Source: Minisyncoccota bacterium (GTDB taxonomy: Bacteria; Patescibacteriota; Minisyncoccia; Phycocordibacterales; CAJBRS01). Taken from it: a stretch of 64,000 nucleotides of DNA. Positions 1 through 64,000 of the stretch are shown piece after piece. Below the pieces are notes generated by a model. The model saw only the letters and a list, made by a program, of their open reading frames with translations. It was not told the origin of the DNA and did no database searches. Every line of letters starts with the position of its first letter. Within the stretch, counting starts at the first letter, position 1. The DNA lies in assembly GCA_035652395.1 (NCBI GenBank), contig DASRDX010000009.1, positions 355,739 through 419,738 on the forward strand, read 5' to 3'. The position numbers were made by a program, and so were the translations under genes.

Positions 1-2
1 AT

Positions 3-1688
3 GCCGCCGGCGTGGTGATCTCCCCTATTCCTTTAACGGAAATTGTGCCACTTCAATATGACCCAAAAAGCACCGGCGAAAATGAGACCAGCAAGATCAT
101 TACTCAATATGACATGCACTCAGTGGACGAGAATAATGCCGGCCTTTTGAAGTTTGATTTTCTAGGGATTCGGAACTTGGCAATTCTCGCCGACGCCGTG
201 AGACTGGTTAAAGCTATTGAAGGAATCGAAGTTGATATTGAAAACGTCACTCTGGACGATAAAAAAACTTTTGAACTTTTGGCTAAGGGAGAGACGGTTG
301 GACTCTTTCAATTAAATGGAGCTGGCATGACTCGTTACTTAAAAGAGTTGAAACCTTCCACTATTCACGACATCAATGCCATGGTGGCTTTATATCGCCC
401 TGGACCGATGGAAGTAATTCCCGAATATATTCGCCGCAAGAATAGTCCTCGCCTGATTTCCTATCCCGATCCACGCATGAAAAAATATCTGGAAGAATCT
501 TATGGATTAATTGTTTATCAGGACGACCTTCTCTTTAGCGCCATCGAGCTCGCCGGCTACTCGTGGCTCGAGGCCGACAAATTTCGTAAAGCGGTAGGTA
601 AAAAGATTCCGAAGGAAATGGCTGCCCAGAAAGAAAAGCTGATTGAAGGTATTATTAAGAATGGTCAGACAAAGGAATTCGCCGAGAAATTATGGAAGCT
701 TTTTGAACCGTTTCAAGCTTATGGCTTTAACAAGGCTCATGCCGCAAGCTACGGCAAAGTGGCTTACCAGACTGCCTACATGAAGGCTAACTTCCCGTGT
801 ATTTATATGGCAGCGGTACTAACGGCTGAATCCGGCGACGTAGAGAAAATTGCGGAAATTATCAATGAATGCAAACGTATGGGCATTCCAGTGCTGCCGC
901 CGGATATTAACGAAAGCTTTGAAGATTTCACGGTGGTTAAGAAAGGCACTGACGGGGCCGAGTGTGACAAAATTCGTTTCGGATTGACCTGTATTAAAAA
1001 TTTTGGAGCCGGAATCGCTGCCACCATTATTAAAGAGAGAAAAGAAAACGGTAAGTTTAAATCATTGGAAGATTTTCTGAATCGAATCGTTGATCGCAAT
1101 CTAAATAAGAAGTCGCTGGAAGCTTTGATCAAAGCCGGAGCGATGGATCAGTTTGGCGATCGCGGATGTTTGCTGGCAAACATTGAAGATATTTTAGAGT
1201 ACAACAAAGAAAAGAATCGGGCACCGGCCGGCCAGGATTCCTTGTTCGGATCCTTTGCTGAAACGGTGGCTCTGCCGGCGCTTCGCTTGCGCGAAGCGCC
1301 TCCAGCCACGCCGGCCGAGAAGCTCCTCTGGGAAAAGGAGCTTCTCGGGCTATATGTAAGCGGGCATCCTTTAGACAAACATCGCGAGCGCTTGGAGAAG
1401 AAACAAACCAATATCACTAAGGTTAAGGCTGAACTAAAAGAAGGAATGCTGGCTGTCATTGAGGGAATCGTAGAAGAAGCTAAACAGATCCGCACTAAGA
1501 ATGGTTCGCCAATGTATTTTTTGAAGATTGCGGATTATAGCGGCAACATGGAAGTGGTAGTCTTTCCAAAAGTAACTGAAAAATACAGCTCCATCATCGC
1601 TCCGGAAAAATGTTTAGCTGTTAAAGGGCGTCTCTCCGGCCGCAACGGTGAGACTAGTATGGTGGCAGAAGCAATTAAGGAAATTTAA
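3..1688 (+). CDS. dnaE: DNA polymerase III alpha subunit, C-terminal portion. The 5' end lies outside the window.
   Basis: Reading frame is open from the window start. The translation (GLFQLNGAGMTRYL..., AMVALYRPGPME, OB-fold-like C-terminus) matches the DnaE C-terminal region. Confidence 0.85.
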   Translation, partial: AAGVVISPIPLTEIVPLQYDPKSTGENETSKIITQYDMHSVDENNAGLLKFDFLGIRNLAILADAVRLVKAIEGIEVDIENVTLDDKKTFELLAKGETVGLFQLNGAGMTRYLKELKPSTIHDINAMVALYRPGPMEVIPEYIRRKNSPRLISYPDPRMKKYLEESYGLIVYQDDLLFSAIELAGYSWLEADKFRKAVGKKIPKEMAAQKEKLIEGIIKNGQTKEFAEKLWKLFEPFQAYGFNKAHAASYGKVAYQTAYMKANFPCIYMAAVLTAESGDVEKIAEIINECKRMGIPVLPPDINESFEDFTVVKKGTDGAECDKIRFGLTCIKNFGAGIAATIIKERKENGKFKSLEDFLNRIVDRNLNKKSLEALIKAGAMDQFGDRGCLLANIEDILEYNKEKNRAPAGQDSLFGSFAETVALPALRLREAPPATPAEKLLWEKELLGLYVSGHPLDKHRERLEKKQTNITKVKAELKEGMLAVIEGIVEEAKQIRTKNGSPMYFLKIADYSGNMEVVVFPKVTEKYSSIIAPEKCLAVKGRLSGRNGETSMVAEAIKEI

Positions 1689-1718
1689 ATAAAAAGCCGT
1701 TTTAGCGGCTCATTCCAA

Positions 1719-2114
1719 TTACATATATGGCATGTAAACGTGGCGACGAAAATTCTTTCGACGTCTTCCTTTATGACGAGGAAACGGAATTTTTAATAAA
1801 GCAACCTTCTTCTCCAGTCGTTCGGTGTCAAGATACTCAACCATTGGTTTAAGCACTTCTCCCGGATTTCGATACTTATCCCAAGAGAGCGTTCTGCTTT
1901 CGCTCACTCTTCTTGAAAAAGAGTACACCGTATTCCCGCGTAAATCGATAAGAACATATTTAGAGTGATGACTGCGTCGAAAAATATGGATATCTTGCAG
2001 AATCAGTAATTCTGGATTTCCACCTTGATCGAGGAAGAGGCAATCTTTTCCATCATGAAGTTTTTCAAGTATATCGTGACGTTTTACGGCGCCCGCAAAG
2101 ACAGTAGTTTTCAT
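1719..2114 (-). CDS. Hypothetical protein with a strongly basic C-terminal tail.
   Basis: 131-aa ORF sits between dnaE and thrS. The C-terminus is FPRHKGRRRKNFRRH, suggesting nucleic-acid binding. No motif was recognised with confidence. Confidence 0.35.
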   Translation of the reverse strand: MKTTVFAGAVKRHDILEKLHDGKDCLFLDQGGNPELLILQDIHIFRRSHHSKYVLIDLRGNTVYSFSRRVSESRTLSWDKYRNPGEVLKPMVEYLDTERLEKKVALLKIPFPRHKGRRRKNFRRHVYMPYM

Positions 2115-2180
2115 CTAAATTGAAATTAGCACGGTCCTTTTGGGAAAGCAATTTTTAATAAAGTATGAACATGATAAGAT

Positions 2181-3935
2181 TTGCGTATGGAAAATAATGA
2201 GCAATTGTCTAAAATCAGGCATTCACTAGCCCATCTTCTGGCGGCGGCGGTTTTAGAATTGCACCCTGACACCCTGAATACTATTGGACCGGCCATTGAG
2301 AATGGTTTCTATTATGATTTTGATTTTGTCTCCTCTATTTTGGAGGCGGATTTGAAAAAGATTGAGAAGAAGATGAGAGAAATTTTTCCGACTTGGAAAA
2401 ATTTCTCTCACAAGGAAGTTGGCGCGGGCGAAGCCCGCGCTCTCTTTGCCGACAACCCCTACAAGTTGGAATTAATAGATGAGATCGAAAAGAAAGGCGA
2501 GAAAATCACTCTCTATACTTCCGGAAATTTCACTGATCTCTGTCGCGGCGGACACGTGGAAGATATACAAGATATTAATCCGAATGGATTCGAGCTTTCC
2601 CATTTGGCCGGCGCTTACTGGCGAGGTGATGAGAAAAACAAAATGCTGACGCGAATTTATGGTCTGGCTTTCAATAACAAAGACGAACTCGATAACTACA
2701 AAAAGCAACAGGAAGAAGCGGAAAAACGTGATCACCGAAAACTAGGCAAGGAATTAAAGATTTTCACTTTTGATGAAGATGTGGGTCCAGGTCTGCCCCT
2801 CTGGCTGCCGAACGGCGCCGTGATGATTGAAGAACTTGAGAAACTCGCTAAGGAGACTGAATTTCAGGAAGGCTACAGCCGAGTTCGCTCCCCTCACATT
2901 GCCAAAGAGTCAATCTATTTAAAGAGCGGTCATCTTCCCTATTACGAAGAAAGTATGTTCCCGCCAATGGAATATGAGGGCGGCAATTATTATTTGAAAG
3001 CTATGAATTGTCCGCATCATCACAAGATTTATGCCGCTCTTCGCCCCAGCTATCGTGATTTACCGCTTCGATTGGCTGAATATGGCACTTGCTATCGCCA
3101 TGAAAAATCCGGCGAGCTTTTTGGTTTAATGCGGGTAAGGTCGCTCCAAATGAATGATGCTCACATTTATTGCACTAAAGAGCAATTCGCTGATGAGTTT
3201 CGTCGAGTTAATGATATTTATTTGAAATATTTTAAGATTTTTGGGGTGGATAAATACCAAATGCGATTATCTACTCACGATCCGGAAAAGTTGGGACAGA
3301 AATTTGTAGATGAACCGGAGCTCTGGGAAGAAACGGAAAAAATGGTGCGAGATGTTTTGGTGGAATCGAAGATTCCCTTTGTGGAAGTCCCGAACGAAGC
3401 AGCATTTTACGGACCCAAAATTGATGTGCAGGTTTGGAGCGCCATTGGCCGCGAGTTTACTTTGGCTACCAATCAGGTGGATTTTGCCCAGCCTCGACGG
3501 TTTGATCTAACTTACGTTAATAAGAACGGCAAGGAAGAAACTCCTCTCTGCATTCATCGAGCCCCTCTCGGCACGCACGAGAGATTCATCGGCTTTCTGA
3601 TAGAACATTACGCCGGCGCCTTTCCACTTTGGCTTTCTCCAATCCAAGTGAAAATTCTACCTATTGGCGAGGATCATCTTGGTTACTCAAAAGAACTTTT
3701 TAAAGAATTGCATCAGGCTGGTATTCGAGCCCAAACGGATGAAAGTAATGAAAGTCTGGGCAAAAAGATTAGACAAACTAAAGTTGAGAAAGTTCCATAC
3801 TTTTTAGTTATTGGTGATAAGGAAGTGGAATCGCAGACGGTGACTTTAGAAAGCCGCGACAATGGCAATCAGGGATCAGTATCGTTAGCCGATCTCCTGA
3901 AGAGATTAGAAGAAGAGATTAAGACAAGAAAATAG
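2181..3935 (+). CDS. thrS: Threonine--tRNA ligase (class II).
   Basis: Class II aaRS motifs are present: HRKLGKEL, MNCPHHHKIY, RVRSLQMNDAHIYC. Length is 584 aa. Confidence 0.9.
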   Translation: MRMENNEQLSKIRHSLAHLLAAAVLELHPDTLNTIGPAIENGFYYDFDFVSSILEADLKKIEKKMREIFPTWKNFSHKEVGAGEARALFADNPYKLELIDEIEKKGEKITLYTSGNFTDLCRGGHVEDIQDINPNGFELSHLAGAYWRGDEKNKMLTRIYGLAFNNKDELDNYKKQQEEAEKRDHRKLGKELKIFTFDEDVGPGLPLWLPNGAVMIEELEKLAKETEFQEGYSRVRSPHIAKESIYLKSGHLPYYEESMFPPMEYEGGNYYLKAMNCPHHHKIYAALRPSYRDLPLRLAEYGTCYRHEKSGELFGLMRVRSLQMNDAHIYCTKEQFADEFRRVNDIYLKYFKIFGVDKYQMRLSTHDPEKLGQKFVDEPELWEETEKMVRDVLVESKIPFVEVPNEAAFYGPKIDVQVWSAIGREFTLATNQVDFAQPRRFDLTYVNKNGKEETPLCIHRAPLGTHERFIGFLIEHYAGAFPLWLSPIQVKILPIGEDHLGYSKELFKELHQAGIRAQTDESNESLGKKIRQTKVEKVPYFLVIGDKEVESQTVTLESRDNGNQGSVSLADLLKRLEEEIKTRK

Positions 3936-3942
3936 CCAAAAG

Positions 3943-3970
3943 AAAAAGGCTCGCAAAGCGAGCCTTTTTC
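3943..3970. terminator. Bidirectional intrinsic terminator hairpin between thrS and the convergent surface-protein gene.
   Basis: aaaaaggctcgc-aaa-gcgagccttttt. The perfect stem is flanked by an A-run and a T-run. Confidence 0.55.
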
Positions 3971-3992
3971 TTTTTATCTTGTAATCGTTTTC

Positions 3993-5354
3993 TTAAGCTA
4001 GTAATTTTTCAATTTTCTCTGAGTTAAGAGTGGCGTAATTGCCATCATTTCGAGAAACTTTACTGATCAAGGTGTTAAGCATTGATTCAGCGGCGCTCTT
4101 ATCAGTTCCGGTTCGAGCCATAATATTGGTCAAACCATCGCGAGAGATAAGGACATTGTTTTCTCGAGCCATGAAGGAAAGACTGTTTTCAAACTCTTCG
4201 GCGGTCACCTCTTCCTGAACTGGAGTATCAATTTCCGCCTCCGGAGTTTCCACTTCCGTATCAGAATCGAGACCCATTTCTGAAGTACTGATTCCGACGG
4301 CTGCTAAAGCTCCAACTTTTCGCTTCTGAATGATCATGTAGGCACCGAAGGCGCTCCACATGAAGAGTCCGAGGAAGAAGAGAGCCATCTTAAGATTCAT
4401 GCTGATGCCGGTAGCTGGAATTTGACTAAGGAAGACACCGGCGCTAGGCGTACCAGTAATCGGCTGCTGATAGACCGTAGTGAAAGCTGCCTGATTACCG
4501 TTTGGCTGAACATTGACTGAACAATTGGCAGTCACCTGTCGGCCATCTGAAGTTACGGTTACGTTTGCATTTCGAGTACCAGTGTTGTAGTAGGTATTTG
4601 AAACGCTTGGGCCGCTGCCGTAGACATCTCCGCTCCAAGAATATGAGTAGTTGCCATTTCCACCTGAAGCAATCGCTTGCCAAGTTACCGTGTTTCCAAC
4701 TAATGGGTTGGAAGGGTTAGCCGTACAATAAGCAGTTAAATTCTGGTTCTGATTATTGTTGCCCGCTGGAGTGTTAATAATAATAGTGTTCGTATTGTTG
4801 TTCACTGCAGTGGCAGTGGCACTTGAACTAGAGGTAGAATTTGAGTTGGAGAAATTATTATTAGCGTTTGTGTTTACGTTAGTAACCGGGGTGCTAGAAG
4901 GCGGATGATATGTCTGGGTTGGGGTGTAAGTTGGGTAAGAATAGTTTGGATATGAGTAACAGCTTCCACAGCCGTATGATCCATAACTGGAACCGCCGTA
5001 ATTTCCATAACTACCACAGCTATAATCACATGGGTTGTAAACATCATAAGTATCATATCCACAGTTATAGCTACAGTCTTGATATACATCTAGAGTGTCG
5101 CATCCGCCGTAGGAACAAGGATCATATGCATCGACATAACCAGTGTTATCAGCAGAGCCCCAGCCGGAGTCTACCCATCCCATATCACCACTAAAATTGT
5201 CTCCACCGTCAAAAGCCCAGCCTGAGTCATTCCATTCTTGAGCCGAAACCTTATGAGCCATGCCTAAGAAACCGACCATAAAGAGTCCTCCGACAATAAC
5301 CAAAATGGCCAAAATAGCCTTGGTTTTCTTGCTTAATTTAATTAATTTATTCAT
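3993..5354 (-). CDS. Type I membrane surface protein. It has a signal peptide, a Cys/Tyr/Gly-rich low-complexity region, an Asn/Ser-rich linker, a PKD-like Ig domain, a TM helix and a 110-aa cytoplasmic tail.
   Basis: N-terminal signal/TM KAILAILVIVGGLFMVGFLGMAHKVSA. Region CSYGGCDTLDVYQDCSYNCGYDTYDVYNPCDYSCGSYGNYGG. PKD-like motif YSYSWSGDVYG with NANVTVTSDGRQVTANCSVNV. TM helix ALFFLGLFMWSAFGAYMII. Confidence 0.55.
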   Translation of the reverse strand: MNKLIKLSKKTKAILAILVIVGGLFMVGFLGMAHKVSAQEWNDSGWAFDGGDNFSGDMGWVDSGWGSADNTGYVDAYDPCSYGGCDTLDVYQDCSYNCGYDTYDVYNPCDYSCGSYGNYGGSSYGSYGCGSCYSYPNYSYPTYTPTQTYHPPSSTPVTNVNTNANNNFSNSNSTSSSSATATAVNNNTNTIIINTPAGNNNQNQNLTAYCTANPSNPLVGNTVTWQAIASGGNGNYSYSWSGDVYGSGPSVSNTYYNTGTRNANVTVTSDGRQVTANCSVNVQPNGNQAAFTTVYQQPITGTPSAGVFLSQIPATGISMNLKMALFFLGLFMWSAFGAYMIIQKRKVGALAAVGISTSEMGLDSDTEVETPEAEIDTPVQEEVTAEEFENSLSFMARENNVLISRDGLTNIMARTGTDKSAAESMLNTLISKVSRNDGNYATLNSEKIEKLLA

Positions 5355-5440
5355 AATTTTTTATAACTAATTGTTAATAATTTCCATAAGTATACACCAA
5401 GCTGTACAATTTGTCAAGTCTGTTTTATTATAAAGAAGAT

Positions 5441-5466
5441 AGCGGACAACCCAAGGGTTGTCCGCT
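5441..5466 (-). terminator. Intrinsic terminator hairpin downstream of the 5486..6379 gene.
   Basis: agcggacaacc-caa-gggttgtccgct, with a perfect 11-bp stem. Confidence 0.5.
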
Positions 5467-5485
5467 ATTAATTTTTCGACTTTCC

Positions 5486-6379
5486 CTACAATTGCTTGAA
5501 GTGAATGTCGTTGTCGGCCGCGTATTCTTCGACTTCCTCGGTAGGAATCAATTGATCCCTCTTTAAGAAAGGCAACCCGTAAAAGCGCCCGTCGGGACTT
5601 TGTTTGATTCGACCATGAGCCATCAGATCGAGAGTAATAGCGTCGGGGATCAGCTTGCCGTACTTGGCAATGTACCAATCCACCACCGCTTTTGTCTCCA
5701 GTTCTTTGGAGGTAACCCATTCATGATGGAGGGCCTTATTTTCTCTGGGCGGCTCCCCATCGTTACTGTAGGCCGGCGGTTTTCCCTTGCGGGAAAAGAG
5801 AGCCGACTTTGTCATCTTGATGGTATTCGTGGGCGAACTTGCGGGTGTCGGAGATATTTTCCCCTGAACGCCTGGTTTGTTCACTTCCGCCAGCTGCCGA
5901 TTTTTTTCGGCTAACTGCCGATCCTTTTCGTCGAGCTCCTTTTGGAGCCTAGCCGTTTCTTTCTGACGGTCCGTGAGAGCGTCCTGCACCACTTGTTCCC
6001 CTTCGGGGTCTTCTTCCGAAGTAATCCCTTCTGGAGGTGGAGCGTTGTTGTCGATATCATTCGCCAACGCAGGATTCGATGAGTTTTCTCCGCTTGTCTG
6101 CGCCGGATTATTTGGAGTCACCGCCGCGACTGGGGTTGAAGCCACTTTAGGAGTTGGTGTTGCCTGAAGTAACTTTTGATCCTCGGCGTTAGGAACGCCC
6201 GCTATTTGGACAGAGGAGGAAGAGCGAAGTCGGGTGAAGCAAAATAGTATTGCCACCACGATTACCAGCCGGGTTACCCATCTGATCCATCGCGGACTTC
6301 CCTTCATCCTGAGAGCATCGAAGAATCGTTGAAACCGATTTTCTTTGATCGGTTGAGGGCCTTGCAAAATTGAATTCAT
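5486..6379 (-). CDS. Membrane-anchored (N-in, single TM) coiled-coil protein of unknown function, in the GC-rich island.
   Basis: TM helix VTRLVIVVAILFCF. Pro/Ala/Thr-rich linker. Coiled-coil QKETARLQKELDEKDRQLAEKNRQLAE. Conserved-looking C-terminal domain. Local GC is about 55%. Confidence 0.5.
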   Translation of the reverse strand: MNSILQGPQPIKENRFQRFFDALRMKGSPRWIRWVTRLVIVVAILFCFTRLRSSSSVQIAGVPNAEDQKLLQATPTPKVASTPVAAVTPNNPAQTSGENSSNPALANDIDNNAPPPEGITSEEDPEGEQVVQDALTDRQKETARLQKELDEKDRQLAEKNRQLAEVNKPGVQGKISPTPASSPTNTIKMTKSALFSRKGKPPAYSNDGEPPRENKALHHEWVTSKELETKAVVDWYIAKYGKLIPDAITLDLMAHGRIKQSPDGRFYGLPFLKRDQLIPTEEVEEYAADNDIHFKQL

Positions 6380-6468
6380 AAAACTTTCCCCTTCTAGGTT
6401 TGGTGTTGTTGAGAGCTAACTGCGGTAAATATTAGCATAATTTATCTTAAAAGTCAAGGATAATAAAA

Positions 6469-6494
6469 ATGACCTGTGTTTTAGCACAGGTCAT
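6469..6494 (-). terminator. Intrinsic terminator hairpin downstream of the 6502..8163 gene.
   Basis: atgacctgtg-ttttag-cacaggtcat. Confidence 0.45.
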
Positions 6495-6501
6495 GAATGA
6501 G

Positions 6502-8163
6502 CTAGTTTCGAGCCCCCAAAAAATCCTTTATTTTTCTGAGCCGATTTGGAGGTTGAGCTCTTTGAGAGCTGTCCCTTCTTTCCCCTTTTGATTCTTCGGG
6601 CTCTTCAGCAATTTCGATTTGATGTTCAGGTGGCTTGAGAGCCGGTGGATTAACCGTAGGTTTTTGGCGTTTTTTGCGCCTACCGTAGGTAATCGGTGGG
6701 CTTTCGACCGATTCTTCCTTGATATCGACCACAAAACCGTGGTGATTTTTTTCAACCACATAAGTCTTGGTGGTTGATAAAGGTGACGGCACTTCGGCAA
6801 TTGGATCAAAGACTAGCTTGTTTCCAACAAAGATTCGCCCCACCTCATCCTCTCGAACTTTTGGAGGTTCGGGGCGATGCTGGACAAATTGGGCGTCCAA
6901 GATCTTGGTTGGGGAAATGTTCGGATAAAAGACCTCGACCAAGACTTCCGAAATGGTTAGTCGGTCAGGATATCTCTCCAGAACTTTTTTCGCCCCTTTT
7001 CGGAATGAATGTTTCAATTCTTCCCGAAGAGCTTGGCGCTCATCATAGGATAGAACTCTTTCCCTTCGGACAACTGTCTTCGCAAGTTCTTCTTCAACAA
7101 TGTGGTCGAGGACTCGACCCACCAAGTTGCGAAATTCCGAAAAGGTCAGAGCGGCTGGAACGGTAGTTCTCAACCGAATTCCCCGTGTCTCAGTATTTAC
7201 TAAAACCCAAGGACATCGCCCGAGGTTGATCTGCCGTTGCTTTAATTTTTCCTGCCATTCCGCTGACGGATTGGCCGGGGCGGCAAACAGACCGGAAACA
7301 TCCACTTGGAATTTCCGAATCTCCGGTTTTAGCCGTTCAAGTGTCCTTTCCGCTTCGGCAAGGTGAGCTTGACCAGTAGCCTCGTCACCTGTTCGAAGCA
7401 TTTCAATGCCCCGAATATAGGTTTCGATCATCGGCTTCGTCAGTTCCTCAATTTCAGGTATACACCCGAGGGAGCTGGTATCAATGCCATTCCCATCGGC
7501 ATCGGCCGCTAACCCCGCGGTCGAGCCGGTAATGCCTGTAACAGTGGATCCCCTGCGGATGCCGTCGGTTGGACCCGTGAAGTAAACCTGCCCGTGCAAT
7601 ACCAGATGACCGGAAGTGGCTGTAATGTTGAGAAGAAGATCTGAAGGGATCCGGCCCGTATTAGTAGCCGTATCGCCCTCAACCATGGGATTAACAAACG
7701 AAACTTGACGAAGGCCATAGCCGGTCAATTTTGTATGCGCTCCTGTTTGAGGGTTTGCTTCCTCAAAGGCACGCTTTGCCGTATCCCTGATTCGATCAAC
7801 ACTGTGGCGGTTGCTGTAGTACTGACTGTGAGTGTCGACCTCAATTACTGGAGTTGGGGCTTGATCCTTCGGTGCCTCAAGCGGCGGAGCGGCAATGTTT
7901 GGGGCATGACCGTTTCCCTGATCGCTGGAAGCGGTGTAAGAAGCCCATTCAATTGCAGTTTTGGTGATGAATGGATGACTTAATGCCATTTGAAGTGGCA
8001 TCTCGTTCGCCTCCGACCATTTCACCATTACAGAACGGAATGTCTGCCGAAGCATGGTGCCTTTTCCGTTAACTGGCATTGGCACTGCTTTGCCATTCCA
8101 GGTTGCGGTCTTTAATTCGGTGTAGGTAAGATTGGCTAAAGTAGTTATTTTGTCTATGTTCAT
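6502..8163 (-). CDS. Large hypothetical protein (553 aa) with no recognised domain, in the GC-rich island.
   Basis: Long intact ORF at about 58-62% local GC with its own downstream terminator. Composition is Arg/Ala/Gly/Pro-rich. No catalytic motif was identified by eye. Confidence 0.5.
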   Translation of the reverse strand: MNIDKITTLANLTYTELKTATWNGKAVPMPVNGKGTMLRQTFRSVMVKWSEANEMPLQMALSHPFITKTAIEWASYTASSDQGNGHAPNIAAPPLEAPKDQAPTPVIEVDTHSQYYSNRHSVDRIRDTAKRAFEEANPQTGAHTKLTGYGLRQVSFVNPMVEGDTATNTGRIPSDLLLNITATSGHLVLHGQVYFTGPTDGIRRGSTVTGITGSTAGLAADADGNGIDTSSLGCIPEIEELTKPMIETYIRGIEMLRTGDEATGQAHLAEAERTLERLKPEIRKFQVDVSGLFAAPANPSAEWQEKLKQRQINLGRCPWVLVNTETRGIRLRTTVPAALTFSEFRNLVGRVLDHIVEEELAKTVVRRERVLSYDERQALREELKHSFRKGAKKVLERYPDRLTISEVLVEVFYPNISPTKILDAQFVQHRPEPPKVREDEVGRIFVGNKLVFDPIAEVPSPLSTTKTYVVEKNHHGFVVDIKEESVESPPITYGRRKKRQKPTVNPPALKPPEHQIEIAEEPEESKGERRDSSQRAQPPNRLRKIKDFLGARN

Positions 8164-8221
8164 TCGATTCCTTTTCTAATCGCTTTTTATCACTTTTTAT
8201 TAAAATGTCAATCAAAATAAA

Positions 8222-8249
8222 AAGATTCTCGTTTTAAAACGAGAATCTT
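8222..8249 (-). terminator. Palindromic terminator downstream of the bactofilin gene.
   Basis: aagattctcgtttt/aaaacgagaatctt, a perfect 14-bp palindrome. Confidence 0.45.
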
Positions 8250-8260
8250 GAAATTGGGAG

Positions 8261-8671
8261 CTAGGGAGTTGCCGCGGAGGCTGGGGCACTCGAAGACTGA
8301 GCAGTACTGGCCCCAGGTTTTGGTCCCTCTGGCTTTTGACTCGCCTGGATAAGCTTGCCAGTAAGTTGAGCCGTGGGAGACGTCGCGATGATTCTTTCGT
8401 AATTAACGTCTCCAGTAACCCTGGCATTTGGACCGAAGCCGACTGTCTTGGCGGTGACGACGGCATTAACTTCACCGTCAATCTGAACGTCCGGGGCGAT
8501 AATTTCGCCTTTGACGTGGGCATCTTTGGTAATCTCGAGCTGACAGCCGTTTTTACTTATGAGCTGGCCTTCCAAGATGCCTGCGAAGATCAATTTTTTA
8601 GAAAAGGTGATGATTCCTTTGATTTCCGTGCCTTTTTGGATGACATTGTCACCATTCGTATTTCCATTCAT
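8261..8671 (-). CDS. Bactofilin (polymer-forming cytoskeletal protein, DUF583 beta-helix) with an Ala/Ser/Pro-rich C-terminal tail.
   Basis: Matches the bactofilin repeat pattern: KGTEIKGIITFSKKLIFAGILEGQLIS...VKGEIIAPDVQIDGEVNAVVTAKTVGFGPNARVTGDVNYERIIATSPTAQLTGKL. Confidence 0.7.
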   Translation of the reverse strand: MNGNTNGDNVIQKGTEIKGIITFSKKLIFAGILEGQLISKNGCQLEITKDAHVKGEIIAPDVQIDGEVNAVVTAKTVGFGPNARVTGDVNYERIIATSPTAQLTGKLIQASQKPEGPKPGASTAQSSSAPASAATP

Positions 8672-8780
8672 ATGTTTCCTTTGGTTTGATTTTGATTGGA
8701 AAGCCTGTATAGAACTTCCAAGTCCTTATTATCACAAGATTTAGAAAAGTCAAATATATAATCCCGTCTAAAATAAAAAT

Positions 8781-8806
8781 GGCCAATTAGCTAGAGCTAA
8801 TTGGCC
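8781..8806 (-). terminator. Intrinsic terminator hairpin downstream of the 8828..9511 gene.
   Basis: ggccaattagc-taga-gctaattggcc, followed on the minus strand by a T-rich run. Confidence 0.5.
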
Positions 8807-8827
8807 AGTGAGATCAACGCTTTTCGA

Positions 8828-9511
8828 CTATGGAGTCGGCGTTGTTAGATTTCTCTGGTATTCATCCACCTTCGCTTTCAAGCCTTCGGCGTACTTCCTC
8901 CAGCCGGTGGTATTGGCATTGGCTTGTTTAGCTTTGTTCTCCCAGAAAGCCGATTGTTCCGCCCAATATTTTGCTCGGTTTTCGGCATCGGAAGCGTTTG
9001 AGGCTTTCCCTCTCAAACGCAATATTTCCCGATCTTTGGCGGCAGAATCTTTTTTTTCTTGCGCCAGATCACCTTCCGCTTTGTCTCTGTCGCTTTCAGC
9101 CTGAGCTTTATCGCGTTCCGCCCGCTCTTTTTGATCCTTCCAGTCTTGCATCACTCTTTGGAAGGCGGCGTCAACTTGACCCTTTGGAGTCTCGGCGATA
9201 TTGTTGGTTTTTTCCGAGTCTTCCGGCGGCGGAGTATTTGTTCCAATCTCCTGAACCAATTTCTGTTTTTCGGTAGGTAAAGCCTTCTCAATGTCTTTAT
9301 CCTTTTTTACAAGATCCGGGTCCAATTGCTGAACGACCGGAGGTGTCTTTGAACCGGTGGGAGTGGCGGGTGGACTTGTGGCTGAAGCATCGGCTGTCGC
9401 CGTTCGAGACGAAGTGGCGGATTTGTGACTCGGTTTCTGATCTGCCACCGCCACAAGTGGAAGAGCACAGATGATGAGAAAAAGTAAATTGCTAAAGAAC
9501 TTGCGTTTCAT
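8828..9511 (-). CDS. Secreted coiled-coil protein of unknown function, in the GC-rich island.
   Basis: Signal peptide FFSNLLFLIICALPLVAVA. Ser/Thr/Pro-rich linker. Lys/Asp/Glu/Ala-rich coiled-coil region. Confidence 0.5.
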   Translation of the reverse strand: MKRKFFSNLLFLIICALPLVAVADQKPSHKSATSSRTATADASATSPPATPTGSKTPPVVQQLDPDLVKKDKDIEKALPTEKQKLVQEIGTNTPPPEDSEKTNNIAETPKGQVDAAFQRVMQDWKDQKERAERDKAQAESDRDKAEGDLAQEKKDSAAKDREILRLRGKASNASDAENRAKYWAEQSAFWENKAKQANANTTGWRKYAEGLKAKVDEYQRNLTTPTP

Positions 9512-9616
9512 TAATACCTCCTGATTTCAATTTTGGGTGTTCCGGAACTTCCGAAACTAGTTATCCCATTTCGGTAACTATCACAACTTATTTAAAAAGT
9601 CAAGTCTCTGGAGGGA

Positions 9617-10279
9617 TCAGCTCTTCCCGATCGGGGCGGTGCCGGCGTAGGTGGCGACGACGACGTAGCGATCTTCCTTAGCGCCGAAACTGTTACAGGT
9701 TGAGAGAGTCAAAATGTTTTGTTTGGTTGAGAAGCTGACGTAAGCGTTAGTATCTTTTTCCAATTTCACTGAGGCGACGGTGTAAAAATAAACTCTGTCT
9801 TTAGTAAGAACTTTAATCTGATCTCCTTCTTTTAAATTGTGAATGTTGTTGAAAACTTGATAAGCCTTGTTGTTCACCACTTTGAAACCGGTGGAGTGGC
9901 CGAAGATGAACATGTTGCCATAGCCTGGCAATCCTGATCCGGGATAATGCACCGCTCCTTCCGTGAGTGCGTTATCAAGCGTGGTATTACCAGTGCTCGA
10001 GGGATTAATAACTTGATAATTTAGACCGATGACGTCAGATTGAATGCGAAGCGGCACTTGATCAGTGGGCGGCAAGGGATTTGGATTCTGAGGATTATTT
10101 TCACCGGTGATGCTTTCAATGGAATTCTCGGAAAGCTGGTTTAAGATATTGGGTGTACCTGTTTGTTCTTTTAATTCGGTTGGAATTAGACCAAAAGCAT
10201 AGAGAACGACAAAAGTAACCAAAAAAATTCCCAAAAATAAAAAAGAGAAGGTGGCTTCCGGACGTTTATACCATTTCAT
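9617..10279 (-). CDS. Sortase (transpeptidase), membrane anchored.
   Basis: N-terminal TM helix. His motif MFIFGHSTG. Catalytic TLSTC motif (TLxTC). Downstream conserved Arg in RYVVVATYAG. Confidence 0.8.
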   Translation of the reverse strand: MKWYKRPEATFSFLFLGIFLVTFVVLYAFGLIPTELKEQTGTPNILNQLSENSIESITGENNPQNPNPLPPTDQVPLRIQSDVIGLNYQVINPSSTGNTTLDNALTEGAVHYPGSGLPGYGNMFIFGHSTGFKVVNNKAYQVFNNIHNLKEGDQIKVLTKDRVYFYTVASVKLEKDTNAYVSFSTKQNILTLSTCNSFGAKEDRYVVVATYAGTAPIGKS

Positions 10280-10335
10280 AAGAGTATTATAAGGGTATTT
10301 GACAAAAAATCAAATATGGAGTATAATTCGGCATT

Positions 10336-11592
10336 ATGGAAAAAGATAAAAACCCTGATAATAAAAGCCCTCGGCAAATTAAGGAAAGTGCCCCTATCAA
10401 TCTCCCAATCGAGGAGGAGAATAAAAACCCTGCCCGAATCGTCTGGCGAGTTTTGATTTTGGGGGTTGTTTTAGTCGTTTTAATTATTCTAAGTATTGGC
10501 ATTATCAAATTGGTGCCGCGAGCCCTTTCTTCTTTGGCTTCGGTAAACGTCTCTATCTCTTCCCTCTTTACTCCTAGCAAAAACGCTTCAAGCACTAATC
10601 AAAATCGACCGGTTGTTACTCCTGCTTCTACTTCAAGCAATCAGAGCGCCACTACTTCCGCTCCATACCCAGTCAATAATGGAGATACCGGTGGCAATTC
10701 TAATTCCGGAAATAATGGTGGAGCCTCATTTAATCAAAATGGTAATCCCGACCTTCAATTGACTATCAGCTCAATCGGAGTACTCGATCGCAACAGTGGA
10801 GCTTTTGTTCCAACCACTAACGTAAACACCAATGATCGAGTGGCTGTTAAGTTTCAGGTAGAAAATGTCGGAGAAGGTCCATCAGGAGCTTGGAATCTTT
10901 CAGCTGCCCTACCGGCAGTTAATCCCGCAGATCAGACTAAAAATCTTTCCAACCAGATTTCTATTCCGGCTGGCATGGCTGTCAGCGGAGAACTTTACTT
11001 TGATTATGTTCAGACCGGTCAGAATCGGGTAGTTCAAATTTCCATCAGCGACAGTCGTTCTGAACTTCGCACCAATAACAACAGCGCCCAAGTGACTATT
11101 AATTCTACGGGAAATAATGGTGAATATTATGGCGGGGGCGTAGTTACTAATGGCCTAGATTTGGCAGTTCAGATTATGGATACTGGCACAGTTGATCGCT
11201 ACAGCGGTCAGTACAATCCTTCTTCTTACATTAATGCTTCTAATCGAGCAGCTGTTCGATTTCGAGTAACTAATCAGGGATCGATTGCAAGCGGTAACTG
11301 GACTTTCAGCGCCACTCTGCCGAATAGTTATAACAACAATAACAACTGCTATTACAATTACGGCGTCTATCAGTGCAACAACAATAATTACAATAACGGC
11401 AATAATAACCTGACTCAAAATGAAGGTTCATTGGCTCCCGGCCAAAGCGTGATCCTAATTGTCGGCTTTGACGGAGTGCAGTACGGCACAAACAATACTG
11501 TTAATATCAATGTTGACCCGTATAATCAGCTGCCGGATGTGAATCGAGGAAATAATTATGCTAGCGCGAATTTGTACGTAAATTCGTATTAA
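10336..11592 (+). CDS. Membrane-anchored extracellular protein with two CARDB-like domains and Asn-rich low-complexity inserts.
   Basis: N-terminal TM helix RVLILGVVLVVLIILSIGII. Two repeats of the pattern DL..I.......RVAVKF.V.N.G...SG.W...A.LP, each ending in ..NNNSAQVTIN / NRGNNYASANLYVN, typical of CARDB domain C-terminal ends. Confidence 0.55.
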   Translation: MEKDKNPDNKSPRQIKESAPINLPIEEENKNPARIVWRVLILGVVLVVLIILSIGIIKLVPRALSSLASVNVSISSLFTPSKNASSTNQNRPVVTPASTSSNQSATTSAPYPVNNGDTGGNSNSGNNGGASFNQNGNPDLQLTISSIGVLDRNSGAFVPTTNVNTNDRVAVKFQVENVGEGPSGAWNLSAALPAVNPADQTKNLSNQISIPAGMAVSGELYFDYVQTGQNRVVQISISDSRSELRTNNNSAQVTINSTGNNGEYYGGGVVTNGLDLAVQIMDTGTVDRYSGQYNPSSYINASNRAAVRFRVTNQGSIASGNWTFSATLPNSYNNNNNCYYNYGVYQCNNNNYNNGNNNLTQNEGSLAPGQSVILIVGFDGVQYGTNNTVNINVDPYNQLPDVNRGNNYASANLYVNSY

Positions 11593-11612
11593 TCTTTAAT
11601 TAATCATTTCAA

Positions 11613-11650
11613 GAAAAAAGGCCGGCCGCTTCGCGGCCGGCCTTTTTTCT
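11613..11650. terminator. Bidirectional intrinsic terminator between the CARDB gene (+) and gyrB (-).
   Basis: aaaaaaggccggccgc-ttc-gcggccggccttttttc. A 10-bp GC stem with A-run and T-run flanks. Confidence 0.65.
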
Positions 11651-11685
11651 TGACCCCTAAGCGAAAACCAAATCTAGTGAAGCGA

Positions 11686-13791
11686 CTATATATCAATATT
11701 AGCCAACTTGGCGTTTGATTGTATAAACGACTTGCGGCTTGGTACATCCGTACCCATTAAAATCTCAATTACTTTATCGGCCGCTTCCGCATCTTCGATA
11801 TTTACCTGCTTCAAAACTCGATTGTTTGGATCCATGGTAGTCTCGCCGAGCTCTTCTGCATTCATCTCTCCAAGACCTTTGTAGCGCTGAATGGCGATCT
11901 TTTTCTTCTTCTCTGCGCCTTTTTCTTTCTTATTTTTTGTTCCTTCCTCTTCTGGCTGCTCGCTTTCAGCTTCCTCTTCCCCTTCTTCACTGGCTCCTTC
12001 CACTGGTTCGGCCACTTCCACTTTCTCCCGAGTCAAGAACTTATCTTTTTCTTCTTCGGTATAAAAATAAAGTAATTCTTTTCCATATTTCACTTTATAA
12101 AGTGGCGGCTGGGCAATGTAAACAAATCCATTTTCAATCAATGGCCGGAAGTAACGATAGAAAAGAGTCAAAATAAGAGTCCGGATGTGGGCTCCGTCAA
12201 CGTCGGCATCAGTGGCAATAATAATTTTGTGATAGCGCAGCTTGGAAATATCGAAGGTGTCCCCGATGGCAGTGCCGATGGCAATCACCAGATTTTTAAT
12301 TTGTTCTGAAGCCAGCATCTTATCGAGGCGAGCGCGTTCAATATTTAGGATCTTGCCGCGAAGCGGCAAGATGGCCTGCGTTCGGCGATCGCGTCCCATC
12401 TTGGCCGTGCCACCGGCCGAATCTCCTTCCACGATAAAGAGTTCTGACTCGCTGGCTTCTTTGGACTGACAGTCGGCTAGCTTTCCCGGCAAAGTCATAC
12501 CCTCAAGGGCACCTTTGCGTAGAATTGAATCTTTGGCGGCTTTGGCGGCTTTGCGAGCCTTTAAAGCCAATAAAGACTTGTTAACAATAGATCTGGCATC
12601 ATCGGGATTCTCTTCCAAGAAGGCGGAAAAAGCCTCCCCGAAAACCGTAGTGACAGCCGATTGAGCTTCCACACTTCCGAGTTTGGCCTTAGTCTGACCT
12701 TCGAATTGAATCTCCCGCAATTTTACAGAGACGACAGCCGTTAATCCCTCCAAAACATCATCACCGGTAAAATTGTCCTCTGATTCCTTAATGATATTAG
12801 CTTTGCGCCCGTAAGTGTTTATAGTTCGAGTCAGAGCGGTTTTAAATCCAGTTAGGTGCGTTCCTCCTTCGGGAGTACTGATGTTGTTGGCAAAACTTAC
12901 TACTCGTGAAGATATGTCATCAACATACTGGAGAGCCACCTCCACCGATTCCACTCCTTCAGCTTTTTTCTCCACATAAAAAATGTTCTTGTGAATTGGC
13001 TTTTGGAGCTGATTGTAGAATTTAATGAGAGAGAGTAATCCTCCTTCAAAGTAAAAAGTTTGTGATGGAGCCTCGATCTCCAGTTCTCTGAAATAAAAGA
13101 CTTTATCGGTGTCTATCTTCTCTTTAACCTCTCTAGCATCAATCATGGAAATGCGCAGACCTTTTACCAAATAGGCTTGTTGCCGCATATGAGAAACGAC
13201 ACGGGAGAAATCAAAATTGATTTCCTTGAAGATTTCCGGATCGGGTTCAAAAGTTACAATAGTTCCCGATTGTTTAGTGCTGCCAATTTTTTTGACGGCC
13301 GCCTTTCGTTTGCCTTTGGAATATTGCTGAACGTAAATTCCCCCCTCTTTGTGAACAATTACCTCGGTGAAGACTGAAAGAGCGTTTACTACTGAAGCGC
13401 CGACTCCGTGTAAACCACCTGAAACTTTGTAGCTACTATTTTCACCACCAAATTTTCCGCCGGCGTGCAAAGTGGTCATGATGGTCTCCAGTGCCGAAAC
13501 TTTAGTTTGTTTGTGCATGTCCACCGGAATACCTCGGCCATTGTCCGCCACTCTCACTCGATTTCCTGGGAGCAGAGCCACTTCAATGTCATTGGCAAAA
13601 CCACCCATAGCTTCGTCTCGAGCATTGTCAAAGATTTCCGTAATTAGATGGTGGAGGCCGTCAGGACCGGTAGTACCAATGTACATTCCCGGACGCTTTC
13701 GAACAGGCTCAAGGCCTTCTAGGACAGTAATGTCGGCGGCTCCGTAGGAGCCGCCTTTTTTCTCTTCTTTTTCAGCTGATTTTTTGGCCAT
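11686..13791 (-). CDS. gyrB: DNA gyrase subunit B, with a roughly 40-aa acidic/Lys-rich insertion near the C-terminus.
   Basis: GHKL ATPase and TOPRIM motifs: LEGLEPVRKRPGMYIGTTG, LHAGGKFGG, LFIVEGDSAGGTAKMGRDR, IATDADVDGAHIRTLILT, IQRYKGLGEMNAEEL. Confidence 0.9.
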   Translation of the reverse strand: MAKKSAEKEEKKGGSYGAADITVLEGLEPVRKRPGMYIGTTGPDGLHHLITEIFDNARDEAMGGFANDIEVALLPGNRVRVADNGRGIPVDMHKQTKVSALETIMTTLHAGGKFGGENSSYKVSGGLHGVGASVVNALSVFTEVIVHKEGGIYVQQYSKGKRKAAVKKIGSTKQSGTIVTFEPDPEIFKEINFDFSRVVSHMRQQAYLVKGLRISMIDAREVKEKIDTDKVFYFRELEIEAPSQTFYFEGGLLSLIKFYNQLQKPIHKNIFYVEKKAEGVESVEVALQYVDDISSRVVSFANNISTPEGGTHLTGFKTALTRTINTYGRKANIIKESEDNFTGDDVLEGLTAVVSVKLREIQFEGQTKAKLGSVEAQSAVTTVFGEAFSAFLEENPDDARSIVNKSLLALKARKAAKAAKDSILRKGALEGMTLPGKLADCQSKEASESELFIVEGDSAGGTAKMGRDRRTQAILPLRGKILNIERARLDKMLASEQIKNLVIAIGTAIGDTFDISKLRYHKIIIATDADVDGAHIRTLILTLFYRYFRPLIENGFVYIAQPPLYKVKYGKELLYFYTEEEKDKFLTREKVEVAEPVEGASEEGEEEAESEQPEEEGTKNKKEKGAEKKKKIAIQRYKGLGEMNAEELGETTMDPNNRVLKQVNIEDAEAADKVIEILMGTDVPSRKSFIQSNAKLANIDI

Positions 13792-13853
13792 TTATAGCCA
13801 TATTTTAGCATTTTTAGCCTCTTCTGCCAAGCTCAAATCGGCCATAATTAGCC

Positions 13854-14174
13854 TTAATTTGAGCCATTATTTGGTAATTTTTTGAGGTCTAATTCCATTA
13901 CGCCATCAAGTCGGTTAATTTCCCCCACTTTTTCTTTTCCGAGCATTAAAATTCCGCCCGTATCGTCAAGGGTGCAGACAGTTAAAATCTTAGTTTCGAG
14001 ATTTTCGAGAAGCTTTTCGCGAGTTTGACGAATTTCTTCATTAACAGAACCGGCTGAATTTGGTTTGAAAATAGAAACAGTCAAAATCCCATCCTTAATG
14101 TGAAAAATCTTATCTCCACTTTCAGATTCGACGAAACCAAAATCTGAAAGGATTACCCGAATTTTATTCTCCAT
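13854..14174 (-). CDS. Small hypothetical protein, possibly roadblock/LC7-like.
   Basis: 106-aa ORF between gyrB and pheS. The pattern ILTVCTLDDTGGILMLGKEK resembles roadblock-fold regulators. The assignment is weak. Confidence 0.35.
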   Translation of the reverse strand: MENKIRVILSDFGFVESESGDKIFHIKDGILTVSIFKPNSAGSVNEEIRQTREKLLENLETKILTVCTLDDTGGILMLGKEKVGEINRLDGVMELDLKKLPNNGSN

Positions 14175-14181
14175 TGTTTAA

Positions 14182-15330
14182 TTATTGTCTTCTAATTTCT
14201 CCTCCAAATTCTTCTTCCGTCATCTCCTCAACACGAACATGAAGAGCGTTCACCTCTTCGTTAGTTAAAGTGCGATTGAGATCACGATAAGTTAAGCGCC
14301 AAGTGTAGCTCTGGCGATCGGTTCCGAACTTATTGTCGTTTTCATATTTATCGGTCAGCTTCATCTCCTCAATTTGATCTCCCACAATGTCGCGAATGCG
14401 GTCAAAGTAAGTATTTAAAACCAAATTTTTTGAAGCGACGAAAGAGATGTCACGGAGTACCGGCGGAAACTTGCTGACCTCCTTGAATTTAGTACCGAGT
14501 TTAAGTTGCTTTCTGACTCTCTCATCTTCTGACCACAGCAATCTAATATCCGGCAATTCCATGGAGACAATGGCCAAGCGCTCCAGACCGAAGCCAAAAG
14601 CCCAACCATTCCATTTAGTTGAATCAACTCCGAGCTTATCTAAGACGCTTCCTTTAACCACACCACTTCCAAGCACTTCTATCCATTTGTCGGCCGGTTT
14701 GATTTCCATTTCAATTGATGGATCAGTGTAAGGAAAATCATCCGGATTAAATCTTCGCTCCATCTGCGTTCCAAAAATGGCGTCGGCAATGGCATTTAAA
14801 ACTTTTTTTAATTCTTCCACCCCGATATTCTCTTTTGCTTTTGGAGCCAAGTACCAACCGTCAAGCTGATGAAAAACATTCATGTGGTTACGATCAATTT
14901 CATCCTTGCGGTAAACCTTGCCGAAGGAAAAACAACCGACTGCTTCACCCTTGCTCATCCTTTCCTTCACATCTTTCTCGTTCAAATAGTAATACCACAT
15001 CACTGTAGTGTGAGTTCTCAAAATATTTTCTTCGTTCAAGTAATATGTGTCGGATTTGCTACGGGCCGGATGATCTTTGGGAAAATCAAAAAGGTCAAAG
15101 CTGATGCTCTGCGGTACCACTTCAGGCGTTTCAATAACATCAAAATCCTTGAACTCCGGCCGAGCCAAAATCCTCTCTACCATTTCGGCGATCGGGCTTC
15201 CGATCTTTCGGGAAAGATCGGGCATATTTAAATAGCGTTTTATTCTTTGGCTTTCAGGATCATTTCGTCCATCGAGAGATGCGATGATTTTGTCCTGTTC
15301 TTTTTTAGATACTTGGAAAGTGTTCTTCAT
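14182..15330 (-). CDS. pheS: Phenylalanine--tRNA ligase alpha subunit.
   Basis: Class II motif 3 region WNGWAFGFGLERLAIV, plus HTTVMWYYYL and FSFGKVYRKDEID. Confidence 0.85.
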   Translation of the reverse strand: MKNTFQVSKKEQDKIIASLDGRNDPESQRIKRYLNMPDLSRKIGSPIAEMVERILARPEFKDFDVIETPEVVPQSISFDLFDFPKDHPARSKSDTYYLNEENILRTHTTVMWYYYLNEKDVKERMSKGEAVGCFSFGKVYRKDEIDRNHMNVFHQLDGWYLAPKAKENIGVEELKKVLNAIADAIFGTQMERRFNPDDFPYTDPSIEMEIKPADKWIEVLGSGVVKGSVLDKLGVDSTKWNGWAFGFGLERLAIVSMELPDIRLLWSEDERVRKQLKLGTKFKEVSKFPPVLRDISFVASKNLVLNTYFDRIRDIVGDQIEEMKLTDKYENDNKFGTDRQSYTWRLTYRDLNRTLTNEEVNALHVRVEEMTEEEFGGEIRRQ

Positions 15331-15382
15331 GTTGGGGGGGGTTTTTGACTTTCGGCGACGTTGATTATATCATGAAATAACT

Positions 15383-16630
15383 ATGCATTTGGCCGTTTTT
15401 TCCGAAACTATTACTTATATCCTCCTTTTTCTCACCCTTTATTGGGAAGTCTTTTTATTGATGACTTTTTTAGAAAAGAAGGGACAAATTCAAAAAGAGG
15501 AGTCTATGATATTAAGTGATTTTCCGGCTGTGACAGTGTTGGTTCCGTGTTTCAACGAAGAGAGTACGATATCCAGCACGATAGAGTCGCTTCTATCCCT
15601 AAATTATCCAAAAGATAAATTGGAGATTTTAATTATAGATGATGGCAGTACTGATCAGACATTGTCAGTGGCAAAAAAATTTGAGATTGAATCTAATGTT
15701 CGCGTTTACCACAAAGAAAATGGCGGTAAGTTCACTGCCCTCAATTTTGGTTTGGATCTGACCAGAACAGAATTTGTCGGTTGCCTCGACGCCGATTCTT
15801 TTGTTCATCCGGATGCCCTGAAAAATCTAATGCCTTATTTTACGGACCCGAAGACTATGGCTGTCACTCCTTCTCTAAAAATTTACAATCCGAATAGCAG
15901 CGTTATCCGGATGATACAGAACGTGGAATACAATCTTGGAATTTTTGTCCGAAAGATTTCCAGTCTTTTAAATGCTATTTACGTTACTCCCGGCCCGTTT
16001 TCTATTTTCCGCATGCAGGTTTATCGGGACCTTGGAAGGTATCACCATGCTCACAATACCGAGGATATGGAGATGGCTTTGCGCATGCAAAGCCATCATT
16101 ATCGGATTGTAAACGCCCATAAAGCGGTGGTTTACACTGTGGGCCCAAAGACCCTGCCAAAGCTTTATAAACAGCGCGTTCGTTGGACCCACGGCTTCCT
16201 AGAAAACATTAAGGATTACCGTCATTTAATTCTCAATCCAAAATACGGCAATCTCGGTCTTTTAATTCTGCCTCTAGCTTTTGTCTCTTTCTTTGCTACT
16301 CTGTATCTAGTCTTAGTTTCTTATTACGGCTTGGTGCGGATTATTATCAAAGATGTCATCCAGATTCAGACGGTCGGCTTTCATCCAGCCTGGCAGAGCC
16401 TTCATTTCAGTTGGTTTTTTGTTAACACAGCTACTCTCTCAATTATTAATGTCCTGATCGCTTTTTTAACTTTGATAATTATTTTCGCCGGCAAGCGACT
16501 AGCCGGAGTGAAGGACCGACGAGTGATGGATCTGGTTTATTCTTTCTTTTTATATTCGTTTATCGCGCCGCTATGGCTCACTAAAGCTTTTTATAACAGT
16601 CTTTTCTCAAGGAGAACTCCGTGGAGATAG
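15383..16630 (+). CDS. Family 2 glycosyltransferase, integral membrane, of the processive (HAS/NodC/chitin-synthase-like) type.
   Basis: GT-A motifs VLVPCFNEE, IIDDGSTD, GCLDADSF. Processive-GT signature QRVRWTHG (QxxRW). TM helices at both ends. Length is 415 aa. Confidence 0.8.
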   Translation: MHLAVFSETITYILLFLTLYWEVFLLMTFLEKKGQIQKEESMILSDFPAVTVLVPCFNEESTISSTIESLLSLNYPKDKLEILIIDDGSTDQTLSVAKKFEIESNVRVYHKENGGKFTALNFGLDLTRTEFVGCLDADSFVHPDALKNLMPYFTDPKTMAVTPSLKIYNPNSSVIRMIQNVEYNLGIFVRKISSLLNAIYVTPGPFSIFRMQVYRDLGRYHHAHNTEDMEMALRMQSHHYRIVNAHKAVVYTVGPKTLPKLYKQRVRWTHGFLENIKDYRHLILNPKYGNLGLLILPLAFVSFFATLYLVLVSYYGLVRIIIKDVIQIQTVGFHPAWQSLHFSWFFVNTATLSIINVLIAFLTLIIIFAGKRLAGVKDRRVMDLVYSFFLYSFIAPLWLTKAFYNSLFSRRTPWR

Positions 16631-16674
16631 TTTCGCTCTAAGTTAGCAAAATCGCAACGATTTTGCTATCCTGA

Positions 16675-17370
16675 TTGATTATGGCTGACTGGAAAAAGTA
16701 TTTAATTACACTGGGAATTACCGCTGTCATCTTTCTAACGGCAATTTATCTAAATAATTATTTCAATAACAAACGACTGGAGAATATTCAGGCTATTCAA
16801 AATTCCATTGCCACCGACATCGCTTCTTCGGAGGTTCAGTATACCCTTCTCGGAGATCTTTCCTGCAAAAGCGTGAATGACTCCATTCTCTCTCCGGAGT
16901 TAAATAATCTGGCTTCTCGCATTCAGTATGGCGAGCAAAATATCGGTAATACTGACAGCAATATCATCCAGTTAAAAAGGGATTATTCGCTTCTAGAAAT
17001 TAAGGATTACCTCCTAATGAAGCAGATTGATCAACGTTGCAAAATTCCAAGCGCTTTCATCCTTTATTTCTATTCCAACAATCAGTGCGATGACTGTACC
17101 CGTCAGGGATATGTTTTAGATACGTTGAAACAGCAGTATCCAGCCTTGCGTATTTATTCTTTTGATTACAATTTAGATCTATCTGCTATAAAAACCCTCA
17201 TTACTATTAATAAACTAAGTGGTACTCTGCCGGCTTTAGTCATTGACGATAAGGTTTATTATGGTTTTAACAGTATTGAAGATATACAAAGATACATGCC
17301 GATTCTCAAGACTCTAAGTTCCTCTTCAACTAGCGCCACTTCTACCGCCACTAGCTCAAAGAAAAAATAA
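16675..17370 (+). CDS. Membrane-anchored thioredoxin-fold-like protein with a CxxC motif.
   Basis: N-terminal TM helix. CDDC motif (NNQCDDCTRQGYVLD) followed by a probable cis-Pro region LPALVIDDKVYYGF. Ser/Thr-rich C-terminal tail. Confidence 0.45.
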   Translation: MIMADWKKYLITLGITAVIFLTAIYLNNYFNNKRLENIQAIQNSIATDIASSEVQYTLLGDLSCKSVNDSILSPELNNLASRIQYGEQNIGNTDSNIIQLKRDYSLLEIKDYLLMKQIDQRCKIPSAFILYFYSNNQCDDCTRQGYVLDTLKQQYPALRIYSFDYNLDLSAIKTLITINKLSGTLPALVIDDKVYYGFNSIEDIQRYMPILKTLSSSSTSATSTATSSKKK

Positions 17371-18800
17371 TGGATAGTTTTTGGGGAAAGTTGAAAGAAA
17401 AACGGTTGATGGCTATTTATCTAGTATTATTCTTTTCTTTCTTTCTGCGATTTCTGCTAATTTTGAAATCAAATCACCTCTGGTGGGATCAAGCCATTTA
17501 TATTGGCATGGGAAAATATTTATTCTCCGGCGGCCGGATCGGCTACTGGGAAAATTTTCGTGGACCTCTTTGGCCAATTCTTCAAGGAATAATTTGGAAG
17601 GCGGGTTTGGATAATATTTTCTGGGGAAAGTTTCTGGAAGTGATCTTTAGCAGTGCTTCGGTCTGGCTCGTTTATCTAATTGGAGAGAAAATCAAGAAAA
17701 ATGTCGGCTTAATTGCGGCCATCTTATTTGGTTTTACACCTTTTTATTTTTATCTATCGGCAGTGGGCTTAACAGATATTCCGTCCCTTTTTCTGGCTTT
17801 GCTAGCCGTTTATTTAGTAGCGGCCGAAAGACCATATTTAGCCGGTCTTTCGGCCGCCCTAGCCTTCCTGACTCGTTTTCCGGAAGGCTTAATTGTGGTG
17901 CCGCTCGGCTTGGCATATTTCCTCGAAATTTATCGAGGAAATATGCCAAGCCGAGCACCCGTCTTTCACAAGTTTCTTTACTTCCTCAACGGCTTCCTCC
18001 TTTTAGTCATTCCCTACTTTCTATTAAATTACCTTCTCTATAAGGAAGCTTTTCTGCCTCTCTTACGAGCCAACGCCGCCTTCCATGAATATCTCTTTAT
18101 TTATCCTCTTAATCCACTCTTTTACTTACTAAAAATCCCGCTTGAAAATCCGCTTTTGCTTTTTGCCCTTGTCACTCTCTTTTTGGTATTTTCGAAGCGT
18201 CGAGAAATCTCGGATAATCGTATCTTTCTTTTAAATATACTAATTCTAGTGATCATTGGCGGATACTACTTTTTCATTGCTCCGATAAAAGATCTCCGTT
18301 ATGCGATAGCTTTTCTACCCTATCTCGCTATTTTTGCCGCCTATAGTATTGAATGGATTTTTGAGAAGCTTCAATCGGCAAAACCAATAATGATCATTAT
18401 AGGTTTGATTTTAATTATGTTCATCTTGCGTCTAGACATTTCAACTTCGCCGTATATGAAATCCGGTTTAGCCAAAGATTCAGCAACCTATAATCTGTAC
18501 GATCATTTTAAAGACCGCAAAACAATCAACTCTTCCTCTCCCTTCCCTTTAGCCTATTCCGATATAAAAATAAATAAGATTTTTGAAACCTGGCCTCAAG
18601 CGGCGAAAGTTTACCTCAACCAAAAAGGCACCGGAAATTACCTGCTGATTAACAGTTGCGATTTAATTTGTCGACCGGAAGATCGGGTTTGCCAAGATGA
18701 AGAAAAAGAATTTCTGACTGAAGTAGATCGAAGCTCATTGAAACTTTACGATGCTACCGAGAATTCCTGCCATCTCTTAATCTATCAAATGAATCAATAA
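17370..18800 (+). CDS. Polytopic membrane glycosyltransferase of GT-C fold (PMT/ArnT-like, GT39/83-type).
   Basis: 476 aa with more than 10 predicted TM helices. N-terminal loop pattern is typical of GT-C enzymes. Start codon overlaps the upstream stop (ATGA). Confidence 0.55.
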   Translation: MDSFWGKLKEKRLMAIYLVLFFSFFLRFLLILKSNHLWWDQAIYIGMGKYLFSGGRIGYWENFRGPLWPILQGIIWKAGLDNIFWGKFLEVIFSSASVWLVYLIGEKIKKNVGLIAAILFGFTPFYFYLSAVGLTDIPSLFLALLAVYLVAAERPYLAGLSAALAFLTRFPEGLIVVPLGLAYFLEIYRGNMPSRAPVFHKFLYFLNGFLLLVIPYFLLNYLLYKEAFLPLLRANAAFHEYLFIYPLNPLFYLLKIPLENPLLLFALVTLFLVFSKRREISDNRIFLLNILILVIIGGYYFFIAPIKDLRYAIAFLPYLAIFAAYSIEWIFEKLQSAKPIMIIIGLILIMFILRLDISTSPYMKSGLAKDSATYNLYDHFKDRKTINSSSPFPLAYSDIKINKIFETWPQAAKVYLNQKGTGNYLLINSCDLICRPEDRVCQDEEKEFLTEVDRSSLKLYDATENSCHLLIYQMNQ

Positions 18801-18807
18801 AATTACC

Positions 18808-18842
18808 TGCGGTTTACTTTGAGCCGCAGGCCAGGATCGAAA
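18808..18842. repeat. Degenerate direct copy of the tRNA-Thr 3' end (T-loop to 3' end plus 14 nt of 3' flank). Possible att-site scar.
   Basis: gtttactttgagccgcaggccaggatcgaa, compared with gtttactttgagccggaggccaggatcgaa at 18942-18971. About 35 of 38 positions are identical. The upstream part of a tRNA is absent. Confidence 0.6.
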
Positions 18843-18951
18843 AACACTTCACATTGTCCGAACGTTCGAGTTTCGAGGCTTCTTACCATAGAATTACTGG
18901 CGACTTTATTGATCGCAAAACTCGCTGAGACATTACCCGCTGTTTACTTTG

Positions 18952-19024
18952 AGCCGGAGGCCAGGATCGAACTGGCGACCTATAGTTTACAAAACTATTG
19001 CTCTACCAACTGAGCTACTCCGGC
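18952..19024 (-). tRNA. tRNA-Thr (anticodon UGU).
   Basis: Manual cloverleaf: GCCGGAG-TA-GCTC-AGTTGGTA-GAGC-A-ATAGT-TTTGTAA-ACTAT-AGGTC-GCCAG-TTCGATC-CTGGC-CTCCGGC-T. Anticodon TGT. U33 and A37 are present. Confidence 0.85.
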
Positions 19025-19410
19025 AAATTGATATCCTCTGGACGGTTATTTTCCTTGTGTTCCTGAATATTCTTAAGATAAAACGAGGTTGATGATTTAT
19101 CTTCCGGCAAACTGCCTTCTCCTTTTACCATCTTCACCGGTTTGGTCAACTTACCGCGAAGACGACGATAAAGCCCCAGAAAAAATTCCTCGAGCTTTTC
19201 CAAGACGAAATGATAAATCATCCTAAGGGCTCGAAGATTCCAGTAACGAAAAAAATTACGTAGGCTATGATGCCCCTCCCTAACCAATTGATCGCCTCTT
19301 TGACTAAAGAAAAGATATTTCTTGCCGGTCTGAATCTCTACTACTTTAAAGCCAATCATGGCCACCAACACTAAAAAGGACAATGAGAAGATAGAGATTA
19401 AAAATATCAT
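19015..19410 (-). CDS. Hypothetical small membrane protein co-transcribed with tsf.
   Basis: N-terminal TM helix MIFLISIFSLSFLVLVAMIGF. Lies 4 nt downstream of tsf. Its 3' end overlaps the tRNA 5' end by 10 nt. Confidence 0.35.
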   Translation of the reverse strand: MIFLISIFSLSFLVLVAMIGFKVVEIQTGKKYLFFSQRGDQLVREGHHSLRNFFRYWNLRALRMIYHFVLEKLEEFFLGLYRRLRGKLTKPVKMVKGEGSLPEDKSSTSFYLKNIQEHKENNRPEDINLPE

Positions 19411-19413
19411 GAA

Positions 19414-20004
19414 TTATTTGTCCAAGACAGAAAAACGAGCGAAGCGAGCCACTTCGATTTTCTCCCCGAATTTTTGAATACCGGCTTCAATTAGCTCTCC
19501 GATAGTTTTCTCTCCGTCTTTAATGAAGGCTTGTTCAAGTAAAATGCGGTCGGCGAAATAAGAATTGAGTTTGCCTTCCATAATTTTCTGGTGCATTTCT
19601 TTTGGTTTGCCTTCTAATTCTTTCTGGAAAACTTCGGCTGCTTTGTCTCGGCTATCTTGAGTAATTTCATCCTTATGAATAAATTCCGGATTTAGGGCCG
19701 CAATATGCATGGCAATATCATAGGCCAGGGCTTTAAACTCCTCGTTCTTGGAGACGAAATCCGTTTCCGAAGAGAGTTCCACCATGGCTCCCACGTTGCC
19801 GTTGGAATGAATATAGGCGGCCACTGTACCTGCGCCGAGATTTCGGCTGGCTTTCTTGGCCGAAATCTCGGCGCCCTTTTTTCGAAGGATGATTAGAGCT
19901 TTTTCCATATCGCCATCTGCCTCTTCCAAGGCCTTGCGACACTGCATCACCGAAATACCGGTTTTCTCTCGTAATTCTTTTACTTGATCAGTTGAAATGG
20001 TCAT
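19414..20004 (-). CDS. tsf: Elongation factor Ts (short form).
   Basis: QVKELREKTGISVMQCRKALEEADGDMEKALIILRKKG (UBA-like N-terminus), then MVELSSETDFVSKNEEF. Confidence 0.9.
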   Translation of the reverse strand: MTISTDQVKELREKTGISVMQCRKALEEADGDMEKALIILRKKGAEISAKKASRNLGAGTVAAYIHSNGNVGAMVELSSETDFVSKNEEFKALAYDIAMHIAALNPEFIHKDEITQDSRDKAAEVFQKELEGKPKEMHQKIMEGKLNSYFADRILLEQAFIKDGEKTIGELIEAGIQKFGEKIEVARFARFSVLDK

Positions 20005-20065
20005 AATAATTTTAAAAGTTTATAAAGTTTAAGCGTTTGCCTTACAAACTTTACAACTTGTACCT

Positions 20066-20776
20066 TTATGAACTCTTAATCTGTTTCCCTTGCTTGTAGG
20101 CTTCCACTACCTTCTCAACAAAAAATTTAATGCTGGTGATGGAAGAGTCATTAGCCACAATCGGATAATCCACCTCCTTCAAATTACAATCAGAGCCGCA
20201 AAGAGCAATTACTGGAATATTTAATTTCTTGGCTTCCTCGACGGCAATTTTCTCCCGTCGGGAATCAACTACAAAGAGAGCGGTCGGTAACTGTTTTAAA
20301 AGAACTAAGCCGGAAAAAAGTTCTTGAAGATTATCAATCTGGCGATCAATCAATAAACGTTCCTTTTTAGTGTATTTCCCCAACTCTCCCTTTTCTCGCT
20401 GACTGATAAGGTCCTGCATTTTCTCTACCCGCTTCTTAATATTGTCAAAATTGGTAAAGGTTCCACCTACCCAGCGGCCGGCCACATAAGGCATTTCAAT
20501 GGAGTTAGCTCCTTTTTCAACTGCTTCCTTGGCCTCATTTTTACCCGAAACAAATAAAATGACTTTTCCTTCGGAGGCCAGTTTCTTCACAAATTCCAAG
20601 GCGCTATTTAAGAGTTCTTCGGTTTTTTCCAGATTGATTATTTCCACCTTATTTTTAGCCCCAAAAATATAAGAGCTGGTCGTCGGGTGGCGACGAGAAC
20701 GAGAATAGCCGAAATGCGCTCCAACGGAGAACATTTTCTCAATTAACTGGCTATTTTGTTCGGTTTTTTCTGCCAT
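20066..20776 (-). CDS. rpsB: 30S ribosomal protein S2.
   Basis: AHFGYSRSRRHPTTSSYIFG, ILFVSGKNEAKEAV, YVAGRWVGGTFTN. Confidence 0.9.
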   Translation of the reverse strand: MAEKTEQNSQLIEKMFSVGAHFGYSRSRRHPTTSSYIFGAKNKVEIINLEKTEELLNSALEFVKKLASEGKVILFVSGKNEAKEAVEKGANSIEMPYVAGRWVGGTFTNFDNIKKRVEKMQDLISQREKGELGKYTKKERLLIDRQIDNLQELFSGLVLLKQLPTALFVVDSRREKIAVEEAKKLNIPVIALCGSDCNLKEVDYPIVANDSSITSIKFFVEKVVEAYKQGKQIKSS

Positions 20777-20880
20777 AGGTTCATTAGTGTAGCAGATAAG
20801 CCCTATTGGTGCAAGATGGCTTATTTAAAGGGTTTTTGGACTTTCCTCAAGGACTAACCTTTAAGTGTTACAATTAAAAA

Positions 20881-21078
20881 ATGAAAACTTCTCGGAAAGG
20901 TGGTTTGGTTGGCCTTTTGATGACTTTGATCGTCACTTTAATTATTTTTGGCAGCTTGGAATTCAACCTTTATCACGATCAGCCGGGTGGAGTTAGTGGC
21001 CATTTTTGGAAAGAAATAAAGCAAATACCGAATTACTGGCATTCTCTCGATCTCTCTCCGCTAATATTTGGCAGTTAA
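20881..21078 (+). CDS. Possible small membrane protein. Low confidence.
   Basis: 65-aa ORF with one hydrophobic helix, in the rpsB/prfA intergenic region. No further support. Confidence 0.15.
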
Positions 21079-22037
21079 GAAACTGACTTACCTTTACTCA
21101 AGGCTTCCACGATCGGATCCAGACCTCCGGCAAAAATTTTTTCAATATTGTGCCAGTTTTCTTTAATGCGATGGTCGGTGACGCGATCCTGCAAGATATT
21201 ATAGGTGCGGATTTTTTCAGACCGATCAGCCGTACCGATCTGATCTGAACGTTCTTTGGCAAATTTTTTAAACTCTTCCTCTTCCTTCATCTGCTCGAGC
21301 TTAGCGGTGAGAATCTGCATAGCTTTTTCTCGATTAGCCTGCTGGCTGCGCTCGGCCGTCGCTTTTACATCAATGCCGGTTGGTTTGTGAATAAGTCTGA
21401 CCGCCGTTTCCACTTTGTTAACATTCTGTCCGCCTTTGCCACCAGCGCGTGAGAATTCCATTTCAATGTCGGTCGGGTTAATGACGATCTTAGTTTTTTT
21501 GCGCATCGGTAGAATGGCCACTGAAGCGGTTGAGGTATGAACTCGTCCCATCTTTTCCGTCTCCGGTACGCGTTGAATGCGATGGACTCCAGTCTCATAA
21601 CGAAGTTTCTTGTAAACGTCTTGGCCACGAATTTCAAAGGCTGCTTCTTTGAAGCCGCCGAGGGCGGCCGTCGACTCGCTGATCATACGACTCGACCAGC
21701 CCGAGGCGGCGGCATATTTCTGATACATCTCCGCGAGCTCCTCCGCAAAAAGAGCCGCTTCTTCCCCACCGGCGCCAGCGCGTACTTCTAAGATAATCTC
21801 GTTTGGGAATTCTTCTTCCGCTTCTTCCGCTTTCATAATATTTTCAATTTGATCTAGAACGGCCTTCTTCTGAATCTCCAGATTTTTTAGTTCTTCTTTG
21901 GCCAATTGAGCCATGCCGGCATCTCCTTCGGCCATTTTCTTAATTTCCCCTTCCTCCTTTTCCAGACGCTCAAATTCACCGGCTAAAAAGCCGGTTTTAT
22001 GGTTCTTTTTCAATTCCTCCAGTTTTTCTCTTTCCAT
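21075..22037 (-). CDS. prfA: Peptide chain release factor 1. The start is corrected to the internal ATG.
   Basis: GGQ motif [14 protein letters not shown]. PxT-type tripeptide [14 protein letters not shown]. The ORF-track N-terminal extension would run through the upstream terminator hairpin, so the Met at [11 protein letters not shown] is used. Confidence 0.8.
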
Positions 22038-22046
22038 ATTGTTTAA

Positions 22047-22076
22047 CAAAAGTGACGCGCCAAGCGCGTCACTTTT
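22047..22076 (-). terminator. Intrinsic terminator of rpmE, located in the prfA 5' leader.
   Basis: aaaagtgacgcgc-caa-gcgcgtcactttt, a perfect 13-bp stem. Confidence 0.55.
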
Positions 22077-22182
22077 GTCATCCTCGCAATGCGGGGATCC
22101 AGTCATTGATCCTGGACAACGCTTGAGCGCTTGCTGTTAACGATACCTGTTTTTCCCGTCCTTACGGGAATGACAGGCTTAG

Positions 22183-22437
22183 TTATTTCTTGCTTTTAGT
22201 TGCCTTGGCAGTCTTTTTGGAATCCGTCTTGGTCTTAGCTCCGCTCTGTCGGGCCTTGAATCTTTCCACGCGGCCGGCTGAGTCAAGAACTTTCTCGTTG
22301 CCGGTATAAAGCGGATGACAAGCGGCACAGATCTCCACTTCCATTTTCTCTTTAGTTGATCCAAGAGTATAAACCACCCCGCAGGCGCAGGTAATAGTGG
22401 CGTTCGGAAAATATTGTGGGTGAATGTCAGCTTTCAT
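22183..22437 (-). CDS. rpmE: 50S ribosomal protein L31 (Zn-ribbon form).
   Basis: MKADIHPQY...CACGVVY...CAACHPLYTG. Confidence 0.9.
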   Translation of the reverse strand: MKADIHPQYFPNATITCACGVVYTLGSTKEKMEVEICAACHPLYTGNEKVLDSAGRVERFKARQSGAKTKTDSKKTAKATKSKK

Positions 22438-22482
22438 GATTTTCGAATTATAACGGAAATCCCTCGAAAGTCAAAAATGAAA

Positions 22483-23859
22483 TTAGCTGCTGGCTAAAAT
22501 ATCTATATTTGACTGAATACTCTGAACTTTGGCCATTACTTGTGTCCCGTAAGAGCAGGAGGAGCCGCCGCTGCCATAATATTTACAGGCTGCCCGAATT
22601 TCGGCGCTATAACTTCCGCCAACCGCTCCGAGATCCGACAAATAAAGGGCAGAAGCCATAAAAGCATCTTGAGGATTCCAAGGATCCGCCACATTCTTGC
22701 CGACGGCCGCTGCGATCCTAGCCTGATTTAATTTCCAAGTTGAAGCGATAAATTGAGCCGGCCCCATAGCTCCGCCATAGCCGGAGTTGCCGATTGGGCA
22801 GGAAACTTTCGTGTGATAAGGATCCCTCCCTACGGCTGCTGTAATTTCCAAAAATGGCGCCACATCTCGATCAGGTTTCATTAAATTGCTGACTGTAGCT
22901 CCCGTAGAAATCTTTGTTCCCTGTCCCGTTGAATTAAGCAAATAACAGGCACCGACATTTGCTCCGAGGTTACTTTCTTGAGTGATTATGGCTAAAAGAA
23001 ATGCTGGATCGACTCCGGTAGCTTTTTGAGCTGCTTGAGCATAAATTAAAGCGTCACCGAATTTAATAGCCGGTACGTCTCGCAGGACAAAGAGCTGGTT
23101 TCTGATTTTGGCCGCTTGAGCCTGTTTGGCCGTAAGAACACTTTGATAATTTTGCTGCTCTGACTTATTTAAATTAAGCAATTGCTGTTTTTGGGTCTCT
23201 GCTACTTTGATCTTATTCTGCTCGGCTTGAATATCGGCGCGGGTGTCTACTTCTTGATCCTTCTTCTGGCTAAGGACCTGCTGTTGTTGTTCGTTTTGAT
23301 TTTTGTCCGCTTCTACTTGATCAACGTGTTGTTTCAAAGCAGAATTGAGAGTTGAAAGAGTGTCCATATCTAGAAGGAAACTGGAAAGATCCTGACGACT
23401 TAACATGGCTTCGGCCAGCGAATATGAATCGAGCTGATTAAGCTGACGAATAACATTAGCTAAAGACTGCTGCTCGGCGCTGATGTGCTGATTTAAATTA
23501 TCAATCACCTGCGTCTTGATAGTGATATCGTGACCGAGTTGATTAATGGCAATGGTGTGAGCCTGAATTTTTAATTGAGCCTGTTTGATTTGGGCATTTA
23601 AAGAGGCGATGTCGCTTGAGATACTGCGACCTTGGGCTTTAGTTTGGTCTAAAATCTTTTGCTGGGCGGCAATTTCAGATTCAATTTGAGCAAGCTGGGC
23701 TTCCAGAGCCGCTCGCTGCTCCGGTGTTAAATTAGGGTTAACGGCCTGCCCTGAATCGCTTTGGGCAGAGACTTGCCAATAAAAAGGAGAAAAGGAAACG
23801 GCTAAGAGAAGGACTAAAGCAATTAAAATTTGGAAAAAACTTTTAAAAATTTTTAACAT
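22483..23859 (-). CDS. Secreted or membrane-anchored coiled-coil protein with a C-terminal lysozyme-like (SLT-type lytic transglycosylase) domain. Architecture is PcsB/EnvC-like.
   Basis: Start set at MLKIFKSFFQILIALVLLL (signal/TM), because the longer ORF overlaps rplY by 100 nt. The coiled coil is about 250 aa and Gln/Ala/Leu-rich. The C-terminus has AIITQESNLG (catalytic Glu-Ser), GAMGPAQF and SALYLSDLG. Confidence 0.6.
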   Translation of the reverse strand: MLKIFKSFFQILIALVLLLAVSFSPFYWQVSAQSDSGQAVNPNLTPEQRAALEAQLAQIESEIAAQQKILDQTKAQGRSISSDIASLNAQIKQAQLKIQAHTIAINQLGHDITIKTQVIDNLNQHISAEQQSLANVIRQLNQLDSYSLAEAMLSRQDLSSFLLDMDTLSTLNSALKQHVDQVEADKNQNEQQQQVLSQKKDQEVDTRADIQAEQNKIKVAETQKQQLLNLNKSEQQNYQSVLTAKQAQAAKIRNQLFVLRDVPAIKFGDALIYAQAAQKATGVDPAFLLAIITQESNLGANVGACYLLNSTGQGTKISTGATVSNLMKPDRDVAPFLEITAAVGRDPYHTKVSCPIGNSGYGGAMGPAQFIASTWKLNQARIAAAVGKNVADPWNPQDAFMASALYLSDLGAVGGSYSAEIRAACKYYGSGGSSCSYGTQVMAKVQSIQSNIDILASS

Positions 23860-23893
23860 GAGAATGATCGAGCGAGGATTAACGAGCCGGCCA

Positions 23894-24565
23894 TTATTTG
23901 GCCGGCTCGCTTCCGGCGCCGGCGTCGCCGGCGCCCTCTTCCCCTTCTTCTTCTTTCTTACCTTTCTGTTCCACTTCAATAGATTCAAGATCAATTGGAG
24001 CGACCACTTCTTCTATTTCTTCCTTCACTTCCGAAACCAAGGCTACTACTTCTTCCGCATCCGTAACTAATTCCACTCCTTGCGGCAATTTCACATCTTT
24101 AGCCAGAACTCTCGATTCGAAATTAACCAATCCCGTAACATCTACTTCAATTTGGTGCGGTAGATCTTTCGGCATCGCCTCAATTTCCAATTCGTGCAAA
24201 ACTTTCACCAGCGTTCCCCCGAGTTCCTTAACCGCCGGAGGCAAGCCATTAAATTCAATCGGTACGCCCACTTTTACTTTCTTCCCCTTTTCCAAAATAT
24301 AAAAATCAGCATGTCGGACTCGGCCGGTTACCGGATCCAGATCAATGTCGTGAATTAGAGCTTCATGTTCGTCTCCCGCCCCTTTTAGAACCAAAACGGA
24401 TGATTCCCCAGCCTCTTTCCAAGCCTTCAGAAAGTCCGCTTCTTTGACGACAATTGGGGTTGATTCAGACTTACGGCCATAAAAAACGGCTGGAATCTTG
24501 CCGTTTTGGCGAATTTCAGCCAGTTTCGCCTTCTTTTCCCTTTTTTCCACATTTAAAGTCAGCAT
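23894..24565 (-). CDS. rplY: 50S ribosomal protein L25, Ctc form, with an acidic/Gly-rich C-terminal tail.
   Basis: MLTLNVEKREKKAKLAEIRQNGKIPAVFYG. Two-domain Ctc-type length of 223 aa. Confidence 0.8.
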   Translation of the reverse strand: MLTLNVEKREKKAKLAEIRQNGKIPAVFYGRKSESTPIVVKEADFLKAWKEAGESSVLVLKGAGDEHEALIHDIDLDPVTGRVRHADFYILEKGKKVKVGVPIEFNGLPPAVKELGGTLVKVLHELEIEAMPKDLPHQIEVDVTGLVNFESRVLAKDVKLPQGVELVTDAEEVVALVSEVKEEIEEVVAPIDLESIEVEQKGKKEEEGEEGAGDAGAGSEPAK

Positions 24566-24603
24566 GGAAATTCATTATAGCTGCTAAATTTGAAAAATCA
24601 ATT

Positions 24604-25086
24604 TTATTTAGGAGCTGAAAGGCAAACGATAGTAGAGTAAGGCGAAGCTCCTCTATATTGAGTATTGGCTGGATTCAACTGATAGGGCGTATATAAAGCA
24701 TAAACTATATAGGGAGCTAGGTCAGAATTATTAACAGCTTGGCTACCACAACTATATTTAAAAGACAAATAACCAGAATAAGTAGGGATTATCATTCTAT
24801 ATAAGGGGGAAGTGGGCACGCTAGATATGTAAGCGGGTACAAAGTTAGGCAAACTAACACTATCAATATTGCTCGTACTTACTGTGGGATAGGTTCCGTT
24901 ATCTGAATAATATTGTTCAACAGCATTTCTCAATTGAACCAAGTTCTGCAATACTTGCGAATCGCTAGTCTTGGCTCGGGCCGTTACAATATTAGTGAGA
25001 ATTACCGTTACCAAAAGACCAATGATCGAAAGTACTACCATTAGTTCAATTAGGGTAAAGCCTCTTTTCTGGTCACGGTTTTTCAT
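24604..25086 (-). CDS. Type IV pilin or pseudopilin (prepilin).
   Basis: Class III signal KRGFTLIELMVVLSIIGLL, with Gly-1, Phe+1 and Glu+5. Confidence 0.8.
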   Translation of the reverse strand: MKNRDQKRGFTLIELMVVLSIIGLLVTVILTNIVTARAKTSDSQVLQNLVQLRNAVEQYYSDNGTYPTVSTSNIDSVSLPNFVPAYISSVPTSPLYRMIIPTYSGYLSFKYSCGSQAVNNSDLAPYIVYALYTPYQLNPANTQYRGASPYSTIVCLSAPK

Positions 25087-25093
25087 CTAGATA

Positions 25094-25402
25094 TTATGGG
25101 CCTCTTAACTCCGGCGGTAATGTTTGTATTTCCTGAGGAGTCAACGGCCGACCGGAAGTCTTATGGGAGGTTGTTGAATGAATTACTAAATAAACGGTTA
25201 ATAAAAAGAGGATCCCAGCTATACTCAAAATAAAATGATTCGCGCCAGCTTCGGTCTGAACCCATCTCTTGCTAATGAGCCAATCAACCATGAAGGATTT
25301 TTTTCTTGGTAGATAAGAACGATTGAAAACCGGCCGATTAGTGCTTGATTCTTCAAATTCAACCTCTTCGTTCATATTTCTGATTATACCGGTCGGCCAC
25401 AA
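25094..25402 (-). CDS. Small single-TM protein paired with the pilin. Paralog of 25918..26148.
   Basis: Shares the N-terminal motif EVEFEESSTN (compare DVEFDEVRSTN in the paralog), followed by one TM helix. Confidence 0.45.
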   Translation of the reverse strand: MWPTGIIRNMNEEVEFEESSTNRPVFNRSYLPRKKSFMVDWLISKRWVQTEAGANHFILSIAGILFLLTVYLVIHSTTSHKTSGRPLTPQEIQTLPPELRGP

Positions 25403-25415
25403 CCTAGAATCAATA

Positions 25416-25934
25416 TTAACTGGTCAAATCGTAGACGTTGTCTGTGCCCCCAGGTCCGTTTGAAGCTCCGTTAAAGGTGCCGTTACCAAATGTACCCGCT
25501 GCACAAACCGGAGCGGAGCTGTCACTTCTACAATCTTTATCAGAATTCAATACCGCATTTGGGGCTTCTAACAGAGCACCTAAATGATAGAAGGTCACGG
25601 GTGCGCTTGATGGCAAAACCGCATAGCAGTACCAACCGGCCCCTCCGCAACCTGTCCCAAAAGTTTGATTTGAAGGATCTTTGGGAATAGACCCAATATA
25701 GGTTGGTGCTAGGCTCGATAGGGTTAATGGATAGGACTGATTATTACTCTCGTAATAGAGCTGTAGGGCAGTTCTTAATTGGCGAATATCCGAGATTCGC
25801 TGAGTATCTCGAGCCTTGGCCCGAGCGGTGGCAATATTTGACAGAACAATGGTGCTCAGAAGACCAATAATGGCGATCACTACCAGCAATTCAATTAAGG
25901 TAAAACCTTTTTTAAATTTATTTAGTCGGAGCAT
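25416..25934 (-). CDS. Type IV pilin (prepilin).
   Basis: KKGFTLIELLVVIAIIGLLSTIVL, followed by a Cys-containing C-terminal domain. Confidence 0.8.
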   Translation of the reverse strand: MLRLNKFKKGFTLIELLVVIAIIGLLSTIVLSNIATARAKARDTQRISDIRQLRTALQLYYESNNQSYPLTLSSLAPTYIGSIPKDPSNQTFGTGCGGAGWYCYAVLPSSAPVTFYHLGALLEAPNAVLNSDKDCRSDSSAPVCAAGTFGNGTFNGASNGPGGTDNVYDLTS

Positions 25935-26148
25935 ACGTGGTGGGCAAAGGGAAACTATTATTAGGATTAGTTAAATGACTGATACTTAAGATTAGACCGG
26001 CAATAATCAATACTAGAATAATTAAATAAAGTAGGTTGGCTCCTCTCTGGCTTTTTACAAAACCGGCAGAAATTAGAAAATTCTTTGGTTGATTTCTTTC
26101 ACTGGAAAAATTTGTTGACCGAACTTCATCAAATTCCACATCAGACAT
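25918..26148 (-). CDS. Small single-TM protein paired with the pilin. Paralog of 25094..25402.
   Basis: MSDVEFDEVRSTNFSSERNQPKNF, then TM helix LLYLIILVLIIAGLILSI. Overlaps the downstream pilin start by 17 nt. Confidence 0.4.
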   Translation of the reverse strand: MSDVEFDEVRSTNFSSERNQPKNFLISAGFVKSQRGANLLYLIILVLIIAGLILSISHLTNPNNSFPLPTTYAPTK

Positions 26149-26195
26149 ATTTGAATTATATCAAGCTATTCTTATCTCAAAAAGCTGGCTATCCC

Positions 26196-27836
26196 CTAGC
26201 CCTTACTAATGTGATTTTCCAAAAAAGTCAGGCTACCTCCTACTTTTTTACCCGGATTGAAGATATTGTGCGGGTCAAAGATATTTTTTACTTCCTTAAA
26301 AAGACCGTACATTTGAGGCCCGAACATCTCCTCCACGAAAGGTGTGCGCATAATACCGTCATTGTGCTCCGCAGTAATGCTGCCGCCATATTGAACGATT
26401 AAATCATATACTTCTTTAGCTACCGGCACGATTTTAGCTCGTTCGCTTTCTTTGGTTAAATCCATTAAAGGAATAATGTGATAATTGCCATTTCCAGCGT
26501 GACCGGCAATATTGGCCTCAATATTATTATCTTTAAGAATCTTTAGTAATTTAGGTAAAAATTCAGGCATTTTGGCCGGATCAACGGCAAAGTCGTCGAT
26601 AAAAGGGGCAGTCTTCTTTCCATGAACATGCTGACGAAGCAGATTGAAACTTTCCCGACGCATTACCCAGTATTTTTCTGAATCCGGCCCCTCTTCAAGA
26701 ACACGCACATGAATTGGAAAATTTTTTAGGATGTTTGTAATCTCTTCTGTTTTTTGATCAACTGTTTCCTTACTTTCTTCGGCGAGCTCAATTAAAAGAA
26801 TTAACTTCGGTAGACCGCCCATTTCCAATCCGATGAAAGCTTCCGGCAAGAAGTTCAGGGCGAATTTCCATAAGTGCTCGTGAGCTTTCTTGGCAATCTC
26901 CGGCATGAAGTGAAGCGCCAGTTTCAAGGTGGCGTCATCAAATGCTTCCAGACTTTCCGGAGCAAACGGTAAAATTTGATTTACCACCTTTGGTAAATCG
27001 TCCCATGATTTAAAAAAGAGGGCGATTAGTTTGCGATTAGTTGGCTCTTTAATCAGTCGCATTTTCGCTTCGGTTAAAAGTCCGAGAGTGCCTTGGGAGC
27101 CGACAAAAAGTTGGGACATATCAAACAACTTTTTGTCGGCATCGTAAACTCTCCAGAGAGCATAGCCGGAAGAATTTTTCGAAGTTTTTGGTCGGGCTTT
27201 TTCAATTAAATCTTGATTTTTAGTCACCAGTTCAAAAACTTTTCGATAAAGCTCGCCCTCAAAATTGGTGAGGGCGAGCTTTTCTTTTAGTTCACCTTCA
27301 CCAAGCTTGCCAAAAGAATACTCATTCCCATCATAGAGAACCATTTTAACTTCCTCCACAAAATCTCGAATCTGGCCGTACTTCAAAGTCTTCTCACCGG
27401 CGGCATTATTCATCACCATGCCGCCGAGCGCCGCCAGCTGTTTGGAGGCTGGATAAACTGGCAGAGAGATATGTTTAGGTAAAGTTTCTGTTTCAAAATC
27501 GCGATAGAAGACGCCGGGGCCTACATCAGCCCTAAGCTTCTCTACATCAACTTCCTCTTTTTTAAAGTATTTAGTGAAATCAAGAATAATGGAATCGTTA
27601 ATAGCTCCGCCACCCATATCTGTACCGGCCGATCGGCCCGTCAAAGATAGTCCGGGCCGATCGGCCTTCTTCTCCTCTACGTACTTGACTAAACTCTTGA
27701 CATCTTCGGTGTCTTTCGGAAATACCACTAATTCCGGCCTCACTTCAAAAAGACTGGCGTCGCGACTATATTTTGTTAGGGTTTCTGGATCATCGAGAGC
27801 CTCCCCTTTAATCAACTTTTGAATTTCTTCTTTCAT
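26196..27836 (-). CDS. FAD-linked oxidase (GlcD / D-lactate dehydrogenase-like).
   Basis: FAD-binding PCMH-type N-terminal region. C-terminal signature HAGNGNYHIIPLMD. Confidence 0.75.
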   Translation of the reverse strand: MKEEIQKLIKGEALDDPETLTKYSRDASLFEVRPELVVFPKDTEDVKSLVKYVEEKKADRPGLSLTGRSAGTDMGGGAINDSIILDFTKYFKKEEVDVEKLRADVGPGVFYRDFETETLPKHISLPVYPASKQLAALGGMVMNNAAGEKTLKYGQIRDFVEEVKMVLYDGNEYSFGKLGEGELKEKLALTNFEGELYRKVFELVTKNQDLIEKARPKTSKNSSGYALWRVYDADKKLFDMSQLFVGSQGTLGLLTEAKMRLIKEPTNRKLIALFFKSWDDLPKVVNQILPFAPESLEAFDDATLKLALHFMPEIAKKAHEHLWKFALNFLPEAFIGLEMGGLPKLILLIELAEESKETVDQKTEEITNILKNFPIHVRVLEEGPDSEKYWVMRRESFNLLRQHVHGKKTAPFIDDFAVDPAKMPEFLPKLLKILKDNNIEANIAGHAGNGNYHIIPLMDLTKESERAKIVPVAKEVYDLIVQYGGSITAEHNDGIMRTPFVEEMFGPQMYGLFKEVKNIFDPHNIFNPGKKVGGSLTFLENHISKG

Positions 27837-27842
27837 TCCGAA

Positions 27843-28706
27843 TTATAGATTGTTGAAGATTCTTAATTTTTCTTCCGCCACCTTTTGCATTGCTTCAATT
27901 GCCGGTTTGCTAATTTTGTAAGGCGCTACTTCTTTTGGATAATCGGTCAAAGATTTTCGTAAAGCTTCAGTGTACGCGGCACGCAGTTCTGTACTGACGT
28001 GCACAATCGAAACGCCGTTCTCAATTGCCGCTTTAATATCTTCGGCTGAATTTCCGGAAGCGCCGTGCAGAACTAAAGGTACTTTGGCAGCTTGGCTAAC
28101 TTCCTTCACTACTTTGATATTCAGAGCGGGATCGCCCCTCTTTAACATTCCGTGAAAATTACCGACGGCCGGCGCCAGCAAATCGACGCCCGTTTCTTTA
28201 ACAAAGCGTTCCGCTTCATCAGGCTTAGTTAGATATTCCGCTCCAAGCTCTACTCCTTTTGGAATTTCATCTAAAATCTCCGAAGCAGTTCCTTTGTAGC
28301 CGAGCTCCCCTTCAATTAAGATCTCCGGATTTTTACTTCTAGCATATTCGACACATTGTTTAGTAATCTTAATATTTTCTTCAAACGGCTGCTCGGCTCC
28401 GTCATAGATAACCGCATCATAACCGGCATCGATCGCTTCTTTTACTCGTTCAAGTGAATAGGTATGATCAGCATTGATGAAAATCGGATAATCAAATTCT
28501 TCTCGCAAGCTCTTTACCAACAAAACGGCTTGTTTTACTCCCAAAAAATCCCGCTCCCCTTCGGAAGTGCCGATTATTACCGGCACATCCAGTTTTCGGG
28601 CGGCCTTAAAGACGGCCCATAAGCCTTCGATATTAGAAATATTAAAATGGCCGATGGCTTTTTTTTCTTTTACAACCCGGTTTAAACATTCTCTAAGAGA
28701 TTGCAT
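27843..28706 (-). CDS. fba: Class II fructose-bisphosphate aldolase (or tagatose-bisphosphate aldolase family).
   Basis: IGHFNISN, INADHTYS, LVLHGASGNSAEDIKAAIENGVSIVHVSTELR. Confidence 0.8.
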   Translation of the reverse strand: MQSLRECLNRVVKEKKAIGHFNISNIEGLWAVFKAARKLDVPVIIGTSEGERDFLGVKQAVLLVKSLREEFDYPIFINADHTYSLERVKEAIDAGYDAVIYDGAEQPFEENIKITKQCVEYARSKNPEILIEGELGYKGTASEILDEIPKGVELGAEYLTKPDEAERFVKETGVDLLAPAVGNFHGMLKRGDPALNIKVVKEVSQAAKVPLVLHGASGNSAEDIKAAIENGVSIVHVSTELRAAYTEALRKSLTDYPKEVAPYKISKPAIEAMQKVAEEKLRIFNNL

Positions 28707-28737
28707 TGTTTCATTTTATCATATATATTTTCACTGA

Positions 28738-28845
28738 ATGAAGTTCATCGCCCTTGTGAGCATCGCCGCTCTTGGTCTGGTGGCAACCGTTGTTGCCGAG
28801 CAATATCATCGGAAAGTTATCGCCAATCGACCTCACCGGCTCTAG
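28738..28845 (+). CDS. Possible 35-aa hydrophobic peptide. Not in the ORF track because it is shorter than 60 aa.
   Basis: MKFIALVSIAALGLVATVVAEQYHRKVIANRPHRL. Followed immediately by a strong terminator. Confidence 0.25.
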   Translation: MKFIALVSIAALGLVATVVAEQYHRKVIANRPHRL

Positions 28846-28860
28846 CCTAACTCAGTTTAC

Positions 28861-28905
28861 AAAAGGTCGGTCGCGCTTAACTCATGGCGCGACCGACCTT
28901 TTTCG
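28861..28905 (+). terminator. Strong intrinsic terminator.
   Basis: aaaaggtcggtcgcgc-ttaactcatg-gcgcgaccgacc-ttttt. A 12-bp GC stem followed by a T-run. Confidence 0.65.
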
Positions 28906-28928
28906 TTTTTCCGTGTTATAATTTTTAA

Positions 28929-29927
28929 ATGCAGGAGAATGTAAATCTCGATCTAATAGCTATAGGGGACGCTGTCGCCGATACTTTTATCCGCTTAAGC
29001 GAGGGGGAGGAAGTCTGGGACGCCAATCACACTACGGAGAAACTTTGCCTTTCTTTTGCCGATAAGGTGCCATATGAGTTTGCTGAAACTATTTATGCCG
29101 TGGGTAATAGTGCGAATGCGGCCGTTTCCGCTTCCCGCTTAGGCCTTAAATCAGCTTTAATTTCAAATATTGGTGATGATCAAATAGGTAAGGATTGCTT
29201 AGAGAGCTTGCATCAAAACGTTGTTGATACAAGCTTCATCAAGGTCAATCAGGAAATGAAGACCAATCATCATTACGTCCTCTGGTTTCACGATGAGCGC
29301 ACGATTTTAATTAAACATTTTGAGTATCCGTATGAGATGCCGAATGTGGGTAATCCTAAGTGGCTTTACCTTAGCTCTTTAGGCGCAAGCTCCTTGGAGT
29401 TTCATACTAAAATCGCCGATTATCTGGAAAATCATCCCGATATTAAATTATGTTTTCAGCCGGGAACCTATCAGATGAAATTTGGTACTGATGCTCTGAA
29501 ACGAATTTATGTGCGCTCCGATCTTTTCTTCTGCAATGTTGGCGAGGCTCAAAGAATATTAAAAACTACTGAAACCGATATTAAGAAATTGATGCAGACG
29601 ATGCGGGAGTTTGGGCCGAAAACAGTCGTAATAACTGACGGTCCGAAAGGAGCGTATGCCTACGATGGCCAAAATTTTTGGTTTATGAAGCCCTACCCTG
29701 ATCCAAAGCCTCCTTATGAGCGGACTGGGGCGGGCGATGCTTTCTCTTCCACCGTAACTAGTGCCCTAATTTTGGGTAAAAGTCTATCCGAAGCCTTGGA
29801 ATGGGGTGCCGTTAATTCCATGTCTGTGGTTCAAGATATTGGCGCTCAACGTGGATTGCTTTCCGAAGCTAAGATTAAAGAGTGGCTGGACAAGAAACCA
29901 GGGGGCTGGCAAGCGGAAAAAATATGA
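28929..29927 (+). CDS. PfkB-family carbohydrate/nucleoside kinase (ribokinase or adenosine kinase-like).
   Basis: PfkB signature 2, GAGDAFSSTVTSALILG. Gly-rich N-terminal motif AIGDAVAD. Confidence 0.75.
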   Translation: MQENVNLDLIAIGDAVADTFIRLSEGEEVWDANHTTEKLCLSFADKVPYEFAETIYAVGNSANAAVSASRLGLKSALISNIGDDQIGKDCLESLHQNVVDTSFIKVNQEMKTNHHYVLWFHDERTILIKHFEYPYEMPNVGNPKWLYLSSLGASSLEFHTKIADYLENHPDIKLCFQPGTYQMKFGTDALKRIYVRSDLFFCNVGEAQRILKTTETDIKKLMQTMREFGPKTVVITDGPKGAYAYDGQNFWFMKPYPDPKPPYERTGAGDAFSSTVTSALILGKSLSEALEWGAVNSMSVVQDIGAQRGLLSEAKIKEWLDKKPGGWQAEKI

Positions 29928-30295
29928 CATTCGAGAATCCAGAAGATCAAAAACAAGAAGAAATCTTTGCAGAGATAATAGCCGGGAAATACGGCGGAGT
30001 AACCGAGCCTCTTAAAGAGGCTCTAGAGCGTTTTGAGACTGGATATGAAAAATTATATGCTCCTCTCCGGCCATTACTGGATTATTACAACGAACTTTTA
30101 ATGCAATATTACGATTATCAAGATCTTAAACTTGGAGAAGAGTTAAGAAAAATTCAACCGGTCCTTTCGGATTTAGTAAAAAGAGTTGATAAGGAGGGTG
30201 AAACTTACCGCGGGGAGATTAAAGCGGCAAAAGAAGAATTGGATAGATTGAGACGACTATATTTCCCGAGTAGGGAAGATATCTCCAAGAATTAA
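29924..30295 (+). CDS. Hypothetical cytoplasmic protein.
   Basis: Start set at MTFENPEDQ (ATGA overlap with the kinase stop). No recognised domain. Confidence 0.4.
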   Translation: MTFENPEDQKQEEIFAEIIAGKYGGVTEPLKEALERFETGYEKLYAPLRPLLDYYNELLMQYYDYQDLKLGEELRKIQPVLSDLVKRVDKEGETYRGEIKAAKEELDRLRRLYFPSREDISKN

Positions 30296-31287
30296 TTCAA
30301 AAGTCTACGGACTGCTGTTTTAATTGAATTTGCATCCATTCCATAGTGTTCAATCAATTCTGCCGGTTTGCCGGATTGACCGAATTTATCGTGAACTCCA
30401 ATGAAAACTATCTTGGTCGGCTGATTCTTAGCCAGGCATTCGGCTACGGTCGAACCGAGCCCGCCGGTAGTCTGATGTTCTTCAACAGTTACAATTGCTT
30501 CTGTCTCTTTAGCTAAATTAATTATGGCCTCCTCGTCTAGTGGTTTGATAGTAGAAATATTCAAAACTTTGGCTGCCAATCCTTCAGTTTCTAATTGATT
30601 GGCGGCCAGTAGAACTTGATAGACCAATGCGCCTGTGGCAATAATTCCTACTCGCGCTTTCTCGTTAGGCTGGTAAAAAACTTGGGCTTTGCCGACTTCA
30701 AATGGTGTCTCTTCGGTAGTAATGATTGGTGATGGCTCGCGGGCAAGTCGCAGGTAAACCGGCCCAATCATTCCAGCGGCAGCCAAGGTGGCTTTTCTCG
30801 CCTCAATAGCATCACAAGGAGAAATGACAGTCATATTGGGTAGAACTCGCATAATAGCTAGATCTTCCAAGGCCTGATGGCTACCGCCATCAGGTCCCAC
30901 CGAGACTCCAGCGTGAGAGCCGACAACTTTAACGTTGGCATTGTTATAACAAACAGTGGTGCGGATCTGCTCCCAATTTCGGCCTGGACTGAAAGTGGCG
31001 TAAGAAGATAAAAACGGAATTTTCCCCATAGCGGCCATGCCAGAGGCAACGGTTGCTAAGTTCTGTTCGGCCACGCCAATTTCCACGAATCGCTCCGGAA
31101 ATTTTTCTTTAAAGGAGAGCATTTGCGTTGATTCAGTCAGGTCAGCGCAAAGACCGACAATGTTTTCATCTTTTTCTGCGGCCAGTACCAACCCTTGTCC
31201 AAATCCTTTTCGAATTGGTACTTGCTCTACATCTTTATCAAAGATTTTTGGATTTAAATTATTCATGCTCGCTTCTAATTTTTCCAC
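30292..31287 (-). CDS. Transketolase C-terminal subunit (pyrimidine-binding and C-terminal domains) of a split transketolase.
   Basis: GVAEQNLATVASGMAAMG, GSHAGVSVGPDGGSHQALEDLAIMR. Confidence 0.85.
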   Translation of the reverse strand: MEKLEASMNNLNPKIFDKDVEQVPIRKGFGQGLVLAAEKDENIVGLCADLTESTQMLSFKEKFPERFVEIGVAEQNLATVASGMAAMGKIPFLSSYATFSPGRNWEQIRTTVCYNNANVKVVGSHAGVSVGPDGGSHQALEDLAIMRVLPNMTVISPCDAIEARKATLAAAGMIGPVYLRLAREPSPIITTEETPFEVGKAQVFYQPNEKARVGIIATGALVYQVLLAANQLETEGLAAKVLNISTIKPLDEEAIINLAKETEAIVTVEEHQTTGGLGSTVAECLAKNQPTKIVFIGVHDKFGQSGKPAELIEHYGMDANSIKTAVRRLLN

Positions 31288-32125
31288 TTAACGTTCGTAA
31301 CTCATTGAGAGCCATTTTCGCTTCTTCTTTATTTGGTGCTTTGCCATGCCAATGGAAATCGCGTTCAAATTCTTTCACTCCCTTTCCCGGAATGGTGTGG
31401 GCAATGATGACTGATGGTTTTTCAAAAATGGCTTTGGCTTGATCGATTGCCGATACAATTTCACTAAAATTATGCCCGTCAATTTCCTGAACATGCCAAT
31501 TCCAAGCTTCCCAACGAGCACGCAGGTTCTCGAGCGGCATAATGTCTTCAGTGAAACCGTCAATCTGAATATTGTTGCGATCAATGATGGCAATCAGGTT
31601 TCGTAATTTTTCTTTGCCAGCCAGCATGGCTCCTTCCCAGCTATTTCCAGCGTCCAGTTCCCCATCGCTCATGAGGCAATAAATATATCGATCAGATGAT
31701 GGGCCGCGATCAATCCGATCGCCGAGAGCCATGCCGACCGCTTGTGAGAGGCCGGAGCCCAAGGGACCCGAGCTATTTTCCAAGTACGGCAAAAACTCCC
31801 GATGAGGATGCCCTTGCAAACGTGAGCCGAACTTCCGTAAGGTCTTCAACTCCTCAATTGGGAAATAACCGGCGTGAGCCATGGTGGCATAGAGCACGGG
31901 ACAGATGTGTCCGTTTGAGAGAACTAGCCGATCTCTCTCCTCCCATTTGGGATTTTTGGGATCGTGCTTGAGGATTTTAAAATACAAAGCGGTAAAAATG
32001 TCGGCCATTCCGAGCGGGCCAGCAGTATGGCCGGAACCGGCCTCAAGAAGCATTTCAATAATTGACTGGCGAATTTCATTCGCTTTCGTTTCCAGTCCCC
32101 AGATTGTTTGGTCAGAGAGCATCAT
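31259..32125 (-). CDS. Transketolase N-terminal subunit (TPP-binding) of a split transketolase.
   Basis: SGHTAGPLGMADIFTALY, LSNGHICPVLYA, GPLGSGLSQAVGMALG. Confidence 0.85.
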   Translation of the reverse strand: MMLSDQTIWGLETKANEIRQSIIEMLLEAGSGHTAGPLGMADIFTALYFKILKHDPKNPKWEERDRLVLSNGHICPVLYATMAHAGYFPIEELKTLRKFGSRLQGHPHREFLPYLENSSGPLGSGLSQAVGMALGDRIDRGPSSDRYIYCLMSDGELDAGNSWEGAMLAGKEKLRNLIAIIDRNNIQIDGFTEDIMPLENLRARWEAWNWHVQEIDGHNFSEIVSAIDQAKAIFEKPSVIIAHTIPGKGVKEFERDFHWHGKAPNKEEAKMALNELRTLSGKIRSEHE

Positions 32126-32142
32126 GAGTGAAATTATAACAT

Positions 32143-32817
32143 TTAAAGATTTTGAAAATCGGTAATAGCTCCCTCAATATCTCCACTTTCAAAGATAGCG
32201 GAACCGATGACTAGACGGTCGGCGCCGGCGGCGATTAAAGCCGGCGCCGACTCAGAATTCACTCCGCCGTCGACACTAATAACAGTCGACGGCGATCTCT
32301 CCTTCAATTCCCTCACCCTCTCCACCACTCTCTCATCAAATGGCTGCCCTTGGTAGCCAATCTGGGCAATCCCCATTAATTGAACAAAGTCTACATAATC
32401 TAAAAATGACAAAGCTTCTTCAATCGGCGTTTCCAAATCCAAGCCAAGTCCCACTTCCACTCCATCGTTTTTAAGGTCTTCTAAAACCTCTCTCAAATCA
32501 CCTTTAACGCTCTCCAAATGAACCGCTACTCTGCTGGCTCCGGCGGTTATCCACTTGCTGGCTTCGTGTTCTGGGTTATCTACCATCAAATCTATTTCAA
32601 AGTCTAATCGATCCCAAAATGGTAACCCCTCTTCTTCATGCAGGACTTTTTCAAAATCAGGATCAGCATGCAAATTGTACGGCCAGCTCTTGGAGCTCAC
32701 AAACCGTCCATCCATTACGTCAATTTGAACTACTGGTACGGTCGTCGAGACTTGCGCCAGTTTTTCTCGCAAGTCTTCATAACTTTCCGGCATTATGGCG
32801 GGAATGATTTCTGCCAT
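32143..32817 (-). CDS. rpe: Ribulose-phosphate 3-epimerase.
   Basis: VQIDVMDGRFV, VDFVQLMGIAQIGYQGQPF, ISVDGGVN. Confidence 0.85.
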   Translation of the reverse strand: MAEIIPAIMPESYEDLREKLAQVSTTVPVVQIDVMDGRFVSSKSWPYNLHADPDFEKVLHEEEGLPFWDRLDFEIDLMVDNPEHEASKWITAGASRVAVHLESVKGDLREVLEDLKNDGVEVGLGLDLETPIEEALSFLDYVDFVQLMGIAQIGYQGQPFDERVVERVRELKERSPSTVISVDGGVNSESAPALIAAGADRLVIGSAIFESGDIEGAITDFQNL

Positions 32818-33335
32818 TATTTTTTTCGGGTTACCTTATGTAACAATCTTCTGAAAATAGTTTTCTGACTTTTCATAGTCACTGATTCAATTTCTTTGAT
32901 TTTCTCAATTCGCCTTGGGTGCCGCTCTTCATCTACCAAGAATTTCGCCCCAAGCCAAAGCCTTACCATTTCCTTAGCTTCCTTTTCATTTAGAAATCTG
33001 GCACCGAGGGAGAGGATATTGGCATCATTATGATTGCGAGAGAGCTTAATAATCTCCCGATTGCCCCCATAATAGACAACTGCTCGAACGCCAGGGAATT
33101 TATTAGCCACAATTGCCTCCCCTTGCCCCGAAGCACCCAGAATAATTCCGCGAGTATTTTCCGGATCTTCCGAGACTTTTTCTGCCGCTAATTTAATAAA
33201 ATCAGGATAATCGTCGCCCATCTTATAAACAAAAGCGCCCATATCTACCACCTCATGCCCTTCCTGTTTCAAAAACGGAATCAGAACATCCTTTAATTTA
33301 AATCCAGCGTGGTCTGAAGCTATAAAAATCTTCAT
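32817..33335 (-). CDS. rpiB: Ribose-5-phosphate isomerase B.
   Basis: MKIFIASDHAGFKLK, GIILGASGQGEAIVANKFPGVRA. Confidence 0.85.
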   Translation of the reverse strand: MKIFIASDHAGFKLKDVLIPFLKQEGHEVVDMGAFVYKMGDDYPDFIKLAAEKVSEDPENTRGIILGASGQGEAIVANKFPGVRAVVYYGGNREIIKLSRNHNDANILSLGARFLNEKEAKEMVRLWLGAKFLVDEERHPRRIEKIKEIESVTMKSQKTIFRRLLHKVTRKK

Positions 33336-33341
33336 TTAATT

Positions 33342-34367
33342 TTAGATTAACTTGCCAGCTTCGATAACATGTTCAACAAGGGAGTGTGTGTACCCCATTT
33401 CGTTGTCATACCATGAGAGAACCTTCACTAAATTACCATCAATAACGCGGGTCAGTCCGAGATCGGCAATGGCGGCATGAGATTCGCCGAGGATGTCGCT
33501 GGAAACAATTTGATCAGTCACCACCGTAAATACTTTCTGCCAGCGCGGGTCAGTAGCCGCTTTAGTTAAAATAGAATTAACTTCCTCAACTGAAGTAGGT
33601 CGTTTGGAAATAAAAGTGATGTCAGCAATTGAACCGGCCGGCACGGGTACTCGCATAGAAATGCCATCAAACTTCCCTTCGAATTGAGTCAGGGCTTTGG
33701 CGGTGGCGATGGCGGAGCCGGTAGAAGTCGGTACGATATTTTGGGCCGCTGCGCGGCCCTCTTTCCAGTCTTTCTTGTTCGGTCCGTCCACAATTGATTG
33801 GCTGGCAGTGTATCCGTGAACGGTGGTGAGAATGGCTTTTTCGATTCCAATGGTTTCGTCAAGAATGGCTAGAATCGGGCTAGCCGAATTAGTGGTGCAG
33901 GAAGCATTTGAACTAATTTGAACGCCTTTCAGGGCCGCTTCATTCACTCCCATCAGCACAGTCGGAGCGCCGGCAGAAGCATCTTCTTTTACTGGAGCGC
34001 TGATTACTACTCGTTTAGCGCCGGCATCAAGATGAGGTTTGGATTTTTCAAAACTCGTAAAGAAGCCCGTTGACTCCACTACTACATCGATATCTAAATC
34101 TTTCCAAGGAAGTTGAGCGGGGTCTTTTTGGCTCAGAAATTTAACATTTTTTCCATCAATAGTCAGGCTCTGTCTGTCAGGAGCAATTTCAATCTGCAAG
34201 CCACTCCGGCCATAAACAGTGTCGTATTTTAATAGATAGGCAATGTTTTCAATATCACCGAGATCATTGAGAGCGACAATTTCAATCTCCGGTCTTTTAC
34301 TGGCTACTTTATAGAATGCTCGGCCAATACGGCCGGCACCATTAATAGCTACACGAATTTTTTTCAT
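33342..34367 (-). CDS. gap: Glyceraldehyde-3-phosphate dehydrogenase.
   Basis: INGAGRIGR, active-site SNASCTTN, TTVHGYT. Confidence 0.9.
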   Translation of the reverse strand: MKKIRVAINGAGRIGRAFYKVASKRPEIEIVALNDLGDIENIAYLLKYDTVYGRSGLQIEIAPDRQSLTIDGKNVKFLSQKDPAQLPWKDLDIDVVVESTGFFTSFEKSKPHLDAGAKRVVISAPVKEDASAGAPTVLMGVNEAALKGVQISSNASCTTNSASPILAILDETIGIEKAILTTVHGYTASQSIVDGPNKKDWKEGRAAAQNIVPTSTGSAIATAKALTQFEGKFDGISMRVPVPAGSIADITFISKRPTSVEEVNSILTKAATDPRWQKVFTVVTDQIVSSDILGESHAAIADLGLTRVIDGNLVKVLSWYDNEMGYTHSLVEHVIEAGKLI

Positions 34368-34406
34368 ACAAAAATTATAGCATTTCAGAGCTTCCCTCCC
34401 AATTGA

Positions 34407-34435
34407 AAGAGGGCGGCCGCTTCGCGGCCGCCCTC
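34407..34435 (-). terminator. Intrinsic terminator downstream of giant surface protein 1.
   Basis: agagggcggccgc-ttc-gcggccgccctct. Confidence 0.6.
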
Positions 34436-34446
34436 TTCCTCAATTC

Positions 34447-37400
34447 TTATGAAGTGGAGCTCCCTGAATCCGTTGGAGGCGCTGGTTCTGATGGAAGCGG
34501 CTCTGGAGCGGGATCAGTGCTTGTTCCGGAGATAGTTGAATTAGGAGAAGTTGAGGCGATGGAATCAGTAGAAGTAGAGCTTATGGTTGACCCATTAGAG
34601 CTTCCAGAAGTGTTGTCTGGCACTACTACGGTATTGTTGTTGGAATCAACAGTAATGACGGTGCCGCTTCCTTGAGTGGTTGAAGTAGCCGTAACGTCCT
34701 GACATTCCCCCGCTACGTTTACCATCGCACCATTTCGAATAACGACGCAATATGGATCACCGGTTACCTGATCGTAAAGAGTGATGCCGTTTGGATGAGA
34801 AGGCGCACCCACTGTAAGCTGCTTGGTAAACAGATGCGAGACATAAGCAATACCGTTTAGCATTTCAGCACCAAAGGATTGGAGCGCCGAAAGAAGATCG
34901 GCTCCGAGACCTGGGCCGCCGCCTCCGGCGGCGGCCCCTCCCCCAATATTCAGACTCTCCAAACTCTTCACTCGCAAGTCGAGCGAAGCGAATGCCGCCG
35001 TAGTCGACGCATTCTTATCATCCACTTTCTGATTTAGTCCTTTTATGGCTTCTACTAAGTATGGCCCTACCTGGGCATAGAGAAGGGATTTATAGCCATT
35101 GGCATCGGTTCGTACCAACTCCGGAATGGTCTTCTCCACATCCTGAGCGATAAAGCCAACTTGCGTAGTGGTCGTATCTCCTTGTCTCCAGTTATAGGTC
35201 ACTCCCTGCAAAGCTAGAACTTTATTCAGAGAATCTGATAGCGGATTAATATTCTGCTTCAATCGCTCATCTGAAGAACATGACCATCCTGTTCCTGCCA
35301 CTACCGTACACTGAGCAGTGCCGGCGCTACCATAAAATCGCGCCACATCTGTTCCTGCAGCAGAAACAGTTAAAGGATACGTTGGAGTGCTCGTCCCAAT
35401 GCCGACGTTACCAGCACCATTGTACACAATAGCGGGAGTAGCAAGTCCATACATACCAAACGATGTATAGTTTGATGTTGAATTTGTTCCTACATAATTA
35501 AAATCAATTGACGCAAGATTATAGTTTGAGGCATCTCTTCCTAATACATAACCGACCGTATTTGAACCTCCTGCTGTAGTCAGTCCGGAATAAAGCATCT
35601 TGGTAATCCAACCATTTGTTGGTCTAGAAGTTGGCTCAACCGATAACGGTGATCCGGGGTTTGTAGTACCGATGCCTACGTTCCCTGTCGCGGTATTCAC
35701 AAACAAGGCCGGCGTCGTTCCAGTGGCTACATTTAAGTTGCCCCAGACATCCAGTTTTTGAGAAGGAGAGGAGGTTCCAATCCCGACGTTGCCTGAAGCG
35801 AGAATGGTCATTCGTGTTAAGGCTCCGGTAGCAAAACTTATACTATTTGTTGGGGAATTACCACTAGTATTGTCCGAAGTAAAAGCTAAACCGACATTAG
35901 AATAAAATTGGGCGGTATTTGGAAAAGAAAATGCCCAATTACTATTAACTAGACCGAAACCTCCGTTCGTCCCATCGGCGCGGACAACTTGTACTCCTGA
36001 AAAGGCACTGGATCCAGTATTAGCATTTCGAATAGTAAGACCGTTTACAAAATTATTATCTGAATACGCAACACTTAGAGGTGTAGAGGGGGTTGTTGTT
36101 CCAATCCCGACATTGCCATTTCCATCAATTCTCATCGCTTCAGTATTGCCTACACCCGTTCGGGAAGTTGAAAAAATGAGTTGGCCAGTTCCCCAATTGC
36201 CATTTCTTGTTCCAGCTTGAGCCGCAATAGAAGCGATTCCTACAGCGTTTCCGGGGAGGTCGCGAGAAGCAAAAACTATTTGGTTAAAATTGTTTGCTGT
36301 CTCATCAAAATTATATAGAGTTAGTGCTGGTATGTTGTTGGCCAGAGTAGTGTTGCTATCTGATTGAAATATTCCTGTCACCGGGGCCCCTATATTACTT
36401 CCGTACCAGTAACCATTTGGTACTGACCCACCAATATTTAAGAAGTTCTGAGGACTATTTGTACCTATTCCCACATTCCCCGTCGCCGTATTCACAAATA
36501 GGGCCGGTGTGGTTCCCGTCGCTACATTCAAGTTCCCCCAGACGTCGAGTTTGGAACCAGGCGTCGTTGTTCCAATTCCCACATTCCCTGAAGATTTTAT
36601 AATCAATGCTTGAGTGCCATTCTGTCCTCCATTATTTGGAATAAATCCAATATCACTAATAGATCCTAATTCCATAATGGAGTTAGCTCGTCCAATGAAA
36701 GAGCCGCCTTCATTATTGAAGTTAGCTATTGTATTAAAATTGGCACCCCCATTTACATCAAGTTTATACTGAGGATTCGTCGTTCCAATCCCGACGTTGC
36801 CACTCGGCAAAATAGTGACTTGTTGATTGAATGTATTATTAGAAGATGCGCCAAGTGTTAGAGGATAATTCTGCATTGAGCCCAATTCAATACGCCCAGC
36901 GCCTGCATTCATGTGCAGCAAGCCGTACTTGGTTGTACCTTGTAAAAGCTCAAGAAAAACATTTTGGCCAGTAGGAGCTCCAAAACTCATTCCGCCGTAC
37001 GAACTTGTTGATTGAACATATAAAAGTGGATTTGAGCCATTGGAAATGGCACCTCCTCCAACACCTGCTACATGGAGATTTGCAGTTGGACTACTCGTCC
37101 CAATCCCGACGTTGCCTGTAAATGTGCTCGTGCCTGTAACTGCAATCGTACCTCCTATAGTGGCATTGCGAAGTAAGTAAAGATCTCGCCATCCCTGACT
37201 TCCTGCAGCGCCGAGGTCTTGACCTCCAGACGGAGTTAATATATTGGCACTAAATAAAATGTTTCCACTATCTGAAGAAATTATTCTTGTAGCACCGTTA
37301 ATTTGAATCATACCGCTCAGTCCACCATTGCCGCTCCGAATGGCTCCACCATTTAATGTTTCAATAGTTCCATCAACAAGTAAATTATTTGTTCCAGGAT

Positions 37401-40254
37401 CACTGACCCCTCCAATATGAACTCCTCCTGCAACAGCGAGTTTAGCTAAAGGCGTGCTTGTCCCAATGCCGACATTGCCCGATGAATCAATTCTCATTCT
37501 TTCCGATCCGTTTGTAAGCAGCCTAATTGGTCCAGACGTTGCATTATTAATCTCTAAGAAATTACCAGCTTGTTGATTGAAGGATATAGATGCTAATCGG
37601 CCAGTTGATGTTAGAAGATCAGCAAAGTTGACCGTATAAGTAGGGTCGGTCGTATAGTAAGTTGTGCCTTGATTAGAACCATTAATCATAATTTGTACAC
37701 CTCCGTTATCGAAGGCGGGGTTGCCGAACCCGTCTGGCCAGTTTAATCGGGTTGTGCCTGTTACTGTAAGTTTTTTTGAAGTGTTTGTTGTTCCAATCCC
37801 GACATTTCCCGCTTGAGTAATGTGAAATAATGACGTACCCGTCGAGGAGGCAATCTCAACTGCGTCCTTCCCCGCCACTGCTTGGAGAGTCAGTGTTGAG
37901 GATTGAGAAGTAGTGCCAAGAGAGAGATTGCGGACAATTAAGTCGCGGAAAGTGCCGGCAGAGCCGTTGTTGATTTCAAAAATCCCGGCAGCATTTCTGG
38001 TTAAACCGATATCAGGTGTTGAGCCAGTACCAAAAACTATTCCCGCCGTAGTCCAGCGAGATGGGGTGTTGTTAAAATTATTGCTACCAAGACCTAAACC
38101 TGCGGAGACTAGAGTTGAGTTGTTACCGGCATCCTTTAAGAGAAGGACGTCATTCCCTCCTATCCCGATATCTAATTCGTGAGTGCCCTGATTCTTGAAA
38201 TAATGTCCTCCATTTATTGGAAAGAGGGTCACCACTCCACTCCCGCTTGGAGCTAAAGTGATATTCTGATTCGTTCCTCCAGCATACATGGTCAAGCCGC
38301 CTGCTCCTCCTGTAATCTGCCCATTGCTCGCCACTATTGATCCGGCAAAAGTGGAAGTGGCGGAAGCATTCGTCGCCACAAAGTTCCCGGCTGTCTCGGT
38401 GCCCGTGGTAGTAGCATTTCCGGAGTTTATGAAGTTAGAAGCGGTGACGTTCCCGGTAAAATATCCGTTACCCACGACTGTTACCTTTTCAAAAGGAGTG
38501 GTGGTGGCAATGCCGAGGTTGCCCGCAACTGAACTATTCCCAGCCCCACTTACAGTTAAAGTGCCGGGCTGAGTAGAGTTGCCACTGTCGTCAATTGCCC
38601 ATTTAATAGCATTTCCTGTTCCCTGAATTTGGAAACCGCCTTGGTTACCAGAACCTGTTCCGCCATAACGGATTCTTGCAATATTGCTTAACCAAGAAAG
38701 ACCTACACTTGCTGATTGATTAGTAGGATTTAAAACTTCAACATCACCGCCAGAGGCTCCAGAGCTTTGGATAATACCATTGTATACATCTAATTTAGAT
38801 CCCGGACTAGTCGTACCGATCCCTACATTGCCATTCGCATCGATTCTCATTCGTTCAGAGCCACTGGAGCCGGTGCCAAAACGCAAAGAATTAGATCTCC
38901 CTTCGATCCGGGCGTTCTCGTTGTTCGTGCTGTAGAAAGTTAGATATTCTCCTGTATTGCCGGCATTGGTGCCCGCATTTTGGAGTCGAAAAATTTCCAC
39001 AGTTGCATTGTCTAAATCATTCTCAACATAGAGCTTAGCGGTTGGATTTGTTGTTCCAATCCCGACATTGCCGGCAAAGGTAGAGTTGGCCGCGCCGTCT
39101 GTAGCCACAAAGTAGGCGGCCACATTAGCACCGGTAGAAGTAGAATTAGTAAAAGTTAAATTAGTAAAGTTGGCATTATTGGCAAAGAAGTTGGAGGAAG
39201 TGGCACTGGTGAAGTTTCCGGACGTACTTGTAATTCTAGTACTAAATAAGTTTGTCCCGGTCGCATTGCCAAAAATAAAATTTGAGACATTGCCGTTGGT
39301 ACCATTTAGATTGGTGGAGAAGAGATTGGTAGAGGTAGCACTAGTGAAGAGATTGTTGGTGCTTGATAGATTGGCTAGGGAGAGATTAGTGCCAGTCGCA
39401 TTGGTGAAGATGAGATTGGTAATGTTAGAACTTGAAGCGTTTAGATTGTTGACGTTCTGAGTGTTGGTGAAGGTGGTGGTGCCAGAGACATTGAAGTTGC
39501 CGTTGACGGTGAGATCGTGATTGACGGTGAGATTTCCCCCAGTGTATAGATTTCCGGCAATGGTTGAAGTAGAAAAGCCGTTAAAGAAATTATTAATTTG
39601 GTTTTGGATATTAGTAATGTCGGAGTTTGAGGGACCGGTCCAAGAGCCGATTGGAGCAGAACCTCCAGAATATGTGATGTAGTTGTTGGTGATCGGTGCC
39701 GGCTGATTTGGCGCCGATCCACTTTGCGCGCCAAAAATTAGAGTGCGCAACTCTTGATCTAGATTTGAAAGCTTTTGGTTAAGTTCTTTTTCCGTGACAC
39801 CAGATTGGATGATGGTAGTTTTTTGCGGATCGACAATAGTGACTGGTTGATTTTTAGAATATGTAGTTACATTTGAGATCGTAGATGGTTGATAATTATT
39901 CTGATTTCCTGTATTTGGCTGAATGACAATCGAGGAGGTAGTGGTTGAGATGGGTGCGGGCTTTTTAAAGAGATCAAAGAAATGTTTCAGGAAATCACTG
40001 ATGGAAGAAAGCACGGAAGCTTCCATGTTAATCCCTTGTTGCCCTAAACCACTGTAGCTATTTGCCACTTGGGTCGGCAAGGTTCCGTAAAGGTGTGCCG
40101 CATCTTTAATGGAATTAATGATGGCAGAGTTCGAATTAAAAAAAGAGGTACTTCCAACAGAAGAGGCCGCCTCTACTTTAGAGACGTTTAGGAATAGGAC
40201 GCTTATTAAGAATAAAGAGCCTAAAACTTTATTAAAAACTGGGTTATGATTCAT
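34447..40254 (-). CDS. Giant secreted surface protein 1 (1935 aa). It has a signal peptide, an N-rich 11-mer tandem-repeat region, many tail-fibre-like GNVGIGTTxP repeats, and a C-terminal peptidase S74-like intramolecular chaperone domain. A conserved Cys-containing module and an S/T-rich tail follow.
   Basis: Signal peptide LGSLFLISVLFLNVSKVEA. Repeats of the type PGSKLDVWGNLNVATGTTPALFVNTATGNVGIGT. S74-like block CSSDERLKQNINPLSDSLNKVLALQGVTYNWRQGD...VGFIAQDVEKTIPELV...LLYAQVGPYLVEAIKGLNQK at about 35030..35280. Confidence 0.8.
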   Translation of the reverse strand: MNHNPVFNKVLGSLFLISVLFLNVSKVEAASSVGSTSFFNSNSAIINSIKDAAHLYGTLPTQVANSYSGLGQQGINMEASVLSSISDFLKHFFDLFKKPAPISTTTSSIVIQPNTGNQNNYQPSTISNVTTYSKNQPVTIVDPQKTTIIQSGVTEKELNQKLSNLDQELRTLIFGAQSGSAPNQPAPITNNYITYSGGSAPIGSWTGPSNSDITNIQNQINNFFNGFSTSTIAGNLYTGGNLTVNHDLTVNGNFNVSGTTTFTNTQNVNNLNASSSNITNLIFTNATGTNLSLANLSSTNNLFTSATSTNLFSTNLNGTNGNVSNFIFGNATGTNLFSTRITSTSGNFTSATSSNFFANNANFTNLTFTNSTSTGANVAAYFVATDGAANSTFAGNVGIGTTNPTAKLYVENDLDNATVEIFRLQNAGTNAGNTGEYLTFYSTNNENARIEGRSNSLRFGTGSSGSERMRIDANGNVGIGTTSPGSKLDVYNGIIQSSGASGGDVEVLNPTNQSASVGLSWLSNIARIRYGGTGSGNQGGFQIQGTGNAIKWAIDDSGNSTQPGTLTVSGAGNSSVAGNLGIATTTPFEKVTVVGNGYFTGNVTASNFINSGNATTTGTETAGNFVATNASATSTFAGSIVASNGQITGGAGGLTMYAGGTNQNITLAPSGSGVVTLFPINGGHYFKNQGTHELDIGIGGNDVLLLKDAGNNSTLVSAGLGLGSNNFNNTPSRWTTAGIVFGTGSTPDIGLTRNAAGIFEINNGSAGTFRDLIVRNLSLGTTSQSSTLTLQAVAGKDAVEIASSTGTSLFHITQAGNVGIGTTNTSKKLTVTGTTRLNWPDGFGNPAFDNGGVQIMINGSNQGTTYYTTDPTYTVNFADLLTSTGRLASISFNQQAGNFLEINNATSGPIRLLTNGSERMRIDSSGNVGIGTSTPLAKLAVAGGVHIGGVSDPGTNNLLVDGTIETLNGGAIRSGNGGLSGMIQINGATRIISSDSGNILFSANILTPSGGQDLGAAGSQGWRDLYLLRNATIGGTIAVTGTSTFTGNVGIGTSSPTANLHVAGVGGGAISNGSNPLLYVQSTSSYGGMSFGAPTGQNVFLELLQGTTKYGLLHMNAGAGRIELGSMQNYPLTLGASSNNTFNQQVTILPSGNVGIGTTNPQYKLDVNGGANFNTIANFNNEGGSFIGRANSIMELGSISDIGFIPNNGGQNGTQALIIKSSGNVGIGTTTPGSKLDVWGNLNVATGTTPALFVNTATGNVGIGTNSPQNFLNIGGSVPNGYWYGSNIGAPVTGIFQSDSNTTLANNIPALTLYNFDETANNFNQIVFASRDLPGNAVGIASIAAQAGTRNGNWGTGQLIFSTSRTGVGNTEAMRIDGNGNVGIGTTTPSTPLSVAYSDNNFVNGLTIRNANTGSSAFSGVQVVRADGTNGGFGLVNSNWAFSFPNTAQFYSNVGLAFTSDNTSGNSPTNSISFATGALTRMTILASGNVGIGTSSPSQKLDVWGNLNVATGTTPALFVNTATGNVGIGTTNPGSPLSVEPTSRPTNGWITKMLYSGLTTAGGSNTVGYVLGRDASNYNLASIDFNYVGTNSTSNYTSFGMYGLATPAIVYNGAGNVGIGTSTPTYPLTVSAAGTDVARFYGSAGTAQCTVVAGTGWSCSSDERLKQNINPLSDSLNKVLALQGVTYNWRQGDTTTTQVGFIAQDVEKTIPELVRTDANGYKSLLYAQVGPYLVEAIKGLNQKVDDKNASTTAAFASLDLRVKSLESLNIGGGAAAGGGGPGLGADLLSALQSFGAEMLNGIAYVSHLFTKQLTVGAPSHPNGITLYDQVTGDPYCVVIRNGAMVNVAGECQDVTATSTTQGSGTVITVDSNNNTVVVPDNTSGSSNGSTISSTSTDSIASTSPNSTISGTSTDPAPEPLPSEPAPPTDSGSSTS
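39130..39480 (-). repeat. Intragenic tandem repeats of about 33 bp (11-aa) in giant protein 1 (pattern xTNATGTNLFS).
   Basis: Visible DNA periodicity (gagattggt... variants) encoding NLIFTNATGTNLSLANLSSTNNLFTSATSTNLFSTNLNGTN... Confidence 0.5.
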
Positions 40255-40279
40255 TAACTGAATCCCTCTTGGGTACTAG

Positions 40280-40308
40280 TGTACTTAGAATTATATATGA
40301 GCGCAAGA
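40280..40308 (-). promoter_or_regulatory. Putative sigma70-type promoter of giant gene 1.
   Basis: On the minus strand: TTTCAA, 17-nt spacer, TATAAT. This lies about 25 nt upstream of the AGAGGGA Shine-Dalgarno sequence and the ATG at 40254. Confidence 0.4.
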
Positions 40309-40373
40309 GGCTTTGAAAGAGAAAAAGTAGTCAAAACAACGGCTTAATTGAGCCAGCTTTTTGAGTTGACCGG

Positions 40374-40419
40374 CCCAGCCGCTTAAAGGCGCTGAAATGA
40401 CCGCCTTTAAGCGGCTGGG
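40374..40419 (-). terminator. Long perfect hairpin (17-bp stem) downstream of giant gene 2.
   Basis: cccagccgcttaaaggcg-ctgaaatgac-cgcctttaagcggctggg. It is nested in a longer imperfect palindrome (about 40347..40448). Confidence 0.5.
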
Positions 40420-40499
40420 TCAGTTAATAATTAGCCAAAAAAGCTCAATATTACCCGAGCGTATGTTATTAAATGCAAAATAATCTCCATAATCTTTAA

Positions 40500-43400
40500 T
40501 TAAGGATTGCTAATTGAAATATCCGTAGAAACGGGAAGACTACCTCCCGATCCCTCCCCTCCTGAATTATCGACACTCGCACCAATACCGGTATCCACTG
40601 CCGGCGGTAATGGAACAGGATTAGGTAAAATTTCTGTGGAGTTCACGGGAGAGCTCTCGTCTCCATTGGAAACAGTAGAAGTGGCAACTGGAGTAGAACT
40701 GCCGGAAGTATTGTTGGTATTATCCGGTACTACTACAGTGTTGTTATTTGAATCAATTGTAATAATGTTTCCGCTACCTGCTCCGACATTCGCTACCTGA
40801 TCGGTTGAGGTGCTGGTTGAATCCGGACATTCACCCGGGTCACTCTTCATTTCACCATTCATAAAGTAAACACAGATTGGTGAGCCGGTTCCTCGATCGT
40901 AAATGGTGAAACCGGTTTTAGAAACATCTTTACCTTTGATTGTTAAATTCTGTGTGGTGAGATGTTGAGCGAATACATTCTTCAAATATGAAATACCGTC
41001 CACAATTTCAGAACCAAATGACTGCAAGGTAGAAAGAATTTCTGAACCGAGTCCACTTGAAACTGTTACTCCCCCGCTTGTCTGCAAATCTTCCAAACTC
41101 TTTACCCGTATATCGATGGCAGAAAGTGCAGCGGTAGTGGAAGCATTGAAAGCATCTTGAGCGTCAAGGCGTGCAGTTGTGGAAGCGGTACTTGAAGAGA
41201 AACTGGCATAGAGAGATTTTACTGAAGCCATCAACAAACCGTTTACTGAAACTTGATCAATAACATTTCCCCACATGAATTGCGGATCCACTTCATCAGC
41301 GATGTATCCAATACGTTTCTTAGCCAACGGGCTATTCGAACCATAGCCTTCGACTTCGTTCTTGTATCGGAAGTAGTGGAGGGGAGAATCCAAAATCATT
41401 TTCAAAGCGCCATTGTAGTCGGAGTAATCAGTAATATCTTGCTTAGTATCTCGAGTGGAGGTTTGGGCGCCAATTACTACACCGGAGGCGTCGTTGGCAT
41501 TGGTTGGTGAAGAAGTGGAAACACGAACGTTTCCGGAACTGTCAGACCAGATGAATTTATCAATTCCTGTTCGGGATATTAAGTTAATTGAACCGGCACC
41601 GTTTGAAGCATTGGTATTGCGGCCTATTGTTAGGGTTCGGCCAGCCGCTCCTGCTCCAAGGTCAGCGTCTTCGAGATCAACAAAGGTTCGGGGAATAGTG
41701 CTTGTACCACCAATTCCAATATTTCCATTTGCAGCAATGTAAAGTTGTTGAGCGCCGGAAGAGGAAGCAACCAGAAGTGACATGTTGGCTCCTCCAACAC
41801 CTGTTACCCCAAGAGTGGCGAACGGAGTACTCGAGCCAACACCAAAGAAACCATTTGGTCGCAGAGTTAAGAGTTGAGCATTCGTGGAAGAAGCCACCAT
41901 AAATGGGTTGGTGGCGCCAGCAATACCAGTAACGGCTAAGGTGGCAAATGGAGTGGAGGAGCCGACACCGACATTACCGTTAAATGAAATGTGCAGTGCA
42001 GAGGTACCGGTTGATGAGGCAATGTCTAACAGGTCGTTAGCACCGGCCAATCCTTGAATGGAAAGTCGCGATGTACCGGTAGAAGTGCCGACGTTAATTA
42101 TTCCATTCAAAGTGTCCGCCACGAACAAGTTAGTGTTTCCAGTGGATCCTTGAATCTGCAGGGCTGTTACGGAATTAGTAGTTGATTGGAAAGAAACCGG
42201 AGCATTAACTACGCCACGAAGTTGAGTTGAACCAATCTGATATGAGGTGGCGATGGCGCCAGTCTGAAGTTGAACGGCATCAAGATAAAAGGTACGACCG
42301 TTAGCATCGGTCTGTTCAATGAAAATGTATGGGCTGCCTGAAATAGTTCCTGAAGTAAAAGTACAATAGAATCTTTTCCATCCACCAGTAACTACAGTAG
42401 TGTCATTTAAGGTACAGGTTTGTTCATTTACACCGTCGCTTGCGATGCCGGCTCGGATAGTAAAGTTGGCACCGGAAGCTTGAGAATAAAAAGATAAAGT
42501 GTATTGAGTAGCCGAGCTTAAAGCACTAGTAAATAAGGTGGTTTTGGCGCCGGAGGAAGCCGTGGCCGAATCCCCTACTGCCAGAGAGCTAACACCGTGA
42601 TACTTGTTGGTGGTCACACGGGTAGTAGAACCGGTGCCAGCAGTAATGGCCCAACCGGCGGCATTTACTTCAAAACCTGGGTTAGTCAGCAGGTTGTTTG
42701 AAGTAGTATCTACTACAAAGATTGGTGCACCTTGACTGTTTTGAACCTGAAAGGCGGTGGATGAGTTAGTTGGAGTCATGACTACCGCTGTCCCAGCCAC
42801 CGTTAAAGTCTGTCCTGGCGTAGAAGTGCTAATACCGAAATTACCATTTTGAAGCAAAGTTAAAAGTTGGGTGTTAGTAGAAGAGGCAATAATAAATGGA
42901 TTAATGCCTCCGTAACCTTTAACAGCCAAAGTGGCAATTGGAGTAGAGCTTCCGATGCCAACACTACCGGCTGAAGTAATACGCATTTTTTCTCCCAGAC
43001 CGCCGGTAGTGTTGTTCTTAAAACTTAAGTAGCTATTAGTTACACCGTTTGTGGCATCTTCTTTGCGAGCTTCAATGGTGCCAAAGACTCGAAGAGCAGT
43101 AGCGGGGCTGTCATTGTAGCCACCTAAAGTAATGGAAGCTCCGACATCTGCCGCTTGGGCGTTGGTGGTATAGACATTCAAATTACCGAATACGCTACCG
43201 GCAGTAGTAACGTTGGCTGAAGCAATATCTACCGTACTATTTGGACTAGCGGTGCCAATTCCAATTTTGCCGGTGGCAGTGTTTGCCGAGAAAAGCGGGG
43301 TGGAAGAAGTGGCGATATTCAGGTTGCCCCAAATATCCACTAATTGAGAAGGAGAGGAGGTACCGATACCAATCTTCCCTACCGCCGTGTTTGCAATGAA

Positions 43401-46400
43401 TAGTGAAGTAGATGAAGTGGCGACGTTGAAATTTCCCCAGACATCCAATCGCTGTGAAGGAGAAGATGTGCCAACCCCTAAGTTACCGTTTGTATCCAAT
43501 CGCATTCTTTCTTGATTGAAAGTTTTGAAAGCTAAAGAGTTGTTGTCAATCGTTCCAAGGGTAGCGAGAGCTCCGAACGAGTTCCCGTTTTGTTGAAAGT
43601 CGTTAGCCAACAGAGTCGAAGTAGAAACCCAAGTTGGCGCCACCCCTGCCCCCGCTGACTGAAGGACTTGCCCAGTAGTGCCGGCATTACCATTTGGCGT
43701 AAGAGCACCGGTGAAATTTATGTCGCCTCCGACCGAAAGTTTAGAAGATGGAGTGGTAGTGCCGACTCCAACGTTTCCGTTAGTCAAGATGCGAAATAAC
43801 TGAGTACCTGTTGATGAAGCCACTACAAACGGATCGGAGGCACCTACGCCAGTGACTGAGAGAGTGGCAAAAGGTGTAGTTGAGCCAACTCCTAATCTTC
43901 CAGCACTGGTAAGTCTCATTCCTTCGCTCAGGTTTCCTCCAGATGCTCTGGTTGAGAAACTAAGATCGGTACTAATAGGTGAACTAAGGTACGTGGCTCC
44001 CATATCAATCAAACCATCTTGAATTCTAGTTATGAGAGCGTTTTGTGAACCCGTCACGTTGTTGAAAATAGTTGTAGTTCCAAAAGTGCCGCCATTGTTT
44101 ATGCCATTTGAAATAACCAATGGAGCAGTAGGGTTACTGCTTCCCACCCCGACCATTCCAGTCGCAGTGTTCACAAATAAAGCTGGGGTGGTACCCGTGG
44201 CTACGTTTAAATTTCCCCAAAGATCTAATTTCTGTGAAGGAGTGGTAGTGCCGATGCCAAAATTGCCAGTATTTAATAAGGTAACTGCAGGGTCGGTTGA
44301 TTGAGTTCTAAATTGTATTCCTGATTGTCCATAGATTCTAAACATTGCCGCTCCGTTGGCATTCAAATCGTTGAATCCGTTTGTGTAGAAATTATAATTA
44401 TTAGAACCAGTTCCTACTTGAAGTCCAAGACTTGTGGTCGGATCTCCGGCTACAACAAGCATGGGGGCATTATTTGAAAGGGTGGACGCATTTACTCCTA
44501 TACCGACGTGCCCATTCTGAGATATGGCAAATAGATGACTATCTGTGGAAGAGGCGACAATGAATGGATTAGTGCCAGATGTACCTTTGACACTAAGCGT
44601 GGCAATTGGACTCGATGTGCCAATACCAACGTTTGCAGTATTATTGTTGAAAATATTGTTTCCGCTTGTGGTCCAGACACTATTTAAAGTATTTCCGGTA
44701 AATGAAAGACCTGTGCCCGCGGTGATGGCAGCTTGTTTGCCATTAAAAGTACTCCAGTCTGCAGAAGTTAATAGTCCCCTATTTGAAGCCGAGGCGCTTG
44801 GCATATTAAACGTATGAGTGGATCCGGAAGATACGATTGAGAAATCCGTGCCGGTGGTGGTAGTGGCAAAAGTTTGGCTGGCTCCACTCAAACCATTCAA
44901 ACTAGTTATACCGGATCCCCCACTAATGCCCAGTGTAGAAGTAGCAACCCATCTAGTAGATGTGCCGGTAGTCTGAAGAACCATTCCGAGAGTGCCGGCT
45001 GTAGCGGAGCCATCGAACAAAGTTTTAGTTAAAGAAAGTGAACCGCTAATTCCTAAACTATCGGTAATAGTAGAAGTGCCGGCGCCGGAGATTGTGGTTA
45101 GACCAGTAAAGAGTCCACTTCCAGCTACAGAAAGATTGGTGGTAGGGGTGGAGGTGCCGATGCCAACTTTTCCTGTCGCCGTATTTACCAAAAAGGTAGG
45201 AGTTGAACTTGTTGCAACATTTAGGTTGCCCCAAATGTCTAGTCTTTGTGAAGGAGTGGTTGTGCCAATTCCTATGTTTCCCGTAGAAAGATTTCCGTAC
45301 AAAGCCCCTCCAATATTAAGAAAATTATTGGCACTAGCCAATATGGATGAAGCAAGATATCCAATTAGAATGTTATTACTACTATTGTCTAGACTGGCTC
45401 CAGCGTTATATCCTAATAAAACATTGTTGGATCCTGTGACCATACTAGCGCCGGTATTCATTCCCAAGAAAACATTGTTGGATCCTGTAACTAGACTTCC
45501 TCCTCCCATGTCTCCCATTGCAATGTTATTTGAAATTGGACCTGGGGTGGCACCCTGATTCCAAGCATATCCTCCTAAGATTTCCTGGCCTATACCAGAG
45601 TTTGAACTGCCACTGGTATTATTTGCTCCTGCATAGTTACCAATAAAATTATTTGATTGTCCTATTGTATTCTGGATTCCAGCACCAATTCCTAAGAAGG
45701 TATTATCAAATCCGGTTGTATTGTAATATCCGGCGCTATTTCCTAGAAAAATATTTTCATAACCGCTGGTGGTAGTGTTGCCTGCACCACTGCCTAAGAA
45801 AATATTGTCTCGACCCGTAGTGTTTTTTGACCCGGCAGTTAAACCAATAAATACATTATTGTTTCCAGTGGTGTTGTTTGCGCCCGCACTGCTCTCAGCA
45901 AAAAAGTTGTTTCCGCCGGTAACTGCAGCGGTCGTTGTTGGAGTTGCTCCAGCTAAATAAAAACTCTTCGTTCCTGTAGCCAGAAGAGCAGATATGCCAT
46001 TAAAATAAAGGGGTTGGGTGTAGTTACTTGTTCCAGCAACGGTCAAAGCATAGCCGGCAGTGGTGGTACCAATGCCAACATTTCCTGTAGCTGTGTTTAC
46101 AAACAAAGTTGGAGTCGTACCTGTGGCCACATTCAAGTTTCCCCAGACATCTAATTTCGATCCAGGCGTGGAGGTACCAATGCCAACATTGCCGTTATTC
46201 AAAACTGAAAGAAACGTGGAGGAATTATTTCCCGCCGAGAAAATATTTCCTGAACCGATTTGCGTGATAGCGAGGGCCGTTTGCGTTGAGGAAGCAAAAA
46301 GAACTCCGGCCTGATCATTGCGTAAGTATTGCGTTGAAGATGCGCCGCCGAGATTATAGGCTTCAATGGCGGCCGGCACAGCACCGATAATTTTTCGCGG

Positions 46401-46799
46401 CGTCATTTCCGAATCTGATTCCACCGTTACTCCAAGATAAAGGGTCTGATTAAAATTGATTCCGGTAAGCGGCGTAGTAGAGCCGAGCATCACACTGAAG
46501 AGTCCGCTTGTTACCTGAATTTTATTTGCTCCAGTGTCAGCTTCCGTCCAAATAGCGGCGCCTCCGGTTGAAACGGTGTAGAGTTTGAAAGTTATGTTAT
46601 AGAGACCATCGGCGACGGCAACGTTTGAAGCGTTGGTCAACTTGCCTTGATAATTAACCTGTTGATTGATGGCGGCTTGAACTAAAGTCCCATCTGAAAA
46701 AATAGATAAAAAAATACTCCCAGTGGTAAGGAGTGTAAGTATGAGGGACCTTACGAAAAACGTATTCAGTTGTCGGTTTCTTATAAGCCTATGGACCAT
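40500..46799 (-). CDS. Giant secreted surface protein 2 (about 2099 aa from ATG 46799; the ORF track gives a TTG start at 46835). It has a signal peptide, tail-fibre-like Gly-rich repeats, a CBM4_9-like jelly-roll domain and a C-terminal S74-like intramolecular chaperone domain. The same conserved Cys module and S/T tail as protein 1 follow.
   Basis: The ATG at 46799 is preceded by the same SD context (AGAGGGATTC) as gene 1. Signal peptide MVHRLIRNRQLNTFFVRSLILTLLTTGSIFLSIFS. CBM-like block NPGFEVNAAGWAITAG...YTLSFYSQASG...GGWKRFYCTFTSG...TFYLDAVQLQ at about 42265..42690. S74-like block DITDYSDYNGALKMILDSPLHYFRYKNE...KRIGYIADEV...NGLLMASVKSL at about 41200..41455. Confidence 0.8.
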   Translation of the reverse strand: MVHRLIRNRQLNTFFVRSLILTLLTTGSIFLSIFSDGTLVQAAINQQVNYQGKLTNASNVAVADGLYNITFKLYTVSTGGAAIWTEADTGANKIQVTSGLFSVMLGSTTPLTGINFNQTLYLGVTVESDSEMTPRKIIGAVPAAIEAYNLGGASSTQYLRNDQAGVLFASSTQTALAITQIGSGNIFSAGNNSSTFLSVLNNGNVGIGTSTPGSKLDVWGNLNVATGTTPTLFVNTATGNVGIGTTTAGYALTVAGTSNYTQPLYFNGISALLATGTKSFYLAGATPTTTAAVTGGNNFFAESSAGANNTTGNNNVFIGLTAGSKNTTGRDNIFLGSGAGNTTTSGYENIFLGNSAGYYNTTGFDNTFLGIGAGIQNTIGQSNNFIGNYAGANNTSGSSNSGIGQEILGGYAWNQGATPGPISNNIAMGDMGGGSLVTGSNNVFLGMNTGASMVTGSNNVLLGYNAGASLDNSSNNILIGYLASSILASANNFLNIGGALYGNLSTGNIGIGTTTPSQRLDIWGNLNVATSSTPTFLVNTATGKVGIGTSTPTTNLSVAGSGLFTGLTTISGAGTSTITDSLGISGSLSLTKTLFDGSATAGTLGMVLQTTGTSTRWVATSTLGISGGSGITSLNGLSGASQTFATTTTGTDFSIVSSGSTHTFNMPSASASNRGLLTSADWSTFNGKQAAITAGTGLSFTGNTLNSVWTTSGNNIFNNNTANVGIGTSSPIATLSVKGTSGTNPFIVASSTDSHLFAISQNGHVGIGVNASTLSNNAPMLVVAGDPTTSLGLQVGTGSNNYNFYTNGFNDLNANGAAMFRIYGQSGIQFRTQSTDPAVTLLNTGNFGIGTTTPSQKLDLWGNLNVATGTTPALFVNTATGMVGVGSSNPTAPLVISNGINNGGTFGTTTIFNNVTGSQNALITRIQDGLIDMGATYLSSPISTDLSFSTRASGGNLSEGMRLTSAGRLGVGSTTPFATLSVTGVGASDPFVVASSTGTQLFRILTNGNVGVGTTTPSSKLSVGGDINFTGALTPNGNAGTTGQVLQSAGAGVAPTWVSTSTLLANDFQQNGNSFGALATLGTIDNNSLAFKTFNQERMRLDTNGNLGVGTSSPSQRLDVWGNFNVATSSTSLFIANTAVGKIGIGTSSPSQLVDIWGNLNIATSSTPLFSANTATGKIGIGTASPNSTVDIASANVTTAGSVFGNLNVYTTNAQAADVGASITLGGYNDSPATALRVFGTIEARKEDATNGVTNSYLSFKNNTTGGLGEKMRITSAGSVGIGSSTPIATLAVKGYGGINPFIIASSTNTQLLTLLQNGNFGISTSTPGQTLTVAGTAVVMTPTNSSTAFQVQNSQGAPIFVVDTTSNNLLTNPGFEVNAAGWAITAGTGSTTRVTTNKYHGVSSLAVGDSATASSGAKTTLFTSALSSATQYTLSFYSQASGANFTIRAGIASDGVNEQTCTLNDTTVVTGGWKRFYCTFTSGTISGSPYIFIEQTDANGRTFYLDAVQLQTGAIATSYQIGSTQLRGVVNAPVSFQSTTNSVTALQIQGSTGNTNLFVADTLNGIINVGTSTGTSRLSIQGLAGANDLLDIASSTGTSALHISFNGNVGVGSSTPFATLAVTGIAGATNPFMVASSTNAQLLTLRPNGFFGVGSSTPFATLGVTGVGGANMSLLVASSSGAQQLYIAANGNIGIGGTSTIPRTFVDLEDADLGAGAAGRTLTIGRNTNASNGAGSINLISRTGIDKFIWSDSSGNVRVSTSSPTNANDASGVVIGAQTSTRDTKQDITDYSDYNGALKMILDSPLHYFRYKNEVEGYGSNSPLAKKRIGYIADEVDPQFMWGNVIDQVSVNGLLMASVKSLYASFSSSTASTTARLDAQDAFNASTTAALSAIDIRVKSLEDLQTSGGVTVSSGLGSEILSTLQSFGSEIVDGISYLKNVFAQHLTTQNLTIKGKDVSKTGFTIYDRGTGSPICVYFMNGEMKSDPGECPDSTSTSTDQVANVGAGSGNIITIDSNNNTVVVPDNTNNTSGSSTPVATSTVSNGDESSPVNSTEILPNPVPLPPAVDTGIGASVDNSGGEGSGGSLPVSTDISISNP

Positions 46800-46873
46800 T
46801 TCAGAATCCCTCTGAAATATATCCCCCTCGTTCAATTTAGAGTCCTGAACTAGACTTTTATCCCTCGTCTAAA

Positions 46874-46901
46874 ATTATAACCTACCTGAAAGCTTTGGCA
46901 A
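46874..46901 (-). promoter_or_regulatory. Putative sigma70-type promoter of giant gene 2.
   Basis: On the minus strand: TTGCCA, 16-nt spacer, TATAAT. Confidence 0.4.
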
Positions 46902-46994
46902 GTGATTTTGAGTTTAAACTTGACAACTTTATGGCTAAAATAGCTTGCGAAATAAAGCTGGATTGGCGAGGAGAAAAAAGAAGAAAGTTATCCA

Positions 46995-47036
46995 CAGATG
47001 AAGGGGCGCGGGCAAAGCCCGCGCCCCTTCATCTGT
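46995..47036 (-). terminator. Intrinsic terminator ending the WxL/DUF916/FN3 operon.
   Basis: cagatgaaggggcgcgggc-aaa-gcccgcgccccttcatctg, a perfect 19-bp stem. Confidence 0.6.
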
Positions 47037-47078
47037 CTTGTGAGTCAATTTCTATAATTCCCTTTTTCTTTTCCTAAG

Positions 47079-48434
47079 TTATCGCCAAATTAATTCCAGC
47101 ATCAAAAGAATGATTAAGAGGATCCAAAGCCAACTCCATCCAGGAAATTGTAGTTTATTTAAAAAACCGGAATCTTCTGAAGGCGGAATTGTTTGGAGCT
47201 TTCCTTTTTGTTGAATCAGGGTCGTGCCGTTAGCATCCACAGCGCTAATAAAAAATTCATACAAGCCGATTTTATGATATGCCGGTATCAAAGCTTCAAA
47301 AGTATTGTTACTCCCCTCTCGGGTTAAATTGTATACATTAAACTTATTGAAATCCTTTTCATCTTGGACACTTAAGATCACTTGATAAAAATTCTCTGGC
47401 AGACTTTCGGTAGATACAATGAACTTAATTGAATTATTACCCTCTACTTGTGCTAGATTATTGTAAAAATATTTCTGTTCATTGTTCTGTTCTATGCTAA
47501 TTCGGAATAAGTTCTTTGAAGTCGGAGATAAAATACTTGTAGAACTGGTAGCAACAAAGACCTGTTCATTCCGATTATTAAGAGCTGGTATGATTCGCAG
47601 ATGTAACAGTGCACCGGAGGAAAAATTACCGTCAATATTTTCCACGAAAGCGGCATAATAATAATCGTGATTAATTTGGAGCGGCCCATCCGTAACGGAA
47701 GTGCCCGTGCCCTTATAAATTTCTTTGCCATGTGCCGAGTCAATTGGATAATTAAAATCGGAACGAGTGAGGACTAAATCTCGAAAGGGTTGCTCCGAAG
47801 AATACTGCCACGTTAATTTAACCGATGATCCGACTAACTGATATGAGAAGTTCAAGATATTAATTGGTGATTGAAAAGGGCTTAAGGTAAGAAATGGAAT
47901 TGGACCGACAAAACTCGATTGACCCTTTCGATCGGTAGACTGAATCTTAAAATAATAAAGGGTGGCAGGTTCCAGATAATCAAGCTCAATCTGATGATTT
48001 ATACCGTAATTAATTTCGGTCACTCCTCCTTTCTCTGTATCGGCAGTCTTGCCCCAATTTAATAATCCGATTGATTCTCCAGTCGTTTGCCATTCTATTA
48101 AAACAGAGGTGTCGAAGAGATTAATAACTTTAATGCTTTGAGGTAAAACGGCGCTCGAAATACCGGAAGAAGTAACGGCAGTGAGCGGAGCCGGTCCGTA
48201 GTTAATGTTTGCAGAAGGCGCCGGAGTAGAAGAGGCATTACAATCTAAAGGACATCCGCCATAGGTCTCGCCGAATTGGGGTTCACAGATGTTGTTGTTA
48301 TTGCAATTATGGACCTGTAACTCAACAACGGAGGCAGTGTCGGCCGCTAAAGCGGCCGACACTGCAAAAAACGATAAAAATAGAGACCATCCAACAATAA
48401 TGGCCCCTATTAAAAAGACATTTCTAAAGGACAT
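47079..48434 (-). CDS. Surface protein with two fibronectin type III-like domains and a C-terminal TM anchor.
   Basis: Signal peptide. Cys-rich segment HNCNNNNICEPQFGETYGGCPLDCNA. FN3-like blocks SIKVINLFDTSVLIEWQT...LYYFKIQSTD and VKLTWQYSSEQPFRDLVLTRSDFNYP...YYYAAFVEN. C-terminal GWSWLWILLIILLMLELIWR. Confidence 0.5.
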   Translation of the reverse strand: MSFRNVFLIGAIIVGWSLFLSFFAVSAALAADTASVVELQVHNCNNNNICEPQFGETYGGCPLDCNASSTPAPSANINYGPAPLTAVTSSGISSAVLPQSIKVINLFDTSVLIEWQTTGESIGLLNWGKTADTEKGGVTEINYGINHQIELDYLEPATLYYFKIQSTDRKGQSSFVGPIPFLTLSPFQSPINILNFSYQLVGSSVKLTWQYSSEQPFRDLVLTRSDFNYPIDSAHGKEIYKGTGTSVTDGPLQINHDYYYAAFVENIDGNFSSGALLHLRIIPALNNRNEQVFVATSSTSILSPTSKNLFRISIEQNNEQKYFYNNLAQVEGNNSIKFIVSTESLPENFYQVILSVQDEKDFNKFNVYNLTREGSNNTFEALIPAYHKIGLYEFFISAVDANGTTLIQQKGKLQTIPPSEDSGFLNKLQFPGWSWLWILLIILLMLELIWR

Positions 48435-48435
48435 A

Positions 48436-49194
48436 CTATAGAGCCACGGCAGTAACCGTTACTGAAGCCTGATAAGTACCGGCTTCCTGAATCTTATTGG
48501 AACCGATTCCTACCTGATACTTAACGGAAGTGGTGGCCCCGTTTGGCTGATTATTGGTAGTGCCGAGAGCAATAGTTTTGGGACTCGTAGACATACCGTC
48601 CCAACATCGGTCCGTCGTATCCGTAGAACCAGTGTTGCAGGCACTACCATTATTGCGATAGCGGGAGATTACGTCTGAACCATGAGGGGAAAAACCAAAA
48701 GTGGAGGAAGCTGCTCCAACACTAAAAAGAAAATCAGGGGCAGCGCCGGCGGGGGCGTAATCCGTAATTGAAGCGCTGGTGCTGGTAGATTTTAGGGCGG
48801 GAGTAGTAGATGCCACGATAGAAAGTTGATAGCCTGCCGGATCATCTGTAACCACTATCCAATCCGATTGGGCTTGCACGGATCCACCGGAAATGCCGCT
48901 AATGTTCGGTAAGGAAATATTAACTGTATTAGATACAGAAATGTAGTTAGTCTGTAAGGCCTGATAGCCGGCGCTTAGACGATAGTTGGTACTTGAGCTG
49001 AAACCGGTTCCTACCTCCCCCACCGTACTTTCTTGTCTATAGTTACTACTGGTGCTAAAACCACCTCCAATATTCAAACTATCAGACTGAATCTTGTATG
49101 AGCTGCTCTGCATGACGGCGGCAAAAATAGAAAGCGGTATCAGAAGTATGGAAATTAAAATGACCAGTTTTAAAGTCTTGAAAATTTTTAGCAT
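48436..49194 (-). CDS. WxL-domain-like secreted surface protein (paralog A).
   Basis: Signal peptide. Motif DWIVVTDDPAGYQLS resembles the first WxL motif (TWxLxDAP). Paralogous to 50202..50873 over the C-terminal 150 aa. Confidence 0.4.
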   Translation of the reverse strand: MLKIFKTLKLVILISILLIPLSIFAAVMQSSSYKIQSDSLNIGGGFSTSSNYRQESTVGEVGTGFSSSTNYRLSAGYQALQTNYISVSNTVNISLPNISGISGGSVQAQSDWIVVTDDPAGYQLSIVASTTPALKSTSTSASITDYAPAGAAPDFLFSVGAASSTFGFSPHGSDVISRYRNNGSACNTGSTDTTDRCWDGMSTSPKTIALGTTNNQPNGATTSVKYQVGIGSNKIQEAGTYQASVTVTAVAL

Positions 49195-49230
49195 GAGATT
49201 TTTAGAGGCGCCGCGAAGCGGCGCCTCTTC

Positions 49231-50199
49231 CTACTTCCTCTTCAGTTCAAAGTTGCGTCTAAAGAAGTAGATAAGAGCGACTAAGATTAGTATGATGAGA
49301 ATAACGATGATCATGATCTTGTAAGGAATGACCCAGAAAGAAATAGTCATGTCATCAGTAGTGCTGGCGTACCCGCGATTAAGGGTAACCGTGGCAGTGT
49401 ATCTTCCGAGAGCAATATTCTTCCCCCACGGAATCTCCCGATAACGAAGTGAGTGAGGCAAAGCAAAGTAAGCATCAATTGGCAACTGATCAATCGTGGC
49501 TCCCCACATATTTTTGACCGTAATATAACCATAAGGAACGAGGTGAATGTTTCCATCGTTATTGAAGTAGACCTGAAAGGTTAAGTTGCCATTCTGATAA
49601 ATGGGTCCCGCTTCTTTGATGCGGAAATCGGATAGCCGACCACTTTGATTAACCGGCCCCAAAACTCGAACAAAAAGCAGGGACCCAATTCGGGAAATAA
49701 TAGTGGCTGCTTGGGCCGCCGCCGTACTTGAACCGGCATTTAATTTTGATGGCGCGTTTGAAACAATAACCGCTCCATAGAAACCGCCTGGTGCGGCATC
49801 TTTTGGTAGATCAACTTTGACCGGAATTTGAATACGTTCGCCAAAGTGAAGGGTAAATTGATTAACTTCCGGATGCAGGTAATCTTTCAAAGAGTACGGA
49901 CTTTTATCTCCTCCGAGCAGGACTACCGGCTGTTGGGGGTTGTTGGAACCGACTATGTCTTCAGATTTTATATCGAAGGTGACCGGATCTTTAATTCGGC
50001 TGGTAACACTGATATTAACAGTAGCGCTTTGACCCGGATTGAGATCAACTTCCTGCTTGGCAGGCTCTACCACGAAATCATTCCGATTTTCAACAGTCGT
50101 CTGGAAGACCGTGTAAGCGCGAATGGCAATAGCTCCAATCAAAAGAACGGCCAGTGTAGCACAAATCGAAATCAGAATTTTCTTTTGATTGAAAGCCAT
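49231..50199 (-). CDS. DUF916/DUF3324-like cell-surface protein (CscA-like WxL-locus partner). N-terminal signal/TM, C-terminal TM and a basic tail.
   Basis: 322 aa. N-terminal LISICATLAVLLIGAIAI. C-terminal IMIIVILIILILVALIYFFRRNFELKRK. Placed between two WxL-like genes in one operon. Confidence 0.35.
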   Translation of the reverse strand: MAFNQKKILISICATLAVLLIGAIAIRAYTVFQTTVENRNDFVVEPAKQEVDLNPGQSATVNISVTSRIKDPVTFDIKSEDIVGSNNPQQPVVLLGGDKSPYSLKDYLHPEVNQFTLHFGERIQIPVKVDLPKDAAPGGFYGAVIVSNAPSKLNAGSSTAAAQAATIISRIGSLLFVRVLGPVNQSGRLSDFRIKEAGPIYQNGNLTFQVYFNNDGNIHLVPYGYITVKNMWGATIDQLPIDAYFALPHSLRYREIPWGKNIALGRYTATVTLNRGYASTTDDMTISFWVIPYKIMIIVILIILILVALIYFFRRNFELKRK

Positions 50200-50201
50200 A
50201 A

Positions 50202-50873
50202 CTAGCTTGCCAAGGCCGTTCCGACAACTGTAGCCTTGTAGGCGGCGGAAGCTGTAGGAGTTGGAACAAAGAAATTATTTTGTTCAACGGCAAAGCAAAC
50301 TGTAGTTGTGACGCCGGTCGGAGTAGTAGTGGAAGTTCGGCTAGCAGCATTTACTTGGCTGATATAAGCGGCGGAAGAAGTGGCTAGCCCTTGATATTTC
50401 AGAGTAGTAGATGTTCCATTGGCGCTCGCTCCACAGGCTGCTCCAGTTCCCCAAGAACCCGTAGAAGTGTCAGTGCCGAAAGCAGTATAACCAAAGTAAG
50501 CGCTGCCGGAAGTGGCTACCCAAATGCTTGGAGCTGCCTTCTGGTAATCGGCGATACTAAAGGTAGGAGTTGGAGACATCTGCATGGCGGGAGTTCCAGT
50601 AGAAGTCATGGCCAGCGTGTAGCCGGCGGAATCGTTGGTGATAACCGTCCAAGTACTTGTGGCAATGGCCGAATTCTGAGTAATACCTAAGGCCGTACTC
50701 ATCGTCGTATCTCCGGAATTTGAGAGACTGATACCTTGAGTTACGTTTAAAGTAACGATTACTTGAGCGGTAACCGCTTTAGCGAACTGCGGCTCAAGTG
50801 CTCCGTAAGAGAAGAAGGCCAGCACCGCAATGACTAAGGTCGTAGAAAGAATAATACTAAGATGTTTTAGCAT
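50202..50873 (-). CDS. WxL-domain-like secreted surface protein (paralog B).
   Basis: Signal peptide. Motif TWTVITNDSAGYTLA. Paralogous to 48436..49194. Confidence 0.4.
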   Translation of the reverse strand: MLKHLSIILSTTLVIAVLAFFSYGALEPQFAKAVTAQVIVTLNVTQGISLSNSGDTTMSTALGITQNSAIATSTWTVITNDSAGYTLAMTSTGTPAMQMSPTPTFSIADYQKAAPSIWVATSGSAYFGYTAFGTDTSTGSWGTGAACGASANGTSTTLKYQGLATSSAAYISQVNAASRTSTTTPTGVTTTVCFAVEQNNFFVPTPTASAAYKATVVGTALAS

Positions 50874-50895
50874 TTAATTGTATTTAGATATCAAT

Positions 50896-50924
50896 ATTAT
50901 ACCCCGCCCCCTCTAGAGGCACAA
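50896..50924 (-). promoter_or_regulatory. Putative sigma70-type promoter of the WxL-like operon.
   Basis: On the minus strand: TTGTGC, 17-nt spacer, TATAAT. This lies about 25 nt upstream of the ATG at 50873. Confidence 0.4.
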
Positions 50925-51008
50925 GCAATAATATGATTAATGGGGATAAGTCTTATCCCAGAGAATCCCTCTCATAAATTACGACGAAAGGGGTGCCCAA
51001 ATCTTTCT

Positions 51009-52448
51009 TTAAGCCTTTAGGAGTTGTTCCAGAATCTCTCGGATTTTCTCAGGGTCGGCGGAGCCTTTTGTTTCTTTCATGGCCTGACCAACAAAGAATT
51101 GCAATGCGGATTGCTTGCCCCCCTTGAAATCGGCCACTACTTGAGGATGAGCGGCCACAATTTTCTCGAGCATTTGTTTTAGATCGGCCTCGTTGTGAGT
51201 CTGAAGTAGCCCCCCTTTTTCGGCAATCTGGCCTGGTTGGCCCCCATCTTTGTAAATAACGGTCAATATATCTTTGGCCGCTCGCGAGCTGATTTCGCGA
51301 GCGGAAATCATTTCGATCAGGTCGCCGAGATTTTCGGGACTGACCTTTCCAAAAATCTCGGCACTCTCTTCCTTTTTTGATAACCCGACTAAATCCGAAG
51401 TAATGTAATTTGAAGCCAGAACAATTTTTTTCTGATCATGGCCGAATTTTTTGACCGTCTCTTCAAAAAATTCGGCCACTCCTTTTTCTCTCACATACAT
51501 CTCCACATCTTCATTTTTTAAACCAAATTCCTTTTTATACCTCTCGCGTTTTTCGGCCGGCAACTCCGGTATCTCTTTTCTCAAAACTTCGGATTGAAAC
51601 TCCGGAATTTCGCTAATATAAAGTTTTGGTAAATCCGGATCGGGAAAATATCGGTAATCGTGTGATTCCTCCTTTTCCCGTTGCGAAAAAGTTTTTTGTT
51701 TATTTTCGTCCCAACCGCGAGTCTCCTGAACTATCTTCTCTCCCCGATCAAGCAAGTCGCCCATTCTTTCAATCTCATAAGCTATGGCCCTTTCGGCTGA
51801 CCGGAAAGAATTTAAATTTTTTACTTCCACTTTGGTGCCAAATTTTTTTGGATCACCACTGATAGAAATATTGGCTTCCACGCGCATCTCCCCTTTTTCC
51901 ATATTAGCTTCAGCCACAGCTAGAGTTTGCAGTAATAATTGTAATTCTTTGGCAAAAGCGCTTGCTTCCTCCGCGCTTTTAATTACCGGTTCTGTCACCA
52001 ATTCCATAAGCGGCACGCCAGCCCGATTAAAATCAACTAACGAAAAATCTCCCTGATCATGTTTAGACGTGGCGGTATCCTCTTCCAAATGTACGCGAGT
52101 CAAAGTTACTCCATTAATTGAGCCCCCTTTTACCAGAGGATATTTATATTGAGAAATCTGATAACCCTTTGGAATATCGGGGTAAAAATAATTTTTGCGG
52201 TCGAATTCAGTGAAATCGGCTAAATCCCCCCCAACGGCAAGTCCGATTTTTAGAACGCTTTTGACCGCTTCCTTGTTAATCACCGGTAGAGTGCCTGGGT
52301 GCCCCATGCAAACCGGACAAATGTTTACATTTGGTTTTTTTTCATCCGGATCATTCTTGGAATCACAGAACATCTTAGTCTTTGTCTTCAATTCAGCATG
52401 AATTTCCAGACCAATGGTCGTATGGTATTTATTTTCAGTAGCAGCCAT
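51009..52448 (-). CDS. gatB: Asp-tRNA(Asn)/Glu-tRNA(Gln) amidotransferase subunit B.
   Basis: TIGLEIHAEL, ICPVCMGHPGTLPVINKEAV, NYFYPDIPKGYQISQY. Confidence 0.9.
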   Translation of the reverse strand: MAATENKYHTTIGLEIHAELKTKTKMFCDSKNDPDEKKPNVNICPVCMGHPGTLPVINKEAVKSVLKIGLAVGGDLADFTEFDRKNYFYPDIPKGYQISQYKYPLVKGGSINGVTLTRVHLEEDTATSKHDQGDFSLVDFNRAGVPLMELVTEPVIKSAEEASAFAKELQLLLQTLAVAEANMEKGEMRVEANISISGDPKKFGTKVEVKNLNSFRSAERAIAYEIERMGDLLDRGEKIVQETRGWDENKQKTFSQREKEESHDYRYFPDPDLPKLYISEIPEFQSEVLRKEIPELPAEKRERYKKEFGLKNEDVEMYVREKGVAEFFEETVKKFGHDQKKIVLASNYITSDLVGLSKKEESAEIFGKVSPENLGDLIEMISAREISSRAAKDILTVIYKDGGQPGQIAEKGGLLQTHNEADLKQMLEKIVAAHPQVVADFKGGKQSALQFFVGQAMKETKGSADPEKIREILEQLLKA

Positions 52449-52469
52449 TTCTAAAATATAACACGGCAG

Positions 52470-53435
52470 CTATTTTCTCAAAATCTTAAGAATTTCTTTC
52501 TTCAAGTTTTCAATCGATTGCTCGTCGTAACCCGAGACTGTAAAAATACGGGAATTTTTGGCAGAGAGCATTTTTTTGGCCTGCTCAATAATCTCCGGAG
52601 TGACTACATCGCTTTTAGTCAGAATGATAACTTCCGGTTTTTTAGCCATTTCCGGATCAAACTTCTCAAGCTCTTTTCGAATGATGCTGTAACTCTCTAA
52701 GATATCTCCCTCGAGCGAAATGCAGTGAAATAAAATTTTAGTGCGTTTAACGTGACGCAAAAATTTCTGACCTAAACCTTTTCCTTCCGAGGCTCCTGAA
52801 ATTAAGCCAGGGATGTCAGCCAAGATAAATTCATAAAATGCCCCAAGATTCGGTTCAAGTGTCGTAAATTGATATTGCCCCACCCGCGCTTCCGCTCCGG
52901 TCAAAGCATTTAAGAGACTTGATTTGCCAGCATTCGGTAATCCAATCAAACCGGCAGCAGCCACCAACTCTACCTCGATAAAGAAATCCGCTTCTTCCCC
53001 ATCTTTGCCCAACGTAAATTCTTTTGGGCGAATATTAGTGGAAGCTTTGAAATGTTCGTTGCCTAATCCGCCGCGACCGCCCTTAAGAAGTAGGGCGGTC
53101 GCTTCTTTCTCATCCAAGGAAATCTTCTTCTCCGTTTGAAGGTTAGTTAAGACTGATCCAATCGGAACATTGATAATAAGGTCGGCACCATCTTTACCAT
53201 GCATGCTTTTTTTCATACCGCTTTCTCCGTTTTCAGCCTTAAATTCTTTTTTGTTTCGATAGTGAGATAGAATATTCAAATCGCTGACCGCTCGGGCATA
53301 AACGTCTCCCCCGCGGCCCCCGTTTCCTCCGGAGGGTCCCATGAATTCTTTACCTTTCTCATGCAGCCAGCGCACTACTCCGTCTCCTCCTTTACCGGCT
53401 TTAATATGAATTTTTAATTCGTCAACGAAAGGCAT
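52470..53435 (-). CDS. obg: GTPase Obg (short form lacking the C-terminal OCT/TGS extension).
   Basis: Obg-fold Gly-rich N-terminal domain FVDELKIHIKAGKGGDGVVRWLHEK...GGNGGRGGDV. G1 motif GLPNAGKSSLLNAL. Confidence 0.85.
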   Translation of the reverse strand: MPFVDELKIHIKAGKGGDGVVRWLHEKGKEFMGPSGGNGGRGGDVYARAVSDLNILSHYRNKKEFKAENGESGMKKSMHGKDGADLIINVPIGSVLTNLQTEKKISLDEKEATALLLKGGRGGLGNEHFKASTNIRPKEFTLGKDGEEADFFIEVELVAAAGLIGLPNAGKSSLLNALTGAEARVGQYQFTTLEPNLGAFYEFILADIPGLISGASEGKGLGQKFLRHVKRTKILFHCISLEGDILESYSIIRKELEKFDPEMAKKPEVIILTKSDVVTPEIIEQAKKMLSAKNSRIFTVSGYDEQSIENLKKEILKILRK

Positions 53436-53438
53436 AAT

Positions 53439-54335
53439 TTAATCACCTATGGCGATTTGAGCCAGTTTAGTGGCCGCTTCAAAATCCTTGGCAATCACTA
53501 AATGTCGGCCATTGTGGCAAAAGATGGCCCCCTTCACTCCCGTCACTTTCTCAAGTTCGGCGTCGCGTTTACCGCCCCAACTTTCTGGAAATAATTTCCG
53601 AGTTTTGAAAGAAACTCCTTCTTCCCGAATGCCGGCCACCGCCCATTCAGGTCGTCGACCATCGTTGGCCACGACATATAACGGTTCAGGAAAAGTATTT
53701 AGGATGTCTTTCCACGCGTAAGCATCTTTTATGACAATCATTCTTTTATCTGGCGCTTCCTTATAGGCTTCCAAAACATGACTCTTTCCTTCCAGGAAAT
53801 GCTTCGCTCTGGTTATCTCCCGCGCCAACACTTCTTCCACTAACACCAGAACTTTTAGAAAGGCCATATCAATACTTTTATCTTTTTCTTTCCAAGTCGG
53901 AATGAAGGATGAAATGGCAGTCTCAAACTGATATGGTTTAACATTTTTATTAATTGATTCCACGATCTGAACGCCGTTGTCTTCCGCATCAATGGCCTGA
54001 ATTAATTTCTCGTCTACCCGATCAGCCGCCTCCTGACTACTGCAAAGTTCCGCTCCATATTTTTTCCAGACCAGACCAAAACTGGCGTACGGTACTCCAT
54101 TTGGCCGCGCCCCACCCCCACCTTTTTGGTGATGGTCAAATTTGTTAGATTCGGGATCTAAAACTCCGCCAATATCTACCACATAATCTCCAGTGTTGAT
54201 TATTTCCGGGTCACGACTGCGAATAATTTCATATTTATCATTGCTTAAATCGAGATGGAGCAGCAGCGTAGCGACGGCAAATAATTCGTCGGGATGAAAG
54301 TTACCGCTGTGAGTGATAATTCGAACCTTCTTCAT
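53439..54335 (-). CDS. MYG1/UPF0160-family metal-dependent hydrolase.
   Basis: THSGNFHPDELFAVATL and FDHHQKGGGG, characteristic of the MYG1 family. Confidence 0.7.
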   Translation of the reverse strand: MKKVRIITHSGNFHPDELFAVATLLLHLDLSNDKYEIIRSRDPEIINTGDYVVDIGGVLDPESNKFDHHQKGGGGARPNGVPYASFGLVWKKYGAELCSSQEAADRVDEKLIQAIDAEDNGVQIVESINKNVKPYQFETAISSFIPTWKEKDKSIDMAFLKVLVLVEEVLAREITRAKHFLEGKSHVLEAYKEAPDKRMIVIKDAYAWKDILNTFPEPLYVVANDGRRPEWAVAGIREEGVSFKTRKLFPESWGGKRDAELEKVTGVKGAIFCHNGRHLVIAKDFEAATKLAQIAIGD

Positions 54336-54682
54336 TTAGATTCAGTCTCGGCTAGAAGATGGTGCCCGAGATAGCTGAAAAGCGAAACGATCAGAGCCCC
54401 AAGAAAGGCGGCCAGAAAGCCGCTGACATCAAAACCTTTGACAAAAGTGGCAACTAGCCAAAAAAGCAATCCGTTGATCACGAAAGTAAAAAGGCCAAGA
54501 GTTAAGAGATTGATCGGTAAAGTTAAGAGGAGAAGAATTGGACGAAGAATAAGATTGATAAGACCGAGCAGAATGGCCACGATTAGAGCGGTGTAGAAAC
54601 TGCTAATACTGATGCCGGGCACCACATAAGCGGCTACAAACAAGGCTAGAACGGTGATGAGTAAACGAATGATTATTTTCAT
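54332..54682 (-). CDS. Small polytopic membrane protein (YvlD/DUF360, phage-holin-4-like family).
   Basis: 116 aa with 4 TM helices. Pattern VVPGISISSFYTALIVAILLGLIN is typical of this family. Confidence 0.45.
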   Translation of the reverse strand: MKIIIRLLITVLALFVAAYVVPGISISSFYTALIVAILLGLINLILRPILLLLTLPINLLTLGLFTFVINGLLFWLVATFVKGFDVSGFLAAFLGALIVSLFSYLGHHLLAETESK

Positions 54683-54726
54683 ATAAAGACTTTAACATGT
54701 TGGCACCTCCCCTCAAAGTGCGGTAG

Positions 54727-56007
54727 TTATTTGAAATATTTGACAATGCCATGACTCAAAGCGAAGGCCAGTGGCTTGGAGATGAACGATTGAATTTTAT
54801 TGCTGATAGGATAAGAGCGATTAGCCGTAAAAAATTTATCATAGTCGTCTCTGTTATTTAAAATTTTCTCGGCAATATAATCTCCCAGAGCGACAGCCCA
54901 GGGAAGACCTGTAGCACCGCTAACATAGTAGACACTTTTCATTTTTGGATCTTGACCGGCAATCGGGACAAAATCTTTAGTTACTCCAATTAAGCCGGGC
55001 CAGCTGTATTCAAAAGTAATATCAGCCACACCAAATTTAATTTTTAGATATTTATGCATCTTTCGGATAACTCCTTCGAAATTCTCCTTCTGATTGGACT
55101 GATAGGTGTAAAGGAGGTTGGCCGCTCCGAAAAGTAGTCGGTTATCTTCCACTAAACGATAGTATTGATAAATGAGATCAGTGTCCCAGACCATTACTTC
55201 GTCAGACGGAAAAATTTTTTTAATCTGCTTTTCAGAAAGTGGCTGAGAAAGTGCCAAAAAAGTTTGAGCGTGATAGACCTCATTTTTGCGCAAGTTTAAA
55301 TCCGGCAAAAATTTATCGGTAGCTACGATGATGTGTTTGGCCTTGACGGTGAAGTTGCCCGAATAATCGCAGACAACTTTACCGTCTTTAACCTCCGTAA
55401 CGACAGTCTCTTCAAAAATTTCCACTCCTCTTTTCTCGAGTACTTCTTTCATAGCCTGACAATATAAATAGGAATTTAAACCAAAACTACCGCCGTAACG
55501 AACTCCGCCAAAATATTGATCCGTAGCTAGAACTTCCGGAAGTTTTTCCGGATGATATAAATCACTCTGATAACCGAGTTTTGTTCGAGCCTCGTGTTCA
55601 TCTTTTACTTTTTTAAAAGATTTTTTGGAATTTGCTACAAACAAAGAATCTTGAACTCGGTAATCGCAATCAATATTGTGCTTCTTTATATTATCCCGAA
55701 TAAGATCAAGGCCGACATTGACGAACTCTCTCATTTTCTTGGCTCCTTCGGGGCCGTATTTCTCCAGAAGATCGGCCAGCTGAAGTTCGGAATCCGGAGT
55801 CAAAAAACCGGAGCTTTTGCCGCTCGCCCCTCCCCCACAAAAACGACACTCTAGGACCATGACCTTTAAACCGGCCGCGTTTAATCTATCCGCGGCCGAA
55901 AGCCCAGACATCCCTCCGCCGACAATGCAGACGTCGGCGGAGGCATTCTGATCCAATCTCTTAATCGTCGGTTCTTTTTTGGTGTACCAATAAACTTCCT
56001 TTTTCAT
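54727..56007 (-). CDS. FAD-dependent oxidoreductase (DAO/amino-oxidase superfamily).
   Basis: Rossmann dinucleotide motif DVCIVGGGMSGLSAADRL. Confidence 0.7.
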   Translation of the reverse strand: MKKEVYWYTKKEPTIKRLDQNASADVCIVGGGMSGLSAADRLNAAGLKVMVLECRFCGGGASGKSSGFLTPDSELQLADLLEKYGPEGAKKMREFVNVGLDLIRDNIKKHNIDCDYRVQDSLFVANSKKSFKKVKDEHEARTKLGYQSDLYHPEKLPEVLATDQYFGGVRYGGSFGLNSYLYCQAMKEVLEKRGVEIFEETVVTEVKDGKVVCDYSGNFTVKAKHIIVATDKFLPDLNLRKNEVYHAQTFLALSQPLSEKQIKKIFPSDEVMVWDTDLIYQYYRLVEDNRLLFGAANLLYTYQSNQKENFEGVIRKMHKYLKIKFGVADITFEYSWPGLIGVTKDFVPIAGQDPKMKSVYYVSGATGLPWAVALGDYIAEKILNNRDDYDKFFTANRSYPISNKIQSFISKPLAFALSHGIVKYFK

Positions 56008-56426
56008 AGAGAAGGCCCAGATTTAGTACCTTTGCTTACGATATTCTTTAATTCTTCCAGGCTTTTCTCAATCTTTTTTATATGTTCTTCTGCCTCTACT
56101 TCAGCCTGAAGATCAATCTCAATTTCTTCCTCGGTTTTCTCAATTAATTTATGCTGCCGTCTAAGACCGCTAATCAAAATATTGTCTCCCACAAAGAAAG
56201 AGACAAATAATCCGGAGCCGAGAAGAATAATGATGCTGACAAGAAGCGAGACCCAGCCGTTCTGAATAATTGGAATCTCATCGGCAATAATCCAGACCCC
56301 CCGCCAGAAAAGAACGATGCCGACACCGCCGACGAAAGTATAGACAAAAGGGTGATGGCTAAGAGCGCTTCGAATGTGATCTTCCAAATGATCAAAAAAT
56401 CGATAAAGTTTGCCGTGTTTTCTCAT
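56004..56426 (-). CDS. Hypothetical membrane protein with an acidic coiled C-terminus.
   Basis: Two TM helices, then EKTEEEIEIDLQAEVEAEEHIKKIEKSLEELK. Confidence 0.35.
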   Translation of the reverse strand: MRKHGKLYRFFDHLEDHIRSALSHHPFVYTFVGGVGIVLFWRGVWIIADEIPIIQNGWVSLLVSIIILLGSGLFVSFFVGDNILISGLRRQHKLIEKTEEEIEIDLQAEVEAEEHIKKIEKSLEELKNIVSKGTKSGPSL

Positions 56427-56645
56427 TTAAAAACTACTGATTGAATTGATCTGATCCACGTAATTATGCATGAAGGCTGGAATGGCAAAAACCAACCCGA
56501 GGAGCGGCAAGACAAAGAGAGCAATGGTGATAATCATGGTCCACATAAAATATTTGCGCAGTTTCTCTACCGACTGATACATCGCATCAATTTTTTGCTG
56601 CTGTTCGTCAATTTTAGCTTGAAGTTTTTGTAGTTCTGCCTCCAT
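56427..56645 (-). CDS. Small coiled-coil/TM protein.
   Basis: 72 aa. N-terminal coiled coil and C-terminal TM helix. Start abuts the preceding gene. Confidence 0.3.
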   Translation of the reverse strand: MEAELQKLQAKIDEQQQKIDAMYQSVEKLRKYFMWTMIITIALFVLPLLGLVFAIPAFMHNYVDQINSISSF

Positions 56646-56657
56646 ATGTTGATTATA

Positions 56658-57371
56658 TCATTTAAAGAATTCTCGGCGGATTTTCATGACGTCCTGATGA
56701 TAAGTAATTCCCTGCTCACGGCGAGGATACGGCATTTCAACATTAAAAGTAGCGGTCACTGTTTTGTTTTTAATTAAAATAATCTTTTGGGCCAAGGAGA
56801 CAGCTTCTTCGATAAGATGTGAGACTAGTACAATAGTCTTCTGGGTTTTCTTCCAGATTTCAATTAAGTCATCGTGGAGTTCGGCCGTCGTCTTGGCATC
56901 CAAAGCGGAAAACGGCTCATCTAGAAGTAAGACCTGCGGATCGACTGCTAAAGCTCGGGCAATTCCCACGCGTTGACGCTGACCGCCGGAAAGTTCGGCT
57001 GGATACTTAGTTAAATAATCAATCATCTTAACCATCTCCAAATATTTTAAAACTTCCGTTCGAATTTTTGATTCGGAAATTTTAGCTTTAGCCTTTAGTC
57101 CAAAGGCGGCATTTTCGTAAACGGAAAGCCACGGGAAAAGGGCCCCGCCCTGAAAATCCATGGAGATGCTATCGGGTTTCTTTACTTCACCAGAACTCTC
57201 TTCCTCAAGACCGGCGATAATTTTTAAAATAGTGGTTTTTCCTGAACCGGATGGCCCAATTAAACAAAGGAACTGACTTTGCTCTACGATCAGGCTGACT
57301 TTCTCCAGAGCCACCTCGTGCGGATGAGTGTAGATCTTGCCGACGTTTTTAAATTCAATAATGGTCTCCAT
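56658..57371 (-). CDS. ABC transporter ATP-binding protein (NitT/TauT/SsuB-like).
   Basis: Walker A GPSGSGKTT. Signature LSGGQRQR. Walker B LLLDEPFSALD. Confidence 0.85.
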   Translation of the reverse strand: METIIEFKNVGKIYTHPHEVALEKVSLIVEQSQFLCLIGPSGSGKTTILKIIAGLEEESSGEVKKPDSISMDFQGGALFPWLSVYENAAFGLKAKAKISESKIRTEVLKYLEMVKMIDYLTKYPAELSGGQRQRVGIARALAVDPQVLLLDEPFSALDAKTTAELHDDLIEIWKKTQKTIVLVSHLIEEAVSLAQKIILIKNKTVTATFNVEMPYPRREQGITYHQDVMKIRREFFK

Positions 57372-57376
57372 GAAAG

Positions 57377-58219
57377 TTATTCAAAGCGAAAGCGCTCGGC
57401 ATAGCGCAATAATTTTTGCCAGACAAAAAAGTTCAAAAAGGCGATGGCTAAGATCATGAAAAGCAAAGCCATAACAAATAAATCATTTTGGCCACTAGCA
57501 GCAGATTGTACCAAGAGAGAGCCAAGGCCAAACAAATCGCCTGTATTGCTGCCGGCCGGAATATAAACATGCAAAACTTCGGCTACGATTATAAGATTCC
57601 AGCCTTGGGCCACCGCCAAAATTGAGCCGGTCACAAACTGCGGGAAAATGGCAGGCAAGATCACTTTTATTAAGTATGGCCAGCCACGCAAGCCAAAGAC
57701 TTTAGCCACTCCTTTAATATCCTGCGGGATAATCTTCAGGCCTCCCACTAAAGTAAAGACTAGATTCCAGAGCATGGAAAGAAAAAGAATAAAAATGGCG
57801 GCGCCATTGAGAAAATTAAAACGGACAAAAAATATGATCAGGATGGGGAAAAAGGCCAGAGCCGGCACTGATTCCAAAATGTCAAAAATAGGCAGAAAGA
57901 TTGATTCAGCTCGACGGTTAGAAGTGCAAAGAAGAGCCAGCGGGATGGCACAAATTAGAGCCAAAACATAAGCGATGAATAAACGCCCGAGAGTTAGAAG
58001 CAGAGCGCGGAATAAAAAGAAAAGTGAATCGGGCCCTGATAAAGTCGGAATAATGTGACTAAAAAGCGGTGTATTGGAGAAAAGGCGAAGAGCGATAAAG
58101 AGAATGAAAATAAAAAGTAACGGTCCCCACAGCAGAGTATAGAGTCGTTGGGAGAGCGAAAGCGGATAGCTGATAATTAGATGTCGATGATGATGACCAA
58201 TATGCCGAGAGTTTCGCAT
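57377..58219 (-). CDS. ABC transporter permease (BPD-transp_1; SsuC/TauC-like).
   Basis: Six TM helices. Operonic with the ATPase. No substrate-binding protein is adjacent. Confidence 0.75.
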   Translation of the reverse strand: MRNSRHIGHHHRHLIISYPLSLSQRLYTLLWGPLLFIFILFIALRLFSNTPLFSHIIPTLSGPDSLFFLFRALLLTLGRLFIAYVLALICAIPLALLCTSNRRAESIFLPIFDILESVPALAFFPILIIFFVRFNFLNGAAIFILFLSMLWNLVFTLVGGLKIIPQDIKGVAKVFGLRGWPYLIKVILPAIFPQFVTGSILAVAQGWNLIIVAEVLHVYIPAGSNTGDLFGLGSLLVQSAASGQNDLFVMALLFMILAIAFLNFFVWQKLLRYAERFRFE

Positions 58220-58278
58220 TAATGTATTTTACTATAGATGTTTTAAAAAAGCGGGAAGTTGTGCTAGCCTAGAAACAG

Positions 58279-58611
58279 ATGAAAATGAGATACTGCTTAG
58301 CTATGGTTGGCGTTTGTGTCTTTGCTTTAACATCCTTCGGACAAGACATTGCTCCACTTACTAACCCGGTCGGATTTTTCTTGGTCCCGGCTGACAAAGA
58401 AAGTGATGCCTACCCGGTGAGAAGTTATCGGATGGAAATCACTCAAATCTTTCCTGGTCTAGGAGATCCCAGCTTAATTGAGGAAATGGATAACGAAAGC
58501 GGAGAGTGGCACTCTATTTTCTTAAATAAGATTGGCCCACCACTCCAAACTGTCCGATTTCGATCGAAAGATCACAAAGAGTATCGGGTGATTATGATTC
58601 TTCACAAATAA
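58279..58611 (+). CDS. Small secreted hypothetical protein.
   Basis: Signal peptide MKMRYCLAMVGVCVFALTSFG. 110 aa. Followed by a terminator. Confidence 0.35.
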   Translation: MKMRYCLAMVGVCVFALTSFGQDIAPLTNPVGFFLVPADKESDAYPVRSYRMEITQIFPGLGDPSLIEEMDNESGEWHSIFLNKIGPPLQTVRFRSKDHKEYRVIMILHK

Positions 58612-58662
58612 CGATGGCGAGTACTTCCCTGCTCACACCAGAGCGGGTTTTTATTTAAAAGG

Positions 58663-58694
58663 AAAAGGCGGCCGGCGAAGCCGGCCGCCTTTTC
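58663..58694. terminator. Bidirectional intrinsic terminator.
   Basis: aaaaggcggccggc-gaa-gccggccgcctttt. Confidence 0.6.
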
Positions 58695-58703
58695 AAACCA
58701 ACA

Positions 58704-58856
58704 CTAAGCTACCGGATTTCGGCCTCGAATCAATCTAACTAGAATAACAATAATGGCGATTACCAAGAGGATGTGAATAAAACCTCCTAAGGTATATGAG
58801 GTTACAAGCCCCACTAGCCACAAGATAAGCAAGATAACAGCGATTGTTTCAAGCAT
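58704..58856 (-). CDS. lmo0937-family-like small membrane protein (50 aa). Missed by the ORF track, which only reports ORFs of 60 aa or more.
   Basis: MLETIAVILLILWLVGLVTSYTLGGFIHILLVIAIIVILVRLIRGRNPVA. This matches the characteristic ILLVLWLLGF..GG.IHILLVIA pattern of that family. Confidence 0.5.
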   Translation of the reverse strand: MLETIAVILLILWLVGLVTSYTLGGFIHILLVIAIIVILVRLIRGRNPVA

Positions 58857-58936
58857 ATTTTTAAATTAAGTTAATAATGATAATCCTAACTCTCTTTTAG
58901 ACGACTGAAAAGAGCCGTCCTTACCCTTCCTTCAAA

Positions 58937-59728
58937 TCACCACTCTAACTTCATAATCTTGCCGTTAATCTTTACCCAGTAAAAAGCTCGATAGAAAAGG
59001 AAGGAAATTAAGCCCACATAAAAAATATTGAGAGCGGTGCTAAGCAGAAAATAATTTACATTAAAGACCCCGGTGTGAATTAAATCTCTCATCCCCTCAA
59101 AGACATAGGCTGATGGAAGAATGTAAGCAAAGTATTGGAGAAAATGCGGTAGAGCTGAAATCGGATAAAAGACGGCACTAAACGGCTGAAGAATAAAAAT
59201 CAGAGTAAAAGCAATGATATTCGCTCCACTGCCAAAACGAAATGTCACACTAGTAGTCATGATTCCCAAGGTCCAGCCGAAGAGCAGCAGATTTATCATA
59301 AAAGGAATGGTGTACAGACCAAATTGCAAAATGTTGAATTTATATAAAAGCAGAGAGCCAATACCAAGAACGACGGCGCAAATAATGATTCGAATTAAGC
59401 CGAGAAGAAAAGTGGAAGCCAAGAATTCACTGATACGCATTGGAGTGACAAAAATATTCAGAAAATTTTTCTCCCAAACTTCCTCCATCATGGCAAAAGA
59501 AACCGCTTTTTGAGATTGACTAAGAAGATCCCAAAAAATGATAGCCCCGAGCAAAAGACTGACAATATTAACCCCGCCAAGCCCGCTTTTCTCCAAGTAA
59601 ACGCTCAAAAAACCCCAAACCAGAATTTCCAAAATCGGCCAGAAGAAGAGATCCATCAATCTCGGCAGACTGCGTTTGTAGAGATAGAGATGTCTCATTA
59701 ATAAAGCGTATAGACGATAGAATTTCAT
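58937..59728 (-). CDS. ABC-2 family transporter permease.
   Basis: 263 aa with 6 TM helices. Operonic with the downstream ATPase. Confidence 0.7.
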   Translation of the reverse strand: MKFYRLYALLMRHLYLYKRSLPRLMDLFFWPILEILVWGFLSVYLEKSGLGGVNIVSLLLGAIIFWDLLSQSQKAVSFAMMEEVWEKNFLNIFVTPMRISEFLASTFLLGLIRIIICAVVLGIGSLLLYKFNILQFGLYTIPFMINLLLFGWTLGIMTTSVTFRFGSGANIIAFTLIFILQPFSAVFYPISALPHFLQYFAYILPSAYVFEGMRDLIHTGVFNVNYFLLSTALNIFYVGLISFLFYRAFYWVKINGKIMKLEW

Positions 59729-59754
59729 AGATTTAGATAAAAATTATTTAAACT

Positions 59755-60507
59755 TTAAATTTGAGCAGCCTCTGGAACTTTATCCGTCTCCCCTCTGGCA
59801 ATTGCTAAGAAAACATCATTCAAATCATCCCGACCGTATTTTTTAATTAGATCAGCCGGTGCTCCATCATCTTTTAATTTACCATGATGGATGAAAATAG
59901 CCCGGTCACAGATTTCCTCCACTTCCTGCATATTGTGGGTAGTATAGAGGATGGTAACCCTTTTCTCCTTCTGAATTTTCTTTAGGAGCTGGCGCGTGCG
60001 ATCGGCCACGTCAGGATCGAGAGAAGCGGTTGGCTCATCAAGAAGAAGGAGGGCGGGATCGTTTAAAAGAGCTTTGGCTAGATTAAGTCTGGTCAGCTGT
60101 CCTGTCGAAAGAGAAGAGGTTAGTTTTGGCAGAAACTCCTTGATGTTGAAATAGTCGGTAATCTCATCTATCTTTTGTTTGTAATCCTTAATGCCGTATA
60201 GTCGAGAAAAAGTATAAAGATTTTCCCAGACTTTCAGATTGGCCGGCAGTGCCACGTAAGGCGAAGAGAAATTAACCTTATTCAAGATTTCTTCCCGATG
60301 ATGCTTCATATCTTTGCCGAAAAGTGAAATGGTACCGGAAGTCGGAATAATTAAATCCAGCAACATCTGAATAGTCGTAGTCTTTCCCGCACCATTGGGT
60401 CCCAGAAGTCCGGTGATTGTCCCCTCTTCCACGTTAAATGAAAGATTGTCGACAGCGGTAAAGTCGCCGAATTTTTTAGTTAAATTTTTTACTTCCAAAA
60501 CTGCCAT
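59755..60507 (-). CDS. ABC transporter ATP-binding protein (ABC-2/DrrA-like).
   Basis: Walker A GPNGAGKTT. Signature LSTGQLTR. Walker B LLLDEPTASLD. Confidence 0.85.
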   Translation of the reverse strand: MAVLEVKNLTKKFGDFTAVDNLSFNVEEGTITGLLGPNGAGKTTTIQMLLDLIIPTSGTISLFGKDMKHHREEILNKVNFSSPYVALPANLKVWENLYTFSRLYGIKDYKQKIDEITDYFNIKEFLPKLTSSLSTGQLTRLNLAKALLNDPALLLLDEPTASLDPDVADRTRQLLKKIQKEKRVTILYTTHNMQEVEEICDRAIFIHHGKLKDDGAPADLIKKYGRDDLNDVFLAIARGETDKVPEAAQI

Positions 60508-60588
60508 GAAATTATCTTAGCATTTAAAAATGAAAACAAAAATCGTAACTCTTTAGACATTTAGTAATCAAAAAGCTAAAATATTAAG

Positions 60589-61317
60589 ATGATTATTTTT
60601 CTGATTGCCATCGCTGCCTTTATTGCTACCTTGCTCGGCGGTCTGTTTGCTCTGAAATTTCGAGACAAACTTCATCTCATTCTCGGTTTTAGCGCCGGCG
60701 CCGTCATCGCCGTGGCGTTTTTTGATCTTTTGCCCGAAGCGATAAATCTCGGTAACTCTTATAATGTTAGTACCATTACCGGCATCGTGGCTTTGGGATT
60801 CATCGTTTACACCATCTTGGATCGATTTGTTATTCTTCATTCTCATCACGATGAGCATAATCATTCGGGAGATCTCGCCTCACCGCGAAGAGGCGTTCTC
60901 GGAGCCGGCAGTTTATCTATTCACAGTTTCTTGGATGGAGTGGCTATTGGCTTAGCCTTTCAAATTTCAGCTGCAGTGGGCGCAGTTGTGGCCATCGCCG
61001 TTTTAGTTCATGATTTTTCTGATGGCATCAATACCGTCAATCTCATCTCCAAAAATGGCGGTAGCCGTAAGGATGCCTTCCGATGGCTTGTGGTGGATGC
61101 TCTGGCTCCAGTGCTTGGAGTAACTTCCACTCTATTATTTAGTCTACCGGAGAGCGCTTTGGGGATAGTTCTGGCTACTTTCTGCGGATTTTTTCTCTAC
61201 ATCGGTGCCACCGATCTTCTGCCCGAAAGTCATCATGGTCATCCAACATATTGGACCACTTTGATGACGGTAGTTGGAATGACGGTGCTTTATTTGGCTA
61301 TTAAGTTGATTGGGTAA
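60589..61317 (+). CDS. ZIP-family divalent metal transporter.
   Basis: His-rich loop HSHHDEHNHSGD. Conserved SIHSFLDGVAIGLAF motif. Confidence 0.8.
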   Translation: MIIFLIAIAAFIATLLGGLFALKFRDKLHLILGFSAGAVIAVAFFDLLPEAINLGNSYNVSTITGIVALGFIVYTILDRFVILHSHHDEHNHSGDLASPRRGVLGAGSLSIHSFLDGVAIGLAFQISAAVGAVVAIAVLVHDFSDGINTVNLISKNGGSRKDAFRWLVVDALAPVLGVTSTLLFSLPESALGIVLATFCGFFLYIGATDLLPESHHGHPTYWTTLMTVVGMTVLYLAIKLIG

Positions 61318-61333
61318 ATAGAAAAGCGGCGGC

Positions 61334-61909
61334 CTACGATCCGGCAGCCGCTTCTTTATTTTTAGACAAACTCTTATCTACCTTTTTGAAAAGATCTTCT
61401 TTAGTGCCCTCATTTAAGATAATTAAATCTGCTTCATCCATTACTAAATCAACTTCATGACTTCCCTGATCCTTAGCTTTTTCTCGCTCTTCTTCTTTTT
61501 TAAATTGCTCAAAAGAAATTTCATCCCCTGTTCTTTTTCTCTCTTGAGCCCATTTGTAACGAATCTTTAAGGGAGCGTCGACGGCAATTAACTGGAACTT
61601 ATTCCCTAACTCCTTTCTGAATATTTTAACTTCCTCCCTGTTCCTAATTCCAGAAATTACAGTATTGCCTTTTATCCTTTTAATGGTTTCGTGAGACAAA
61701 TATCCATTTCCGTGTTTCAAACGCATTTTAGAAACAAAGTCATGTATGTTTGCTCGATGGGTAGCAAGGTTTAATTTATGCATTTCCTCTCGCAGGATAT
61801 CTCCTCCTGAAATCTTGATAAAACCTTTGGACACAAGGTAATCTGCCACTGTATCTTTACCAGAGGCTGGATGTCCGGTGATGCCTATAATTTTATTATT
61901 TGCCTTCAT
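61334..61909 (-). CDS. P-loop nucleotide kinase-like protein (CoaE/adenylate-kinase superfamily).
   Basis: Walker A IIGITGHPASGKDT. Lys/Glu-rich C-terminus. Overlaps the secA stop by 14 nt. Confidence 0.45.
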   Translation of the reverse strand: MKANNKIIGITGHPASGKDTVADYLVSKGFIKISGGDILREEMHKLNLATHRANIHDFVSKMRLKHGNGYLSHETIKRIKGNTVISGIRNREEVKIFRKELGNKFQLIAVDAPLKIRYKWAQERKRTGDEISFEQFKKEEEREKAKDQGSHEVDLVMDEADLIILNEGTKEDLFKKVDKSLSKNKEAAAGS

Positions 61910-64000
61910 TAATTAACTTTTGATGCTCTTCCGTATTCTTTAGACCGCAGTTTTTGAACTTCTTGCCGGAGCCGCAGAAGCAGGGGTCGTTGCGGCCAAT
62001 TTTTGGAAGATGTGAGGCAGTGGAAGAGGCGGGGGCGGCCGAATTCGCCCCCGCCACATTTAGAGGTGAAGCCTGCGGCTTCAACTCCATAGTGGGAACT
62101 TGCACGCTAAAAGCAAACTGACCGCTCCCCATATTCGGAATCGCCTCTAAAATAGAAAGATTAATCGACTGCTGCATCTCTTTAAATAATCGCAAGCCTT
62201 CGCGCTTATATTCCACCAAGGGATCACGCTGACCATAAGCTCGTAAATTTACCGAGCTTCTCATATAATCCATCACTTCCAGATGATCCACCCAAAATAG
62301 ATCAATAGTCTGCATGAAAAGTCGGCGCAAGGCCTGATAGAATTGCTCTTCTCCAAGCTCTGTCTTTTTCTTTTCAATTTTTTCCAGCTCTTCAGGTGTA
62401 GCTTCCGACTTTACTTCATTTAAAAATTCCTCAATGTCCTCACGATTTCCCATGAGAATCTTTCGCCGTCTTTCATACACCACTTTTCGTTGGGAATTCA
62501 GAACATCGTCATATTCCAAAACATGTTTTCTGGCATCAAAATTAAAACCTTCAATTTTCGTCTGGGCATTCTCGAGCGCTCTGGTAATTAATCGGTTTTC
62601 AATCGGCTGATCTTCCGGAATGCCAAAACGCCCCATCATATTTTTGATGGTGTCAGTTGCAAAAATACGCATCAAGCTATCTTCGAGAGAGACGAAAAAT
62701 TGAGTGGTTCCCGGATCCCCTTGTCGACCCGAACGACCGCGAAGTTGATTATCAATTCGCCGCGCTTCGTGACGCTCCGTTCCCAAAACAAATAGTCCGC
62801 CAAGATTCTTTACTTCTTCAGATTCGGTACTGTCGGCAATGGCTCCTCCCAATTTAATATCCACTCCGCGGCCGGCCATGTTAGTGGAAATAGTCACAGC
62901 TTTGCGCTTGCCGGCTTCGGCAATAATTTCTCCTTCCCTTTCAGCGTACTCGGGTTTAGCGTTAAGGATCTGATGCTGAATACCTTCCCTCTTCAGATAG
63001 GCCGATAGTAATTCATTCTTTTCAATAGAGACCGTACCGACTAAGACCGGCTGACCCGCCTCGTTTAATTCCTTGATCTTTTTGGCAATAGCCATGAATT
63101 TACCCTTTTCAGTTTGGAAAATGAGATCGTTAGCGTCTTTTCTAACTACTGGTTTGTTAGTAGGTACTTCTATTACTTCAAGTCCGTAGACTTTAAAAAA
63201 TTCCTCGGCGTTGGTTTTGGCCGTACCGGTCATTCCCGAAAGTTTCTCATAGAGGCGAAAATAATTTTGAAAAGTAATAGAAGCATAAGTACGCGATTCT
63301 TTCTGTACTCTCACCCCTTCTTTGGCTTCAACGGCCTGATGAAGTCCTTCAGACCAGCGCCGACCGTGCTGAAGACGGCCGGTAAATTCATCCACAATAA
63401 TCACTTCGTTATCCTTGATGACATAATCCTTGTCTCTTTCAAAAAGAGCGCGAGCCCGCACAGCAGTTTCAAGATGATGAACATACTTGATACCTTTTTC
63501 GGTGTAAATATTTTCCACTCCCAGCAACTTCTCGGCCAAGTCAATTCCTTCATCAGTTAAAGTAATAGCTCGAAGTTTTTCATCCACAGTAAAATGTTTT
63601 TCTTTTTCCATCTTGCGAGCAATGGAGGCAAAGGTGCCGTAGAGATCTTCCGATTCAGTGGTCGGCATGGAAATAATGAGGGGCGTTCTGGCTTCGTCAA
63701 TCAGAATAGAATCCACTTCGTCCACAATGGCAAAGTTATAGGGTCGCTGACGAAGATTGCGAATGTCATATTCAATATTGTCGCGTAGATAATCAAAACC
63801 GAATTCATTGTTGGTGCCGTAGGTGATGTCAGCATTGTAAGCCTCGGTACGACTGCAGGGTCGAAGGAACTCGTAGACCACTTTGAAAGCGGCTACTTCG
63901 TCTCGTTTCTCATCCAACTCGCGATGAGTCGGATCATAGATATAAGAAGAGTCGTGATTAATGACTCCGACCGATAGTCCCAAGAAAGAATAGATCTCTC
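61896..64000 (-). CDS. secA: Preprotein translocase subunit SecA, C-terminal portion. The 5' end lies outside the window.
   Basis: DEAD-like motor and helical scaffold motifs: TNMAGRGVDIKLGG, LFVLGTERHEARRIDNQLRGRSGRQGDPG. C-terminal Zn-binding HLPKIGRNDPCFCGSGKKFKNCG. Confidence 0.9.
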   Translation of the reverse strand, partial: EIYSFLGLSVGVINHDSSYIYDPTHRELDEKRDEVAAFKVVYEFLRPCSRTEAYNADITYGTNNEFGFDYLRDNIEYDIRNLRQRPYNFAIVDEVDSILIDEARTPLIISMPTTESEDLYGTFASIARKMEKEKHFTVDEKLRAITLTDEGIDLAEKLLGVENIYTEKGIKYVHHLETAVRARALFERDKDYVIKDNEVIIVDEFTGRLQHGRRWSEGLHQAVEAKEGVRVQKESRTYASITFQNYFRLYEKLSGMTGTAKTNAEEFFKVYGLEVIEVPTNKPVVRKDANDLIFQTEKGKFMAIAKKIKELNEAGQPVLVGTVSIEKNELLSAYLKREGIQHQILNAKPEYAEREGEIIAEAGKRKAVTISTNMAGRGVDIKLGGAIADSTESEEVKNLGGLFVLGTERHEARRIDNQLRGRSGRQGDPGTTQFFVSLEDSLMRIFATDTIKNMMGRFGIPEDQPIENRLITRALENAQTKIEGFNFDARKHVLEYDDVLNSQRKVVYERRRKILMGNREDIEEFLNEVKSEATPEELEKIEKKKTELGEEQFYQALRRLFMQTIDLFWVDHLEVMDYMRSSVNLRAYGQRDPLVEYKREGLRLFKEMQQSINLSILEAIPNMGSGQFAFSVQVPTMELKPQASPLNVAGANSAAPASSTASHLPKIGRNDPCFCGSGKKFKNCGLKNTEEHQKLINEGK

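Follow-up and report, generated by a model that had tools for sequence, protein, structure and literature searches.

Giant tandem fibre proteins of a Candidatus Paceibacterota genome as probable surface adhesins of the mosaic adhesive trimer class

Fibres of the mosaic adhesive trimer (MAT) class have been characterised in Bdellovibrio bacteriovorus, in which a signal peptide, an N-terminal beta domain, the capping motif V-G-G/N-pi-x-x-P-x-x-x-L and a terminal S74 domain with SDxxxK make up the chain, autocleavage is proven and the fibres are displayed at the cell surface (Caulton et al. 2024, PMC10769870). Chaperones of the S74 type (PF13884, with a Ser-Lys dyad) are also found in phage tail fibres and tailspikes (K1F endosialidase, 3GW6; T5 pb1, 4UW8; GA-1 gp12, 3GUD; 6F45), as well as in the eukaryotic S74 homologue MyRF ICA (7DC3), which trimerises and self-cleaves, the sequence continuing past S74 and the cut separating two functional parts. 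YadA-family trimeric autotransporter adhesins follow a repetitive trimeric-fibre logic and carry a C-terminal beta-barrel anchor. In CPR bacteria, a 'tail fibre-like protein' is consistently co-localised with pam operons, an association reported for Saccharimonadia and Microgenomatia without further analysis (Troman et al. 2026, 10.64898/2026.03.03.709456). Our literature search on S74, endosialidase or 'tail fiber domain-containing' proteins in Patescibacteria or Saccharibacteria turned up no paper devoted to them. The class of fibre considered here is known (MAT fibres, 2024), and the NCBI entry of one of our two proteins, P1, already bears the name 'tail fiber domain-containing protein'; the lineage-specific version appears to be undescribed. 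From the observed domain content, homology, S74 fold, cellular surroundings and distribution across lineages, we consider it probable that P1 and P2 are Sec-exported, likely homotrimeric surface fibre adhesins, that is, cellular members of the phage-tail-fibre-derived MAT class.

The two genes lie in a window of 64,000 nucleotides, the whole stretch of DNA that was analysed, from the chromosome of a Candidatus Paceibacterota (CPR) MAG representing an ultrasmall bacterium.

34447..40254, minus strand: P1, a 1935-aa fibre protein (open reading frame; exact match to deposited HZS43041.1)
40500..46799, minus strand: P2, a 2099-aa fibre protein (HZS43042.1 in NCBI, named 'hypothetical protein')

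The first-pass annotation had described two neighbouring minus-strand giant genes of common architecture in a CPR-like genome. The open reading frames at these positions, their source and their relationship agree with it: P1 and P2 are adjacent paralogs whose shafts are 40% identical (BLASTP, E 3e-42) and whose C-terminal modules are 34% identical across 361 aa (E 9e-39). The P2 reading frame is open back to a TTG at 46835 (40500-46835, minus strand), but translation in fact starts from the ATG at 46799, which is Met13 of the TTG frame, shares its AGAGGGATTC ribosome-binding context with P1 and yields the deposited 2099-aa product. Neither protein matched any model in the NCBIfam scan; Pfam segment scans recovered a CBM_4_9 domain and nothing else new, leaving ~85% of each protein outside any Pfam model. 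At least 624 giant relatives were found.

The window encodes DnaE, GyrB, GatB, Obg, SecA and GAPDH, and the neighbours of P1 and P2 include GAPDH, RpiB, Rpe, Tkt, GatB and Obg. In two further MAGs of Parcubacteria type (L003, L007), a fibre gene likewise fills the GatB...fibre-GAPDH-RpiB-Tkt slot. No capsid, terminase, tail tube, sheath, baseplate or integrase gene was present among the ~30 neighbouring ORFs scanned, as had been claimed at first pass, and the accompanying claim that the locus is cellular and not a prophage was upheld by the housekeeping surroundings and the slot shared with L003 and L007. A prophage was rejected on the same observations. If P1 and P2 were nevertheless real virion tail fibres, left by a prophage or by a particle of phage origin (tailocin or PLTS), this would agree with their matches to PHROG tail-fibre families (5e-42 for P1, 1.2e-23 for P2) and with the same S74 domain and hairpin in a viral contig described below. 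We hold such an origin to be very improbable, since signal-peptide-like N-termini on both proteins, the conserved housekeeping slot, the lack of phage structural genes, an extended C-terminus and a length 2-4 times that of typical fibres set them apart from phage virion fibres.

Export is suggested by the N-termini, the features of which are as follows.

40168..40254, minus strand: P1 predicted signal peptide, residues 1-29 (...VEA/AS; the only hydrophobic 19-mer, cleavage site predicted from sequence)
46674..46799, minus strand: P2 predicted signal peptide or signal anchor, residues 1-42 (...LVQA/AI; the only hydrophobic segment)
46350..46673, minus strand: P2 N-terminal beta-sandwich domain, ~100 aa

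A 19-mer scan revealed no second hydrophobic or transmembrane segment in P1 or P2 beyond the single N-terminal one, so the signal peptide claimed for both holds as far as a sole, N-terminal hydrophobic 19-mer in each is concerned, its designation as a signal peptide being a sequence-based prediction. Neither protein has a C-terminal transmembrane segment, LPXTG or known anchor motif. The Ig-like beta-sandwich of P2 is common to 14 other fibre proteins retrieved as relatives of P1, whereas the P1 N-terminus is unrelated to that of P2 and lacks the sandwich. Compared with the MAT fibres, the conserved ~130-aa beta-rich N-terminal domain appears to be absent from P1 and is only possibly present in P2.

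The long central parts of both proteins are built around a recurring motif and, in P2, two further elements.

35305..39084, minus strand: P1 shaft with 13 GNVGIGTTxPxxKL capping-loop motifs, residues ~391-1650 (motif positions)
45324..45911, minus strand: P2 nine 17-aa NxFxGxxAGxxNTTG repeats, residues 297-492 (regex positions; YadA-head-like by eye)
42339..42698, minus strand: P2 CBM_4_9 jelly roll (PF02018), residues 1368-1487 (Pfam, 47.6 and 45 bits)

P1 has 13 copies of the capping motif and P2 has 14, against a mean of 0.07 and a maximum of 3 in shuffled sequences. Of the GNVGIGTTxP repeats described by the first-pass annotation, the recurrence stood and the long runs of 35-40-aa units did not: spacings range from 36 to 289 aa, with an exact 36-aa spacing confined to six doublets or triplets. 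The motif closing the beta-helical shaft is the same in MAT fibres, as seen from 'SERMRIDTSGNLGLGTAAPTSALHV' in Bd2133 and 'SERMRIDANGNVGIGTTSPGSKLDV' in P1. Two 25-aa blocks of P1 are identical in protein and only 71% identical in DNA, which points to blocks kept alike by purifying selection and not by recent conversion; at only 60-79% DNA identity, the repeats cannot stem from a recent duplication or from faulty assembly. The CBM4_9-like domain noted earlier in the second gene was confirmed at 47.6 bits against a Pfam cutoff of 25.9 bits, with the match coming from segment scans and absent in the full-length scan. The nine 17-aa repeats of P2 had no YadA_head match in Pfam full-length or segment scans, while YadA_head (PF05658) was matched in the relatives L002 and L003. 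A trimeric autotransporter was rejected, there being no YadA_head or anchor match in P1 or P2; unlike the YadA family, both proteins lack a C-terminal beta-barrel anchor and have S74 as the putative trimerisation device.

The S74 region of each protein lies as follows.

35110..35274, minus strand: P1 Peptidase_S74 core, residues 1661-1715 (Pfam PF13884; catalytic S1661 and K1666 at 35257-35274)
41289..41459, minus strand: P2 divergent S74-like domain (S1781...K1786, STRDTK; marginal Pfam score, homology to the P1 S74 region)

The P1 domain scored 62.8-65.3 bits against a Pfam gathering cutoff of 22 bits, whereas P2 gave 17-19 bits in long contexts and a marginal 22.3 bits as an isolated segment; the S74 block proposed for both proteins is thus firm in P1 and marginal in P2. 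The proposed check of a conserved Ser and a downstream Lys found both residues in each protein, as S1661-D-E-R-L-K1666 (SDxxxK) in P1 and S1781-T-R-D-T-K1786 (2099-aa numbering) in P2, in which the Ser-x4-Lys spacing is kept and Asp is replaced by Thr. Of 159 relatives, 145 have Asp directly after the catalytic Ser and two have Thr. P2 also lacks the GFIAQEV.P.LV and following-helix signatures, and its sequence suggests that cleavage may be absent. An AF2 monomer model of P1 residues 1600-1900 showed the characteristic fold of a beta-prism and a long helix, with pLDDT above 90 in the S74 part, and its top Foldseek matches were MyRF ICA (7dc3; E 2e-5, prob 1.0), the best structural match, and the endosialidase (endoNF) chaperone (3gw6; E 0.05). 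The P1 C-terminal family profile matched the MAT fibres Bd2133 (9.5e-23), Bd3182 (3.3e-11) and Bd1334 (8e-7), together with Bd2439 chains, the phage long tail fibre 6f45 (1.2e-20), the GA-1 neck-appendage chaperone (8e-6) and MyRF (2.6e-19). Like the S74 subgroup of MAT fibres (e.g., Bd3182), P1 and P2 would combine, in a cellular protein with a signal peptide, an S74 SDxxxK chaperone-protease and swappable adhesive domains, and both kinds of fibre come from a bacterium living on other bacteria. They differ in that P1 and P2 are about twice as long, belong to a CPR organism rather than a diderm predator and are known here from sequence.

A further difference from the terminal S74 of MAT fibres is that, in P1 and P2, further sequence follows the chaperone.

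34822..35109, minus strand: P1 helical region following S74, with 'LGADLLSALQSFGAEMLNGIAYVSHLF' within its two long helices (AF2; alignment)
34702..34821, minus strand: P1 two-Cys beta-hairpin module (LTVG...GITLYDQVTGDPYCVVIRNGAMVNVAGEC; C1836, C1851; AF2 strands, pLDDT 81-91)
34450..34701, minus strand: P1 tail, ITVDSNNNTVVVPDNT then S/T/P-rich low-complexity sequence (translation)
40827..40946, minus strand: P2 two-Cys beta-hairpin module (GFTIYDRGTGSPICVYFMNGEMKSDPGEC)
40503..40826, minus strand: P2 tail, ITIDSNNNTVVVPDNT then S/T/P/G-rich sequence

The helices span residues 127-168 and 184-212 of the P1 C-terminal model. The shared C-terminal features reported at first pass were recovered in both proteins, namely the two-Cys module and NNNTVVVPDNT followed by an S/T/P tail. 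The catalytic Ser lies 274 aa from the end in P1 and 318 aa in P2, compared with 89-119 aa in 45 of 57 giant relatives. The module consensus is a helix, LGAxIxxGIAYFKN, followed by LTVGSxxKPxGITLYDxxTGxPYCLxxxNGxxxxxxGxC. It had nothing significant in Pfam (best E 0.08, below cutoffs) and no match to PDB sequences even at E<=10. It was found in 1,292 protein clusters, 539 of them at E<=1e-10, and all named or genome-scan matches were from Patescibacteria. S74 was detectable in 63 of 145 top module-bearing representatives, and the S74-to-hairpin distance is tightly conserved (median 152 aa). A viral contig with a major head protein (L013) encodes a 553-aa tail fibre with S74 that ends five residues past the same hairpin; together with the fold match, the profile matches and the PHROG families, this shared hairpin links P1 and P2 to the phage fibres. 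By eye only, the hairpin resembles a foldon.

On the basis of these relationships, we infer trimerisation, autocleavage, orientation and host binding of P1 and P2 as follows. The chain would be exported N-to-C through Sec, and the S74 chaperone, emerging last, would trimerise and template the folding of the upstream beta-helical shaft, the segments of which would be closed by the recurring GNVGIGTTxPxxKL capping loops. The Ser-Lys dyad (S1661/K1666 in P1) would then cut the chain, freeing a ~275-aa C-terminal piece, which in P1 would comprise the chaperone, the helices, the two-Cys hairpin and the S/T/P tail, and exposing the distal tip. The N-terminal end, which in P2 is the conserved beta-sandwich, would be held at the cell surface. 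In P2, glycan binding could be provided by the lectin-like CBM_4_9 domain, ~290 residues before the cleavage site, and by the YadA-head-like repeats. Fibres of this kind would bind host-cell or environmental glycans and so probably aid attachment of the episymbiont to its host.

Within this scheme, the hairpin would be part of the chaperone, because the L013 phage fibre ends just past it and its distance from S74 is conserved. The simplest view is that it was appended C-terminally to the chaperone specifically in this lineage, possibly as a foldon-like trimerisation nucleus. Against the scheme, no element fixing either protein to the cell was recognised, P1 having no N-terminal beta-sandwich. 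Discarding a conserved hairpin and an 84-108-aa tail also looks wasteful, and in relatives an entire DUF5011 Ig domain would be lost with them: after the second Cys, module-bearing proteins continue for a median of 124 aa, usually with DUF5011/PF16403 Ig-like domains or long S/T/P tails, and in alignments with relatives the P1 tail motif ITVDSNNNTVVVPDNT falls on the first DUF5011/PF16403 strand. The extension may have a function of its own, such as anchoring or adhesion, as about half of the module-bearing proteins lack a detectable S74. It could be retained, either to anchor the fibre in the cell wall or S-layer or to cap it distally for adhesion or trimerisation, with an S74 that either does not cleave, particularly in P2, the S74 of which is degenerate, or acts as in MyRF, cutting the fibre loose from a C-terminus that stays tethered. 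Monoderms typically span their wall with S/T/P-rich C-terminal stretches as linkers, and the breadth of module conservation also speaks for retention. However, the C-termini carry none of the anchors searched for, the catalytic motif of P1 is intact, the L013 fibre stops where a chaperone appendage would be expected to stop, and many S74-negative matches are short-contig fragments or may hold a diverged S74. MyRF itself differs, being a transcription factor with a membrane-anchored C-terminal part, whereas P1 and P2 are fibres with no transmembrane segment there. Overall, we regard retention as possible but doubtful, and release of the C-terminal piece as a probable part of an adhesive fibre's maturation.

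Upstream of P2 lies a further set of genes on the same strand.

47079..50873, minus strand: tentative four-gene pam-like (CPR donor-strand pilus) cluster (NCBIfam PamT, architectures, paralogy)

The cluster's products are a pair of small secreted paralogs, a chaperone-like protein and an FnIII protein, the latter two each with a C-terminal transmembrane helix. As in the CPR Pam pilus operon, these four neighbours resemble PamT/pilin, a membrane-anchored chaperone and an FnIII anchor, with architectures resembling PamC/D and PamR. The assignment is weak, one 252-aa protein matching PamT in NCBIfam at E 5.7e-11 with 42 bits, far below the cutoff of 240; the other three had no match to NCBIfam Pam models, and none of the neighbours matched PDB sequences. 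The organism also differs from those of the preprint in being a Paceibacterota MAG. In 12 related loci, the pam-like proteins had no detectable homologues except for one FnIII protein in L010, where it directly adjoins the fibre gene. That gene adjacency, the immediate upstream position of four genes fitting the pam architecture list, the co-localisation reported across CPR and the Ig-like beta-sandwich at the start of P2 would suit fibres mounted on the adjacent pilus, or anchored via its FnIII or chaperone components, as a composite attachment organelle. We consider this coupling unlikely: beside the low PamT score, the syntenic L003 has a fibre gene without pam-like genes, no evidence of donor-strand elements was found in P1 or P2, and each gene has its own promoter-like and terminator-like signals, the positions of which are suggestive only, promoter and terminator counts showing no excess over shuffles. 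A non-terminal S74 followed by an unnamed Cys-hairpin module, encoded beside a pam-like CPR pilus operon, appears to be undescribed so far. A bolder proposal, which we rate as rather unlikely, is that the unnamed module is a Patescibacteria-specific foldon-like trimerisation or anchoring device shared by CPR bacteria and their phages for surface fibres, with P1, P2 and the pam-like genes forming one host-attachment organelle in which S74 cleavage controls fibre maturation or release.

Whether adhesive fibres of this kind would serve host recognition bears on a last alternative, that P1 and P2 are structural envelope or matrix proteins, such as an S-layer-like coat, a biofilm scaffold or glycan-harvesting fibres. 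They are very large, secreted and rich in Thr, Ser, Asn and Gly, an environmental polysaccharide could be the CBM ligand, and similar giant proteins occur in non-episymbiotic Flavobacteriales and Elusimicrobiota. We judge this improbable, as the characterised proteins most closely related to them are fibres for adhesion and receptor-binding proteins of phages, a distal-chaperone fibre architecture is typical of receptor-binding proteins, and no SLH or S-layer domain was matched in Pfam. An RHS/YD toxin or SLH S-layer protein was likewise rejected, with no such Pfam match in full-length or segment scans.

Apart from type IV pili and the recently described Pam pili, little is known of the means by which CPR/Patescibacteria recognise and grip their hosts. 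For a reduced genome, two genes totalling 12 kb represent a large investment. The Cys-hairpin module, with its 1,292 clusters, is a candidate new domain family and a marker for CPR surface fibres and CPR phage receptor-binding proteins. MAT-type, phage-fibre-derived adhesins with a lectin domain beside a pam-like cluster give Paceibacterota concrete candidates for the recognition of hosts or glycans, open to experimental test. With function here inferred, they would carry over to episymbionts a principle seen in Bdellovibrio, in which phage receptor-binding fibres are co-opted by a bacterium to seize other bacteria.

Both minus-strand genes described in the first-pass annotation, of 1935 and about 2100 aa, were present as open reading frames, and a cluster resembling the CPR donor-strand pilus operon (pam) lay beside them:

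34447-40254, minus strand: P1, fibre protein of 1935 aa with an ATG start (HZS43041.1)
40500-46835, minus strand: P2, adjacent paralog, open from a TTG, with a preferred ATG start at 46799 giving a 2099-aa product (HZS43042.1)
47079-50873, minus strand: pam-like four-gene cluster, directly upstream of P2 and on the same strand

P2 almost certainly starts at the ATG at 46799, because the spacing of AGAGGGATTC(A/T)G to this codon is the same as in P1 and the resulting product is an exact match to the deposited protein. The deposited names are "tail fiber domain-containing protein" for P1 and "hypothetical protein VFA52_02365" for P2. The best sigma-70-like matches of the region were located just upstream of P1 and of P2, and a terminator-like hairpin follows P2; the totals of such signals in the region were not above those of shuffles, so that they at most hint at separate transcription units. 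The architecture held to be common to both proteins was evident from their homology in the shaft (40% identity; E 3e-42) and over the last 361 residues (34%; E 9e-39). Both are rich in Gly, Thr, Asn, and Ser, and each has only four Cys, arranged in local pairs. The sole hydrophobic 19-mer of each protein is N-terminal and followed by an AxA-like site, consistent with the signal peptide predicted earlier for both. Residues 1-240 of P1 had no relatives among the fetched proteins. P2 carries nine 17-residue "NxFxGxxAGxxNTTG" repeats, YadA-head-like in appearance, which did not match the Pfam YadA-head model; this model matched two related CPR fibres.

The motif GNVGIGTTxP has 13 copies in P1 and 14 in P2, against a mean of 0.07 in composition-preserving shuffles. 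Its spacing ranges from 36 to 289 aa, with units exactly 36 aa apart in only six places, so that the earlier description of long runs of 35-40-aa repeats overstates their regularity. An identical 25-aa peptide, KLDVWGNLNVATGTTPALFVNTATG, occurs in two blocks of P1 (residues 1225-1270 and 1490-1535; window 35671-35808 and 36466-36603), and a third, near-identical block was found in P2. DNA copies of the shaft repeat are 60-79% identical, and the two P1 blocks just 71%, which argues that the motif is kept by selection on the protein and rules out recent duplication or assembly error as the source of the repeats. This pattern indicates that the particular KLDVWGNLNVATGTTPALFVNTATG unit is under strong purifying selection.

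The proposed resemblance to tail fibres was supported, with PHROG tail-fibre families matching P1 (5e-42) and P2 (1.2e-23). In a search of PDB sequences, the profile built from the C-terminal family of P1 (alignment A2) matched Bd2133 (8ond; E 9.5e-23), one of the mosaic adhesive trimer (MAT) fibres of Bdellovibrio, followed by a phage long tail fibre (6f45; E 1.2e-20), MyRF (7dc3; E 2.6e-19), a tail fibre (8jov; E 3.8e-18), Bd3182 (8ojn; E 3.3e-11), Bd1334 (8oml; E 8e-7), and the GA-1 neck-appendage chaperone (3gud; E 8e-6). The MAT fibres described from Bdellovibrio number 21, with a signal peptide, a conserved N-terminal beta domain of about 130 aa, a trimeric beta-helical shaft with the capping-loop consensus V-G-G/N-pi-x-x-P-x-x-x-L, and an end formed by a terminal S74 (intramolecular chaperone) domain with SDxxxK or by another adhesive tip (PMC10769870). 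These fibres are displayed on the surface with a role in prey handling, and S74 autocleavage has been demonstrated for Bd3182 (PMC10769870). The P1 segment SERMRIDANGNVGIGTTSPGSKLDV and the Bd2133 segment SERMRIDTSGNLGLGTAAPTSALHV are nearly one and the same unit. A full-length search recovered at least 624 giant relatives of 1,000-3,400 aa at E<=1e-10 (about 25-30% identity), many with S74, the named examples belonging to Pacebacteria, Flavobacteriales, and Elusimicrobiota; such fibres thus form a widespread class, part of which has been annotated automatically.

The S74 domain claimed near the C-terminus of both proteins was clear in P1 and marginal in P2. Pfam Peptidase_S74 scored 62.8 bits in P1 (cutoff 22), where the catalytic motif is canonical (S1661-D-E-R-L-K1666). 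In an AF2 model of P1 residues 1600-1900, pLDDT exceeded 90 over the S74 part and a 40-residue helix, and the first Foldseek match of the model in the PDB was the MyRF ICA domain (7dc3; E 2e-5, probability 1.0), followed by the endosialidase intramolecular chaperone (3gw6). P2 scored 17-19 bits in long contexts and 22.3 bits as an isolated segment; it retains Ser-x4-Lys (S1781...K1786), with Thr in place of the Asp found at that position in 145 of 159 relatives, and is devoid of the "GFIAQEVxxxxPELV" and following-helix signatures. Thus, the Ser and downstream Lys of the suggested catalytic pair are kept in both, and the P2 domain is homologous but of doubtful activity. In P1, a Cys pair, QCTVVAGTGWSCSSDE (residues 1649-1660; window 35275-35310), stands right before the catalytic Ser and is kept almost letter for letter in the related proteins P0007 (Saccharibacteria), P0005, and P0002, which suggests that the cleavage site of this sub-lineage may form a hairpin stapled by a disulfide. 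The CBM_4_9-like domain assigned to the second gene only was recovered in P2 residues 1368-1487 by segment scans (47.6 and 45 bits; cutoff 25.9) and was missed in the full-length Pfam scan; segment-wise scans of both proteins gave no domain besides S74 and CBM_4_9.

S74 is not terminal in P1 and P2: the catalytic Ser is 89-119 aa from the C-terminus in 45 of the 57 giant relatives with a recognizable catalytic motif, against 274 aa in P1 and 318 aa in P2. This C-terminal extension is what differs from the known kind. The helices of S74 are succeeded by a further helix, LGADLLSALQSFGAEMLNGIAYVSHLF, a two-Cys beta-hairpin, GITLYDQVTGDPYCVVIRNGAMVNVAGEC, in which the two Cys bracket an Asn-Gly turn (AF2 pLDDT 81-91), then ITVDSNNNTVVVPDNT and an S/T/P tail; P1 and P2 share both the two-Cys module and the motif NNNTVVVPDNT, as the first-pass annotation had noted. 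The module matched nothing significantly in Pfam (best E 0.08, below cutoffs) and no PDB sequence. Its profile retrieved 1,292 clusters at E<=1e-3, and 539 at E<=1e-10, from 1.84 billion representatives, always near the C-terminus of proteins of up to 4,705 aa; matches bearing an organism name were Niyogibacteria or "Patescibacteria group". A genome scan with a single, non-exhaustive peptide pattern placed all 12 loci carrying the module in Patescibacteria (Parcubacteria, Saccharibacteria, Nomurabacteria, and Sungiibacteriota). In relatives, what comes after the hairpin is usually an Ig-like domain (DUF5011/PF16403) or a tail of low complexity; in the alignment, ITVDSNNNTVVVPDNT of P1 and P2 falls on the first strand of this domain, of which it may be a remnant.

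The median distance from S74 to the hairpin downstream of it is 152 aa where S74 is detectable (5/8 loci; 52/145 representatives), and about half of the module-bearing proteins had no S74 found. These S74-less proteins, and the whole domains that come after the module in relatives, speak for a reading of the extension as a retained functional anchor, adhesin, or cap, with P2 not cleaving, which we consider unlikely. We rather read the hairpin as an appendage that the chaperone carries at its C-terminal side in this lineage, found in CPR cells as well as in a phage. Possibly it serves as a trimerisation nucleus of the foldon kind, a likeness to the foldon hairpin of T4 fibritin seen by eye only and supported by no search. 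The phage is represented by IMG/VR contig L013 (IMGVR_UViG_3300009285_005118), which encodes a major head protein (phrog_9953; 2e-42) and, at 4486-6147, a 553-aa tail fibre with a capping loop and an SDQKLK-type S74 that ends five residues past the two-Cys hairpin. This fibre is possibly a receptor-binding protein of a CPR phage exchanging modules with cellular fibres. Its signal-peptide-like hydrophobic N-terminus is odd for a tail fibre.

The genes flanking P1 and P2 are housekeeping genes (DnaE, ThrRS, GyrB, PheS, release factor, aldolase, PfkB kinase, split transketolase, Rpe, RpiB, GAPDH, GatB, Obg, ABC transporters, and SecA), and no phage genes were found in the flanking ORFs, in agreement with the cellular origin proposed earlier; a prophage remnant is hardly credible. 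The pam-like cluster encodes two paralogous small secreted proteins and two proteins with a C-terminal TM helix: a two-domain, chaperone-like one, which gave a weak DUF916-type match, and an FnIII one. These match the pam component list of pilins and PamT, membrane-anchored PamC/D chaperones, and the FnIII anchor PamR (10.64898/2026.03.03.709456), but the match of one small protein to NCBIfam "CPR-type pilus protein PamT" (E 5.7e-11) scored only 42 bits where the cutoff is 240, and we tentatively regard the cluster as a putative pam locus. Pam pilins were reported mainly in Saccharimonadia and Microgenomatia, whereas this cluster is in Paceibacterota; a single sentence of that preprint mentions "a tail fibre-like protein" that is consistently co-localised with the pam operons of CPR (10.64898/2026.03.03.709456). 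Coupling of the fibres to a pam-like pilus seems improbable.

The fibre slot (window 30292-52448), upstream of GAPDH-RpiB-(Rpe)-split transketolase, is conserved in two other Parcubacteria-type MAGs: L003 (485-12693), with a 1,292-aa S74-hairpin fibre between GatB and GAPDH-RpiB-transketolase, and L007 (6813-10158), where a hairpin-bearing fibre protein with no Pfam S74 match precedes GAPDH-RpiB. The locus is thus vertically inherited and cellular, with variable fibre content. Between GatB and the fibre are pam-like genes in the window and three unrelated soluble proteins (no TM segment) in L003. The split transketolase (30292-32125, minus strand) consists of two overlapping ORFs, the TPP-binding N-terminal half (31259-32125) and the Pyr/C-terminal half (30292-31287). 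What looks like a second recurrent slot occurs in the Patescibacteria loci L001, L010, and L011, where the gene of the hairpin-bearing fibre precedes those of two polytopic membrane proteins, first a large one and then a MurJ-like one, and, in L001 and L011, an ORF with a LepA-like N-terminus (resemblances by eye). Inteins are unusual in secreted fibre genes; in L001:2-4828 (Parcubacteria GW2011_GWA2_40_14), one (PF14890; E 1e-10) splits a related fibre gene just before the last capping loop and S74, and this intein itself seems broken up by stop codons and by the insertion of an ORF whose KPVRSFRDLEVYQK motif is also present in an L004 ORF. Elsewhere in the window, a family-2 glycosyltransferase, a 231-aa ORF, and a PMT_2-type protein mannosyltransferase-like membrane protein are grouped at 15383-18800 (plus strand), possible candidates for glycosylating S/T-rich surface proteins. 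ORFs of 453, 297, 553, and 418 aa at 3993-8163 (minus strand) and 10336-11592 (plus strand) had no Pfam match at E<=1e-5.

Collectively, P1 and P2 are probably MAT-type fibre adhesins, members of a class that is not new, having been characterised elsewhere, with P1 already annotated as a tail-fibre protein. They would be exported through Sec, with S74 acting as chaperone. The analysis directly supports their domains, homology, S74 fold, cellular setting, and distribution, whereas trimerisation, cleavage, orientation of the fibres, and binding to a host are inferred. The CBM_4_9 domain of P2 and a beta-helical tip of P1 would be the ligand-binding parts, through which the episymbiotic Paceibacterota cell may bind host or environmental glycans. 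A structural or matrix role of the fibres is given little weight. The two-Cys module is a candidate new domain family, and P1 and P2 provide a testable lead for CPR host attachment.

Follow-up and report, generated by a model that had tools for sequence, protein, structure and literature searches.

Two giant genes, here g1 and g2, lie one after the other on the minus strand of the window (the whole stretch of 64,000 nucleotides, or 64 kb, that was analysed), and they raise the question of what such large proteins are, whether they are transcribed separately, and whether the repeats of about 100 bp that they share make their products vary. To our knowledge, the means by which CPR/Patescibacteria recognize and hold on to host cells are largely unknown. 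The window is chromosomal DNA of a member of the Patescibacteria (CPR), probably a Paceibacteria-like one. The neighbors of the giant genes are GatB, GAPDH, RpiB, Rpe, transketolase and four small conserved genes, and the synteny of the locus is common to the two syntenic genomes compared, L001 and L011. Two flanking proteins, GAPDH and the 451-aa protein, had no match when looked up by exact sequence, and scans of genomes and metagenomes for close relatives returned only sequences of 63% identity or less, with no strain-level relative found.

The g1 ORF starts at an ATG and encodes 1935 aa, and the g2 ORF (40500..46835, minus strand) encodes 2111 aa counted from a TTG or 2099 aa counted from ATG 46799. 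The parts of the two genes are as follows.

34447..40254, minus strand: g1, a 1935-aa fibre protein with putative signal peptide, shaft, S74 chaperone/protease and a C-terminal domain common to g2
35274-35110, minus strand: S74 chaperone/protease of g1, motif SDERLK
40500..46799, minus strand: g2, a 2099-aa fibre protein with putative signal peptide, INYQGKLT N-domain, mosaic shaft, weak S74-like region and the C-terminal domain common to g1
About 46667-46230, minus strand: INYQGKLT N-domain of g2
41456-41286, minus strand: weak S74-like region of g2, motif STRDTK

Taken together, the evidence is best explained if g1 and g2 encode secreted, phage-tail-fibre-like mosaic fibres that are separately transcribed and whose repeats are protein modules, a joint reading to which we give a probability of about 0.7. 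Signal peptides were read by eye from the translations, with no dedicated predictor behind them (MNHNPVFNKVLGSLFLISVLFLNVSKVEA/AS in g1, MVHRLIRNRQLNTFFVRSLILTLLTTGSIFLSIFSDGTLVQA/AI in g2), and an AxA-type site precedes INYQGKLT in all of the g2 N-domain homologues examined. The N-domain of g2 is modelled by AF2 as beta-rich (mean pLDDT 83, above 90 over residues about 10-100) and occurs in more than 200 proteins, those with a named source all being from Patescibacteria or unclassified; it probably sits at the cell surface. A fold search of this domain against the PDB gave no match at E ≤ 0.001 (best 0.02), and only marginal matches to viral beta-sandwiches came up. An NCBIfam search gave no hits. 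The N-terminus of g1 differs from the g2 N-domain.

Behind the N-terminal regions, heterogeneous shaft modules are separated by a loop motif, G-N-V-G-I-G-T-x-x-P-x-x-K-L, with 13 copies in g1 (GNVGIGT-type; 12 exact and one GNLGIAT) and 14 in g2, and the spacing within the motif agrees with GNLGLGTAAPTSAL of the Bdellovibrio MAT fibre Bd2133. Residues 1369-1519 of g1 align with Bd2133 itself (PDB 8OND, E = 1.1e-11), and residues 1087-1173 of g2, a stretch that includes ERMRxDTxGNLGxGT, align with a solved MAT shaft at E = 4e-4. One insert in g2 contains NxxxG-type repeats. Near the C-terminus g1 matches Peptidase_S74 (PF13884) at 62.8 bits against a cut-off of 22 (E = 3.6e-17), and g2 reaches 17 bits, below that Pfam cut-off of 22. 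Past the Pfam match come about 220-260 residues comprising a helical region, a Cys-containing domain and a Ser/Thr/Pro tail, and the C-terminal domain is 46% identical between the two proteins. Both proteins match tail-fibre PHROG families (9942 and 18345), g1 at 5e-42 and g2 at 6e-24. An S74-type intramolecular chaperone/autoprotease would lie near each C-terminus, with SDERLK as its motif in g1 and STRDTK in g2. By analogy with the MAT fibres of Bdellovibrio and other giant surface proteins of the CPR, the products are most likely trimeric host-attachment fibres; we infer from these likenesses that they trimerize, cleave themselves through S74, reach the surface and bind the host.

The two genes share more than their C-termini, as the initial annotation had pointed out in proposing a common Shine-Dalgarno (SD) and start context. 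The box AGAGGGATTC is indeed identical before both ATGs (40269-40260 in g1 and 46813-46804 in g2, with a gap of 4-5 nt) and has just one further exact copy in the 64 kb. The elements around the two starts are these.

40260..40269, minus strand: SD-like box AGAGGGATTC of g1, 5 nt before ATG 40254
46797..46873, minus strand: 5' leader of g2, with two blocks nearly invariant in three genomes
46866-46860, minus strand: leader box 1, GAGGGAT
46829-46821, minus strand: leader box 2, GAGGGGGAT
46813-46804, minus strand: SD-like AGAGGGATTC in the g2 leader
46818-46798, minus strand: 8-bp palindrome pairing the SD flank with the AUG
46707..46748, minus strand: early g2 coding stretch conserved at the nucleotide level
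46748-46743, minus strand: TCCCTC, complementary to the GAGGGA boxes, codons 17-19
46734-46707, minus strand: hairpin ACTCCT-N7-GGGAGT with a T7 run, in the g2 coding region

For g1, an in-frame TAG seven codons upstream accompanies ATG 40254. For g2, the sequence comparisons support a start at ATG 46799 rather than at TTG 46835, as had been argued: the box is out of frame between the two genes, three genomes keep the 22-mer ATTTCAGAGGGATTCTGAAATG without change, an in-frame TGA stands six codons upstream of the equivalent ATG in L011, and both available gene calls for relatives begin at the equivalent Met. The two fibre genes each have a leader that bears an SD-like box of the GAGGGAT type; other genes in the window mostly have no SD and many look leaderless.

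The g2 leader and the first 30 codons are conserved at the nucleotide level in the three genomes, which was unexpected. Among the alternatives the one that survives best, which we nonetheless consider unlikely, is that the AGAGGGATTC and GAGGGAT boxes are not simply SD sequences and belong to a dedicated regulatory device (RNA switch or protein operator) through which the fibre genes are regulated together. An identical 10-mer in different reading frames in g1 and g2, and the absence of an SD from most other genes of the window, speak for such a role, but the GAGG core stands 9-10 nt from the ATG, which is ordinary SD geometry, and the g1 leader is otherwise not conserved. The g2 leader has three GAGGGAT-type boxes with a complementary TCCCTC in codons 17-19, and the palindrome TTTCAGA-N5-TCTGAAA takes in the AUG; boxes, TCCCTC and palindrome are all invariant in three genomes with saturated synonymous sites. 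Invariant stems, however, give no covariation, and the fold stands out only weakly (z-score -1.7 to -2.0). In Rfam, a tRNA was the sole match for the window and the g2 leader had nothing at E ≤ 1; the invariant 21-mer was absent from the viral contigs scanned. Because the GAGGGAT leader is missing from three more distant Patescibacteria fibre genes, it is specific to this small clade, which again counts against the device. More speculatively still, the stretch that runs from the g2 promoter as far as codon 31 might be an undescribed cis-regulatory RNA device gating the expression of the host-attachment fibre in the Paceibacteria-like clade. Its parts would be the three GAGGGAU boxes, a stem burying both the AUG and the flank of the SD, and the hairpin with U7 inside the g2 coding region, and UCCCUC in codons 17-19 could close a long-range helix with box 1. 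Each of these parts, the coding-region hairpin included, is unchanged across the three genomes, in which synonymous sites are otherwise saturated, and most starts in the surrounding genome are leaderless or lack an SD.

Separate transcription, the second element of our preferred reading, is suggested by the following promoter-like sites and hairpins.

46874..46901, minus strand: g2 promoter, TTGCCA-16-TATAAT, 11/12 matches
40290..40318, minus strand: g1 promoter, TTTCAA-17-TATAAT (equivalently TTCAAA-16-TATAAT)
46994..47036, minus strand: perfect 20-bp hairpin after the upstream 451-aa gene, z = -7.0
40340..40460, minus strand: g2 terminator region with three hairpins
40460-40443, minus strand: small hairpin with T6, in the g2 terminator region
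40427-40366, minus strand: long hairpin with an 18-bp perfect core, in the g2 terminator region
40355-40340, minus strand: small hairpin with TTGTTTT, in the g2 terminator region
34407..34437, minus strand: g1 terminator hairpin, 14-16 bp perfect stem, z = -5.5

Of the two promoters proposed earlier, that of g2 lies exactly where it had been placed (46901-46874), and that of g1 is real but is found at 40318/40317-40290, about 10 nt from 40280..40308. Promoter-like matches across the region are in no excess (22 against 26 ± 5 in shuffles), so it is their position and conservation, rather than the scan, that support the promoters: L001 (TTGTTT-16-TATAAT) and L011 (TTGATA-17-TATAAT) each have a g2 promoter at the conserved position, and the g1 promoter has a counterpart in L001 (TTGCAC-17-TACAAT). 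A long hairpin terminator for each gene had also been claimed, and strong hairpins do follow both stops (40427-40366 and 34437-34407), although the long g2 hairpin has no U-tract, unlike the two small hairpins that flank it. The whole 145-nt stretch between g2 and g1 folds with z = -5.0, and the hairpin at 46994..47036 would insulate g2 from upstream transcription. Long gene-end hairpins are a general signal in this genome, not special to the fibre genes. A leaderless-type promoter for GAPDH comes after the g1 terminator hairpin.

It is rather improbable that g1 and g2, perhaps with the four conserved upstream genes, form a single operon in which the promoter-like sites would be fortuitous and the hairpins would do no more than attenuate transcription or stabilize RNA. 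All of these genes share a strand and their order is conserved, and both the promoter count, which does not exceed that of shuffles, and the U-tract missing from the long g2 hairpin would suit an operon; but although divergence is saturated, the three genomes keep the hexamers and spacing of the g2 promoter; each fibre gene has hairpins of -40 to -52 kcal/mol on its flanks, with small U-tract hairpins also present; and the fibre genes of L001 are separated by two unrelated genes, of which one has its own -10 box. The g1 counterpart in L001 keeps only its two ends and has no GxVGIGT motif. Independent transcription, as originally proposed, thus agrees with a promoter-like site and flanking hairpins for each gene, with the g2 promoter position kept in three genomes and with the intervening genes of L001. 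Each of g1 and g2 appears, from these elements, to be its own transcription unit, and we infer from the same elements where transcription actually starts and stops.

The third element concerns the repeat of about 100 bp, which we call the W-unit and which occurs at these places.

46065..46193, minus strand: W-unit g2_a (GNVGIGTSTPGSKLDVWGNLNVATGTTPTLFVNTATGNVGIGT)
45153..45281, minus strand: W-unit g2_b
44139..44267, minus strand: W-unit g2_c
43251..43487, minus strand: W-units g2_d1 and g2_d2, a tandem degenerate pair missed by the initial annotation
36460..36588, minus strand: W-unit g1_a
35665..35793, minus strand: W-unit g1_b

All five copies listed at the outset were recovered in place, and two more were found at 43487-43251, but the DNA identity of about 80% ascribed to them was overstated: the whole 129-nt unit shows 58-76%, and the best 100-nt windows reach 69-79%. 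Amino-acid identity is 56-95%. Judged by its translation, the repeat encodes a 36-residue adaptor module (...KLDVWGNLNVATGTTPALFVNTATGNVGIGT) between two loop motifs. With a 43-aa unit as query, 32,048 protein cluster representatives matched at E ≤ 1e-3, near-identical W-units are present in unrelated giant proteins, and to judge from these matches the protein sequence of the unit is conserved in a very large number of genomes.

Such repeats had been put forward as present-day substrates for homologous recombination, copy-number change and exchange between the paralogs, a claim that the present sequence does not support, given chance-level codon sharing, no within-genome excess, exact runs of at most 18 nt and no tandem arrays. 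Between W-units, about 65-90% of mismatches (22/33 to 30/34; 22-32 of 31-43 per pair) fall at third codon positions, and the same-codon fraction is 0.35 against 0.33 expected. Units within the window share 68.4% of nucleotides (same-codon fraction 0.355), and window units compared with those of L011 share 66.1% (0.343). The longest exact run is 8-18 nt between W-units and 25 nt anywhere in g1/g2. Tandem Repeats Finder (TRF) found only a trivial 18-nt × 2.3 array, and the units are dispersed 780-1014 nt apart, one degenerate doublet excepted. The similarity of the W-units in DNA is therefore fully accounted for by the protein conservation that forces it, and the copies, on these synonymous-site comparisons, are not being homogenized and are poor RecA substrates today. 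In B. subtilis recombination drops about 45,000-fold at 20.8% divergence, with a minimal processing segment of more than 40 bp (PMC4824099). RecA-independent events (slippage, template switching, micro-homology joining), for which short identities like those here are enough, may still occur.

Three specific arrangements were considered and rejected. A template/variable repeat pair of a DGR does not fit mismatches that involve all four bases, lie at about 65-90% in third codon positions and are not confined to adenines; a contingency locus or copy-number-variable tandem repeat does not fit the trivial TRF array and dispersed units; and concerted evolution or gene conversion does not fit the lack of any synonymous-site excess (0.35 against 0.33; 0.355 against 0.343 between genomes).

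The broader proposal, that the units of about 100 bp are active homologous recombination substrates whose frequent copy-number change and g1/g2 exchange make fibres vary within populations, is less probable again than a shared operon. Syntenic g2 counterparts have a 3.5-fold range of length and contain 0, 7 (including two tandem copies) and 7 units, indel junctions fall in the motif, all three assemblies checked (3/3) break 660-864 nt into homologous fibre genes, and there is a precedent in the conserved-motif shuffling of T-even tail-fibre adhesins (PMC3157838). The synonymous sites are nevertheless random between units, similarity within the genome is not above that between genomes, the units diverge by 24-42%, no segment common to g1 and g2 goes above 77% identity across 100 nt, and five family clusters whose members come from different assemblies (99.9-100% identity) are free of internal indels.

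Varying fibre length and composition, as had been suggested, are borne out among syntenic relatives, where the variation was built up over deep divergence. The syntenic g2 counterparts, of 1255, 1400, 2099 and 4397 aa, differ by whole modules. Gapped BLASTP is uninformative on repetitive fibres, so diagonal-block and global alignments were used for these comparisons. Residues 205-544 of g2 are missing in P0001, with both junctions within GxVGIGT motifs, and residues 740-1279 are replaced there by 98 residues, with the right junction at VGIGS; the two largest differences from the closest g2 ortholog thus each have an end in the motif. The 4397-aa P0361 has 7 units and a different C-terminus. 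What looked like a tandem pair of 2549 and 1834 aa in a JGI relative is a single 4397-aa gene that a stop interrupts in one assembly, and does not represent a second pair of paralogs. Within 90% family clusters, length variants are almost all different start calls or truncations, and only one cluster pair (90% identity) has internal indels, and these lie in another repeat, of NxxxG type. Modules have been acquired, lost and exchanged over long evolutionary time, with breakpoints that often fall in the motif, and such breakpoints fit recombination at motifs as well as they fit selection for in-register junctions.

That g1 and g2 are tail-fibre genes of a prophage or tailocin instead of genes for cellular surface proteins is very improbable, for their S74 domain and tail-fibre PHROG matches are set against housekeeping flanks, a position conserved in three genomes, no phage structural (virion or tail) genes nearby, N-terminal signal peptides on both proteins and an N-domain widespread among Patescibacteria chromosomes.

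As far as their sequence goes, g1 and g2, read as cellular mosaic fibres, add to the already known MAT/S74 tail-fibre kind. The "mosaic adhesive trimer" (MAT) fibres of Bdellovibrio bacteriovorus are an S74 subgroup (Caulton et al. 2024, PMC10769870; PDB 8OND, 8OML, 8OJN) with a beta-rich domain, conserved and about 130 aa long, right after the signal peptide and a loop motif of the V-G-G/N-pi-x-x-P-x-x-x-L type (PMC10769870). The genes here resemble them in a signal peptide, followed in g2 by an N-domain modelled as beta-rich, in a long shaft with the loop motif ...ERMRIDxxGNxGxGTxxPxxxL, in matching Bd2133 directly by sequence (E = 1e-11), in an S74 chaperone/protease whose motif is Ser-x4-Lys, in a mosaic build of swappable modules and in a bearer cell that must attach to other bacteria. 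They differ in their length, which is about double (1935-2099 aa, compared with about 1000 aa), in the approximately 220-260 residues after the Pfam S74 match, in a g2 N-domain with no detectable sequence link to Bdellovibrio and a g1 N-terminus that is different again, in the 36-residue W-unit adaptor, not described for MATs, and in their CPR host; Vampirococcus, the one CPR member examined by electron microscopy, has a single-membrane envelope (PMC8080830).

S74 phage tail fibres and tailspikes (K1F endosialidase, T5 pb1) share with g1 and g2 the S74 domain PF13884, PHROG families 9942 and 18345 and, putatively, self-cleavage after trimer folding, whereas g1 and g2 are chromosomal, far longer and equipped with secretion signals, with no virion genes nearby. 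The T-even adhesins gp37/gp38, with their shuffling at glycine-rich motifs (PMC3157838, citing Tetart 1998), likewise have conserved Gly-rich motifs between variable modules, but in g1 and g2 the synonymous sites of the motif copies are saturated and no sign of recent exchange can be detected. Giant surface proteins of the CPR epibiont Vampirococcus lugosii resemble them as very large secreted or membrane proteins of a reduced CPR genome with a proposed role in host recognition or attachment; they differ in carrying WD40, PKD, integrin and other domains, and the text consulted on them reports no S74 or tail-fibre link (PMC8080830). Trimeric autotransporter adhesins, a label that some sources give to homologues, are also long repetitive fibres with short Gly/Asn-rich repeats, but no C-terminal beta-barrel anchor was found in g1 or g2, whose C-terminus is S74 plus a soluble domain.

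For the study of repetitive protein genes, the locus carries a caution: dispersed DNA repeats of 70-80% identity can stem entirely from amino-acid conservation, and their synonymous sites should be checked before they are called recombination hot spots. For the control of fibre expression, the conserved g2 leader is a concrete candidate for study. For the organism, the findings suggest that mosaic fibres of a MAT-like, S74 tail-fibre-like type are encoded at a conserved site in the chromosome of a Paceibacteria-like lineage, with a shaft and tip that differ greatly across the three genomes compared, as expected of host-range determinants.

The two giant genes, g1 and g2, encode tail-fibre-like proteins and lie side by side on the minus strand of the window, with GatB upstream and GAPDH, RpiB, Rpe and a split transketolase downstream. 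These neighbours are housekeeping genes, hence the region is chromosomal, and a prophage origin was rejected on the same ground. The gene order of the window recurs in L001, a Candidatus Paceibacteria MAG, and on contigs from JGI metagenomes.

40254..34447, minus strand: g1, ORF of 1935 aa
46799 (ATG) or 46835 (TTG)..40500, minus strand: g2, ORF of 2099 or 2111 aa
47079-50873, minus strand: four genes 5' of g2, of 223, 322, 252 and 451 aa
44992-45558, plus strand: antisense ORF of 188 aa within g2, most likely a by-product of repetitive coding sequence

The order of the four genes upstream of g2 is kept in L001 and, judged by gene size, in L011, a second syntenic locus, and their products may be partners of the fibres. 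Like-sized counterparts of the 451-aa gene adjoin a fibre gene at the locus of the relative's protein P0003 (457 aa) and in a Taylorbacteria MAG (L014; 474 aa), the two counterparts and the 451-aa protein having in common a weak Pur_ac_phosph_N match; for the 322-aa protein the match, also weak, is to WxLIP_PGBD. In L001 an insertion of two genes, of 263 and 217 aa, separates the two fibre genes (11298-12895), and the 217-aa product, which bears an HYHFLV motif, presumably resembles an IS200/RAYT-type transposase.

The proposal that g1 and g2 are separate transcription units, each with its own promoter and hairpin terminator, is supported in silico. The g2 promoter, TTGCCA-16-TATAAT, was found at 46901-46874, precisely where the initial annotation had put it, and promoters stand at the equivalent place in L001 (TTGTTT-16-TATAAT) and L011 (TTGATA-17-TATAAT). 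The g1 promoter is also present, although at 40318/40317-40290, some 10 nt off the position first assigned, and the g1 counterpart in L001 has TTGCAC-17-TACAAT. Promoter-like sites in the scan were no more numerous than in shuffled sequence, and the argument therefore rests on position and conservation. Strong hairpins lie 3' of both giant genes, and hairpins of a similar kind close many other genes in the window.

47036-46994, minus strand: strong hairpin 3' of the gene upstream of g2
40427-40366, minus strand: strong hairpin 3' of g2, plus two small hairpins with U-tracts
34437-34407, minus strand: strong hairpin 3' of g1

As had been noted, the two genes share their start context, AGAGGGATTC being identical upstream of both ATGs, with one further exact copy only in the 64 kb. 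The argument for a g2 start at ATG 46799, rather than at TTG 46835, holds in silico on five grounds: an in-frame TAG lies seven codons upstream of the g1 ATG with the box in between, so that the box is non-coding in g1; the frame of AGAGGGATTC relative to the ATG differs between g1 and g2; all three genomes (window, L001 and L011) have the 22-mer ATTTCAGAGGGATTCTGAAATG unchanged around the g2 start; in L011 a TGA in frame stands six codons 5' of the equivalent ATG; and the gene calls for the relatives' proteins P0001 (L001) and P0002/P0361 begin at the equivalent Met, the called length of P0001 being 1255 aa, i.e., 1267 minus 12. The third AGAGGGATTC copy (50963-50972, minus strand) is intergenic, downstream of GatB and about 90 nt 5' of the next ATG, with a GGGATA..TATCCC hairpin after it; in L001 the syntenic site (~3430) likewise has GAGGGAT plus hairpin.

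The promoter, leader and first 30 codons of g2 are conserved at the nucleotide level in all three genomes (window, L001 and L011).

Window 46690-46910, minus strand; L001 7315-7535; L011 2880-3110: conserved promoter, leader and early coding stretch

Codons 15-31 have 47 of 50 nt in common between the window and L001, against 45 nt in the best of 2165 51-nt coding windows elsewhere in g2. The TATAAT is followed in the three leaders by TAG(A/G)CGAGGGAT, and the conserved elements comprise GAGGGAT boxes, an AUG-burying palindrome, a complementary TCCCTC (codons 17-19) and an in-CDS hairpin plus T7-8. In the consensus fold the first GAGGGAT box pairs with the (G/A)UCCCUC of codons 17-19, the AUG is buried in an 8-9 bp stem, and a hairpin followed by U7-8 occupies codons 22-31. 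Because the stems are invariant in the three genomes they display no covariation; fold z-scores are weak, and an Rfam search of the leader gave no match. Most other genes in the window lack an SD; an SD-like box precedes few, g1 and g2 included, and 8828..9511 has AGGAGG. Twelve of 46 window genes have a TATAAT-like hexamer whose end lies 5-9 nt before the ATG (exactly 6 nt in 8 of those), which suggests leaderless transcripts.

10279, 10336, 27836, 28929, 32125, 34367, 52448, 60589: starts among the examples of SD-less/leaderless-type genes

A repeat of about 100 nt within g1 and g2 had been read as a substrate for homologous recombination. Its five reported copies were all confirmed, with a further two at 43487-43251, but the DNA identity of about 80% does not hold: these W-units (129 nt, 43 residues; GNVGIGTxxPxxKLDVWGNLNVATGTTPALFVNTATGNVGIGT) show 58-76% identity across all 129 nt and reach 69-79% in their best 100-nt windows. 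The W-unit is a protein-level element, a 36-residue module flanked by two loop motifs that joins modules of differing kinds. Nearly identical copies occur in unrelated giant proteins, and the 43-residue query matched 32,048 cluster representatives at E <= 1e-3; at E <= 1e-10 the figure is 6,739, and single proteins have up to 59 matched stretches. Third codon positions hold ~65-90% of mismatches between units, with no adenine bias among them, and where residues agree the codon is the same in 35% of cases, vs 33% predicted from the codon usage of g1 and g2. Units inside the window have 68.4% nucleotide identity (same-codon 0.355) and window vs L011 units 66.1% (0.343); nowhere is their DNA likeness above the level forced by the protein sequence. 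Units share exact runs of 8-18 nt; across g1 and g2 as a whole the longest exact repeat measures 25 nt, within a GNVGIGTT motif (copies at 36093 and 39047), and no tandem arrays were found in the two genes. In B. subtilis, RecA-dependent recombination is ~45,000-fold lower at 20.8% divergence, and the minimal processing segment is >40 bp (PMC4824099). With codon sharing at chance level and exact runs this short, the recombination-substrate reading finds no support in today's sequence. Among the 12 exact GNVGIGT motifs of g1, codon sharing is slightly above expectation (0.41 vs 0.34), and seven have the rare GGG codon at the second Gly.

What is evident among relatives is slow, module-level mosaicism; this part of the proposed fibre variation stands, and it is recombination driven by the repeats today that lacks support. 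Syntenic g2 counterparts measure 1255 aa (L001), 1400 aa (P0003), 2099 aa (window) and 4397 aa (P0361 in L011), and W-units, where counted, number 0 (P0001, P0003), 7 (window, the tandem pair taken as two) and 7 (P0361). Residues 205-544 of g2 form an indel relative to P0001, its ends at corresponding positions in two GxVGIGT motifs; in place of residues 740-1279 P0001 has 98 residues, the right junction again at the motif. The g1 counterpart in L001 retains the N- and C-terminal parts alone and lacks the GxVGIGT motif, and there is no g1 at the L011 locus. The length differences, motif-located junctions and end-only g1 counterpart thus make the fibres mosaic, with GxVGIGT lying at several of the boundaries between the modules compared. 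T-even adhesins offer a precedent for shuffling at conserved motifs (PMC3157838). Synonymous divergence among these genomes is saturated (third-position identity 0.39-0.46), and five family clusters, whose compared members are 99.9-100% identical across assemblies, held no internal indels. The 4397-aa P0361 (L011 3001-16194) is intact in JGI sample 3300061213 and called as 2549 + 1834 aa (P0002 + P0362, each 100% contained in P0361) in 3300067032, the split being due to a nonsense polymorphism or else to a sequencing error. All three further contigs checked (L012, L013 and L014; 27.7, 20.9 and 190.6 kb) stop 660-864 nt inside a homologous fibre gene, and most matches to the g2 N-domain carry the annotation 'partial'. 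It appears that assemblies break within fibre genes, which could stem from repeats or strain heterogeneity.

Both g1 and g2 match tail-fibre PHROGs. A Peptidase_S74 domain is clear in g1 (E = 3.6e-17, motif SDERLK) and weak in g2 (17 bits, motif STRDTK), and the final ~200 residues are common to both (46% identity). By sequence, the nearest solved structures are those of Bdellovibrio MAT fibres (Bd2133, 8OND, E = 1.1e-11), whose plan comprises a signal peptide, a conserved beta-rich N-domain, a trimeric beta-helix shaft in which a loop motif recurs, and a tip of the S74 or another type (PMC10769870). The g2 N-domain is confidently predicted to be beta-rich and is common across Patescibacteria, all of its source-named homologues coming from Patescibacteria or unclassified bacteria. 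Judged by these likenesses, g1 and g2 would be new members of the S74/MAT-like fibre kind. CPR epibionts are known to bear giant surface proteins that are proposed host binders (PMC8080830), and by analogy the g1 and g2 proteins may mediate attachment to a host.

Follow-up and report, generated by a model that had tools for sequence, protein, structure and literature searches.

A four-gene minus-strand operon encoding the proteins P1 to P4, found in a 64,000-nt stretch of Minisyncoccota DNA (the window), is probably a divergent form, in Paceibacteria (Parcubacteria), of the Pam pilus of CPR bacteria, that is, an usher-less, chaperone-assisted filament or anchor module. In this ultrasmall CPR organism its product is most likely a thin filament on the cell surface, or an anchor, and its membrane-tethered chaperone is related to Gram-negative pilus chaperones as well as to the WxL-interacting proteins (WxLIP) of enterococci. 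The Pam pilus was described in 2026 in Candidatus Mycosynbacter amalyticus (Saccharimonadia, CPR; Troman et al., bioRxiv 10.64898/2026.03.03.709456). A sequence-only reading had seen in the gene order a likeness to Csc (cell-surface complex) clusters. WxL domains and an LPXTG partner are absent, and a pilus module of the CPR Pam type is the better label for the operon because P3 is, judged by its sequence, a homologue of PamT.

All four ORFs were found where they had been placed (Table 1), with intergenic gaps of 2, 36 and 1 nt for P1/P2, P2/P3 and P3/P4, respectively. They are real genes, since database homologues are numerous: searches at E<=1e-3 returned 253 for P2 and 630 for P3, and the P3 family comprises 2,481 representative clusters at 50% identity. 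The topologies also agreed with the sequence-only reading, P2 and P4 having an N-terminal signal peptide and a C-terminal TM segment, and P1 and P3 a signal peptide alone. Upstream of P1, the string proposed as the operon's promoter is present (50924..50896) with a perfect -10, but its -35 matches at only 3/6 positions, the consensus promoter scan did not pick it up, and promoter-like sites in the region show no excess over shuffles (7 versus 6.8 expected); it is a plausible but unproven candidate promoter. Site counts from the consensus promoter/terminator scan as a whole were not above those of shuffled sequence. The proposed terminator hairpin, which starts 43 nt past the P4 stop, exists with a stem of 20 bp rather than 19 bp; lying between the operon and giant 1, it probably acts as a terminator or attenuator.

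Table 1. Coordinates of the operon, the neighbouring giant genes and candidate signals in the window.
Feature	Position	Strand	Basis and remarks
P1, 223 aa	50202..50873	minus	ORF list
P2, 322 aa	49231..50199	minus	ORF list
P3, 252 aa	48436..49194	minus	ORF list
P4, 451 aa	47079..48434	minus	ORF list
Promoter-like string TTGTGC-17-TATAAT	50896..50924	minus	Read directly; 5' of P1
Hairpin, perfect 20-bp stem, 3-nt loop	46994..47036	minus	Inverted-repeat reading; T-rich tract after
Promoter-like site TTGCCA-16-TATAAT, 11/12 match	46874..46901	minus	Consensus scan; 5' of giant 1
Giant 1, secreted tail-fibre-like, 2111 aa	40500..46835	minus	ORF list
Giant 2, tail-fibre-like, 1935 aa	34447..40254	minus	Peptidase_S74 E=3.6e-17

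No usher is encoded in the operon, in which all four genes are accounted for and none specifies a large beta-barrel. CPR bacteria are regarded as monoderm. A sortase-dependent Gram-positive pilus was considered and rejected, since P1-P4 and the giants are without an LPxTG-like motif and the sole sortase in the window (9617-10279) lies 37 kb from the operon.

The evidence for a pilus begins with the two small proteins. P3 consists of a signal peptide, a highly conserved N-terminal segment (28-80) that contains two SxNY repeats and is disordered in the monomer model, and, as pilin core, a beta-sandwich (85-252) in which two Cys (186, 197) form an invariant pair. It matches the PamT model NF058579 at E=5.7e-11 and 42 bits, against an equivalog cutoff of 240 bits, over model positions 7-132 of 241, the N-terminal half only; the same model is matched by 59/60 P3-family members (best E=2.6e-17). 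These matches mark P3 as a PamT homologue, not an equivalog. In a PDB structure search its closest matches are chaperone-usher pilins, archaic CsuA/B first, and we infer that P3 is a PamT-like tip or adaptor pilin. P1 is a paralog of P3, as had been recognised from the sequence (32% over 152 aa, E=3e-14 by BLASTP; probability 100%, E=7e-43 between the two families by hhalign). It is without the SxNY N-terminal extension, its mature N-terminus forms a conserved strand in which every other residue is hydrophobic (VxVTLxVTxGIS in the family alignment), and it has two cysteines, at 147 and 193. The model NF058581 (CPR_Pam_pilin_C) is weakly matched by 2/53 P1-family members. P1 is a secreted single-domain pilin-like subunit and the candidate major subunit. 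Searches with the single sequences of P1-P4 against PDB sequences gave nothing useful, and the pilin and chaperone proteins had no sequence match to Pfam SCPU or PapD; at the level of fold, structure matching paired P3 and P2 with pilin and PapD-like chaperone folds, respectively. The C-terminal strand motif GxYxAT.T.TA presumably resembles that of SCPU/Csu pilins.

Both paralogs had previously been taken for WxL-like proteins. On that account the operon would encode a Csc/WxL cell-surface complex, in which P2, as the WxLIP/CscA orthologue, would stabilise non-covalently wall-bound P1 and P3 on peptidoglycan, forming no filament but a wall platform for the giant fibres. We consider such a complex unlikely. 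PF13731 was found in none of the 53 P1-family and 60 P3-family members (0/113), even at E<=0.1, and hhalign returned a probability of 0.2% against both a genuine small WxL protein and the WxL domain of 9i25; WxL identity was rejected on these results. Besides 9i25, the comparison sequences came from an Enterococcus WxL cluster; a query with the 126-aa EfmWxLIP1 segment gave fragments only. Chaperone-usher pilins, led by CsuA/B, dominate the best structural matches of P3, and the solved WxL domain 9i25_A does not appear there; CsuA/B belongs to the archaic Csu pilins, one of the identities that the sequence-only reading had itself named as refuting its view. The motif that had suggested WxL, W-x-V-x-T-(D/N)-D-x-AGY, does occur in both window proteins, but its Trp is not conserved across the P1 family (consensus V.TN...GY). 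Moreover, an LPXTG protein is absent.

P2 is most likely a membrane-tethered two-domain chaperone of PapD-like and WxLIP-like type. Behind its signal peptide lie two beta-sandwiches (30-148 and 170-290), a TM helix (293-316) and a basic tail, and between the sandwiches a loop modelled with low confidence (~150-168) leads into a conserved strand (170-179). In the structure search P2 is chaperone-like across both domains, with CsuC among its best matches, and it has the FimC/PapD-like two-domain fold and C-terminal TM helix of PamC/PamD. WxLIP is a remote homologue detectable by sequence and also the top structural neighbour, P2 superposing on WxLIP about as well as on chaperones of the PapD type. 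Of the features on which the earlier assignment to CscA/DUF916 rested, the signal peptide and the C-terminal TM helix are present; in the Pfam searches PF06030 (DUF916) remained below its gathering score and PF11797 (DUF3324) gave no sequence match. The likeness to DUF916 probably comes from a shared PapD-like chaperone, and this link in sequence and structure between P2 and the WxLIP of Firmicutes has apparently not been reported before. The same features bear on a chaperone-independent donor-strand fibre, in which P1 and P3 would self-assemble like TasA, archaeal TLP or cannulae subunits and P2 would be an unrelated Ig-domain membrane protein. A fibre of this kind is very improbable: TasA-like scores fall below those for CsuA/B, and P2, besides being specifically chaperone-like in both domains, invariably adjoins P3 and is sometimes fused to it.

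P4 comprises a signal peptide, a short conserved N-terminal strand, a Cys-rich segment (C44-C65) specific to the window protein, tandem FN3 domains (~98-280), a further conserved domain (~290-420) and a TM segment (428-451). Its description as a two-FN3 protein with a C-terminal TM anchor was confirmed at family level, where the profile matched titin in four stretches (E=9e-22), neogenin in three, and tandem FN3 proteins overall in two to four; with the window protein alone, Pfam fn3 and Pur_ac_phosph_N were sub-threshold. By analogy with the architecture described for PamR, an RbmA-like tandem-FnIII protein (bioRxiv 10.64898/2026.03.03.709456), P4 matches a PamR-like membrane anchor.

The order P2-P3-P4 is kept in 74/80 GTDB loci, with a pilin-like gene upstream in 52/70. 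The module is very common: one peptide pattern is matched by 107 GTDB species representatives, and all of the module proteins are annotated 'hypothetical'. P2-P3 gene fusions occur in ~15 representative clusters and 4 loci. In some proteins the P3 module stands C-terminal to lectin-like domains (for example P0195, with PF13385), by analogy the layout of a FimH/PapG-type tip adhesin, and in some lineages it is joined to the C-terminal end of giants 1205 and 2187 aa long.

Giant 1, whose true start is likely the Met at ORF residue 13, has an N-terminal domain of ~220 aa in common with giants behind the module in other genomes; this domain is 48-71% identical among them, and the remainder of the protein varies. 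A weak Peptidase_S74 match lies at 1794-1850, and giant 2 has a clear Peptidase_S74 intramolecular chaperone domain and is without the module-associated N-terminal domain. That this domain might be a pilin paralog was rejected, hhalign having aligned signal peptides only. The proposed co-occurrence of module and fibre genes holds in other genomes, where a giant with the conserved domain follows in 39/61 assessable loci. This frequency, together with the fusions of the P3 module to giants, favours a module dedicated to giant-fibre export and anchoring, in which P1-P4 would form a short basal adaptor (a P3/P1 oligomer with P4 as its membrane foot) that holds the trimeric giant by its N-terminal domain and builds no pilus of its own. 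However, about one third of the loci have the module without an adjacent giant, a strong hairpin divides the giant from the operon, the giant has its own promoter-like site, and its N-terminal domain is without detectable relation to the pilin families, so that we regard this arrangement as improbable.

For the Pam-type pilus that we favour, the following assembly may be envisaged. Sec would export all four products, and P2, whose C-terminal helix would hold its two Ig domains on the outer face of the membrane, would cap the pilin-like subunits, whose Ig fold is presumably incomplete, probably with the strand after the flexible 150-168 loop as the equivalent of the F1-G1 hairpin. P3 would begin the fibre at its distal tip or serve as an adaptor; PamT is described as being without a donor strand (bioRxiv 10.64898/2026.03.03.709456). 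Copies of P1 would polymerise below P3 by donor-strand exchange via the conserved N-terminal strand, an exchange to which the pilin-like fold, the conserved N-terminal strands and the chaperone-subunit fusions lend indirect support. P4 would terminate the fibre and tie it to the membrane, and the downstream giant, perhaps in contact with the module, would be a co-evolving partner and probably a host-recognition fibre.

Several features are shared with Pam. One single-domain subunit is homologous to PamT, the chaperone is PapD/FimC-like and bears a C-terminal TM helix, the FN3-based protein (PamR in Pam) joins an N-terminal strand to a TM helix at its C-terminus, and a gene next door encodes a tail-fibre-like protein; in both systems, all components are predicted Sec substrates, an usher is absent and the pilin-like subunits have paired cysteines. 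Whereas Pam has the two-domain major pilins PamA, PamB and PamE, with a nine-strand NTD, a linker donor strand and a truncated-Ig CTD in PamA/PamB, none of these occurs in the operon, whose subunits are single-domain (223 and 252 aa) and whose only major-subunit candidate is the 223-aa PamT paralog. Pam has two chaperone genes rather than one, and its PamR measures 32.8 kDa against the 451 aa and extra domain of P4. Furthermore, the PamT model score is far below the NCBI equivalog cutoff, P1, P2 and P4 have no significant match to any Pam NCBIfam model, and the Pam structures 25PZ and 25QA were not among the matches in the PDB searches. A tail-fibre-like protein and ATP synthase genes are conserved pam neighbours (bioRxiv 10.64898/2026.03.03.709456), whereas ATP synthase genes were not found among the window ORFs scanned; ORFs of 553, 297 and 453 aa at 3993-8163 were considered as atpA-G-D and rejected, having no Pfam matches and adjoining the sortase. 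The host also differs, being a member of the Paceibacteria, whereas the PamA/B-based survey of the preprint found Pam mainly in Saccharimonadia and Microgenomatia (bioRxiv 10.64898/2026.03.03.709456).

WxLIP combines DUF916, DUF3324 and a TM helix in the WxL/Csc clusters of Lactobacillales and Listeria (PMC10599100; PDB 9i1y, 9i25). P2 resembles it in its signal peptide, two Ig-like domains and C-terminal TM helix, and in both kinds of cluster small secreted proteins with a beta-sandwich fold accompany a tethered protein with an Ig pair and a very large protein of the surface. In contrast, WxL/Csc clusters encode two or more proteins with the WxL domain (PF13731, dual WxL motifs) and mostly a small LPXTG protein (CscD), of which the operon has none; they belong to Firmicutes rather than CPR; and their large partner carries a C-terminal WxL domain where the giants here share an N-terminal one. 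The partners of P2, unlike those in WxL/Csc, have a chaperone-usher pilin-like fold. Archaic (sigma) chaperone-usher pili (Acinetobacter Csu, with the pilin CsuA/B and the chaperone CsuC; Pseudomonas CupE) supply the best fold match of the P3 core in CsuA/B and one of the best of P2 in CsuC, yet they possess an outer membrane and an usher, neither of which is present here, and their chaperone is periplasmic rather than membrane-tethered.

With a chaperone that is detectably homologous to DUF916/WxLIP by sequence and superposes on both WxLIP and PapD-type chaperones, and with partner subunits of Csu-like pilin fold, the module could link Gram-negative chaperone-usher pili, CPR Pam pili and Firmicute WxL/Csc clusters, now treated as separate, a connection that we put forward tentatively, as possible rather than probable. 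If the homology is real, WxLIP would be a membrane-tethered PapD-like chaperone, WxL clusters would assemble subunits with a chaperone and without an usher, instead of being plain complexes that bind peptidoglycan, and the tethered-chaperone pathway would be the monoderm counterpart of chaperone-usher pili, widespread and possibly ancestral to them. For the WxL virulence clusters, which occur in enterococci, lactobacilli and Listeria, this amounts to a mechanistic hypothesis that can be tested. A large part of bacterial diversity belongs to CPR/Patescibacteria; those in culture live attached to their hosts, and their means of attachment is known mainly from Saccharibacteria. Because the operon is without a PamA/PamB-type pilin, a survey based on these proteins would miss the module; with its recognition the class of Pam pili would come to include Paceibacteria, in a minimal version whose pilins have a single domain, and the modular family of tip adhesins, which join lectin-like domains or giants to a PamT-like module, would offer candidates for studies of host recognition.

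The four minus-strand ORFs P1 to P4 form a real, conserved operon, and their positions are exactly those given in the sequence-only reading. The P1-P2, P2-P3 and P3-P4 gaps measure 2, 36 and 1 nt; gatB and obg lie upstream. Downstream come two giant ORFs, giant 1 (40500-46835, 2111 aa) and giant 2 (34447-40254, 1935 aa), and then gapdh-rpiB-rpe-tkt. That reading also assigned the operon a promoter and a terminator hairpin. Both are present as strings, but the promoter has a weak -35 element and is uncalled by the promoter scan, and counts of promoter-like sites near the operon in a consensus scan equal the shuffled expectation. The 135-nt gap between gatB and P1 holds a short inverted repeat (GGGATAAG-AC-TTATCCC, 50941-50957, minus strand), which may be the gatB terminator.

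Features of the operon and its surroundings (window positions), with the loci and protein clusters of related groups
Feature	Position or members	Strand	Details
P1	50873..50202	minus	ORF, 223 aa
P2	50199..49231	minus	ORF, 322 aa
P3	49194..48436	minus	ORF, 252 aa
P4	48434..47079	minus	ORF, 451 aa
Perfect 20-bp inverted repeat, 3-nt loop	46994-47036		43 nt past P4 stop; T-rich tract after
TTGTGC-17-TATAAT	50924..50896	minus	string read directly
Giant 1 promoter-like site, strong	46901->46874	minus	11/12, consensus scan
Loci with no giant after the module, P4 then ~341/162/215/298-aa ORFs	L035, L038, L039, L046, L049, L058, L070, L071, L074, L077, L080, L085
P2-P3 fusion clusters	P0253, P0259, P0266, P0269, P0276, P0279, P0280, P0282, P0285-P0287, P0292, P0362, P0383

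GTDB species representatives were scanned with a single pattern (107 genomes; 80 loci kept), and the ORFs of the kept loci were searched with HMMs for five parts. The P2-P3-P4 order is kept in 74 of the 80 loci. Of 70 loci assessable for an upstream pilin-like gene, 52 have one (two such genes in some), and of 61 assessable for a giant after the module, 39 have one that carries a conserved N-terminal domain.

The paralogy of P1 and P3 is genuine: the two proteins share 32% identity over 152 aa (E=3e-14), and hhalign of their families gives a probability of 100% (E=7e-43). P1 carries a signal peptide and no TM segment, and in its mature form starts with a conserved strand in which hydrophobic residues alternate (VxVTLxVTxGIS). 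The SxNY segment of P3 is conserved yet disordered. A profile of the P4 family hits tandem FN3 proteins, among them titin (E=9e-22, four stretches) and neogenin (E=3e-15, three stretches), and P4 ends in a TM segment; the operon proteins contain no LPXTG motif. Separately, in the P1 family alignment Glu-Pro is nearly invariant where the hydrophobic core of the signal peptide ends (consensus y...EP....A; P1 residues 26-28, window 50793-50798 region), just before the predicted cleavage site; unusual in Sec signal peptides, this pair could point to a dedicated signal peptidase or to a sorting step. P4 also carries a Cys-rich segment, CNNNNICEPQFGETYGGCPLDC (four Cys; residues 44-65, window 48302-48241), between its N-terminal strand and FN3 domains, which the family consensus does not share.

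These parts resemble the Pam pilus, described in a 2026 preprint from the CPR bacterium Ca. Mycosynbacter amalyticus, which comprises the two-domain pilins PamA and PamB, assembled by donor-strand exchange, the single-domain tip pilin PamT, the FimC/PapD-like chaperones PamC and PamD, each with a C-terminal TM helix, and PamR, an RbmA-like tandem-FnIII protein with an N-terminal strand and a C-terminal TM helix, proposed to end the pilus and tether it; a PamA/PamB-based phylogenetic survey placed the system mainly in Saccharimonadia and Microgenomatia (bioRxiv 10.64898/2026.03.03.709456). P3 is a PamT homolog, P2 a chaperone of PamC/PamD architecture and P4 a PamR-like anchor, and the adjoining giants are tail-fibre-like, with Peptidase_S74. 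However, the window operon lacks two-domain pilins of the PamA/B/E type, its sole candidate major subunit being P1, a single-domain tip-pilin paralog; and every named source of the module belongs to Paceibacterota/Parcubacteria, in contrast to the survey. The proposal of a WxL-like surface operon holds for its DUF916-like and FN3-plus-TM proteins and its link to the giants, but the operon is better placed with the Pam pilus, as a new and minimal variant from Paceibacteria.

The DUF916-like character of P2 leads to the WxL-interacting protein (WxLIP) of Firmicute WxL/Csc clusters. For WxLIP, PMC10599100 reports that AF2 places a strand from a DUF916 beta-hairpin within the WxL domain, and that DUF916 loses stability when WxL is missing, both resembling PapD-type chaperone behaviour. 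In a profile alignment, P2 loop 146-170 and the next strand align with the WxLIP acidic loop and 'IKNRIAYNLA' strand, and we infer that this region would correspond to the F1-G1 donor hairpin found in the chaperones of chaperone-usher systems. A PapD-type connection is unmentioned in PMC10599100, the companion WxL paper and the Pam preprint, and a full-text literature search returned nothing relevant tying WxL to 'donor strand' or DUF916 to 'chaperone-usher'; the link that can be detected between the operon and Firmicute WxLIP seems not to have been reported before.

The PamT-like (P3) module is found in 2,481 representative clusters (exhaustive HMM search, E<=1e-3); among the best 149 of these, 48 exceed 330 aa and divide into three classes. 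The first, some 15 clusters, comprises P2-P3 fusions, also seen in loci L025, L044, L055 and L057 as single ORFs of 528-556 aa. Such fusions retain both the TM region of P2 and the signal-peptide region of P3, could represent polyproteins cut by signal peptidase or recurrent stop-codon loss, and provide Rosetta-stone-type evidence for a chaperone-subunit interaction. In the second, which includes giants, a signal peptide and unrelated N-terminal domains, some lectin-like of LamG type, precede a complete C-terminal P3 module including the SxNY segment (P0306, 2187 aa; P0381, 1205 aa; the P0251-P0397 class (b)), a layout shared with the lectin-plus-pilin-domain adhesins of FimH/PapG type and resembling 'large WxL' proteins. 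P0195 carries PF13385 Laminin_G_3, and a 'SWYDSDWxYRK' subgroup may be DUF2341/LamG-like. In the third, insertions of 150-350 aa separate the SxNY segment from the core, which suggests that this segment functions as a distinct element.

Giants that follow the module in different genomes share an N-terminal domain of ~220 aa (48-71% identity) and differ elsewhere, with LVIVD repeats, CBM_4_9 or Peptidase_S74. Stalk repeats following this domain (alignment A5) match Bdellovibrio bacteriovorus fibres Bd2133 (8ond_A, E=8e-5) and 8ol4_A (E=4.5e-4). In giant 2 the Peptidase_S74 domain, an intramolecular chaperone, is clear (E=3.6e-17) and the module-associated N-terminal domain is missing; the giant 2 N-terminus instead matches a second giant in locus L005. 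The conserved domain was considered as a pilin relative and rejected, having no detectable relationship to the pilin families. In many loci with no giant after the module, the ORFs directly after P4 match in size gapdh-rpiB-rpe-tkt, which follow both giants in the window (30292-34367). With gene identity read from ORF sizes alone, this suggests that the giants are a variable insertion at one conserved site in the chromosome. Two of these loci, L039 and L071, have a giant upstream of the module instead. Eight loci (L047, L048, L062-L064, L069, L075 and L083, some labelled Lloydbacteria) encode P4 anchors of ~975-1017 aa, twice the usual length. These anchors may have taken up additional domains, and in this set the module is not followed by a giant bearing the conserved N-terminal domain.

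The window may hold other surface systems. A sortase gene (9617-10279, minus strand; PF04203, E=4.5e-21) adjoins four ORFs (453, 297, 553 and 227 aa), all without a Pfam match. At least two of these have a signal-peptide-like or TM segment at the N-terminus, and one contains IPATG at residue 312; the 3993-10279 span may be a second, sortase-dependent surface-protein cluster. PF07963, the N-terminal methylation motif of type IV pilins, occurs in two small proteins (24604-25086 and 25416-25934, minus strand; E=4e-9 and 5e-9) near an SLT-domain transglycosylase (503 aa, 22483-23994); the genome thus has type IV pilin-like proteins too, distinct from the P1-P4 module.

For the module itself, the analysis shows homology, folds, topology, gene order across genomes and gene fusions. 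We infer polymerisation, the order of the subunits and any contact that they make with the giant, within a mechanism that, taken whole, is our best estimate and fairly probable. Subunits would be exported via Sec and capped by P2, a membrane-tethered chaperone; P3 would occupy the distal end, P1 would polymerise by N-terminal donor-strand exchange, and P4 would act as fibre terminator and anchor, with the separately transcribed giant fibre as a putative co-evolving partner.
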